In this document: positions 1 through 43,249 of the stretch, one piece after another
Numbering within the stretch: the stretch's first letter is position 1
How the letters are laid out: every line of letters starts with the position of its first letter
Source: Actinomycetales bacterium
GTDB taxonomy: Bacteria; Actinomycetota; Actinomycetes; Actinomycetales; Cellulomonadaceae
Assembly: GCA_012514545.1 (NCBI GenBank)
Contig: JAAZAC010000015.1
Coordinates: 1 to 43,249 of the forward strand
Direction of reading: 5' to 3'
DNA: 43,249 nt
Notes under the pieces: generated by a model
What the model was told of the DNA's origin: nothing
Database searches by the model: none
Seen by the model: the letters and a program-made list of their open reading frames with translations, nothing else
Position numbers and translations under genes: made by a program

Positions 1-850
1 GCTCCGCGAGGAGCTTGACGTCGTCCGGGATGACGTAGCCGCGGCCCTGCGAGGCGGCCCACACCTTGGCGCAGCGCACGAGCGCGAGGGCGCCGCGCAC
101 GCTCGCGCCGAGCGCGGTGCGCGGGTCGTCGCGCGTCGCCTCGACGAGTGCCGCGACGTAGTCGAGCACCGCGCGGTCCGTGTGCACGGCGTCGGCGAGC
201 GCCGACATCTCCGAGACGGCGCCGGTGGTGATCCTCGCCGTGAGCTTGGCGGTGCGGTCGCGGTCCGCTGCGCCGCTGAGGATCTCCAGCGTGGAGGCGC
301 GGTCCGGGTAGCCGAGCGAGGTCTTCATGAGGAACCTGTCGAGCTGCGCCTCGGGCAGCCGGTACGTGCCGGCCAGCTCCACCGGGTTCTGCGTGGCGAT
401 GACCATGAACGGGCGGCCCACGGGGTGCGACACCGTGTCGACGGTGACCCGGTTCTCCTCCATGACCTCGAGCAGCGCCGACTGCGTCTTCGGCGACGCG
501 CGGTTGATCTCGTCCGCGAGCACGACCGAGGCGAACACGGGGCCGGGGTGGAACTGGAAGTGCCCGGTGCTCTGGTCGTAGATCGTCACGCCCGTGACGT
601 CCGAGGGCAGCAGGTCCGGCGTGAACTGGATCCGGCTGTGCGTCCCCTGCACCGTCGCCGCGATCGCCTTGGCGAGCGACGTCTTGCCGGTGCCCGGGGC
701 GTCCTCGAGGAGCAGGTGCCCCTCCGCGACCATGCACGTGAGCGCGAGCCGGACGACGTGCTCCTTGCCGAGCAGCGCGCGGCCGACGTTGGCGACGAGC
801 GCGTCGAACGTCTCCGCGAACCAGGTCGTCTGCTCCGGGGTGATCGTCAC
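1..850 (-). CDS. moxR: MoxR-family AAA+ ATPase (3' end outside window)
   Basis: Not in the ORF track. Manual translation from GTG at 850 (GTGA overlap with the upstream stop) gives GHLLLEDAPGTGKT (Walker A), RIQFTPDLLPSDVTG, VLADEINRASPKTQSALLEVMEE and ATQNPVE..GTYRLPEAQLDRF, all MoxR signatures. Confidence 0.95.
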   Translation of the reverse strand, partial: MTITPEQTTWFAETFDALVANVGRALLGKEHVVRLALTCMVAEGHLLLEDAPGTGKTSLAKAIAATVQGTHSRIQFTPDLLPSDVTGVTIYDQSTGHFQFHPGPVFASVVLADEINRASPKTQSALLEVMEENRVTVDTVSHPVGRPFMVIATQNPVELAGTYRLPEAQLDRFLMKTSLGYPDRASTLEILSGAADRDRTAKLTARITTGAVSEMSALADAVHTDRAVLDYVAALVEATRDDPRTALGASVRGALALVRCAKVWAASQGRGYVIPDDVKLLAE

Positions 851-3800
851 GGTCGGGCCTCTCCTTCGGTGGGCGGGGCGGGCACCTCGAGCTCGACGAC
901 GCGCGGGGCGGCCTCGCCGTCGGCGTTGATCGCGGTGAGGGTCACGGTGAGGACGGTGGCGTCCGGGAACACCTGCGGGAGGGTGCGGGCCGGCGAGGTG
1001 CCGGGCACCTCGACCTCGAACGGCGGGCCGGTGGGCCCGCGGACCTCCAGCCGGTACCGCAGGATCGGGGCGCCGCCGTTCGCGGGCGCGCGCCAGGTGA
1101 TGGTCACCCTCCGGTCCTCGCCGACGGCGAGGGTCGGCTCGTCCACGGTCGCGGGCACGGTGACCGTGGTCACCGGGGGGCTGGTCGACGTCGGCCCCGC
1201 GGCGTCCCGGCTGTTCACGGGCGTGACCTCGACGCGGTAGGTGCCGCCGGGGACCCCCACGAAGGTGACCTCCGTCTCCGCCGGCGCCACCGTCGCGGAC
1301 CGCACGGCGCCGCCCGAGGAGTCGACGAGGACGACGCGGTAGTGCCGCAGCACGATCCCGTCGCCGCCGGTCTCGGTCGGCCGGGACCACGCGGCGCGGA
1401 CCGCGCCGGCGCCCCAGGGCGTGTCGCGGCCGGTGGCGTCGGCGACGCTCACCGGGCCCACGGAGCCCGGCTGGCCCCAGATCTGGCCCTGCGTCCGCCC
1501 CCACGGCGACCAGCCGACGGCGTTGCGGGCGCGGACCTCGACCTCGTAGAGGCGCCCGCGCACGGCGGGGAACGACGTCGTCGTCTCCGCCGCGCCGGCG
1601 GTGAGCACGACCGCGCCGTCGACGCGCACCTCGTACGCCTCGACCGGCTCGCCGCCGTCGGCGGGCGGCGTCCACCGCACGTCGATGCGCTCGCCGCTCC
1701 CGGCGAGCGTGGCCGAGACGGCCGGCGCGTCGGGGGCGCGGGCCGGGCGGCCGGTGGCCGGCGGGCTCCACGCCCCGGGCTCGGGGGCGCTGTTCCGGGC
1801 GCGCACGCGCACGGTGTACACGACCCCGTTCGCCAGGCCGGAGATCTCGCGCGACGTGCCGGTGACCACGAACGACGTGTCCCCGCCCGGCGTCGCCGGC
1901 GTGACCTCGAGGAGGTAGTCGAGGATCGGCGAGCCGGGGTTCTCCGGCGCCGTCCAGCGCACGGTGAGGGTGCGGTCGCCGCGGGTCACCGTGGGCGCCG
2001 CGGGCGCGAGCGGCGCGGTGTCGGGGCGCGCCTCGGCCGACGGGGCGCTCGGCTCCGACCAGCCGACCGCGTTGTGCGCCGCGACCTGGAACCGGTACGT
2101 CACGTTGTTGGTCAGCCCCGTGATGGTGCACGCGGTCGCGGGGCAGTCCTGGCTCACGCCGCCGCCGACGGCGGTCACCCGGTAGGTGTCGATCGGCTCG
2201 CCGTTGCCCGCGGGGGCGTCCCAGGCCAGCGCGACGGCGCGGTCGCGCACCTCGACCACGCGGGGCGGGTTCGGCTGCCCGGGCCGCCCCCGCACGACGA
2301 CGGTGATCCGCCCCTCGACCGTGCGGTCGAGGTCGGCGAGGGCGTCGCGCACGGTGTAGCGCACGACGAGGTACCCGATGTACCCCGACGCCGGGTTGAT
2401 CACCACGCTGCTGCCCGCGACCCGCGCCGTGCCGGCGCCGGGCGTCTCCACGACCGCGCCGACGACCTGCAGCGGCTCGGGCGCGAACGGGTTGAACGCG
2501 CCCTCGAGCACCCGCACCGCGTGCTCGCCGCCCTCGACGCCGTCGGGCACCGTGAAGTCGAGCACGCGCGCGAGCGGCTCCCGGCTCGCGACGACGCGCG
2601 CGTCGACCTGCACGGCGAGCGGCTCGGCGCCGCCGTAGTCGATCTCGACGGGCACCGCGCCGACCGTGCCCCGGGTCGTCGTCGTCGGGGCGCCCACGGA
2701 CAGCACGGAGCCCACGAGGGAGACCTCGAACCCGGCCGGGGCGGGGCCGGCGAGCCGGTACGCGTACCGGGCCGCGCCGTCGGCGCCCGCGGGCGCCGTC
2801 GTGAACGCGGCCAGGTCCACCCGGGTGCTCGACGCCTGCGGGACCTCGAGCACCGACGGGGTGAACGTCGGCGGGTGCTCCTCACGCGCCAGCACCATGA
2901 TCGGGAAGGTCAGCGTCGCGTCGTGCACCGTGGGGTCCGACAGCGGGCCGTCCGCCACGTGCACGGTGAGCGACGCGGGGCCCGCGTAGTCGGCGCGCGC
3001 GACGTAGCGCAGCGTGTCCTCGTCGACGACGATGGGCGGCCCGTCCGACTTCGTCGCGCTCACCCGGCTGCGGTCCCCGACCCGCGGCGACCGGCCCGGC
3101 GCGACGCGCACGCGCTCGGCGAGCTCGATCGTCAGCGGCTCGCCCGCGATGACCGTGAGGTCGTCGAGCCCCGGCCGCAGCATGGGCGGGAAGTCGCCGA
3201 GCGCGGGCACCGTGATGAACGCGTACGAGGACACCCGGCCCGCGTCGGGATGCGTGTTGACCAGCCGGTACGGCAGCGTCTGCGGCTCGGGGACGAGCGT
3301 GACGAGCACGGTCCCGTCGCCGCGCGCCACCGCCGTCGTCACGGAGTCGGGGACCTCCACGGCGAGGTCGCTCAGCGGGCCGGACGGGTTCTGCGCGGTC
3401 TGCAGCACGTCGACCGCCACCTGCGTCGCGTTGATCGTCTCGGCCGGCGGCACGACGATGTCGCGGGCGATCGGCGGCAGGAACGGCGCGCTCGCCGAGA
3501 CCGTCACCGTGAGCACGCCGTCGTTCCAGCCGCCCCGCTCGTTGCGGGCGGTGTAGACGATCTGCACGACGCCCTCGGTCCGCGGCGCCTCGACGACGAC
3601 CCGCCGGCCGTCCACCCGCGCGGCCACGCCCTCGGGCTGCACGCGCAGCTCCGGGTCGAGCGTCAGCTCGCCGCCGCCGGTGTCCTCGTCGTTGGCGAGC
3701 ACGCGCACCTCGACGGTCTGGCCCGGCCGCACCTGCACGGCGTCGTCGCGCGTGACGACCGGCGCCGCCCCGGTGGGCCGCGGCGCGATGCCGACCCGGA

Positions 3801-6669
3801 TCGTGGCGACCGCGCGCTGGCCGGTCCAGTCCTCGACGGCGTACGTGAACGTGTCGGTGCCGAGCTCGCCGGGCAGCGCCTCGTAGCGCAGGGACCGCGA
3901 CCCGACGACGACCCGCCCCTTCGTGGGCGGCTGGTCGACGCCGAGGAGCGTCACGCCGTCGCCGTCGTCGTCGATGCCGACGAGCGGGATCTCGATCTCC
4001 ACCTCCTCGCCGGCGTACACGCGCGCCGTGAGGTCGCGCGGCCGGGGCGGCGCCTTCGTCGCGGCGTCGGAGCGGTGCACGCGGATGGTGACCGTCGCCG
4101 CCGTGCGGTTGCGCATCGGGTCGCTCACCTCGAACGTCGCGCGCACCTCCATCGGCGTCTCCGGCGCCTGGAAGCGCAGCACGTCGCCCGAGACGAACAT
4201 GAGGCCCGCGGCCGGCGGCTCGACGAGCGTCCGCTCCAGGGTGAGCGGATCGCCGTCGGGGTCGAACGCGCCCTCGAGCACGGGGATGGTCACGACGCCG
4301 CCCGTGCGCACGGTGGCCGTCACGTCCGGGACCACCGGGGGCTGCTGGCCGGCCTGGGCGGGCACGGGCTGCACCACGACCTGCCCGACGGCGGACCGCT
4401 CGCCGTTCGAGGCGGTGTACGTGAGGAACACGGGCGCCTCGAGGGTCCGCACGGTCGAGATGCGCAGCAGCCGGTGCCCGACGACGGACACGCGCAGCGG
4501 GACGTCCGGCGGCACCTCGACCGACTGAACGACGAGCACGCCGCCCGACGGGTCGGTGTCGTTGGCCAGCGGGTCGATCGTCACCTCGCCGCCCGGCGGC
4601 AGCAGCGCGACGTCGAGCACGGCGGTCGGGGCGGGGATCTCCTCCGGCTTCTCGAGCACGTCGATCCGCGCGAGGCCGGTCGCCTGCTGCGGCGGCGCCG
4701 CGACCGTGTACGGCACGTAGTAGGTGCCCGCCGCGCGCGCCGTCACGGTGAACGTCCCCGCGTCGAGGTCGGTCTCGATGCGCAGGCCGGCGACCTCCTC
4801 GACCCCGGCCAGCCGCGGGGCCTCGCGCCCGTGCGCGCGCACCGCGGCGAGCGCGTCCACCGTCGCCGGCTCGTCGACGTACGTGACGACGTGCACCGGC
4901 TCCAGGAGGGGCGGCACCGCGCCCGGCGGGCGGACGTCGACGTGCACGGTGCCCTCGGTCTGCTCCGTGCCGTCGGAGACGACGACGGTGATCGTCTGCC
5001 GGCCGAGCGTGCCGCCGTCGGCCTGGTAGCGCAGCCGCCCGTCGCCGCGGGCGCGCGCGGTCCCCCCGGTCGCGGCGGCCGAGACGAGGAGCATCGGGTC
5101 GCCGTCGGGGTCGCGGAAGTCGGCGAGCACGTCGTAGGTGCCCGTGCCGCCCTGCTCGACGACGAACGCACCCACCCGCAGCTGCACCGGCGGTGCGTTC
5201 CCGCCGGTGCGGATGGTCACGCGGACGGTGGCGGTCGACGGTGCCGTGGCGCCCCGGCCGTCGGTGACCGTGTAGGTGAAGGACACCGTGCCGCTCGCCG
5301 AGGGGCGCGTCGTCAGCTGCAGCGCCCGGCCGCCGTGCACGGGCACCAGCGTGCCGACCGCCTCGTCGATCTCGTCGAAGGTGGAGATCGCGAGCACGCC
5401 GCACGCGGACGCCGCGTCGTTGTCGAGCACCGGCAGGATCACGGTGCGCCCGGGCCGGACACCGAACTCGTCGTCGACCGCCGAGGGCGGCGCGGAGTCG
5501 GCGCGGCACTCGGCCTGCAGCACCTCGGACGTGACGACCTCCCGGTCGTCCTCCTCCTGCTCCTCCTCCCGGTCCTCCTGGACGTCCGTCCAGTTCGGCG
5601 TGCGGACGTCGGGGTCGACGGTGGGCAGCCACACGCGGCCGTTCGCGACGTCGTTGAGGACGACGACGTCCCGGTTGACCCGGAAGACGAGCCGGTCGGC
5701 CGAGGCGACCTCGGTCAGGCTCTCGGTGACCGGCGCCTCACCGCGGCAGGCGCGCACGTAGTTGTCCGACGGCGCCGCCCACGCCCCGTGCGCGCACCCC
5801 GCCACGCGCACGGGCGCCGTGGGCTCGCCGCCGCCGGCGGGCAGCAGGGTGGGCTCGCCGCCGTCCAGGGGCACCTCGAGGAGCCCCCCGCGGACGCCGA
5901 CGAGCACGGCGTCCGCGGGCGGGCCCGGCTGCTGGAGCGCGAGGGCGCCCTGGTGGCCGGAGAGGTCCACGACCCCGGTGCGCGTCGCGAGCGTGCGCCC
6001 GGAGAGCACGACCACCTCGTCGCCGACCGCCGTGACCTGGTGCACCGGGCCGGCCACGCCGCCCGCGAGCCGGCCCGCCTCGGCGACGGCGGTCCCGTCG
6101 GCCGTGGCGGTGAGGCGGTGCACGGCGCCGTCCGGCCCGACGGCGAGCACCGTCCCGCCGCGCGCGACCACCGCCGCGCCGCCCTCCCCCAGCTCGAGGT
6201 CGGGCGGGTCGGCGTCCGCGCGCAGGGAGCCGACGAGCGCCGTCGGCCGCGCCCACACCGCGCCGTCCGGCCCGACGACCGCGGTCGTGCCCCCGGCCAT
6301 GGACACCCGCGCGCCGAAGGGGGTCGTGGCCTGCCCCGCGAGCGCGACCTGCGCGGGGTCGACGACGGCGAGCGAGCCCGCCTGCGCCAGCAGGACGTCG
6401 AACCCGTCCTGGAGCACGTCGAACCGGTCGGCCGTGGCGGCCAGCCCCGCGTTGAGCTCCTCGACGACGGGGTTGAACCGGCCCAGCCGCAGCTCGGCCT
6501 CGTTCGTCACCCACACCGTGCCGTCGTGCAGCTCGACCTGGGCGACCGGCGCGCCCGGGTGCCACACCGCCAGCCCCGCGAGCAGGGCCGGGGCGGCGGC
6601 CCACGCGCCGCGCCGCACCCAGGCCCGGTCCTCCGCCGGCCGCGCCGGCGCCCGCCACCAGCGCCTCAT
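847..6669 (-). CDS. ~1940-aa surface protein with tandem Ig-like/cadherin-like (Big_9-type) repeats and C-terminal fibronectin type III domains
   Basis: Likely start ATG 6669 (ATGA overlap with the kinase stop). N-terminal basic then hydrophobic segment; repeated 'P.A.DD...V..LxND.DPDGD' and 'FTYTVTDG' units; about 5 Fn3-like units (W.AP..NG.PI..Y.V...GL.N...Y...V.A.N). Confidence 0.9.
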   Translation of the reverse strand: MRRWWRAPARPAEDRAWVRRGAWAAAPALLAGLAVWHPGAPVAQVELHDGTVWVTNEAELRLGRFNPVVEELNAGLAATADRFDVLQDGFDVLLAQAGSLAVVDPAQVALAGQATTPFGARVSMAGGTTAVVGPDGAVWARPTALVGSLRADADPPDLELGEGGAAVVARGGTVLAVGPDGAVHRLTATADGTAVAEAGRLAGGVAGPVHQVTAVGDEVVVLSGRTLATRTGVVDLSGHQGALALQQPGPPADAVLVGVRGGLLEVPLDGGEPTLLPAGGGEPTAPVRVAGCAHGAWAAPSDNYVRACRGEAPVTESLTEVASADRLVFRVNRDVVVLNDVANGRVWLPTVDPDVRTPNWTDVQEDREEEQEEDDREVVTSEVLQAECRADSAPPSAVDDEFGVRPGRTVILPVLDNDAASACGVLAISTFDEIDEAVGTLVPVHGGRALQLTTRPSASGTVSFTYTVTDGRGATAPSTATVRVTIRTGGNAPPVQLRVGAFVVEQGGTGTYDVLADFRDPDGDPMLLVSAAATGGTARARGDGRLRYQADGGTLGRQTITVVVSDGTEQTEGTVHVDVRPPGAVPPLLEPVHVVTYVDEPATVDALAAVRAHGREAPRLAGVEEVAGLRIETDLDAGTFTVTARAAGTYYVPYTVAAPPQQATGLARIDVLEKPEEIPAPTAVLDVALLPPGGEVTIDPLANDTDPSGGVLVVQSVEVPPDVPLRVSVVGHRLLRISTVRTLEAPVFLTYTASNGERSAVGQVVVQPVPAQAGQQPPVVPDVTATVRTGGVVTIPVLEGAFDPDGDPLTLERTLVEPPAAGLMFVSGDVLRFQAPETPMEVRATFEVSDPMRNRTAATVTIRVHRSDAATKAPPRPRDLTARVYAGEEVEIEIPLVGIDDDGDGVTLLGVDQPPTKGRVVVGSRSLRYEALPGELGTDTFTYAVEDWTGQRAVATIRVGIAPRPTGAAPVVTRDDAVQVRPGQTVEVRVLANDEDTGGGELTLDPELRVQPEGVAARVDGRRVVVEAPRTEGVVQIVYTARNERGGWNDGVLTVTVSASAPFLPPIARDIVVPPAETINATQVAVDVLQTAQNPSGPLSDLAVEVPDSVTTAVARGDGTVLVTLVPEPQTLPYRLVNTHPDAGRVSSYAFITVPALGDFPPMLRPGLDDLTVIAGEPLTIELAERVRVAPGRSPRVGDRSRVSATKSDGPPIVVDEDTLRYVARADYAGPASLTVHVADGPLSDPTVHDATLTFPIMVLAREEHPPTFTPSVLEVPQASSTRVDLAAFTTAPAGADGAARYAYRLAGPAPAGFEVSLVGSVLSVGAPTTTTRGTVGAVPVEIDYGGAEPLAVQVDARVVASREPLARVLDFTVPDGVEGGEHAVRVLEGAFNPFAPEPLQVVGAVVETPGAGTARVAGSSVVINPASGYIGYLVVRYTVRDALADLDRTVEGRITVVVRGRPGQPNPPRVVEVRDRAVALAWDAPAGNGEPIDTYRVTAVGGGVSQDCPATACTITGLTNNVTYRFQVAAHNAVGWSEPSAPSAEARPDTAPLAPAAPTVTRGDRTLTVRWTAPENPGSPILDYLLEVTPATPGGDTSFVVTGTSREISGLANGVVYTVRVRARNSAPEPGAWSPPATGRPARAPDAPAVSATLAGSGERIDVRWTPPADGGEPVEAYEVRVDGAVVLTAGAAETTTSFPAVRGRLYEVEVRARNAVGWSPWGRTQGQIWGQPGSVGPVSVADATGRDTPWGAGAVRAAWSRPTETGGDGIVLRHYRVVLVDSSGGAVRSATVAPAETEVTFVGVPGGTYRVEVTPVNSRDAAGPTSTSPPVTTVTVPATVDEPTLAVGEDRRVTITWRAPANGGAPILRYRLEVRGPTGPPFEVEVPGTSPARTLPQVFPDATVLTVTLTAINADGEAAPRVVELEVPAPPTEGEARP

Positions 6670-8096
6670 CGCTCGGCGCACCCCGTCGCGGGGGTGCCGG
6701 ACAGGCGGCCGTCCGCCCGCCGGATCGACACCTCGATGCACACGTCGCCCGCGCCCGCGGGGACCCGCACCCGCGGCTCCTCGACGAGCTCGCTGGGCGA
6801 CGCGCCCCCGACCTCCAGCCGCGTCCACACGTAGGCGTCCCCGGGCAGCGGGTCGGGGTTCTGCCACGCGAACTCCGCCTCGTCGCCGATGACGACGCCG
6901 CGCAGGTCCGTCGGCGCCGGCACGGCCCGGACCACGGTCGGGGCGGTGGCGGGCGCCGTCGGGCCGGGCTCCGCCGGGGGCGGCGTGAGGGCGAGCGCGA
7001 GCGCGAACGCGGCGGCGCCGAGCACGACGATGCCGCCGAGGGCCGCGCCGATCCCCCGCCGGGGCGCGGGAGCCTCCTCGACCAGGGCGCCCACGGCGTC
7101 GGCCTGCTCGTGCCACGCCCGCGGGACGCCGTCGGGGGCGACGTCGGCCGGCGCGTCGCCGGGGACGCTCGCCACGGGCCGCAGCCGGGTCGCCTGCCCG
7201 GGCGACGTGTCGACGGGGGCCGCGGGCGCGGGCGCCTCGCGCAGCTCCAGCGGCGTCGGCGGCAGGCTCAGCTCGGCCTCGACCCGCTGCAGCGCCCGGC
7301 CCAGCGCGACCGCCGAGCCGAACCGCCGCGCCGGGTCGCGGTCCATGCCCCGCGCGAGGACGGCCTCGAGCGACGCCGGCACGTCCGGGCGGCCGATCGG
7401 CGGCAGCGGGGCGCGCTCGATCCGGGCGACGAGGTCGGCCGCGGTGTTGGGGCCGTCGGGCAGCTCGAACGGGGACCGCCCGGCCAGCAGCGAGTACACG
7501 GTCGCGGCGAGGGAGTAGACGTCGGACCGCTCGTCCGCCCGCGGCTCCTCGGCGAGCAGCTCGGGCGGTGACCACGGGATCGACATGCCGAGGGCGATGC
7601 CCGCGGTCGTGGCGGCGATGCCGAAGTCCGTGAGCGCGGGCCAGCCGAAGTCCGTGACCAGCACGTTGGCGGGCTTGATGTCGCGGTGCAGCACGCCCGC
7701 CCGGTGCGCCGTCTCCACGGCGGACGCGAGCCGCACGCCGATCCGCAGCACCTCGGCCACGCTCATCCGCTCGGTGCGGTAGCGCTGGCCGAGCCCCGGC
7801 CGCGAGCAGTACTCCATGACGAGGTACGGCCGCCCGTCCGGGGCGACGTCCGCGCCGAGGACCGTGACGATCGACGGGTGGTGGGACAGCGAGGCCATGA
7901 CGTCCGCCTCGGCCCGGAACGCCGCGCGCACCTCCGGCCCGAGCGAGCTCGCGAGCAGCACCTTGACGGCGACCAGGCGCCGCGGCATCTCCTGCTCGTA
8001 GCAGAAGACGTCCGCGAACCCGCCCATGCCGAGGAGCCGGACCGGGCGCAGCCCGGGGATGGCCGGCGGGGTGGACGGCTCGCGCTTGCTGCTCAC
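6666..8096 (-). CDS. Membrane-anchored Hanks-type Ser/Thr protein kinase
   Basis: LGMGGFADV, VAVKV, HRDIKPAN, LTDFG, SPPE, SDVYSLA motifs; TM segment (GIGAALGGIVVLGAAAFALALAL) and a short C-terminal extracellular domain; GTG start at 8096 overlaps the FHA gene stop. Confidence 0.93.
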   Translation of the reverse strand: MSSKREPSTPPAIPGLRPVRLLGMGGFADVFCYEQEMPRRLVAVKVLLASSLGPEVRAAFRAEADVMASLSHHPSIVTVLGADVAPDGRPYLVMEYCSRPGLGQRYRTERMSVAEVLRIGVRLASAVETAHRAGVLHRDIKPANVLVTDFGWPALTDFGIAATTAGIALGMSIPWSPPELLAEEPRADERSDVYSLAATVYSLLAGRSPFELPDGPNTAADLVARIERAPLPPIGRPDVPASLEAVLARGMDRDPARRFGSAVALGRALQRVEAELSLPPTPLELREAPAPAAPVDTSPGQATRLRPVASVPGDAPADVAPDGVPRAWHEQADAVGALVEEAPAPRRGIGAALGGIVVLGAAAFALALALTPPPAEPGPTAPATAPTVVRAVPAPTDLRGVVIGDEAEFAWQNPDPLPGDAYVWTRLEVGGASPSELVEEPRVRVPAGAGDVCIEVSIRRADGRLSGTPATGCAER

Positions 8097-9241
8097 GTGC
8101 CGGTGTCCACCCGGTGCTCGACGCGGAACGTCACGCCGTCGCCGAGGTCCACGAGGTCCTCCGGCCCGACGACGGTCGGCTCGCCCGGGTGCAGGCGCTG
8201 CGGCGCGGCGCCCGGCCGGATCAGCAGCACGCCGTTCGTGGAGTGCAGGTCCGTGACGAGGACCTCGTCGCCCTCCTGGCGCACCTGCGCGTGCGTGCGC
8301 GAGATGTCCGACGTCGGGCTGGGCACCGTGACGAGCCGCGGCATCTCCGCGTTGCTCACCCGCGCGACCTGGGGCGCGCGGCCGATGAGGACCGGCCGCT
8401 CGAGCGAGACGACGGCGCCCGTGGACAGCACGAGGCGGGCCGGCGGCGTACGCGGGGTCGCGACGGCGAGCGAGGGCACGGCCGCGCCGTCGAGGTGGGG
8501 GAGCCGGCCGCGCAGCGCGACGATGTCGGAGGTCAGCACGGTCGTGCCGTCGTGGTCCTCGTCCTCCGGGGCGCCCGTGAGCACGATCGGCAGCTCCAGG
8601 CGCGTCGGCGCGCCGGCGGCCACGGACGCGGGCTCGGGGGCGGGCGCAGCGGCCGGGACCGGCGCGGCGTCGGCGACGGGCTCCGGGTCGGCGACGGGCT
8701 CCGGGTCGGCGGCGGCGACGGGCTCCCCGACGGGCTCCGCCGCAGGGGTCGGCCGCGGCGTCGGGGTCGGCGCGGCGGCCGCGGGCCGCGCCGCCCGGGC
8801 CTCCCCGCGCGCGACCAGGGCGACCCGCACGACGTCCGCCCGGACGACGCCGGACAGCACCGGCAGGTCCGCCGCGCCGCCGCCGCCCGGCACGCGCACC
8901 TCGACCCAGGACGCCCCGGGCACGACCTCCTCGACCCACGTCGCCGCGCGTCCGCCCGTGACCGTCCGCTCGCCGTCCGCGCCCCCGACGACGACCGCGG
9001 CGTCGCCCCGCACGATGGCCCGCACGGAGCCGCCCGCCACGGAGGCGAGCGCGAACGGCGGCATCGCGGCCAGGCCGCCCGCGAGCAGCGGCTGGAGCTG
9101 GGCGGTCGTGTCGCCGCCCTCCCGCAGCGCGCGCCAGACCGCCTCGACGACGGAGCCCGGCGTCGTCGGCTCGAGCAGGGCCACGGTGCCGTCGGTGACG
9201 ACGGCGTACCACCGGCCGGTCGCGTACCGCGGGACGATCAC
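8093..9241 (-). CDS. FHA-domain protein
   Basis: C-terminal FHA motifs LIGR, ISRTHA, DLHSTNG; Pro/Ala/Glu-rich linker; GTG start at 9241 overlaps the phosphatase stop. Confidence 0.9.
   Translation of the reverse strand: MIVPRYATGRWYAVVTDGTVALLEPTTPGSVVEAVWRALREGGDTTAQLQPLLAGGLAAMPPFALASVAGGSVRAIVRGDAAVVVGGADGERTVTGGRAATWVEEVVPGASWVEVRVPGGGGAADLPVLSGVVRADVVRVALVARGEARAARPAAAAPTPTPRPTPAAEPVGEPVAAADPEPVADPEPVADAAPVPAAAPAPEPASVAAGAPTRLELPIVLTGAPEDEDHDGTTVLTSDIVALRGRLPHLDGAAVPSLAVATPRTPPARLVLSTGAVVSLERPVLIGRAPQVARVSNAEMPRLVTVPSPTSDISRTHAQVRQEGDEVLVTDLHSTNGVLLIRPGAAPQRLHPGEPTVVGPEDLVDLGDGVTFRVEHRVDTGT
8669..8710. repeat. 18-bp coding tandem repeat (DPEPVA x2) in the FHA protein linker
   Basis: gtcggcgacgggctccgg occurs twice plus a partial copy; related EPV units follow. 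Confidence 0.7.
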
Positions 9242-10071
9242 GACGAGCCCTCCGTCCCGGGAGACTGCGCGAACCGCGGGACCGTGGCGCCCCAGATCTC
9301 CTCCTGCTCCGCCGCGCGGGCGGACCGGCCGGTCGGGTCGTCGACCCCGGGCCGGGACGACGCGGTCGCGACGTCGACGACGACCGCGCTCACGTTGTCG
9401 CGCCCGCCGGCGGCCACGGCCTCGGCGACGAGCCGCTCGGCGGCCTCCTGCGGGTCGGCGATCCCGGTCAGCACCTCGCGGATCCGCGCGTCCGACAGCT
9501 CGATCGTCAGGCCGTCGGTGCAGACGAGGAGCCGGTCGGCCGGCCCGGCGGGGATGAGCCAGTAGTCCGGCGACGGCTCGGCGTGCGTCGCGATCGCGCG
9601 CGTGACGACGTGCCGCTCCGGGTGCGCGCTCGCCTCCGCCGGGTCGAGCTCGCCGCGGTCGATGAGCTCCTGCACCACGGAGTGGTCGACGCTGATCTGC
9701 TCGAGCCGCCCGCCCGCGAGCCGGTACACCCGCGAGTCCCCGATGTTGAAGACCAGCCAGTACTCCGCGCCGTCGTACGCGGCCACGCCCACGCCCGCCA
9801 CCGTCGTGCCCGCGGTGCGGCCCGCGTCGACGACGGTGCGCAGGCGGCGCGCGGTGCGCCGGAAGCAGGCGTGGATCTCGTCCGGGTCCGCGCTCGGGCG
9901 GCCCGCGAGCTGCGCGAACTCCTCCACGGCGAGGCGGCTCGCGACGTCGCCCGCGGCGTGCCCGCCCATGCCGTCCGCGACGAGGAAGACGGGCGGGTAC
10001 GCGAGGAGGGCGTCCTCGTTGATCCGGCGCACGAGACCGCGGTCCGTGGCCGACCCCCATGACGTGCGCAC
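9238..10071 (-). CDS. PP2C/PPM-family Ser/Thr phosphatase (PrpC/PstP-like)
   Basis: TDRGLVRRINED, VADGMGGHAAG, NIGDSRVY, DHS, CTDGL, GGRDN motifs; GTG at 10071 preceded by a GAGGAG RBS. Confidence 0.93.
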   Translation of the reverse strand: MRTSWGSATDRGLVRRINEDALLAYPPVFLVADGMGGHAAGDVASRLAVEEFAQLAGRPSADPDEIHACFRRTARRLRTVVDAGRTAGTTVAGVGVAAYDGAEYWLVFNIGDSRVYRLAGGRLEQISVDHSVVQELIDRGELDPAEASAHPERHVVTRAIATHAEPSPDYWLIPAGPADRLLVCTDGLTIELSDARIREVLTGIADPQEAAERLVAEAVAAGGRDNVSAVVVDVATASSRPGVDDPTGRSARAAEQEEIWGATVPRFAQSPGTEGSS

Positions 10072-10143
10072 GCCCCGCTCCTCACTCCCCCCGACGGGCA
10101 GCCCGTGCTCCCCGAGCACCGGCGCCCGGCGTACCGTCATCGA

Positions 10144-10149
10144 AGGGTA
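10144..10149 (-). promoter_or_regulatory. Candidate -10 element (TACCCT) for the phosphatase-to-moxR operon
   Basis: TANNNT hexamer in the short intergenic region about 70 nt upstream of the phosphatase start. Confidence 0.45.
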
Positions 10150-10212
10150 GCGAGCCCGGACGACGGTCACGCCCGCCGCACGGGGTGAATGCCGCGGCGC
10201 CCACCCCGCTCC

Positions 10213-11217
10213 TCACGCCCGGCGGTCCACCAGGGCGGTCGTGAAGTCCTCGAGCGCCGACCTGACCGGGCCCGCCGGCAGCGGCGCGAGCGCGGCGACC
10301 GCGCGCCGGCCCCACGCCCGCGCCTCGGCCCGCGTGGCGGCCACGACGTCGTGGCTGCGCAGCGCCGCCACGGCGCGCGCGAGCGGCTCGTCCAGGCTCA
10401 GGTCGGAGTCCAGCAGGGCGACGAGGTCGGCGTCGGCGGCCGTGCCCTCGCCCGCCGCGACCCGGCGGCGCAGCAGCAGCGCGGGCATCGTGGGCACCCG
10501 CTCCCGCAGGTCCGTGCCCGGCGTCTTGCCGGTCACCGCGCCGTCGGACGTGAGGTCGATGACGTCGTCGGCGAGCTGGAAGGCGACGCCCGCCGCCTCG
10601 CCGTACGCGACGAGGGCGGCCTCCACCTCGGGCGGGCAGCCCGCGAACATCGCGCCGAACCGGGCCGACGTCGCCAGCAGGGACGCGGTCTTGTCCCGCA
10701 GCACCTGCAGGTAGTGCTCGACGGCGTCGACGCCCTCGCCCGGCCCCACCGTCTCGTGGAGCTGCCCGATGCACAGGCGCTCGAAGGTCTCGGCGAGGAT
10801 CCGGATGGCCACCGGGCCCAGCCCCGCGGCGATCGCCGAGGCCCGCGCGAAGACCAGGTCCCCCGTGATGACCGCGACCTGGTTGCCCCACAGCTCGTGC
10901 GCCGACGGCGCGCCCCGGCGCACGGGCGCCGCGTCCATGACGTCGTCGTGGTAGAGCGTGGCCAGGTGGGTCAGCTCGACGACGACGGCCGCGTCCACGA
11001 CCTGGGGCCGGTCCGGGTCGCCGAGGTGCGAGGTGAGCAGCGTCAGCAGCGGGCGCAGCCGCTTGCCGCCGGCGTCCACGAGGTGCCGCGCCGTCGCGCC
11101 CGCGATCGCGTCCGAGTGCGCGACGGCCGCCCGCAGGCGCTCCTCGACCACCGCCATGCGGGCGGTGAGGGCCTCGGTGAGCGCCGGGTCGGCCGCCGGC
11201 AGCGGGGTCGCGGTCAC
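10213..11217 (-). CDS. Polyprenyl diphosphate synthase (menaquinone side chain; HepT/GrcC-like)
   Basis: GGKRLRP, first Asp-rich motif HDDVMD, RRG, KTA, FQLADDVID, GK..G.DL; start overlaps the nuoN stop. Confidence 0.93.
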   Translation of the reverse strand: MTATPLPAADPALTEALTARMAVVEERLRAAVAHSDAIAGATARHLVDAGGKRLRPLLTLLTSHLGDPDRPQVVDAAVVVELTHLATLYHDDVMDAAPVRRGAPSAHELWGNQVAVITGDLVFARASAIAAGLGPVAIRILAETFERLCIGQLHETVGPGEGVDAVEHYLQVLRDKTASLLATSARFGAMFAGCPPEVEAALVAYGEAAGVAFQLADDVIDLTSDGAVTGKTPGTDLRERVPTMPALLLRRRVAAGEGTAADADLVALLDSDLSLDEPLARAVAALRSHDVVAATRAEARAWGRRAVAALAPLPAGPVRSALEDFTTALVDRRA

Positions 11218-12791
11218 GGCAGGAATCGCGCCGCCTCACCGAGGAACGAGAGCACCGGCGACGGCAGCACGCCGAGGAGCAGCGTCCCCGCCGCGGCCGC
11301 GCCGATCGCCACGATCGTGAAGCCCTCCCCGGCGACGACGGTCGTCGACTCCCCCGGCGTCCCGGCCGGGTCGGTGAAGAACATCAGCACGACGAGCCGG
11401 ACGTAGAAGAACACCGCGGCCGCCGAGGCCAGCACGCCGATGACGGCGAGCCAGACGAGGTCGCCCTCCACCGCCGCCGCGAAGACCGCGAACTTCCCGG
11501 TGAAGCCCGCGGTGAGCGGGATGCCCGCGAACGACAGCAGGAACAGCGTGAACGCGCCCGCGAGCAGCGGGTGCCGTCGGCCCAGGCCGGCCCACTGGGA
11601 CAGGTGCGTCGCCTCCGCCACCACCGCGCCGCCCGGGCCCGCGTTGACCTCGCGCACGAGCGTCACCACCGCGAACGCGCCGATCGTGGCCAGGCCGTAC
11701 GCGAGGAGGTAGAAGAGCACCGACGAGATGCCGCTCGCCGTCAGCGCGACGACGCCGACGAGGATGAAGCCCGCGTGCGCGATCGACGAGTACGCGAGCA
11801 TCCGCTTGACGTCCGTCTGCACGATCGCGACCACGGTGCCCAGCAGCATCGTCACGACGGCGACGGCCCAGAGGACCGGCATGAGGTCCCACTCGAGCGG
11901 CGGCAGCACCACGTAGACGATGCGGAGCATCGCGCCGAAGGCCGCGATCTTCGTGCACGCCGCCATGAAGCCGGTCACGGGGGTCGGCGCGCCCTGGTAG
12001 GCGTCCGGCGTCCACGCGTGGAACGGCACGGCGCCGACCTTGAAGAGCAGGCCCACGAGCACGAGCACGAGGCCCGCGAGCAGGAGCGGGTCGAGGTCGC
12101 TGGGCAGGCCGACCGCGGCGGCGACGTCCGTGAGGCGCGTCGAGCCCGCGAAGCCGTACAGCAGCGCCGAGCCGAACAGGAAGAACGCCGAGGCGTAGGC
12201 GCCGAGGAGGAAGTACTTCATCGACGCCTCCTGGCTGAGGAGGCGCCGGCGCCGGGCCATGCCGACGAGCAGGTACAGCGGCAGCGAGAGCACCTCGAGC
12301 GCCACGAACAGCGTGAGGAGGTCGCCGGCCGCGGGGAAGAGCATCATCCCGCCGAGCGAGAAGAGCGCGAGCGGGAAGACCTCGGTCTGCGCGAGGGTCC
12401 GGCGGCGCGCCTCGTTCTCGTAGTCCGAGCCGGGGACCGCCGACGCCGTGGGCGCGAACGCGTCCTCGCCGCTCTCCGTGCGGTCCGCGATGACGAGCAG
12501 GGCGACCAGGCCGAGCAGCGCGACCGTGCCCTGCACGACGAGCGCCGGCCCGTCCACGAGGAGCGTGCCGCCGAGGACGACGGTCCCGCCGTCGGCCGAC
12601 ACGTCGCCCCACAGGGCGGCGACCGCGACGAGCGCGCCGGCCGTCGCCAGCAGGGCCAGCGTCACCTGCACGGTGCGCCGCACGCGCCGCGGCACGAACG
12701 CCTCGGCGAGCACGCCGACCACGCCCGTGCCGAGCACGATGGCGACGGGCGCGAGGGACGCCCAGGGGATGTCGGGGGCCTGGAAGGTCAC
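11214..12791 (-). CDS. nuoN: NADH-quinone oxidoreductase subunit N
   Basis: EASMKYF, FKVGAVPFHAWTPDAYQGAP, KRMLAYSSIAHAG; operon position. Confidence 0.96.
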   Translation of the reverse strand: MTFQAPDIPWASLAPVAIVLGTGVVGVLAEAFVPRRVRRTVQVTLALLATAGALVAVAALWGDVSADGGTVVLGGTLLVDGPALVVQGTVALLGLVALLVIADRTESGEDAFAPTASAVPGSDYENEARRRTLAQTEVFPLALFSLGGMMLFPAAGDLLTLFVALEVLSLPLYLLVGMARRRRLLSQEASMKYFLLGAYASAFFLFGSALLYGFAGSTRLTDVAAAVGLPSDLDPLLLAGLVLVLVGLLFKVGAVPFHAWTPDAYQGAPTPVTGFMAACTKIAAFGAMLRIVYVVLPPLEWDLMPVLWAVAVVTMLLGTVVAIVQTDVKRMLAYSSIAHAGFILVGVVALTASGISSVLFYLLAYGLATIGAFAVVTLVREVNAGPGGAVVAEATHLSQWAGLGRRHPLLAGAFTLFLLSFAGIPLTAGFTGKFAVFAAAVEGDLVWLAVIGVLASAAAVFFYVRLVVLMFFTDPAGTPGESTTVVAGEGFTIVAIGAAAAGTLLLGVLPSPVLSFLGEAARFLP

Positions 12792-14362
12792 TGGTCGCTC
12801 CCGTCATCGATCCGGTCTGCGGACGCTCCGGCGCCGGCGACCACCGGGTCGGCCGACGCGTCGGGGACGCCCACCGCCTCCTGCACCACCGCCGCCGGCT
12901 CGCGCACGAGGTCGAGGGCCGGCGTCGGCCAGAGGCCCAGCAGCACGATCGCCGCGACGAGCGGCCCGACCGCCCAGCGCTCGCGCGCCGAGAGGTCCGG
13001 CTGCTCCGCGAGGCCCTCGCGGAGGCGGCCGGTGAAGATCCGCTGGTAGGTCAGCAGCACGTAGAGCGCGGCGAGGACCACGCCGAGCGTCGCGACGACG
13101 GCGGCCGCCCGGCTCGCGGCGAACGTGCCGACGAACACCATGAGCTCGCTGACGAACGGCGCCGTGCCGGGCAGCGACAGGGCCGAGAGCCCGGCCACGA
13201 GGAACGTGCCCGCGAGCACCGGCACCGACACCCGCAGGCCGCCGAGCTCGCCGATCCGCGCCGTGCCCCACCGCCGCACGAGGAAGCCGGCGAGGAGGAA
13301 CAGCGCGCCCGTCGACAGGCCGTGCGTGAGCATGTAGAGCGATGCGCCCGTCAGACTCACCGACGTGAAGGCGAAGATGCCGAGCACGATGAAGCCGAAG
13401 TGGCTCACCGAGGTGTACGCGATGAGGCGCATGAGGTCCTCCTGGCCGATGGCCAGGAACGCGCCGTAGAGGATCGACACCACGGCCAGCGCGATGACCA
13501 CCGGCGCCGCCCACCGCGCCGCCTCGGGGAAGAGCGTCAGGCAGAGCGTCATCATCCCGAACGTGCCGACCTTGTCGAGCACGCCCACGAGGAGGACGTT
13601 CGTGCCCGCGGGCGCCTGCTCCGCGGCGTCGGGCAGCCAGGTGTGCACCGGCCACATCGGCGCCTTGATGGCGAACGCGAAGAAGAACGACACGAACAGC
13701 AGGCGGCCGGCCCAGGTGCTGTGCTCGACGCCCGCCAGGGTGTCGACGAGGAAGCCGTCCGGGCCGCCCGGGCCGGACAGCCCGAGGGCGATGACGCCGA
13801 CGAGCATGACCAGCCCGCCGACGAGCGAGTAGATGAGGAACTTCACGGCCGCGTACCGCCGCTGCGGCCCGCCGAACATCCCGATCATGAAGTAGACCGG
13901 GACGAGCATCGCCTCGAACAGCACGTAGAAGAGGAAGACGTCGCGCGCCGCGAACACGGCGACCATGAACGCCTCGAGCACCAGCACGAGGGCGACGTAC
14001 GTGCGGATCCGGCGGCCGTCGTCGTCGGCCCGGTGCTCCCGCCAGGCGGCGAGCAGCACGAGCGGCACGAGGACGACCGCGAGCAGGATCAGGGCGAGGC
14101 CCAGGCCGGTGACGCCGAGCGCGTAGCTCACGCCGAAGGCCGGGATCCACGACGCCTGCTCGGTGAGCTGCACCGCGGCCGCGTCCTCGACGCGGAACGC
14201 GGCCAGCGCGCCGGCCGCGAGCGCCACCTCGAGGAGCGAGACGCCGAGGGCGACGTGCCGCGCCCACCGCCGCGCGCCCGCGGGCAGCGCCCACACGGCG
14301 AGCGCGCCCAGGAGCGGCACGACGATCAGGGTCGTGAGCCAGGGGAAGGTCGGGTCGGTCAT
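12788..14362 (-). CDS. nuoM: NADH-quinone oxidoreductase subunit M
   Basis: Start MTDPTFPWL at 14362; FYVLFEAML, AIKAPMWPVHTWLPDA, LIAYTSVSHFG. Confidence 0.96.
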   Translation of the reverse strand: MTDPTFPWLTTLIVVPLLGALAVWALPAGARRWARHVALGVSLLEVALAAGALAAFRVEDAAAVQLTEQASWIPAFGVSYALGVTGLGLALILLAVVLVPLVLLAAWREHRADDDGRRIRTYVALVLVLEAFMVAVFAARDVFLFYVLFEAMLVPVYFMIGMFGGPQRRYAAVKFLIYSLVGGLVMLVGVIALGLSGPGGPDGFLVDTLAGVEHSTWAGRLLFVSFFFAFAIKAPMWPVHTWLPDAAEQAPAGTNVLLVGVLDKVGTFGMMTLCLTLFPEAARWAAPVVIALAVVSILYGAFLAIGQEDLMRLIAYTSVSHFGFIVLGIFAFTSVSLTGASLYMLTHGLSTGALFLLAGFLVRRWGTARIGELGGLRVSVPVLAGTFLVAGLSALSLPGTAPFVSELMVFVGTFAASRAAAVVATLGVVLAALYVLLTYQRIFTGRLREGLAEQPDLSARERWAVGPLVAAIVLLGLWPTPALDLVREPAAVVQEAVGVPDASADPVVAGAGASADRIDDGSDQ

Positions 14363-14370
14363 GGTTCCCC

Positions 14371-16365
14371 TCAGATCCGCACGGCCAGGACGACGACGAC
14401 CAGCGCCACGATGCCGACGACCATCTGCAGCGCGTAGGACCGGACGAATCCGGTCTGGAGGCGCCGGAGCAGCTCGCCGGCGCCGGCCGTGCCCCGGGCG
14501 ACCCCGGAGACGGCCCCGTCGACGACCTGCCGGTCGGCGAAGACGAGCGACCGGGTGAGGTACTGCCCCGGCCGCATGAGGACGGCCTCGGCGACGGCGT
14601 CCTGGTACAGGTCGCGCCGCGCCGCCCGCGTCAGAACCGAGCCCCGCGGCGGCACGACGGCCACCGGGGCCGCCGCGTACTGCCGCCAGGCGAGGACCAC
14701 GCCGACCGCGATGAGCAGGAACGTCGTGACCATGATCGCGACCACCGGGAGCACCGGCTCGTGGTGCTCGACGTGCCCCGTCACGGGCTCGAGCCACGTC
14801 GTGAACGCCCCGCGGATCGCGAGCGCGCCGCCGAGGGCCGCCGAGCCGACGGCGAGCACGATCATCGGCCACGTCATGAGCGCCGGGGACTCGTGCGGGT
14901 GGTCGACGCGCCCCGTGGGCTCGCCGCCCGGCACGACGCCGGTCCCGTCGTCCCAGCGCCGCGTGCCGTGGAACGTCATGAAGAACAGCCGGGACATGTA
15001 GAACGCCGTGATCCCGACGCCGACGAGCGCCACGGTGCCGAAGACCCACGGCTCCCAGGTGCCCGCCACCGCGAACGCCGACTCGACGATCCGGTCCTTG
15101 CTCCAGAACCCCGAGAACGGCGGCACGCCGATGATCGCGAGCCAGCCGAGCGCCATCGTCACCCACGTGACGCGCATGTACCTCGCGAGGGCGCCGAACC
15201 GCCGCATGTCCACCTCGTCGCCCATGCCGTGCATGACCGAGCCCGCGCCGAGGAACAGCCCGGCCTTGAAGAAGCCGTGCGTGAGCAGGTGGAAGATCGC
15301 GAACGCGTAGCCGATCGGGCCGAGGCCCGCGGCGAGCATCATGTAGCCGATCTGCGACATCGTGGAGGCGGCGAGCACCTTCTTGATGTCGTCCTTCGCG
15401 CAGCCGACGACCGCCCCGAAGAGCAGCGTGATCGCGCCGACGACGGCGACCACGAGGAGCGCGGTCGGCGCCGCCTCGTAGACCGGGCCGGAGCGGACGA
15501 CGAGGTAGACGCCCGCGGTGACCATGGTGGCCGCGTGGATGAGGGCGGAGACCGGCGTCGGGCCCGCCATGGCGTCGCCCAGCCAGGACTGCAGCGGGAA
15601 CTGCGCCGACTTGCCGCACGCGGCGAGCAGCAGCATGAGCCCGATGAGCGTCGCCCAGCCCTCGCCCGCGGCGCCGACCGCCTCGTGCACGACTCCGACG
15701 TCCGTGCTCCCGGCGACGGCGACCATCGCCATGATCGCGACGATGAGGCCGATGTCGCCGACGCGGTTGACGACGAACGCCTTCTTCGCCGCGACGGCGT
15801 TCGGCCGCTCGTGGTCCCAGAACCCGATGAGCAGGTACGAGGCGAGGCCCACGCCCTCCCAGCCGACGAAGAGCAGCACGTAGGAGTCGGCGAGGACCAG
15901 CAGCAGCATCGCCGCGACGAACAGGTTGAGGTAGGCGAAGAACCGGCGCCGGTGCGGGTCGTGGGCCATGTACGCGATGGAGTACACGTGGATGAGCGAG
16001 CCCACGAACGTGACCAGCAGCACGAACGTCATCGACAGCGGGTCGACGCGCATGCCGAGGTCGACGCTGAACGCGCCGCCGGGCAGCCAGGTCCCGAGCT
16101 CCAGCTCGCGCACGCGGTCCGAGGACCCGAGCAGCGCCACCCACATCGCCACGGCCACGACGAGCGCGGCGACCGGCGTCGCGGTGCCGAGCAGGTGGCC
16201 CCACCGGTCGGCGCGGCGGCCGGTGAGCAGCAGGACCGCGGCCCCGGCCAGCGGCAGCGCCACGAGCAGCCACGCCAGGCCGAGGGCGCCGTCGGCCGGC
16301 GCGACGGCCGACGCCGGGCCCGCCGCGGTCAGCACGGCGGGCAGGCCGCCGAGTGCAGTCGTCAT
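14371..16365 (-). CDS. nuoL: NADH-quinone oxidoreductase subunit L
   Basis: [47 protein letters not shown]; alternative GTG start at 16368. Confidence 0.96.
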
Positions 16366-16375
16366 CACCCGCTCC

Positions 16376-16675
16376 TCAGCTCTTCAACAGGTTGACGTCG
16401 TCGACCGAGGCCGAGCGGCGGGTGCGGTAGATCGCCACGATGATCGCCAGCCCGACGACCACCTCGGCGGCCGCGACGACCATGACGAAGAACGCCACCA
16501 CCTGGCCCGTGAGGTCGCCGTGCATCCGCGCGAACGTCACGAACGCCAGGTTGGCCGCGTTGAGCATGAGCTCGACGCCCATGAAGACGACGATCGCGTT
16601 GCGCCGGACGAGCACGGTCAGCGCGCCGATCGTGAACAGGATCGTGGCGAGCACGAGGTAGTTCGTGAGGTTCAC
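16376..16675 (-). CDS. nuoK: NADH-quinone oxidoreductase subunit K
   Basis: [32 protein letters not shown]. Confidence 0.96.
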
Positions 16676-17529
16676 CGCACCTGCTCCTCACCCGTGATCG
16701 CGCGCTCCGGCGGCGTCGAGCCGACCGCCTCCGGGCCCAGGTGGGCGTGCACCTCGCCGACCGAGCGCTCCTGGCCCCGGACGCGCAGCACGCGGGGCAC
16801 CGAGTGCTCGAGCGGGCGGCCGCCCGGCCCGAGGGCCGCGACGTCCATCGCGTTGCTGCGCGCGTACACGCCGGGCGCCGGCAGCGGCGTGAGCGTCTCG
16901 CCGGCGGCGACCCGCGCGTCGGCCCGCTCGCGCTGACGCACCCGACGGACCAGCCGCTCGCGGTGGGTGAGCACGATGGCGCCCACCGCGGCCGTGACGA
17001 GCAGGATGCCGACGACCTCGAGCGTCACCACGAAGTCGCCGAACACGATCCGCGCGACGCCGACGGGGTTGCCGTCCGCGTTCGCCGCCGCGAGGCCGCT
17101 GGGCGCGAGGTCGGCGGCCGTGAGCACGACCGACACGAGGACCGCGCCCAGGCCGACGCCGAGCACCGCGGAGATCCAGCGGTGGGCGCCGAGGGCGTCG
17201 GTGAACGTGTCCGCCGCGTCGACGCCGACGAGCATGAGCACGAAGAGGAACAGCATCATGACCGCGCCCGTGTACACGATCACCTGCACGACGCCGAGGA
17301 ACGGCGCCTCCTGCGCGACGTAGAGCACCGCGAGGCAGATCATCACGAGCACGACGCTCATGGCCGCGTACACGGTCCGCCGGGCGAAGACGAGCCCGAG
17401 CGCCGCGATGACCATGACGGGCGCGAGGCACCAGAAGAGGACCTCCTCGCCGGTGCTCGTGCGCCCGGTCTCGGCCAGGCTCGTGAGGACCGGGAGCGCT
17501 GCGCCCGCCGAGGCGAGCAACGTCGTCAT
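16672..17529 (-). CDS. nuoJ: NADH-quinone oxidoreductase subunit J
   Basis: [26 protein letters not shown]; ATG 17529 overlaps the nuoI stop. Confidence 0.95.
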
Positions 17530-18233
17530 CGGGCCCTTCCCTTCTCGGCCGGGGCGCCCTCGCGCGCGCGGAGCGCCTCGAGCGACGGGTCGTCGGGCCG
17601 GTGCTGCGCGACCCACTCGATCTGCTCCGGCACCGGGCCGGTCACCGCGCCACGGTAGTAGTCGTCGTCCTCGGTGCCCGGCACCATCGGGTGCGGCGCG
17701 GCCAGCATCCCCTCGCCGAGTGGCGCGAGCAGGTCCTGCTTCTCGTAGATCATCCCGCGGCGCGTGGGACCGGCGAGCTCGTACTCGTTGGTCATCGTCA
17801 GCGCGCGCGTCGGGCACGCCTCGATGCACAGGCCGCAGAAGATGCAGCGCAGGTAGTTGATCTGGTAGACGCGGCCGTACCGCTCGCCCGGCGAGTACTG
17901 CGCCTCAGGGGTGTTGTCCGCGCCCTCGACGTAGATGGCGTCCGCCGGGCACGCCCACGCGCACAGCTCGCAGCCGATGCACTTCTCGAGGCCGTCCGGG
18001 TGCCGGTTGAGCTGGTGCCGGCCGTGGTAGCGCGGCTTCGGCGGCACCTTCTCGAACGGGTACTGCTCGGTGACCGTCGGCTTGAAGAACGACGAGATCG
18101 TGACGCCGAAGCCCGCGACGGGGTCGAGCGCCCGGGCGAGGCCCTTCTTCTGCGGGATGAGCGGGGTGTAGCCCGGCTGCCCGGGCGCCCCGACCTCCCC
18201 GGGCGTGCGCCGGGTGATGTCCTTGTCAGCCAC
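17526..18233 (-). CDS. nuoI: NADH-quinone oxidoreductase subunit I
   Basis: Two 4Fe-4S motifs [12 protein letters not shown] and [12 protein letters not shown]. Confidence 0.96.
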
Positions 18234-19596
18234 GCGGCTCCTCCTCAGCGGTGGTCACGGGCCCCTGCTCGATCGCACCCGCGGGGGCGTCGTCGGCGGG
18301 CGACGTCGGCGCGCGGCGGCGCCGCGGCGAGGGCGGCAGAGTCTGGCCGGGCAGCGGCGGGACGGGGTAGCCGCCCGCGAACGGGTCGAACGGCCCCTCG
18401 TCCTTCGCGGGCTCGGGCTCCGCCTTCGGCTGCTCCGGGATGACGAACATCGCCACCGTGGCCACGGCCGCGACGCCGGCGAGGATCCACAGCAGCGTCC
18501 GCAGCTCGACGTCGGTGAACTGCCGCACGCCCTGCACGACCGCCACGGCGACCACCCAGCCGAGCCCGACCGGGATGAGCACCTTCCAGCCGAACCGCAT
18601 GAACTGGTCGTAGCGGAACCGGACGAGCGTGCCCCGCACCCACACGAAGAAGAACATGAGGGCCCAGAGCTTGACGAGGAACCACAGCACCGGCCACCAG
18701 CCCGTGTTGAGCATCCCGTCCCCGATCGCCGAGAGCGGCCACGGGGCGCGCCACCCGCCGAGGAACAGCGTCGTCGCCACGGCCGAGACGTTGAGCATGT
18801 TGATGTACTCGGCGAGGAAGAACCACGCGAACTTCATCGACGAGTACTCGGTCATGTAGCCCGACACGAGCTCGCCCTCGGCCTCGGGCAGGTCGAACGG
18901 CAGCCGGTTCGTCTCGCCCACCATCGAGATGATGTAGAGGCAGAACGCGGGCAGCAGCGGCAGGAACCACCAGATCTCGGCCTGCGAGGCGACGATCTGC
19001 GACGTCGACATCGAGCCCGCGAGGATGAACACGCTGACGAGCGAGAGGCCCATGCCCAGCTCGTAGGAGATGACCTGCGCGGTCGAGCGCACCGCGCCGA
19101 GCAGCGGGTACGTGGACCCCGACGACCAGCCGCCGAGGACGATGCCGTACACGCCGAGCGCCGCCGCCGCGAGGATGTACAGGACCGCGACGGGGAAGTC
19201 GGTGAGCTGCAGCGGCGTCGTGACCCCGAACATGGTCACGGCCGGCCCGAACGGGATGACCGCGAACACGAGCAGCGAGCAGAACACCGAGATCATCGGC
19301 GCCAGGACGTAGACGAGCCGGTGCGCCGTGCTCACCATGACGTCCTCCTTGAAGAGGAGCTTCATGGCGTCGGCCATCGACTGGAAGATGCCGAACGGGC
19401 CGTGCACGTTCGGGCCGGGCCGGATCTGCATCCGGCCCACGACCTTGCGCTCGAACCAGATCGCGAAGAGCACGCTGAGCAGCAGGAACACGATGATGCC
19501 GACCGCCTTGACCAGCACGATCCACCACGTGTCCTGCGAGAAGTCGGCGGCGGCGACCGCGCCCTGGCCCTCGGCCGCCGCGAGCAGCACGCGCAT
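18226..19596 (-). CDS. nuoH: NADH-quinone oxidoreductase subunit H
   Basis: [45 protein letters not shown]; alternative GTG at 19599. Confidence 0.96.
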
Positions 19597-22304
19597 CACA
19601 GCCCCTCTCCCTCGGCCGCCGGGGACCCGGTCGCCGGCAGGGCCGCGGCGCGCACGGTCACGAGCGCGCCGGCGTCGGCCCGCAGCGTGGCCCGCACGGC
19701 CGAGCCGGTCGAGTTCGTCGGCACCCACACCACGCCGTCGGGCATCGGCGTGACGACGAGCGGCAGGGTGATCGCGCCGCCGTCGCCGTCCGCGCGCCGC
19801 ACGGTCACGGCGTCGCCCGTGCGCACGCCCAGCCGCGCGGCGAACGCCTCGCCGAGCCGGGCGACGGGCCGCTGGGCGGTCCCGGCGAGGAACTGCTCGC
19901 CGTCCTGCAGGCGGCCCCGGTCGAGCAGCAGGTGCCACGTCGCGAGCACCGCCTCGCCCTCGCCGACCGCCGGCGGCTCCGCGGCGGGCACGTCGGGCGC
20001 CGCGGGGCGCTCGCCGTCCCACGCGCCGACCTGGTCGAGCTCCGCGTGCACCTGCGCGAGGGTCCGCGTGCCGAGCGTCACACCCATCCGGTCCGCGAGC
20101 GCGTCGAGCACCCGGTGGTCGGGCATGTGCGTGCTCGTCAGCGCCTGCGGGAACGGGCGGAGCCGCCCCTCCCAGGACACGAACGTGCCGCCCTTCTCGA
20201 CCGGCGGCGCGACCGGCAGCACGACGTCGGCCAGCTCGGTCACCGCGGACGAGCGGACCTCGAGCGAGACGAGGAAGTCGACGCCGCGCAGCGCCGCCGA
20301 CGCGAGGGCCGGGTCCGGCAGGTCCGCGGGGTCCACGCCGCCGACGACGAGCGCCCGCAGCTCGCCCGCGGCCGCCGCCGCGAGGATGCCCGCGGCGTCG
20401 CGGCCCGGCTCGGCCGGCAGCCGCTCGACGTCCCAGGCCGCCGCGAGGTCGACGCGGGCCCGCGCGTCGGCGACGGGCCGCCCGCCCGGCAGGAGGCCCG
20501 GCAGCGTGCCGGCCTCGACGCCCGCGCGCTCGCCGACCCGGCGCGGGATCCACGCGAGCCGCGCGCCCGTGCGCCCGGCCAGGCGGAGCGCCGCGCTCAG
20601 CGCGCCCGGCACCGTGGCCAGGCGCTCGCCGACGACGACCACGGCGTCCGGCCCGAGCGCCTCGGCCGCCCGGCCGAGCGCCCCGTGCGCGCCGGGGACG
20701 AGCGCGTCGAGCACCTCGGGCTCCGTGCCCGGCGCGGCCGGCAGCAGCGTGCCGTCGAGCCGCGCGAGGCCCCGGCTCGCCCAGGGGGCCACCGAGAAGA
20801 CCCGCGTGCGGTTCTTGCGCACGGCCTTGCGCAGCCGGAGGAACACGACGCCGCCCTCGTCCTCGGGCTCGAAGCCGACGAGGAGCACCGCCGGCGCGGC
20901 CTCGAGGTCCGCGAAGGTCACGGCCATCCGCGTGCCCGCGACGTGGTGCGCGAGGAACGCCTCCTCCTCCGCGGAGTGCGGCCGCGCCCGGTGGTCGACG
21001 TCGTTCGTGCCCAGGGCCACGCGCGCGAACTTCGCGTAGGCGTAGGCGTCCTCGAGCGTGAGGCGCCCGCCGGGCAGCACGCCGACGGCGCCCGCGGCGG
21101 CCGCGAGGCCCTCGGCGGCGCGGTCGAGCGCCTCGCCCCAGCTGGCCTTGCGCAGCTCGCCCCGCGTGCCGTCCTCGGCGACGTCGCGCACGAGCGGGAC
21201 GGTGATCCGGTCGGGCAGCCCCTGCCAGGTGAACGCGAAGCGGTCCTTGTCGGTGATCCACTCCTCGTTCACGGCCGGGTCGTCGCCCGCGAGCCGCCGC
21301 AGCACGACGCCGCGCCGGTGGTCGACGCGGATGGCCGAGCAGCTCGAGTCGTGCTCCGCCACGCCCGGCGTCGACACGAGGTCGAACGGCCGGGAGCGGA
21401 ACCGGTAGGCCGCGTTCGTCAGCGCGCCCACCGGGCAGATCTGGATGGTGTTGCCCGAGAAGTACGACGCGAACGGGCGGCCCGACGTGTCGATCGTCGC
21501 CGCGCCGACCGGGCCGGCCACGTCCTGCTCCGGCACGCCCGTCGCCGCGCTGATCGGGGTCCCGTCGGGCTGCACGCCGCGGTAGACCCGCGTCGGCTCC
21601 GCGCCGGCCCAGTCCAGCACGCCCGGGTCGAAGCGCCCGATCTGCTGCGCGTGCGTCCCGTGCACCTCCCGGCCCGGCGTCCCGCCGCCGCGGCCCTGCA
21701 GCTCGATGAACGCGTCCCCGGCGATCTCCGCCGAGAACCGCGTGCAGCGCTGGCACAGGATGCACCGGTCGCGGTCGAGCAGGATCTCGGTGGAGATCGC
21801 GATCGGCTTGGGGAACGTCCGCTTGACGTCGCGGAATCGCGACGTGCCGTACCCGTTGCTCATCGCCTGGTTCTGCAGCGGGCACTCGCCACCCTTGTCG
21901 CAGGTGGGGCAGTCGAGCGGGTGGTTGACGAGCAGGAACTCGATGATCCCGTGCTGCGCCTTGTCGGCGACGGCGCTCGTGCGCTGCGTCCGCACGACCA
22001 TGCCGGGCGTGGCCTCCGTGGTGCAGGAGGCCTGCGGCTTCGGCATCGGGCGGACGTTGCCCTCCCGGTCCGGCACGGCGACCTCGACGAGGCACTGCCG
22101 GCACGCGCCCACCGGCTCGAGCAGCGGGTGGTCGCAAAAGCGCGGGATCGCGATGCCGAGCTGCTCCGCGGCGCGGATGACGAGTGTGCCCTTCGGCACC
22201 GTCACCTCGACGTCGTCGATCGTGAAGGTGACGGCGTCGGGGGGCGCGGCGGGCCGGTCCGCGCCGCCCGTCGCGTTCGTCGCGCCTGTGGACGTCGTCG
22301 TCAT
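19596..22304 (-). CDS. nuoG: NADH-quinone oxidoreductase subunit G
   Basis: [44 protein letters not shown]. Confidence 0.96.
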
Positions 22305-23632
22305 GCGTGCACCCCAGCCATCGCGCGGTCCTTGGGCGTGTACTCGAAGCGGGCGGACGCCACGGGGTCGAACGGGCAGCCGCCGCCGGTGACGTGCGCC
22401 TCGTACTCCTCGCGGAAGTACTGCAGGCTCGAGGTCACCGGGGAGGTCGCGCCGTCACCGAGCGCGCAGAACGCCCGCCCGAGGATGTTGTCGCAGACGT
22501 CGAGGAGCGTCGCCAGGTCCTCCTGCGTGCCCTCGCCCGCCTCGAGGCGGTGGTAGATGAGCTTCATCCAGTACGTGCCCTCGCGGCACGGCGTGCACTT
22601 GCCGCACGACTCGTGCGCGTAGAAGTCCGTCCAGCGGGAGACCGCGCGGACCACGCACGTCGTCTCGTCGAAGATCTGCAGCGCGCGCGTGCCGAGCATC
22701 GAGCCCGCCGCGCCGACGGACTCGTAGTCGAGCGGCACGTCGAGGTGCTCGGCCGTGAACAGCGGCGTCGAGGACCCGCCGGGCGTCCAGAACTTCAGCT
22801 CGTGCCCGGCGCGGATCCCGCCCGCCATGTCGAGCAGCTCGCGCAGCGTGATGCCGAGCGGCGCCTCGTACTGGCCCGGCCGCTCGACGTGGCCGGACAG
22901 CGAGAAGATGCCGAAGCCGGTCGAGCGCTCGGTGCCCATGCTGCGGAACCAGTCGGCGCCGCGGGCGACGATCGACGGCACGCTCGCGATGGTCTCCACG
23001 TTGTTGACGACCGTCGGCCGCCCGTACAGGCCGGCGACCGCGGGGAACGGCGGCTTGAGGCGCGGCTGGCCGCGGCGGCCCTCGAGCGAGTCGAGCAGCG
23101 CCGTCTCCTCGCCGCAGATGTACGCGCCCGCGCCCGCGTGCACGGTGATCTCCAGGTCGAAGCCGGAGCCGAGCACGTCCCGGCCGAGCAGCCCGGCCGC
23201 GCGCGCCTCCTCGACGGCCGCGAGCAGCCGCCGGTACACGTGCACGACCTCGCCGCGCAGGTAGATGAACGCGTGGTGGCAGCCGATCGCGTAGGACGTG
23301 ATGATCGCGCCCTCCACCAGCAGGTGGGGGTCGGCCATCATCAGCGGGATGTCCTTGCAGGTCCCCGGCTCGGACTCGTCGGCGTTGACGACGAGGTAGC
23401 GCGGCCCGCCGTCGGGGGCCGGCAGGAAGCCCCACTTCATGCCCGTGGGGAACCCGGCGCCGCCGCGCCCGCGCAGGCCGGAGTCGCGCACCGCGGCGAG
23501 CACCTCCTCGGGCGCCATGCCGAGCGCCGTGCGCAGCGCGGTGTACCCGCCGGCCTTGCGGTACGCGTCGAGCGTCCAGGACGACGGGGCGTCCCAGCGG
23601 TCGGTGAGGACGGGGGTGAGCGTCGCCATCAC
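22301..23632 (-). CDS. nuoF: NADH-quinone oxidoreductase subunit F
   Basis: [47 protein letters not shown]. Confidence 0.97.
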
Positions 23633-24477
23633 GCCTCCTCGCTCGGCTCGCGCCCGGTCGCCGTGTCAGCGGTGCCGCCCGACGGCGGCTGGCTGGGCGT
23701 GTCCACGCTGGTGTCGCGCCCGGGTGCCCGGCCGCCCTGCGCGGCCGCCGACGTCGGGGCCTCGCCGCCCGCGGCGCCGTCGCCTGCGTCGTCGGCGCCC
23801 GGGGCGCGCCAGCCCTTCTCGCGCGCGAGCCGCAGCCCGGCGAGCGACCGCTCGCCCGCGGCCACGCCCTCGCCCGCGCGCCCGTCGGGGAACCCCGCGA
23901 GCACGCGCGACATCTGCTTGAAGGTGCACACCGAGGACGCCCCGCGCGTCGGGCGCACCGGCTCGCCGGCCCGCAGCCTGTCGACCACCTCGACGGCGGA
24001 CCGGGGCGTCTGCTCGTCGAAGAACTCCCAGTTGACCATCATCACGGGCGCGTAGTCGCACGCCGCGTTGCACTCGATGCGCTCGAGGGTGATCGCGCCG
24101 TCCGGGGTCGTCTCGTCGTGGCCGACGCCGAGGTGCTCGGCGAGCTCGTCGAAGATGGCGTCGCCGCCCATGATCGCGCAGAGCGTGTTGGTGCAGACGC
24201 CGACGGTGTAGGTGCCGTTCGGGTGCCGCTTGAACTGGGTGTAGAAGGTCGCGACCGCCGAGACCTCCGCCGTCGTCAGGCCGAGCAGCCGGGCGCAGAA
24301 CGCGATGCCGTCCGGGCTGACGTAGCCGTCCTCGGACTGCACGAGGTGGAGCAGGGGCAGCAGCCCGGACCGCGGGTGCTCCGGGTAGCGGGCGAGGATC
24401 GCCGCGGCGTCCTCCTCGAGCCGCGCCAGCTTCGCGCCCTCGTACGGCTCGTACGGCGCCTGCGTGTGGGTCGTCAT
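23629..24477 (-). CDS. nuoE: NADH-quinone oxidoreductase subunit E
   Basis: VATFY, VCTNTLC, ECNAACDYAP (2Fe-2S); ATG 24477 overlaps the nuoD stop; low-complexity C-terminal tail. Confidence 0.95.
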   Translation of the reverse strand: MTTHTQAPYEPYEGAKLARLEEDAAAILARYPEHPRSGLLPLLHLVQSEDGYVSPDGIAFCARLLGLTTAEVSAVATFYTQFKRHPNGTYTVGVCTNTLCAIMGGDAIFDELAEHLGVGHDETTPDGAITLERIECNAACDYAPVMMVNWEFFDEQTPRSAVEVVDRLRAGEPVRPTRGASSVCTFKQMSRVLAGFPDGRAGEGVAAGERSLAGLRLAREKGWRAPGADDAGDGAAGGEAPTSAAAQGGRAPGRDTSVDTPSQPPSGGTADTATGREPSEEA

Positions 24478-25826
24478 CAGCGGTCCACCCCTCCCATCAC
24501 CGGGTCGATCCCCGCCACGGCGACCACGACGTCGGCGAGCAGGCCGCCCTCGCACATGAGCGAGACCGCCTGGAGGTTGTTGAACGACGGGTCGCGGAAG
24601 TGCGCCCGGTAGGGCCGCGTGCCGCCGTCGGACACGAGGTGCACGAGCATCTCGCCGCGCGGGTGCTCGATGGCCTGCGTGGCCTGCCCGGCCGGGACCC
24701 GGAAGCCCTCGGTGACGAGCTTGAAGTGATGGATGAGCGCCTCCATCGAGGTGCCCATGATCTCGCGGATGTGGTCGAGCGAGTTGCCCATGCCGTCCGA
24801 GCCGATCGCGAGCTGCGCGGGCCACGCGATCTTCTTGTCGGCGACCATGACCGGGCCCGGCCCCATGGCCTGCAGCCGGTCGAGCGCCTGCTCGACGATC
24901 CGCAGGCTCTGGTGGCACTCCTCGATCCGCAGCACGACGCGCGCGTAGGAGTCCGCCTCGGTGGCGGTCGGCACGTCGAAGTCGTACGTCTCGTACCCGC
25001 AGTACGGGGTGTGCTTGCGCACGTCGTACGGCAGGCCGGTGGCCCGCAGCATCGGGCCGGTGATGCCGAGCGCCATGCAGCCCGCCAGGCCCAGGTACCC
25101 GACGTCGACGAGGCGGCCCTTGAAGATCGGGTTGCCGAGCATGAGGTCCGACAGCTGGCCGATGTAGTCGCGGACCCTCGGCAGGGTCTCGCGGATGGTG
25201 TCGAGCGCCCCCGGCGGGATGTCCTGCGCGACGCCGCCCGGCCGGATGAAGCCGTGGTTCATGCGCAGGCCGGTGATGAGCTCGAAGATCTTGAGGATCT
25301 CCTCGCGGCCCGTGAAGCCCGTGGTCATGATCGTCGTCGCGCCGAGCTCGTTGCCGCCCGTGGCGAGCGCCACGAGGTGGCTGGCCACGCGGTTGAGCTC
25401 CATGAGCAGGACGCGGATGACGGTGGCGCGCTCGGGCACGTCGTCGGTGATGCCGAGGAGCTTCTCCACGGCCAGGCAGTGCCCGACCTCCTGGAAGAAC
25501 GGGGCGAGGTAGTCCATGCGCGTGCACAGGGTCACGCCCTGCGTCCACGTGCGGTACTCCATCTGCTTCTCGATGCCCGTGTGCAGGTAGCCGACGCCGC
25601 AGCGGGCCTCGGTGACCGTCTCGCCGTCGATCTCGAGCATGAGGCGGAGCACGCCGTGCGTGGACGGGTGCTGCGGGCCCATGTTGACGACGATGCGCTC
25701 CTCGCCGAGCCGCGCCGCCTCCTCGGCGATCTGCGACCAGTCGCCGCCGGTGGCCTCGAAGGTGGGGACGCCCTCGGCGCCCTCGTCGACGATGTGGGCG
25801 CTCGCGTGGGGGGTCTGCTCGCTCAT
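24477..25826 (-). CDS. nuoD: NADH-quinone oxidoreductase subunit D
   Basis: [25 protein letters not shown]-terminal GGVDR. Confidence 0.97.
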
Positions 25827-26698
25827 CAGTTGTACGCCCTCCGCTGGTCGGGCGGCGGGATGTGCGCGCCCTTGTACTCCACCGGGATGCCGCCGAGCGG
25901 GTAGTCCTTGCGCTGCGGGTGGCCGGGCCAGTCGTCGGGCATCTCGATGCGCGCGAGGCCCGGGTGGCCGTCGAAGACGATCCCGAAGAAGTCGTAGGTC
26001 TCCCGCTCGTGCCAGTCGTGGCCCGGGTACACCGGGGTGGACGACGGGATGTGCGGGTCGGCGTCGGGCACCGCCACCTCGAGCCGGAGGCGCCGGCCGT
26101 GCGTGACGGAGCACAGGTGGTAGACGGCGTGCAGCTCGCGCCCGGCGTCGGCCGGGTAGTGCACGCCGGAGACACCGAGCCCGAGCTCGAAGCGCAGGTC
26201 CTGGTCGTCGCGCAGCGCGCGACACACGGTGACGACGTGCTCGCGCCGCACGAACAGCGTGAGCTCGCCGCGGTCCACCACGACCTTCTCGATCGCGGCC
26301 TCGTACGGCACGCCCTGCTCGGCCAGCACCTCCGCGAGGATGTCGACGACCTCGTCGAACCAGCCGCCGTACGGCCGCTCGCTCGGGCCGGGCATCGCCA
26401 CGGTCCGCACGAGCCCGCCGTACCCGGACGTGTCGCCGGTGTCCTGCGCCCCGAACATGCCGCGGCGCACGGCGACGACGTCGAGCACCGGGCCCGCGGC
26501 GCCCTCCCCCGCCGTGGCGGGCAGGTGCTGCGCGCCGGCCTCGTGGGCGGCCTCGGTCGCCGTCTGCGGGGTGTCGCTCGCGGGCGTGCCGACGACGCCG
26601 GCCCCCGCCTTCGCGGCCGCCGCCGCGTCCTTCGCCTCGGCGGGCGCGTCCGCCGGCGCGTCGTCGCCGGTGGCGTCGCGGCGCACGTCGTCGCTCAT
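25826..26698 (-). CDS. nuoC: NADH-quinone oxidoreductase subunit C
   Basis: [27 protein letters not shown]; ATG 26698 overlaps the nuoB stop. Confidence 0.95.
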
Positions 26699-27246
26699 CG
26701 GAGCAGCCCCCTCATCTCGGACGTCGGCGTCGCGGCGAGCGCGGCCTCCTCCGCGGCGCGGGCGGCCCGCTCGCGGTTGACGCCGAGCGGCGCGTGCCGC
26801 ACCTGCTCGTGCAGCGCGAGGATCGCGTTGAGCAGCATCTCGGGCCGCGGGGGGCAGCCGGGCAGGTAGATGTCGACGGGGACGATGTGGTCCACGCCCT
26901 GCACGAGCGCGTAGTTGTTGAACATGCCGCCCGACGACGCGCAGACGCCCATCGACAGCACCCACTTGGGCTCGGACATCTGGTCGTAGACCTGGCGCAC
27001 GACCGGCGCCATCTTCTGGCTCACGCGGCCCGCGACGATCATGAGGTCGGCCTGGCGCGGCGACGCCCGGAACACCTCCATGCCGAAGCGCGAGATGTCG
27101 AAGCGGGACGTGCCCGTCGCCATCATCTCGATCGCGCAGCAGGCGAGCCCGAACGTCACGGGCCACATCGACGCCTTGCGGACCAGGCCGGCGAACTTCT
27201 CGACCGTGGTCAGCAGGAAGCCTGACGGTGCCTCCTCGATGCCCAT
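26695..27246 (-). CDS. nuoB: NADH-quinone oxidoreductase subunit B
   Basis: [26 protein letters not shown]. Confidence 0.97.
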
Positions 27247-27295
27247 CGCGCCCCTCCTCCCGTGCTCGTGCCTGCCGCGGTGTCGACCGCGGCCC

Positions 27296-27658
27296 TCAGT
27301 CCCACTCGAACCCGCCGCGGCGCCACTCGTAGACGAAGGGCACCGTGATGAGGGCGATGAACGTCACCATCGCGACGACGCCGTACATGCCCAGCTCCCC
27401 GAACGTGACCGCCCACGGGTACATGAAGACGACCTCGATGTCGAAGACGATGAAGCTCATCGCGACGAGGTAGTACTTCACCGGGAAGCGGCCGTGCCCG
27501 ACGGCGTGGGGCGTCGGGTCGATGCCGCACTCGTACGCCTCGAGCTTCGCCCGGTTGTAGCGCCGCGGGCCCAGGATCGCGCTCGCGCCGACGCCGCCGA
27601 GGGCCAGGACCGCCGCGATACCCATGAGCACCAGGATCGGCACGTACGGGTTGGTCAT
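27296..27658 (-). CDS. nuoA: NADH-quinone oxidoreductase subunit A
   Basis: MTNPYVP start; [34 protein letters not shown]. Confidence 0.96.
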
Positions 27659-27740
27659 CGGGCCCTCCAACCGGGTCGGGGCGGCGTCGCCGCCGCGCGG
27701 GCTTGGGGCGGTGGCGCGGCCTCCGCCGAGTGTCGTCGGG

Positions 27741-29048
27741 TCATGCTGCGGGCGCAATCCGTGCCAGCGTGGCGATCAGGCGGTCGGAGGCCTGGCCGCC
27801 GCGCGGCTCGTAGACGTCGGACAGGAGCTTCATGACGAGGCGCATCAGCGCCGGTCGGGGTAGACCGTAGCGGGTGCACAGCCGCATGATCGCGGGCTGC
27901 TCGATGAGCCTCACGAAGACGCGGCCGAGCTGGAAGTACCCGCCCAGCTCGTCGGCCATCACGCGGGGGTAGGTGGCGAGCACGGCGTCCCGCGCGGCCG
28001 GCGTCCGGCGGGCGTGGGCCTGGACCACGATCTCGGCGGCCCGACGCGCGGCCTGCATCGCGTACGCGATCCCCTCGCCGTTGAACGGGCTCACCATGCC
28101 GCCCGCGTCCCCGACGAGGAGCACGCCGCGCGAGTAGAGCGGCTTGCGGTTGAACGCCATCGGGAGCGCGGCGCCGCGGACGGGCCCGACCTGGCCCTCC
28201 GGCGTGAACCCCCAGTGCGCGGGGGTGCCGGCGAGCCAGCGGTGCAGCAGCTCGCGGTAGTCGACCTTCGTCGCCGTGGCGGTGGAGCTCACGCTGCCGA
28301 GGCCGACGTTCGCCGTGCCGTCGCCGAGCGGGAAGATCCAGCCGTACCCGGGCAGCAGGTTCGACCGGTTCGGCTCGCCGTCCCACAGCTCGAGGTGGGA
28401 CTCCATCCACTCGTCGTCGTGCATCGGGGTGCGGAAGTACGTCCGCACGGCGACGCCCATCGGGCGGCGCGGGTCCTTCTCGATGCCGAGCGCGAGCGCG
28501 AGGCGCGCGGACACGCCGTCGGCGGCGATGACGGCGGGCGCGCGGTAGGTGACCTCGTCGCCCGCCCGGCGGCCGGCGTCGTCCACGGGACGGGCCGTGA
28601 CGCCGACGACGCGGCCCGTGCGCTCGTGCACGAGCGGCCCGGTGACCTGGGTGCGCTCGAGGATCTTCGCCCCGGCGGCCCGCGCGTGGGCGGCGAGCGC
28701 GGCGTCGAAGTCGCGGCGCGGGCGGGCGAGGCCGAAGTCCGGGAACGACTCGGTCCGGGGCCACGGGATCTCCAGCCGGTGCCCACCCCCGTAGACGCGC
28801 AGGCCCTTGTTGCGGATCCAGCCGTCCTCGGGCCGCAGCGGGACGCCCATGGCGACGAGCTCGCGCACGGCGCGCGGGGTCAGCCCGTCGCCGCAGACCT
28901 TGTCGCGGGGGAACGCGGTCTTCTCCAGGACGAGGACGTCGAGGCCCGCCGTCGCGAGCCAGTAGGCCGCGGTCGCCCCGGCCGGGCCCGCGCCGACGAC
29001 GACGACGTCGGCGTCGTCGTGCCGCTCGACACCCCTCGCCACGCCCAC
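27741..29048 (-). CDS. menJ: Geranylgeranyl reductase-family flavoprotein, probable menaquinone reductase
   Basis: VVVVGAGPAG, FPRDKVCGDGLT, GYGWIFP, VGDAGGMVSPFNGEGIAYA; lies between menG and nuoA. Confidence 0.85.
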   Translation of the reverse strand: MGVARGVERHDDADVVVVGAGPAGATAAYWLATAGLDVLVLEKTAFPRDKVCGDGLTPRAVRELVAMGVPLRPEDGWIRNKGLRVYGGGHRLEIPWPRTESFPDFGLARPRRDFDAALAAHARAAGAKILERTQVTGPLVHERTGRVVGVTARPVDDAGRRAGDEVTYRAPAVIAADGVSARLALALGIEKDPRRPMGVAVRTYFRTPMHDDEWMESHLELWDGEPNRSNLLPGYGWIFPLGDGTANVGLGSVSSTATATKVDYRELLHRWLAGTPAHWGFTPEGQVGPVRGAALPMAFNRKPLYSRGVLLVGDAGGMVSPFNGEGIAYAMQAARRAAEIVVQAHARRTPAARDAVLATYPRVMADELGGYFQLGRVFVRLIEQPAIMRLCTRYGLPRPALMRLVMKLLSDVYEPRGGQASDRLIATLARIAPAA

Positions 29049-29066
29049 CTCGCCGTCAGCCGTTCC

Positions 29067-29084
29067 TTGTGAAGACGTTCACGA
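29067..29084. promoter_or_regulatory. Rex operator (ROP) TTGTGAAgacgTTCACGA upstream of menJ-nuo
   Basis: One mismatch to the Rex consensus TTGTGAA-N4-TTCACAA; just downstream of a minus-strand TAGACT -10 at 29095-29100. Confidence 0.8.
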
Positions 29085-29181
29085 ACGTCGCGTCAGTCTA
29101 TCCGCGCCCGGACGGTGGGTACGCACGGCGTCCGACGGCGGTCCGGCCGTGCCAAATGTCCGGATCCCCCCGGTGTGCGTC

Positions 29182-29874
29182 TCACGGCCGCCGGCCCCGG
29201 TGGAGCGCCACGATGCCCCCGGAGAGGTTCCGGTACGCGACGTGGGTCCAGCCCGCCTCCCGCAGGAGCCGCGCGAGGCCCACCTGGTCGGGCCACGCGC
29301 GGATCGAGTCGGCGAGGTACTCGTACGACTCGGGGTCCGAGCTCACCACGCGCGCGATCGCGGGCAACGCGCGCACGAGGTACTCGGTGTACAGGACCCG
29401 GAACGGCGGCCACGTCGGCGAGGAGAACTCGCACACCACGATCCGGCCGCCCGGCCGCGTCACGCGGAGCATCTCCGCGAGCGCGTCGCGCGTGCCCGCG
29501 ACGTTCCGCAGCCCGAACGAGACGGTCACGGCGTCGAACGACGCGTCGGCGAACGGCAGCCGCAGCGCGTCCCCCGCGACGAACGGCAGGTCGGGGCGCC
29601 GCGCCTTGCCCGCCGTCAGCATGCCGAGCGAGAAGTCGCACGGCACCACGCGCGCGCCCGCCGCCGCGAACGGCGCCGACGACGTGCCCGTACCCGCCGC
29701 CAGGTCGAGCACCGTCTCCCCCGGCCGAGGGTCCACCGCCGCGACCGTCCGGCGGCGCCACCGGCGGTCCTGGCCGAGCGACAGCACGTCGTTCGTCAGG
29801 TCGTAGCGGCGGGCCACGGCGTCGAACATCGCCGCGACCTCGTGCGGCTGCTTCTCCAGGCTGGCGCGGGGCAT
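29182..29874 (-). CDS. menG: Demethylmenaquinone methyltransferase
   Basis: [45 protein letters not shown]. Confidence 0.95.
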
Positions 29875-29926
29875 GCCCCCATCCTGAGGCATGGCGCGGT
29901 CCGAGCTGGACGTAGGCTGTCCCGCG

Positions 29927-31225
29927 ATGACCGACCTGGACCTCGCGGCGACCGCGCCACTGCCCCTCGTCGCACGCACCGCCGCGGTGGACCCCCTGGA
30001 CCTCCCCGGCGACCTCACCGAGCTGCTGCCCGCCGACGGGGGCACGGCGTGGATCCGGCGCGCCGACGGCCTCGTCGCCTGGGGCGAGCTCACGCGCGTC
30101 ACCACCGCCGGCCCGGACCGGATGGCCGACGCCGAGGCCGCCTGGCGCGAGCTCGTCGCCCACGCGGTGGTCCGCGACGAGGTCCGCCTGCCCGGCACCG
30201 GGCCCGTCGCGTTCGGCTCGTTCGCCTTCGCCGACGACTCCCCCGCGGGCGGGGTCCTCGTGGTGCCGCGGGTCGTCGTCGGGCGCCGGGGCGCCACGGC
30301 CTGGGTGACCACGATGGAGCTCGGCGCCGTGCCCGCCCCCGTCGTCCCCACGCCGCAGCCGCCGCCCACGTCGCCCGGGCCGGTGACGTTCTCCGACGCC
30401 GACCTCGGCCCCGACGCCTGGCAGGACGCCGTCCGCCAGGCCGTGCGGCGCATCCGCGACGGCCGGCTCGAGAAGGTCGTGCTCGCCCGCGAGGTGCACG
30501 CCCGCACCACCGCGCCGCTGGACCAGCGCTGGGTGCTGCGCCGCCTCGCCGCCGACTACCGCGCGTGCTGGACGTTCGCCGTCGACGGCCTGCTCGGCGC
30601 GACCCCCGAGCTCCTCGTGCGCAGCGAGAAGGGGCTCGTCACCTCGCGCGTGCTCGCGGGCACCATCCGCCGCACCGGCGACGACGACGCCGACCTCGCC
30701 CACGCCGCGCTCCTCGCCCACTCGTCGAAGGACCTCGAGGAGCACGAGTACGCGGTGACCTCGCTCAGCGAGGCCCTCGCGCCGTTCTGCTCGTCGACGA
30801 ACGTGCCCGAGACCCCGTTCGTGCTGCACCTGCCGAACGTCCTGCACCTCGCGACGGACGTCACCGGCGTCCTGTCCGCCGACGCCGGCCCCCCGCCCAC
30901 GAGCCTCGCCCTCGCCGCCGCGCTGCACCCCACGGCGGCCGTCGCGGGCACGCCCACGGCGGCGGCCTGCGACCTCATCGCCGAGCTCGAGAGCATGGAC
31001 CGCGGCCGCTACGCCGGGCCCGTCGGCTGGATCGGCGCCGACGGCGACGGCGAGTGGGCGCTCGCGCTGCGCACCGGCCGGGTCGACCCGGACGACCCGC
31101 GCCACCTGCGGCTGTTCGCGGGCTGCGGCATCGTCGCGGCCTCCGACCCCGCCGCCGAGCTGGCGGAGTCGGAGGCCAAGCTCGAGCCGATGCGCCGGGC
31201 GCTCGGGAACCCGACGCGCGGCTGA
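29927..31225 (+). CDS. menF: Isochorismate synthase
   Basis: [57 protein letters not shown]. Confidence 0.92.
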
Positions 31226-31231
31226 GCCCCG

Positions 31232-32407
31232 CTAGGCCCGCCCCTCCTCGCGGCTGCCCAGCACGACGTCGACGGTCCGCGTCTCGCCGCCGCGGACGAC
31301 GGTGAGCGTCACCTCGTCGCCCGGCGTGCGCTCGCGCACCTGGGCGGTCAGCGACTCCGCGCCGCTCACCGGCTCGTCGTCGATGGCGACGACGACGTCG
31401 TCGGTGCGCAGCCCGGCGTCGGCGGCGGGCCCGCCCGCGGTGGCCTCGACGACGACGGCGCCCAGCCGCACGGTGCCGTCCGCCGTGCGCGCGGTGCCGT
31501 CCGCCAGGCGCACCCCGAGGAACGCGTGCGCCGCCGCGCCGTCCTCGACGAGCTCCGTGGCGACCCGCAGGGCGAGGTTCGCCGGGATCGCGAAGCCGAG
31601 CCCGATGGACCCGCTGCTGCGCGACGTCGTGAGGATGGACGAGGTGATCCCGACGACCCGGCCGCTGGCGTCGAAGAGCGGGCCGCCGCTGTTGCCGGGG
31701 TTGATCGCCGCGTCCACCTGGATCGCGTTCGTCACGACGGGCTCGCCGCGGCCGGGCGACCCGGTCGACACGGGTCGGTCGACCGCGGACACGATGCCCG
31801 TGGTCGCCGTGCTGTCGAGGCCGAGCGGGTTGCCGACGGCCATGACCGGCTCGCCGACCGCGACCTCGTCGGAGTCGCCGAACGCCGCGGCGACGAGGTC
31901 GTCCGGCGGGTCGGTCAGCGCGATGACGGCGACGTCCGTCGTGGGGTCGGTGCCGACCACCTCGGCCTCGTAGACGCGCCCGTCGACGAGGGTGACCATG
32001 ATCCGACCGCCGCCGGCGACGACGTGGTCGTTCGTGATGATCCGGCCGTCCGTGTCGAGCACGACGCCGGACCCCTCGCTCCCGCCCGCGGGCCCGCGCA
32101 CCGCGATGGCGACGACGGACGGCCGCACGGCCTCGGCGACCGCCTGCCAGTCCGGCGCGGTACCGTCGGCCGTGACGGGCGGCGCGGTCTCGGGGGCCCG
32201 CTCCTCCGGGGCCGCCTGCTCCTGGGCGGGGCCCGCGTCGTCGGGGCGGTCGTCGAGCGCCGCCTGCACGGCCACCGTGCCCGCGACGGCGACGACGCCC
32301 GTCACGACGGCGGTCACCACGACCGCGCGCCAGGGCCGCCGCGGGGGCGGCGGCGGGGGCGGGGGCGGAGCCACCAGGGGAACCGTCTGCGTCAGGTCGA
32401 TGCTCAT
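31232..32407 (-). CDS. HtrA/PepD-like membrane serine protease with PDZ domain
   Basis: TM segment, ITNDHVV, TDVAVI, DAAINPGNSGGPL, C-terminal PDZ; GAGGAGG RBS. Confidence 0.93.
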   Translation of the reverse strand: MSIDLTQTVPLVAPPPPPPPPPRRPWRAVVVTAVVTGVVAVAGTVAVQAALDDRPDDAGPAQEQAAPEERAPETAPPVTADGTAPDWQAVAEAVRPSVVAIAVRGPAGGSEGSGVVLDTDGRIITNDHVVAGGGRIMVTLVDGRVYEAEVVGTDPTTDVAVIALTDPPDDLVAAAFGDSDEVAVGEPVMAVGNPLGLDSTATTGIVSAVDRPVSTGSPGRGEPVVTNAIQVDAAINPGNSGGPLFDASGRVVGITSSILTTSRSSGSIGLGFAIPANLALRVATELVEDGAAAHAFLGVRLADGTARTADGTVRLGAVVVEATAGGPAADAGLRTDDVVVAIDDEPVSGAESLTAQVRERTPGDEVTLTVVRGGETRTVDVVLGSREEGRA

Positions 32408-32443
32408 GTCGGACCTCCTCGACGCCCATGACAGGCGGCGGGC

Positions 32444-32482
32444 CTGGCCGAATCCTGTGCCCTTCCTGAGAGCCGGCTGAGA
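32444..32482 (-). promoter_or_regulatory. MprA-like (OmpR-family) direct-repeat operator upstream of the HtrA gene
   Basis: Minus strand reads TCTCAG-N5-TCTCAG-N5-GCACAG-N5-GGCCAG, an 11-bp period. Confidence 0.7.
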
Positions 32483-32485
32483 ACC

Positions 32486-34216
32486 TCAGCCGATCGCGCG
32501 CGCGGCCGCCTCCGCGAGCCGCTCGTGCAGCGCGCGACGCTCGGCGCGGTCGACGGCGACCTCGACGACCTCCACGCCCGCCACGGGCGCGGCGACCGCC
32601 TCGCCCAGCGCGCCGGCGTCGTCCACCCGGACGTGCCGCACCCCCAGGCCCGCGCAGAGCGCCCCGAGGTCCGCGCCGTGGGGCGTGGCGAAGACGCGCT
32701 CGAAGACCCGGTTCCCAGGGTCCCCGTGCTCGATGGTCGCGAAGAGCGAGCCCCCGTCGTCGTTCGCGACGACGACCCGCAGGTCCGGCCTCCGCTCCAG
32801 CGGCCCGGCGAGCAGGCCGCCGACGTCGTGCAGGAACGTGAGGTCACCGACGTACGCGCGCACGGGGCGGCCCAGCCCGAGCGCCACGCCGGCCGCCGTC
32901 GAGAGCGTGCCGTCGATCCCCGAGAGCCCGCGGTTCGCCACGACGAGCGGCGGCTCGTCCCAGGCGGCCACGAGGTCGAGGTCGCGCACGGGGCTGCTCG
33001 CCCCGACGACGAGCGCGTCGCCCGGCCCGGTCGCGGCGGCGACGGCGGCCGCGACCGTCGGGCCGGCGATCCGGCCCGCGCGGTGCTCGTCGGCGAGGAC
33101 CTCGCGCACCGCGGCCGCCGCGGCCCGGCCCGCCTCGCGCCACCGCGCCAGCCAGGCCTCGTCCACGGCGCCCGGCTCCATGAGCCACTCCGGCACCCGG
33201 CTCAGCACGTACGTCGCGCCGCGGCCGGCGTCGGGCGTCGCGGAGCCCTGGTGCACCACCGCGATGGACCGGACCTGGCGCCCCAGGAGCGCGGTCACCG
33301 CCCGGCTCAGCGTGGGCCGCCCGACGACGACGACGCGCCGCACCTCCCCCGCCAGCGCGGGCAGCACCAGCCGGTACGCCGCGACGGCGTTCGGCCCGCC
33401 GCGCGCACCCGACGACGGCTCCGCGAGCAGCGGCCAGCCCCGCGCCTCGGCGAGCGCCCGCGCGACCGGCCCGGCGCCATCGCCCGCGACGACCACCGTC
33501 GGCTCCTCCTCGGTCCAGCCGCGCAGCGGCCGCGGCGCCGGGGGCGGCGCGTCGAGCCGCACCGGCTCGACCTCGCGCGGCTGCGGCACCCGGGTGGGCA
33601 AGGGCGGCGCCGGCCACACGTCGTCGTCGGGCACGAGGGGCTCGCGGTAGGCGAGGTTGACGTGCACGGGACCCGGGTCGTGGCTCAGCTCGCCGGTCGC
33701 GGCCGCGACCGCCTCCGCGGCGATCCGGCGCAGGTGCCCCGCCTCGTCCGGGCGGCCCCCGGGGGCCGACACGTCGAACGTCATCCGCACGGCCCCGGCG
33801 AAGATGCCCGGCTGGTCGGTCGTCTGGTTCGCGCCGGTGCCGCGCACCTCGTGCGGCCGGTCGGCGGTGAGCAGGAGCAGGGGCAGTGCGGCGTGGTGCG
33901 CCTCGAGCACGGCCGGGTGGAGGTTCGCCACCGCGCTGCCCGACGTCGTGACCACCGCGACGAGGTCGGCGCGCCCCTGCGCCCGCGCGGCCCGGGCGAG
34001 CCCGACGGCGAGGAACCCCGCGCACCGCTCGTCGACCCGCACGTGCAGGTCGAGGGCCGGGGCGCCGTCCGGCCGCTCGCCGTCGGGCCCCGCGGCCGCG
34101 GCGGCGGCGTACGCGAGCGGCGCGCTGCGCGAGCCGGGGGCGAGCACGACGTGCCGCAGCCCCAGGTCCGCGAGGGCGCGCAGCAGCACGCGGGCGGCGG
34201 TGGTCGCGGTGGTCAC
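32486..34216 (-). CDS. menD: SEPHCHC synthase
   Basis: VLAPGSRSAPL, RVDER.AGF, TTSGSAVANL, TADRP, ANRGLSGIDG, GDLTFLHD; GTG 34216 overlaps the menC stop. Confidence 0.95.
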   Translation of the reverse strand: MTTATTAARVLLRALADLGLRHVVLAPGSRSAPLAYAAAAAAGPDGERPDGAPALDLHVRVDERCAGFLAVGLARAARAQGRADLVAVVTTSGSAVANLHPAVLEAHHAALPLLLLTADRPHEVRGTGANQTTDQPGIFAGAVRMTFDVSAPGGRPDEAGHLRRIAAEAVAAATGELSHDPGPVHVNLAYREPLVPDDDVWPAPPLPTRVPQPREVEPVRLDAPPPAPRPLRGWTEEEPTVVVAGDGAGPVARALAEARGWPLLAEPSSGARGGPNAVAAYRLVLPALAGEVRRVVVVGRPTLSRAVTALLGRQVRSIAVVHQGSATPDAGRGATYVLSRVPEWLMEPGAVDEAWLARWREAGRAAAAAVREVLADEHRAGRIAGPTVAAAVAAATGPGDALVVGASSPVRDLDLVAAWDEPPLVVANRGLSGIDGTLSTAAGVALGLGRPVRAYVGDLTFLHDVGGLLAGPLERRPDLRVVVANDDGGSLFATIEHGDPGNRVFERVFATPHGADLGALCAGLGVRHVRVDDAGALGEAVAAPVAGVEVVEVAVDRAERRALHERLAEAAARAIG

Positions 34217-35169
34217 GAGTCCTCCTTCGTCACGGCACGCAGGCGCGCGAGCCACCGCTCGGTGATCCCGGCGGCGGCCGCGGCGTCGGCGGCGCGGGCG
34301 AGCCGCGCCGGGTCGGGGTCGGGCCGGCGCACGGCCAGGCGGCCGCCCACCGGCAGGAGGGGTTCGGCGACGACGTCCTCGGCGAGGAGCCGCGCCGTCG
34401 CCAGCCCGCACGCGTACGGCAGCTCGGGCAGGGCGGCCGCGAGCGCGAGCCCCTGCGCGAGCCCCACGGAGGTCTCGAGAGCCGACGAGACCACCACCGG
34501 CACGCCCACCCGCTCGGCCAGCTCGAGGCAGGCCCGGACACCGCCCAGCGGCTGCACCTTCAGCACGACGACGTCGCACGCGCCCGCGCGCACGGCCGCC
34601 GTCGGGTCGGCGGCCAGCCGCACGGCCTCGTCCGCGGCGATCGGCACGTCGACGCGCCGCCGCACCGCGACGAGGTCCGCCACCTCGCGGCACGGCTGCT
34701 CGACGTACTCCAGCCCGCCCGCCGCGCGGTCGAGCGCCCGGATGCGCGCCACCGCCGTGTCCGCGTCCCACGCGGCGTTGGCGTCCACGCGGACGCGCCC
34801 GCCCGGCCCCAGCGCGTCCCGCACCGCGGCGACGCGCTCGACGTCCTCCTCGGGCGCCTGGCCGCGCTCGGCGACCTTCACCTTCGCCGTCGTGCAGCCC
34901 GACGACGCGACGATCCGGTGCGCCTCCTCGGGCCCGACGGCGGGCACCGTCACGTTCACGGGCACGGACCCCCGCCGGCGCGGCACGTCGCCCTCCGCCC
35001 ACTCGCGGGCCGCGCGCCACCAGGCCCGGGCGGCGTCGTCGTCGTAGTCCCAGAACGGCGAGAACTCGGCCCACCCCGCGGGGCCACGCACGAGCACGCC
35101 GTCGCGCCAGTCCAGACCCCGGAACCGCGTCGTCAGCGGGACGCGGTAGACGACGGTGTCGGACAGCAC
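34213..35169 (-). CDS. menC: o-succinylbenzoate synthase (short actinobacterial type)
   Basis: TRFRG, EFSPF, TAKVKV, RVDANAAW, EQP, IAADE, KVQPLGG, SSALETSVG. Confidence 0.93.
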   Translation of the reverse strand: MLSDTVVYRVPLTTRFRGLDWRDGVLVRGPAGWAEFSPFWDYDDDAARAWWRAAREWAEGDVPRRRGSVPVNVTVPAVGPEEAHRIVASSGCTTAKVKVAERGQAPEEDVERVAAVRDALGPGGRVRVDANAAWDADTAVARIRALDRAAGGLEYVEQPCREVADLVAVRRRVDVPIAADEAVRLAADPTAAVRAGACDVVVLKVQPLGGVRACLELAERVGVPVVVSSALETSVGLAQGLALAAALPELPYACGLATARLLAEDVVAEPLLPVGGRLAVRRPDPDPARLARAADAAAAAGITERWLARLRAVTKEDS

Positions 35170-35208
35170 GTCGTCACGGTAGCGCCGCGGCGCCCCGCGG
35201 ACGGCCGC

Positions 35209-35544
35209 TCAGACGGCGACCTCGGGCGCGTCCCCGAACACGTGCAGCCCGACGATCCCCGCGACGATGAGCACGAGGGAGACGATCTTGCCGACCGTCA
35301 CCGCCTCGCCGAGCCAGACCATGCCCACGATCGCGGTGACCGACGCGCCGATCCCGGTCCACACCGCGTACGCCACGCCCACGGGCAGCGAGCGCAGCGA
35401 CCACGCCAGCCCGCCCATGCTGCCGACCAGCAGCACGACGAAGAGCACCGACGGCCACAGGCGCGTGAACCCGTCCGACGCCTTGAGGCTGAGCGCCCAG
35501 CCCGCCTCGAGGATCCCCGACCCGATGAGCACGGCCCACGCCAT
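35209..35544 (-). CDS. SMR-family transporter (SugE/Gdx-like)
   Basis: 111 aa, four TM segments, conserved Glu (ILEAGWA), K.SDGFTR, LPVGVAYAVWTGIG. Confidence 0.9.
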   Translation of the reverse strand: MAWAVLIGSGILEAGWALSLKASDGFTRLWPSVLFVVLLVGSMGGLAWSLRSLPVGVAYAVWTGIGASVTAIVGMVWLGEAVTVGKIVSLVLIVAGIVGLHVFGDAPEVAV

Positions 35545-35628
35545 GGCTGCCTCCTCGTCCGGCGGCCCGGCGCCACCGTCCGTCCGACGCTAGAGGATGC
35601 GCCGCCGCGCGCGGCTACTGTGACCGCC

Positions 35629-36552
35629 ATGAGCGCGCTGCCCGGGGTGTCCGCCACGTTCGACGCCGCCCGCTGGCGGCCCGTGGACGGCTTCGACGAC
35701 CTCACCGACGTCACGTACCACCGCGGCGTGCACGACGGCGCCCCCGCCCCCGTCGTCCGCGTCGCCTTCGACCGGCCCGAGGTGCGCAACGCGTTCCGGC
35801 CGCGCACCGTCGACGAGCTGTACCGGGTGCTGGACCACGCCCGCTGCTCCCCCGACGTCGGGGTGGTGCTGCTCACGGGCAACGGCCCGAGCCCGCGCGA
35901 CGGCGGCTGGGCCTTCTCCTCCGGCGGCGACCAGCGCATCCGGGGCCGCGACGGCTACCGCTACACCGGGCCCGACGGCGAGGTCGACGCGGCGCGCGCC
36001 GGCCGGCTGCACATCCTCGAGGTGCAGCGCCTCGTCCGGACGATGCCGAAGGTCGTGGTCGCGGTCGTCGACGGCTGGGCGGCGGGCGGGGGCCACTCCC
36101 TGCACGTCGTGTGCGACCTCACGATCGCGTGCCGCGAGCACGGCCGGTTCAAGCAGACCGACGCCGACGTCGGCTCGTTCGACGCCGGGTACGGGTCCGC
36201 GCTGCTCGCCCGGCAGGTGGGCCAGAAGCGCGCCCGGGAGATCTTCTTCCTCGGGCGCGAGTACGGCGCCGAGGACGCCGAGCGGTGGGGCGCCGTCAAC
36301 GAGGTCGCCGACCACGACGCGCTCGAGGACCTCGCGTGGACCTACGCCCGGACGATCGCCGGCAAGTCCCCGCAGGCGGTGCGGATGCTGAAGTTCGCGT
36401 TCAACCTGGCCGACGACGGCCTCGCCGGTCAGCAGGTCTTCGCGGGCGAGGCCACCCGCCTCGCCTACATGACGGACGAGGCCGTCGAGGGCCGGGACGC
36501 GTTCCTCGAGAAGCGGCCGCCGGACTGGTCGGGCTTCCCGTACTACTTCTAG
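35629..36552 (+). CDS. menB: 1,4-dihydroxy-2-naphthoyl-CoA synthase
   Basis: RPEVRNAFRP, FSSGGDQ, GWAAGGGH, GSFDAGYG, C-terminal PDWSGFPYYF. Confidence 0.96.
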   Translation: MSALPGVSATFDAARWRPVDGFDDLTDVTYHRGVHDGAPAPVVRVAFDRPEVRNAFRPRTVDELYRVLDHARCSPDVGVVLLTGNGPSPRDGGWAFSSGGDQRIRGRDGYRYTGPDGEVDAARAGRLHILEVQRLVRTMPKVVVAVVDGWAAGGGHSLHVVCDLTIACREHGRFKQTDADVGSFDAGYGSALLARQVGQKRAREIFFLGREYGAEDAERWGAVNEVADHDALEDLAWTYARTIAGKSPQAVRMLKFAFNLADDGLAGQQVFAGEATRLAYMTDEAVEGRDAFLEKRPPDWSGFPYYF

Positions 36553-36571
36553 GGGTCCTCGGGGTCCCTAG
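36549..36571. terminator. Hairpin between the convergent menB and small-protein stop codons
   Basis: ctaggg...ccctag arms with additional G-U and G-C pairs; no U-tract. Confidence 0.35.
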
Positions 36572-36750
36572 CCGGTCGTCCCGATCAGCCACACGCCGAG
36601 GTTGACGAGCCGCTCGAGCGCGAGGGCGCCGGCGAGGATCACCCCGAGGAGCATCACCACGGCGGCCGCGGCGGGCACGTTCGAGCGGAGTCGCTCGCGA
36701 CGGCGCTCCTCGAGGACCGGGTCGATGGGCTGCAGCGTCTGGTGTGCCAT
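36568..36750 (-). CDS. 60-aa hypothetical membrane protein
   Basis: ATG with GGAGG RBS; charged N-terminus then hydrophobic AAAAVVMLLGVILAGALAL; fills an otherwise empty gap. Confidence 0.6.
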   Translation of the reverse strand: MAHQTLQPIDPVLEERRRERLRSNVPAAAAVVMLLGVILAGALALERLVNLGVWLIGTTG

Positions 36751-36870
36751 GCCTCGAGCCTCCGCGACGAGGCACGGTCGCCACATCGGTCCCGCGTCGC
36801 GACGTGGGCGGCGCGCGCTCCGACCCGGGGGCGAGCGCCGTCGGGCGACGTCATCCCGCGGGTGGAGACG

Positions 36871-37965
36871 TCAGGTGATCGAGATGCGACCCGTGCGCTG
36901 GGGCACGAGCTCGACCCACGTGTTGCCCGGGGCCAGGGTCACCGGCGTGCCGTCCTCGAGCGTGAGGACGAAGGGCGCGTCGTCGCTCGCCTTGCTCCAC
37001 GTCACGGCCACGTACTTCCCGCCGGAGAACACGATCCCCGCGCCGGTCCCGACGAGGTCGTAGGTCGGCACGGACGCGCCGCCCTGGGCCTTGAACCCGC
37101 TCGCGCGGTGCGGGGCGGTGATCGCCACGACGTTCGCCGCGGACAGCTGCACGCCGGACTCGGCCATCGCGGGCTGGTTGCCCTCGGCGCGGAGCCAACG
37201 GCCGGTGCCCGCGTCCCACGTCCACGTGGGGTTGGCGGCCCCGGAGAGGCGGAAGTCCACGACGGTGGCGGGCGTCCCCAGTTGCGCGGCCGTGGCCAGG
37301 TTCGGCCGCAGCGCGAACCGGAACTGTTCCGGCGGCGGCGCGGAGTGGTCGGCGTCGGCCTGCTCGACGAACGAGGCGAGCGACCCGTAGACGTTGTGCG
37401 GCGCCGACCGGCGCGACACCCGGAACAGGCCCGGGGCGCCGGCGTCGTGGCTGATCGCCTGGAGGCTCGACTTCGCGACGAGGTTGAGGATCCCGCGCTG
37501 CCCGCCGGAGAACACGATCGGGGCGCGCAGCGGCGCGGCGATCGGGATGTCCATCGGCCGCACGGAGCGGATCGGCCCGATCTCCTCGGGCATCTGCGAG
37601 TGGTAGACCGCGACGAACCGCGACACCTCGAACTCGACGATCGTCTCCCACACCATGTCGGCGGCCTCGAGCCCGCCCTGCGGCCGCGCGAACCGGGTGT
37701 TCTCGATCTTCACGGCGATGGCGGGGCGCTGGGCGACCTCGTCCGTGATCACGCCGGTGAGCGGCCACCGCGTCGGCTCGACGGGCTCGGGCGGCGTGGC
37801 CTTCTCGACCGCGACGTCCGGCGTCGCGGTGACGTCGGGGAGCGACTCGGGCGGCTCCGGGGTGCACGCGGCGAGCGCGGCGCCCGTGACGGCGACGACG
37901 GCGACGAGCGCCGTGCGGGAACGACGGGACCAGCGTCCGCGGACGCCACGAGCGGACCTGGCCAC
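36871..37965 (-). CDS. DUF3048 (YerB-like) lipoprotein
   Basis: Lipobox ALAAC; WPLTG, AVKIEN..ARPQ.GL..AD, GPIRSVR, APHNVY motifs. Confidence 0.85.
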   Translation of the reverse strand: MARSARGVRGRWSRRSRTALVAVVAVTGAALAACTPEPPESLPDVTATPDVAVEKATPPEPVEPTRWPLTGVITDEVAQRPAIAVKIENTRFARPQGGLEAADMVWETIVEFEVSRFVAVYHSQMPEEIGPIRSVRPMDIPIAAPLRAPIVFSGGQRGILNLVAKSSLQAISHDAGAPGLFRVSRRSAPHNVYGSLASFVEQADADHSAPPPEQFRFALRPNLATAAQLGTPATVVDFRLSGAANPTWTWDAGTGRWLRAEGNQPAMAESGVQLSAANVVAITAPHRASGFKAQGGASVPTYDLVGTGAGIVFSGGKYVAVTWSKASDDAPFVLTLEDGTPVTLAPGNTWVELVPQRTGRISIT

Positions 37966-38043
37966 TGCTTGCTTCCTCCTCGCCGGCTGGCCGACGGCTA
38001 CCTCCTGCGTGAACCCACTCTAGGACCCCCGTACCCTGCGGTT

Positions 38044-39183
38044 GTGCAGCGGCCGCTCCGTTCCGTCGCGGTTCACCCGCGTGTCGCGGCGGACGTGGCG
38101 GACCTCACACGGCGCGTCGCCGCGGCGCTCGACGGGACCGGGCCCGCGCTCACGCCCCTCGCGCCCGCCCCGGCGGCGACGGTCTCCGCGGAGGTCGCCC
38201 TCGTCGTCGGGACGAGCGGCTCCACCGGGGAGCCCCGCGCGGTGCTGCTCGACGCCGCCGCCCTCGTCGCGTCGGCGGAGTCCACGCACGCCCGGCTCGG
38301 CGGCCCCGGCGCCTGGCTGCTCTGCCTGCCGCTGCACCACGTGGCGGGCCTGCAGGTGGTGGTGCGGTCGGCGCTCGCGGGCACGGACCCCGTCTGGTTC
38401 CCCGGCGAGCGGTTCGACCCGGCCGCCGTGGCCGCGCAGCTGCGCGCGCTGCCTCCCGCGCGGCGCCCGCGGTACGCGTCGCTGGTGCCGACGCAGCTGC
38501 ACCGGATCCTTGCCGACCCCGGCCCCTGGACGGACCTCGAGGCGATCCTCGTCGGGGGGGCCGCCACGCCGCCGGCGCTCCTCGAGCGCGCCCGCGCCGC
38601 GGGGCTGCGGGTGGTCACCACCTACGGCGCGACCGAGACCTGCGGCGGCTGCGTGTACGACGGCAGACCCCTGCCGGGGACCCGGGTCGCCGTCGACGAC
38701 GGCGCGGTGCGCCTGGCCGGGCCGACGCTCGCGCGCGGCTACCTGGGCCGCCCGGACCTCGACGCGGCGGCCTTCGAGGTGCGCGACGGGGTGCGCTGGT
38801 ACCGCACCGGGGACCTGGGCCGGCTCGTGGAGGGCCGGCTGGAGGTCCTCGGGCGTGCGGACGACGTCCTCGTCACCGGCGGGGAGAAGGTCGCCCCGGC
38901 GGCCGTCGAGGCGGTCCTCGCGGAGCTCCCGTCGGTCGCGCAGGCGTGCGTCGTGGGGGTGCCCGACGAGGAGTGGGGCACCGCGGTCGTCGCCGTCGTC
39001 GTGCCCCGCCCGGGCGGCCCCGCCCCGGTCCTGGCCGACGCGCGGGCGGCGGTCCGCCGTACGCTGGGCCCCGCCGCGGCGCCCCGCCGGCTGGTCGTCG
39101 TCGACGCGCTGCCCGAGCTCGGCCCCGGCAAGATCGACCGGGCGGCCGTGGCGCGGCTGGCCTCCCGCGCCGAGACCCGCTGA
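38044..39183 (+). CDS. menE: o-succinylbenzoate--CoA ligase (short form)
   Basis: TSGSTGEPR, LPLHHVAG, SLVPTQL, TYGATET, TGDLG, GRADD...GGEKV, GKID; start approximate. Confidence 0.9.
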   Translation: MQRPLRSVAVHPRVAADVADLTRRVAAALDGTGPALTPLAPAPAATVSAEVALVVGTSGSTGEPRAVLLDAAALVASAESTHARLGGPGAWLLCLPLHHVAGLQVVVRSALAGTDPVWFPGERFDPAAVAAQLRALPPARRPRYASLVPTQLHRILADPGPWTDLEAILVGGAATPPALLERARAAGLRVVTTYGATETCGGCVYDGRPLPGTRVAVDDGAVRLAGPTLARGYLGRPDLDAAAFEVRDGVRWYRTGDLGRLVEGRLEVLGRADDVLVTGGEKVAPAAVEAVLAELPSVAQACVVGVPDEEWGTAVVAVVVPRPGGPAPVLADARAAVRRTLGPAAAPRRLVVVDALPELGPGKIDRAAVARLASRAETR

Positions 39184-39203
39184 CACACCACCGAGGGGGA
39201 CCC

Positions 39204-40073
39204 ATGGCGACCGCTGCCGAGTGGCTCGAGGGCGCGCGCCTGCGCACGCTGCCCGCCGCCGTCGCCCCGGTGCTCGTGGGCACGGGCGCGGCGGCGCAGG
39301 TCGACGCGGCCGACGTCGGGCGCGCGCTCCTGGCGGGCGGCGTGGCCCTCGCGCTGCAGGTGGGCGTGAACTTCGCGAACGACTACTCGGACGGGATCCG
39401 CGGGACGGACGTGGACCGCGTCGGCCCGCTGCGCCTCACCGCGTCGGCCGCGGCCCGGCCGGGGCAGGTGCGCGCGGCCGCGTTCGCCGCGTTCGGGGTG
39501 GCGGCGGCGCTCGGCGTGGCGCTCGTCGCCCTGAGCGGCCACTGGTGGCTGCTCGCCGTCGGCGCGGCCGCGATCGCCGCGGCCTGGTACTACACCGGCG
39601 GCCGCCACCCGTACGGCTACCTGGGCCTGGGCGAGGTCGGCGTCTTCCTGTTCTTCGGCCTGGTGGCGGTGCTGGGCACCACGTACACGCAGGCGGACAC
39701 GGTGACGTGGCCCGCGGTCGCGGGGGCGGTCGGCGTCGGGCTGCTCGCGTGCGCCCTGCTCACGGTCAACAACATCCGCGACATCCCCGGCGACGCCCTC
39801 GCGGGCAAGCGCACGCTCGCGGTCCGGTTCGGCGACCGGCGGGCGCGGCGGACGTACGCCTGGCTCGTCGCGCTGGCGATCGTCGCGGGCGCGGTGTGCG
39901 CGGTGGCGGCGCCGGGGGCGCTGCTGGTGCTCCTGGCCCTGCCGGGGGCGGTGATCCTCGCGGTGGCGGTGCTGCTGGGGGCCCGCGGCGTGGCGCTGCG
40001 CCCGGTGCTGGCGGGCACGGGCGCCCTCGAGCTGGCCTACGGCGTGCTGCTGGGGTTGGGCCTCGCGATCTGA
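39204..40073 (+). CDS. menA: 1,4-dihydroxy-2-naphthoate polyprenyltransferase
   Basis: ARLRTLPAA, NFANDYSDGIRGTD, YGYLGLGE, NNIRDI..D...GKRTLAVR. Confidence 0.95.
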   Translation: MATAAEWLEGARLRTLPAAVAPVLVGTGAAAQVDAADVGRALLAGGVALALQVGVNFANDYSDGIRGTDVDRVGPLRLTASAAARPGQVRAAAFAAFGVAAALGVALVALSGHWWLLAVGAAAIAAAWYYTGGRHPYGYLGLGEVGVFLFFGLVAVLGTTYTQADTVTWPAVAGAVGVGLLACALLTVNNIRDIPGDALAGKRTLAVRFGDRRARRTYAWLVALAIVAGAVCAVAAPGALLVLLALPGAVILAVAVLLGARGVALRPVLAGTGALELAYGVLLGLGLAI

Positions 40074-40360
40074 TCGTCGCCGGGATCCTCGCGGAGCCGC
40101 TCGACGACGGCGTCCTCGTGCGCGGCGTCGTCCTCGACGCCCCGGGGGAACCGGCTGCGCCGCTCGGGCGCCGTCCGCCGCTCGGCGAGCCACCGGGCGG
40201 CCGCGTCGCGCTGACGCCCGAGGACCACGTACGACAGCGCGAAGGACACGACCGTCGCGACGACGACGAGCAGCCAGCCGCCCATGCCCGCGAGCCACAG
40301 GCCCACGAGCGCGAGCGCGAAGAGCCCGAGCCGGAGCAGCGAGTACGTCACGACGGGCAT
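40037..40360 (-). CDS. DUF4229-like small membrane protein
   Basis: YSLLRLGLF, two TM segments, LSYVVL..QR, acidic tail EDDAAHEDA; position next to menA fits the family. Confidence 0.75.
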   Translation of the reverse strand: MPVVTYSLLRLGLFALALVGLWLAGMGGWLLVVVATVVSFALSYVVLGRQRDAAARWLAERRTAPERRSRFPRGVEDDAAHEDAVVERLREDPGDDQIARPNPSSTP

Positions 40361-40486
40361 GCGGCCCAGCCTAGGTGCGGGCGCCCCGACCGGTGCGCGC
40401 TCCGGTGCGCCCGCGGACACCCTGCGGCGCGCACCCGGGCGCGGTCCCGACCCGCCGACGTCGCCCGTCCGGCTTACCCTGGTGGA

Positions 40487-40912
40487 ATGGTTCGGGCCCT
40501 CGTCTACATCGTCCCGGTCGCACTGGCGATCTACGCACTGTTCGACCTGGCCCGAAGCCTGCCCGAGGAGCGCGTCGGCGTCCGGCGCTGGGCGTGGGTG
40601 CTCATCGTCGTCCTCATCCCGGTCCTGGGCCCGCTCGTGTGGATCCTCGTCAGCCGCTGGGCCCGCGCCCAGAGCGGCACCCCGCCGACGGTCCCCCCGC
40701 TCCGGCCCGGCCCGGTCCCCCCGCGCACGAGACGCCCGGCCGGCCCCGCGCGCGGCCCGGCCCGCCCGAGCCGTCGCTCGGGCCCTCTCCCGCCCGACGA
40801 CGACCCCGAGTTCCTCTGGCGCCTCGAGCAGCAGCGCCGCCGCGCCTCCGGCGAGCCCCCGAGCGCCGACGGCCCCGCGCCCTCCGGCCCCTCGGCGCCG
40901 TCGGACAACTGA
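40487..40912 (+). CDS. PLDc_N-domain membrane protein
   Basis: IYALFD...WAWVLIVVLIPVLGPLVWI, C-terminal PDDDPEFL motif. Confidence 0.8.
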   Translation: MVRALVYIVPVALAIYALFDLARSLPEERVGVRRWAWVLIVVLIPVLGPLVWILVSRWARAQSGTPPTVPPLRPGPVPPRTRRPAGPARGPARPSRRSGPLPPDDDPEFLWRLEQQRRRASGEPPSADGPAPSGPSAPSDN

Positions 40913-40958
40913 CGGCCCGCCGGCCCCACAGCTCACCAGCGAGCCGTACCGCCCCGGC

Positions 40959-42515
40959 TCACGCGCACGCGAGCTCCAGGGTCGGCTGATCGATGCGCAC
41001 GCGTGCGGCTTCCCTCGAGCCACCTTCCCCGGACGCGCCTCCGCGCGCGAGCGCCTCGTCACCCGGCGGCCCCACGCCGCCCGGGTCTCGACTCACCCCG
41101 GGGTCCCGACCTCCACCGCCGTCCTGACCCTCTCCCACGGCACCCTCGCGCCCCGGCGGGCCCTCGCCGTCGGCGGGCAGATCCCCGATGCGGCCGACCT
41201 CGCGCCGGACCGACCGGCCGATGGGCCGGCCGTCGCGATGGCGGAAGACGAACCCGGCGTCGTCGACCGTGATGACCACGTCGCGCTGGTGGACCAGCCG
41301 GTGGTGGTGCGCGCAGAGGAGGACTCCGTTCTCCACGGACGTCCTCCCGAGGCGGCTCCACCACAGGACGTGGTGCACCTCGCAGAGGAACGGCGGCGCC
41401 GAGCACCCGGGGTACCGGCAGGTCCGGTCCCGGGCGACGACCGCGGCGCGCTGCGGCCCGGTGTAGGTCCGTTGCGCCCAGCCGACGTCGAGCGGGACGC
41501 CCTTCGGGCCGAACACGATCCGGGTGACCCGCGCGTCGCAGGCGAGCTGGGCGAGCACGGAGCCGGGGATCGGCGTGCCGTCGTCGAGCTCGGCGGGAGC
41601 TCCGAGGCGACCGTCCGTGGTCTCGAGGGCCTGCGGCAGGGGCGCGGGCACGCCGTCGGCGTCGGCACCGGCCGCCACGGCGAGGTAGGTCTCGTACGGG
41701 ACGTGGACGAGCAGGTGCGGTCGCACGAGGGACGTCCCGCCGCCGCCGAGCCCGTGGTCGAGGACCGCCCGCGCGAGGTCCGTGAGCGCCGCGGCCGCGC
41801 GCTGCTCGCCGGTCCGCGCGTCCTCGGCGGCCGGCACGCCCGCGACCGCGCGCAGGGCGGTGGCGAGCGTCTCGGCGCTGTCGTTCGCGAGGAAGCCCTG
41901 CAGGTCGACCCCGTCGCGGCGCCGGACGAGGCGGAGGTACTGCCGCTCGGTCGCGGCGCGCTGCTCGGCCTCGTGCGCGGCGGTGTCGACGGCGGCGGCC
42001 CACCGACGCACCAGCCGTCGGAAGTCGTCCACGCCGAGCCGGCGCGCCTGCGCGAGCAGGTACGCCTCGTTGCGGTCCGGCCGGTCGGAGGCCAGCGCGG
42101 CCCGGCGCGCCTCCGACGTCGCGGCGACCTCGGTCAGCACCCGCGCGTGCTCGAGGCTGATCTCGCCGCGCTCGACCGCCCGCGCGGTCGCGGACACGTC
42201 GCGCTCGAGCGCCCGGCCGAGCGCCGCCTCCCGCCGCGCCGTGCCCACCGAGGCGCCGCCCCGGCGGGCCACCCACTCCGGGAACGTCCGCGCCGCGCCC
42301 GACGCCGCCCAGCGCCCGTCCTCCTCGATCCGGGCGAGGAGGCGCGCCCGCACGACGCCGATCCGGTCGGCCGCGCGCCGCAGCGCGTCGTGCGCCGCGG
42401 TCACCTCCGCGATCTCGAGCCCGCCGACGTCGACCCCTACGAGCGCCGCGCACGCCTCCTCCAGCGCCCCGACGAGCGCACCGAGGCCCGGCGTCGCCGC
42501 CACCCCGGTCGTCAT
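40959..42515 (-). CDS. DUF222 + HNH endonuclease protein (13E12-repeat-like family)
   Basis: GEISLEHARV, RT.EQR.A.AL, LACDA, ARDRTCRYPGC, CEVHH...W, G.TSVENGVLLCAHHHRLVH. Confidence 0.9.
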   Translation of the reverse strand: MTTGVAATPGLGALVGALEEACAALVGVDVGGLEIAEVTAAHDALRRAADRIGVVRARLLARIEEDGRWAASGAARTFPEWVARRGGASVGTARREAALGRALERDVSATARAVERGEISLEHARVLTEVAATSEARRAALASDRPDRNEAYLLAQARRLGVDDFRRLVRRWAAAVDTAAHEAEQRAATERQYLRLVRRRDGVDLQGFLANDSAETLATALRAVAGVPAAEDARTGEQRAAAALTDLARAVLDHGLGGGGTSLVRPHLLVHVPYETYLAVAAGADADGVPAPLPQALETTDGRLGAPAELDDGTPIPGSVLAQLACDARVTRIVFGPKGVPLDVGWAQRTYTGPQRAAVVARDRTCRYPGCSAPPFLCEVHHVLWWSRLGRTSVENGVLLCAHHHRLVHQRDVVITVDDAGFVFRHRDGRPIGRSVRREVGRIGDLPADGEGPPGREGAVGEGQDGGGGRDPGVSRDPGGVGPPGDEALARGGASGEGGSREAARVRIDQPTLELACA

Positions 42516-42533
42516 CGTTCGCCCCCTGCGCCT

Positions 42534-42549
42534 TCGAACATGTGTTCGA
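42534..42549. promoter_or_regulatory. LexA (SOS) box TCGAAC-ATGT-GTTCGA
   Basis: Exact match to the actinobacterial consensus TCGAAC-N4-GTTCGA, 18 nt upstream of the HNH start and just downstream of a minus-strand TAGCGT -10 (42555-42560). Confidence 0.88.
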
Positions 42550-42617
42550 GCGAAACGCTACCAGGAGGCAGCGACTCGGACAACCCCTGTGCGTGCCTGG
42601 ATGACGCCGAACTGGCG

Positions 42618-42933
42618 AACTCATCCCGCACTCCCAGGAGAGGGCCTCGCCGAGTTCACGTACCACTCGTCCCCGCACGCGGCGCACGTGGGGAGCTCCC
42701 ACTTGATCGAGGTGGCGACCGGCTCATCCCCGCGCGCGGGGAGCGCACCGGGTGGGTGTACACGCCCAGCGACCCGAAGTTGGCTCATCCCCGCACGCGG
42801 GGAGCGCACAGTGCGACCTTGCGCGGGTCCTTCTCGTCCGTCGGCTCATCCCCGCACGCGGGGAGCGCACAGCACGCCGGCGCGAGCCGACGTCATCGAC
42901 CCGGGCTCATCCCCCGCACGCGGGGGATGAGCC
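42618..42933 (-). CRISPR. Type I-E-like CRISPR array, left arm (reads leftward)
   Basis: 28-bp repeats ggctcatccccgc(a/g)cgcggggagcgcac at 42721, 42782 and 42843 (61-bp period, unique 33-bp spacers); degenerate copies at 42664-42687 and 42618-42631; hybrid repeat at 42904-42933. Confidence 0.92.
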
Positions 42934-42939
42934 CCTTCT

Positions 42940-43193
42940 GGGGATGAGCCCTACTTCGGCCTGCCGGAGACGATGACCGACCTGTGCGCTCCCCGCGTGC
43001 GGGGGATGAGCCGTCACGGGCGTCGGACTTCTCGCCCTCGAGCAGGTGCGCTCCCCGCGTGCGGGGATGAGCCGGCGTTCAATCTCCCCCGGGTCCTGCT
43101 CGGCCCGTGCGCTCCCCGCGTGCCAGAGGACCGCCAGTGCGTCGCTCAGGTCCCCTGCAGGCGTGGCGCGAGCGCCCCCCGCGACCATGCGCC
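42940..43193 (+). CRISPR. Type I-E-like CRISPR array, right arm (reads rightward, inverted relative to the left arm)
   Basis: Half repeat 42940-42950; gtgcgctccccgcgtgcgggg(g)atgagcc at 42984-43012 and 43046-43073; degenerate copies at 43107-43135 and 43170-43193; 33-bp spacers. Confidence 0.9.
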
Positions 43194-43249
43194 ACACCGT
43201 AGGCCCACGAGTGATCTTGCGGGGGCGGTTCGCGAGGAATCACCCGAAC

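Follow-up and report, generated by a model that had tools for sequence, protein, structure and literature searches.

The window (the whole stretch of DNA analysed here, 43,249 nucleotides long) comes from a host genome of 2.56 Mb (321 contigs, 76% GC, 84% complete), and its final 630 bases are occupied by a type I-E-like CRISPR array. The repeat is 28-29 nt long and folds into a 7-bp stem with a 4-nt loop, which fits type I-E. Taking the copy at 43046-43073 as the 28-nt reference, copies are found in both orientations with a period of 61 nt, and no further full copy, with up to 5 mismatches, was found in the 2.56 Mb of the host genome. The array and its surroundings are made up of the following features.

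40959..42515, minus strand: DUF222-HNH gene, outside the array (Pfam PF02720, E 2.9e-25; PF13391, E 1.7e-5)
42618..42687, minus strand: trailer end, with a half repeat (42618-42631), a spacer (42632-42663) and a repeat lacking 4 nt (42664-42687)
42688..42903, minus strand: minus arm, with spacers 42688-42720, 42749-42781, 42810-42842 and 42871-42903 and repeats at 42721 (27/28 identical to the reference), 42782 (28/28) and 42843 (28/28)
42904..42933, no strand: tail-plus-tail hybrid repeat at the orientation switch, a perfect 30-nt palindrome with an extra C/G in each arm
42934..42950, plus strand: 6-nt spacer stub and repeat tail half
42951..43106, plus strand: plus arm, with spacers 42951-42983, 43013-43045 and 43074-43106 and repeats at 42984 (one extra G) and 43046
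43107..43122, plus strand: repeat head half, cut just after the hairpin loop, forming the left side of a deletion junction
43123..43188, minus strand: remnant of cas3, codons 1-22, identical to the first 22 residues of a full-length Cas3 (P0003) and including a supposed repeat at 43170
43196..43201, minus strand: candidate -10 hexamer of the TANNNT type, 7 nt before the cas3 ATG, which would read through the remnant

The two arms and their spacers

The repeat identities confirm the original prediction that one and the same 28-nt repeat runs in minus orientation to the left of the centre and in plus orientation to the right of it, both arms sharing an identical repeat and loop. The eight spacers (32-33 nt) are all different in either orientation, with a best ungapped match of 21/33 between any pair and of at most 18 in reverse complement, which bears out the claim that the arms are not an inverted duplication. 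The locus departs from the single orientation, with a leader at one end, that is expected of type I-E. At the orientation switch we found no leader (the centre has a GC content of 0.69 and no promoter-like site), as predicted; nor are leaders AT-rich in this genus, one of its type I-E loci having a leader region with a GC content of 0.67. The repeat with the extra G (42984) folds worse than the standard repeat. A scan of 42400-43249 against Rfam returned two weak matches only, far below gathering scores, and none of the genomes of 40 relatives shares the array, their matches being to the DUF222 gene.

On the left, the flank and the trailer are common to the strains in the runs examined (described below), and the predicted outward decay of the repeats holds on this side (the 4-nt loss at 42664 and the half repeat at 42618); it fails on the right, where 43107-43122 is a repeat head half joined to cas3. 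The left flank also carries a perfect palindrome (42534-42549), 19 nt upstream of the DUF222-HNH gene, which matches the actinobacterial LexA (SOS) box motif, with one match in the window against 0.02 expected.

The region is contained in 20 of the 24 sequencing runs listed, and eight runs were examined as assembled contigs rather than raw reads. In loose ends of run X13, an AAG PAM accompanies the target of spacer 42810-42842 on the minus strand and that of spacer 43013-43045 on the plus strand, that is, one spacer of each arm shows the PAM in the direction of its own arm. An AAG is missing at the target of spacer 42749-42781, which leaves AAG in two of the three spacers with visible target flanks (loose ends). 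Additionally, in X1 and X2 the targets of spacers 42810-42842 and 43013-43045 lie on one contig. The spacers of both arms were acquired normally. In the digester runs (X1, X2 and X13) the host is accompanied by an element that both arms target, and the 42810-42842 target is mismatched in the base directly following the PAM, which may be an escape change. The flanks of the 42749-42781 target (X2 and X5), read by eye, resemble a D,D-peptidase (M15-type) coding frame; one X5 contig passes from the host flank into this target and is probably an assembly chimera. Exact scans of viral contigs with four of the eight spacers gave no match, a blastn search of one spacer against phage records returned only E values of 0.3 or worse, and no full spacer match was found in the incomplete host genome, where the best reached 19/20 bases.

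The orientation switch and the junction into cas3

The repeat and its own reverse complement share 14 of their 16 central bases (two 7-bp stem arms with a 2-nt mismatch between them), and the hybrid at the centre, 42904-42933, has a predicted fold of -16.3 kcal/mol (z -6.7). The neighbouring stub and tail half (42934-42950) may record a further internal deletion, ending beside the hairpin loop. In three of the eight runs the centre is spanned gap-free by single contigs, with at least 31 letters on each side:

42843-43042: run X1
42843-43066: run X2
42843-43249: run X8

According to the original prediction, a junction that no read spanned would indicate mis-assembly through the palindromic repeat; since these contigs span the centre, the orientation switch is real. 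The three runs come from three studies, X1 and X2 possibly belonging to one campaign and one run being possibly the source of the assembly. Two kinds of record were counted neither way, namely the uncovered bins of X6, X13, X14 and X15 and an X5 record with 18 letters to the right of the centre. The spanning contig of X8 has a depth of 572.9, against 614.5 in the flank, and the X8 strain comes from another habitat and another year and differs from the window in five listed letters; the arrangement is therefore fixed in a lineage, its allele being present in a 2019 and a 2025 set of runs that represent different habitats.

The right-hand end is of another nature. The head half that closes the plus arm matches the repeat in 17/17 head bases and shares 1 nt with the sequence on the other side of its join to cas3. 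The junction 43122/43123 is spanned by X8 with long sides and by X2, X5 and X13 with 30 letters on the right. The end of the window overlaps by 127 nt another contig of the assembly, C232, and this overlap, which marks a branch of the assembly graph, starts exactly at 43123. A metagenome contig (L014) is 99.5% identical to C232 and has a different sequence before 43123: its minus strand continues as a Cas3 HD domain (TIGR01596, E 2.6e-23), of which the first 22 codons are 43188-43123 of the window. A full-length Cas3 of 991 residues (P0003) with the same first 22 residues also exists, and in its cluster three of the seven members are full-length, while a 263-residue form is found on 14 contigs. 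There are thus at least three cas3 states (22 residues, 263 residues and full length), and among the named relatives of this Cas3 the nearest belong to Cellulomonas species. Among the eight runs, the 30 letters that continue cas3 appear as a loose end at 43123 in five (X1, X2, X5, X13 and X15), X15 carrying mainly this allele, and X6 and X14 also run on differently at this position. Because these sister strains run on into Cas3 at the junction, the type I-E operon and the leader must have been deleted from the window allele. The species shows at least two independent cas3 losses beside intact alleles.

The proposal of two trailer ends consequently fails on the right, where the array stops at a deletion junction into cas3 codon 22, and the supposed decayed repeat at 43170 is the start of cas3, unchanged in the strains where the gene continues. 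Its stretch, 43166-43193, matches the repeat in 17/28 positions, a value reached by about 0.7% of the 7-offset windows elsewhere in the window; it is 5' sequence of cas3, unchanged in cas3-continuing strains, and its likeness to the repeat may be due to chance, the DNA being GC-rich, or to a relic of ancient date. A 96-codon frame (43197-42907) joins the cas3 start to the inverted arm. In the 10750-20028 stretch of L014, cas3 ends after 263 codons, a second and independent loss of the system; the genes that follow it, judged by eye to be ROK-like, LacI-like and ABC sugar-transport-like, are without a match in the host genome.

No cas1, cas6e, cas7 or further cas3 was found in the host genome, where only the 22-codon cas3 remnant is left; with a genome 84% complete, these genes are better called not found than absent. 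The cas3, Cascade, cas1 and cas2 genes required by a functional type I-E system were likewise not found in the genome at this completeness, and the suggested genome search for type I-E cas genes acting in trans returned none. The array is therefore likely to be inert, as far as an 84%-complete genome can tell. The frozen immune memory of the original prediction is probable. Its other suggestion, an unusual or bidirectional expression, finds no support; Cas6 and Cascade genes were looked for in the same 84%-complete genome and not found.

Related loci in the genus and in Halomonas sp. 707D7

A related cas3 occurs in two of the 37 other genomes of the genus (here G013 and G053), and a repeat-pattern scan matched two of the 38 genomes. 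In G013, the closest locus of the genus, whose Cas3 is 67% identical, the genes run cas3-cse1-cse2-cas7-cas5-cas6e-cas1-cas2 (cas7 and cas2 being assigned by position and sequence), followed by a leader and by a single co-directional array of 41 repeats; this layout, with the array downstream of and co-directional with cas3-cas2, matches the minus arm. In G053, with a Cas3 61% identical and repeats different in three letters, the array is convergent on the operon and its trailer adjoins cas2. Two back-to-back arrays were found in neither genome over the stretches read. The predicted ancestral adjacency (42871-42903 beside the reverse complement of 43074-43106) was not seen among the contigs listed for 8 of the 24 runs, and the contigs listed for the 8 runs contain no strand-changing joints.

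A scan of GTDB genomes for tail-tail hybrids (16 of the 64 parts of the collection, one repeat subclass) gave 122 loci, 80 of them with full flanks. Three loci have perfect hybrids, of which one, in Halomonas sp. 707D7, is a bidirectional array; of the other two, one is an isolated palindrome and was discarded, and one has its hybrid at a contig start and was not counted. The latter (a Thiocapsa MAG, NZ_DATITZ010000125.1, 1-230), in which three plus repeats and a trailer come after the tail-tail hybrid, is a possible further case. A Beijerinckiaceae genome (L108, 701-760) has two repeat halves with almost no spacer between them within an otherwise regular array. Hybrids of this type are rare: roughly a quarter of GTDB, scanned for one repeat class, yielded a single clear case, and for the 30-nt Halomonas hybrid (an imperfect query) the best 30 of 132 matching records from 5,426 E. 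coli genomes include none with full cover.

The 707D7 locus (NZ_JAMZBC010000002.1, 5832-17266) has on its left a leader, eight plus repeats, a head-head hybrid (6319), one minus repeat and a second leader, and on its right the inverted I-E operon, six minus repeats with a decayed one, a tail-tail hybrid (17068), three plus repeats and a trailer. The inverted operon block measures 9.5 kb and about 10.7 kb is inverted between the hybrids, so that both leaders would now drive the newest spacers only. Two of 40 genus relatives (G063 and G095) have a cas operon that occupies this place but runs the other way, and in G063, with 36 + 63 ordinary repeats, the distribution of the two loop sequences is exactly the one expected from un-inverting 707D7. 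No spacer is common to 707D7 and these two relatives. The exchange took place, by its traces, between two arrays over a perfect 18-bp match. Taken as assembled, 707D7 shows what reads as a complete reciprocal inversion between two CRISPR arrays, and assembly error is unlikely, because the reciprocal hybrid pair and the sorting of the loops would be hard to obtain by error.

Origin of the locus and comparison with known systems

We conclude that the window locus is the remnant of a type I-E locus in which, probably, an exchange between repeat stems flipped part of a single array, the leader and the cas operon being additionally deleted. Everything between the half repeat ending at 43122 and cas3 codon 22 is missing from this strain, whereas the sister strains continue into cas3, and the centre is the product of a crossover within the repeat core, 14 of whose 16 bases are shared by both orientations. 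Such a crossover between co-directional repeats, which is seen in 707D7 and which we infer for the window, inverts the intervening DNA and leaves one tail-tail and one head-head hybrid. Of these two scars, the window would keep the first whole and only the left half of the second; the remainder of the head-plus-head scar and the newer spacers would have gone in the deletion that took the leader and the cas operon. Inversion and deletion may have been two events or a single template-switch event, and homogenisation of the palindrome arms may account for the extra C that the hybrid carries in its left half. From then on, with leader, Cas6 and Cascade gone, the array would neither add spacers nor guide interference.

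A reciprocal inversion breakpoint would be expected to leave precisely the half repeat that closes the plus arm. This half repeat is nevertheless weaker evidence than it looks, because cuts adjacent to the loop are also found at 42631 and 42940; the hairpin loop is a general weak point in this array. If template switching homogenised the hybrid in its left half, un-inverting the block also places the repeats with the extra G at its newer end, an outcome that does not separate the rival explanations.

An inverted block of one array fits the locus better than the fusion of two divergent arrays put forward in the original prediction. For such a fusion, two divergent arrays with facing leaders would have stood downstream of cas2, a deletion through the shared repeat stem would have removed both leaders and a second deletion the right trailer together with the cas operon. 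The same tail-tail hybrid would be produced, and a plus-oriented array beside cas2 is not impossible, since the G053 array is convergent on the cas operon with its trailer adjoining cas2. However, there is no right-hand trailer, cas3 lies outside the plus arm (the cas genes were therefore not between the arms), neither G013 nor G053 has back-to-back arrays in the stretches read, and the second deletion would have had to end by chance at a hairpin centre. Taken together, these points make the fusion unlikely, while leaving it some real weight. A flip of the cas operon between two flanking arrays, of the Halomonas type, was rejected, as the cas3 start stands un-inverted beside ccsA.

A more far-reaching version of the inversion, in which type I-E repeat stems serve as built-in reversible inversion sites that switch immune memory, seems doubtful to us. 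If it were true, array blocks or a whole cas operon could flip, cutting older spacers from the leader, and could flip back; 707D7 would be a switched state with all its cas genes, and the window would hold an allele that was switched and then fixed in that state by a deletion, with transcription perhaps continuing from the former cas3 promoter.

It is improbable that the plus arm is a patch copied from the array of another strain or locus and inserted in reverse during repair of the break by which the cas operon was lost. The messy centre (extra bases, the 6-nt stub and a duplicated tail) and the presence of several alleles together in one run, with at least three cas3 states, would suit such a patch; against it, the repeats are identical in both arms, the targets of both arms lie on one element and the host genome has no second array. 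Continued use of the remnant, with transcription starting at the surviving cas3 promoter or entering on both sides and Cas proteins supplied in trans, is very improbable: the hexamer that precedes the cas3 ATG by 7 nt, which by the -10 consensus is a candidate leaderless promoter, does point into the array, and the allele occurs in the 2019 and 2025 runs from different habitats, but no cas1, cas6e, cas7 or further cas3 was found in the 84%-complete host genome, one X8 repeat has drifted at 43067 and the extra-G repeat folds worse. An assembly artefact through the palindromic repeat, which a fragmented metagenome-type assembly of 321 contigs and the position at a contig end might suggest, is largely refuted and of negligible probability, given a shared core of 16 nt against an assembly overlap of 127, the independent 31-mer contigs of three runs that cross the centre gap-free, and a contig end that is accounted for by the cas3 allele split.

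The scars in the window and in Halomonas show that the palindromic stems of CRISPR repeats allow two repeats to recombine in inverted register. Such an exchange is a rare route of array rearrangement, leaving diagnostic head-head and tail-tail hybrids, and models or tools that presume one orientation per array would mis-order or split the arrays concerned. The hybrids may also provide a sequence-level test for how CRISPR loci take part in genome inversions, and the cas3 losses beside intact alleles in one species offer a usable natural system for studying CRISPR loss. The full-text literature searched, a coverage outside which most subscription papers and supplements lie, yielded no description of head-head or tail-tail hybrid repeats, and the accessible part of the CRISPRDetect paper (PMC4869251) contains nothing on hybrid repeats.

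Compared with known systems, the window resembles a type I-E locus such as that of G013 in its 28(+1)-nt hairpin repeat, its 61-nt period, its 32-33-nt spacers and AAG PAM, and in having cas3 upstream of and co-directional with the minus arm; it differs in being without operon and leader and in its inverted block and tail-tail hybrid. With 707D7 it has in common a tail-tail hybrid at the orientation switch, different spacers on each side and no leader at the switch. On the other hand, 707D7 keeps both reciprocal hybrids and the whole cas operon, and its exchange joined two arrays over a perfect 18-bp match, whereas the exchange here would have occurred within one array over a match with two central mismatches. 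Template switching, in the accessible text of a yeast study (PMC8604942), homogenises the arms of inverted repeats and inverts the DNA between them for spacers of 2-5 bp; what corresponds is that the arms become a perfect palindrome and that the DNA between them is flipped, but those inversions of 2-5 bp in yeast genes stand against about 200 bp in the window and 10.7 kb in Halomonas. CRISPR loci were found at chromosomal inversion sites in Thermotogales (DeBoy et al. 2006, as summarised in PMC5052741), the role of the arrays being called unknown in what is accessible of that review; the likeness lies in CRISPR loci at inversion sites and the difference in the chromosomal scale. Kupczok et al. 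2015 (PMC4524480), as far as their text is accessible, describe array erosion by deletion and "order inversions", which are changes of spacer order arising mostly from duplication; there too recombination and deletion reshape arrays, though not through strand flips of repeat-spacer blocks. Seen against these systems, the window locus is real, a remnant that is probably inert, and a variant of known array recombination.
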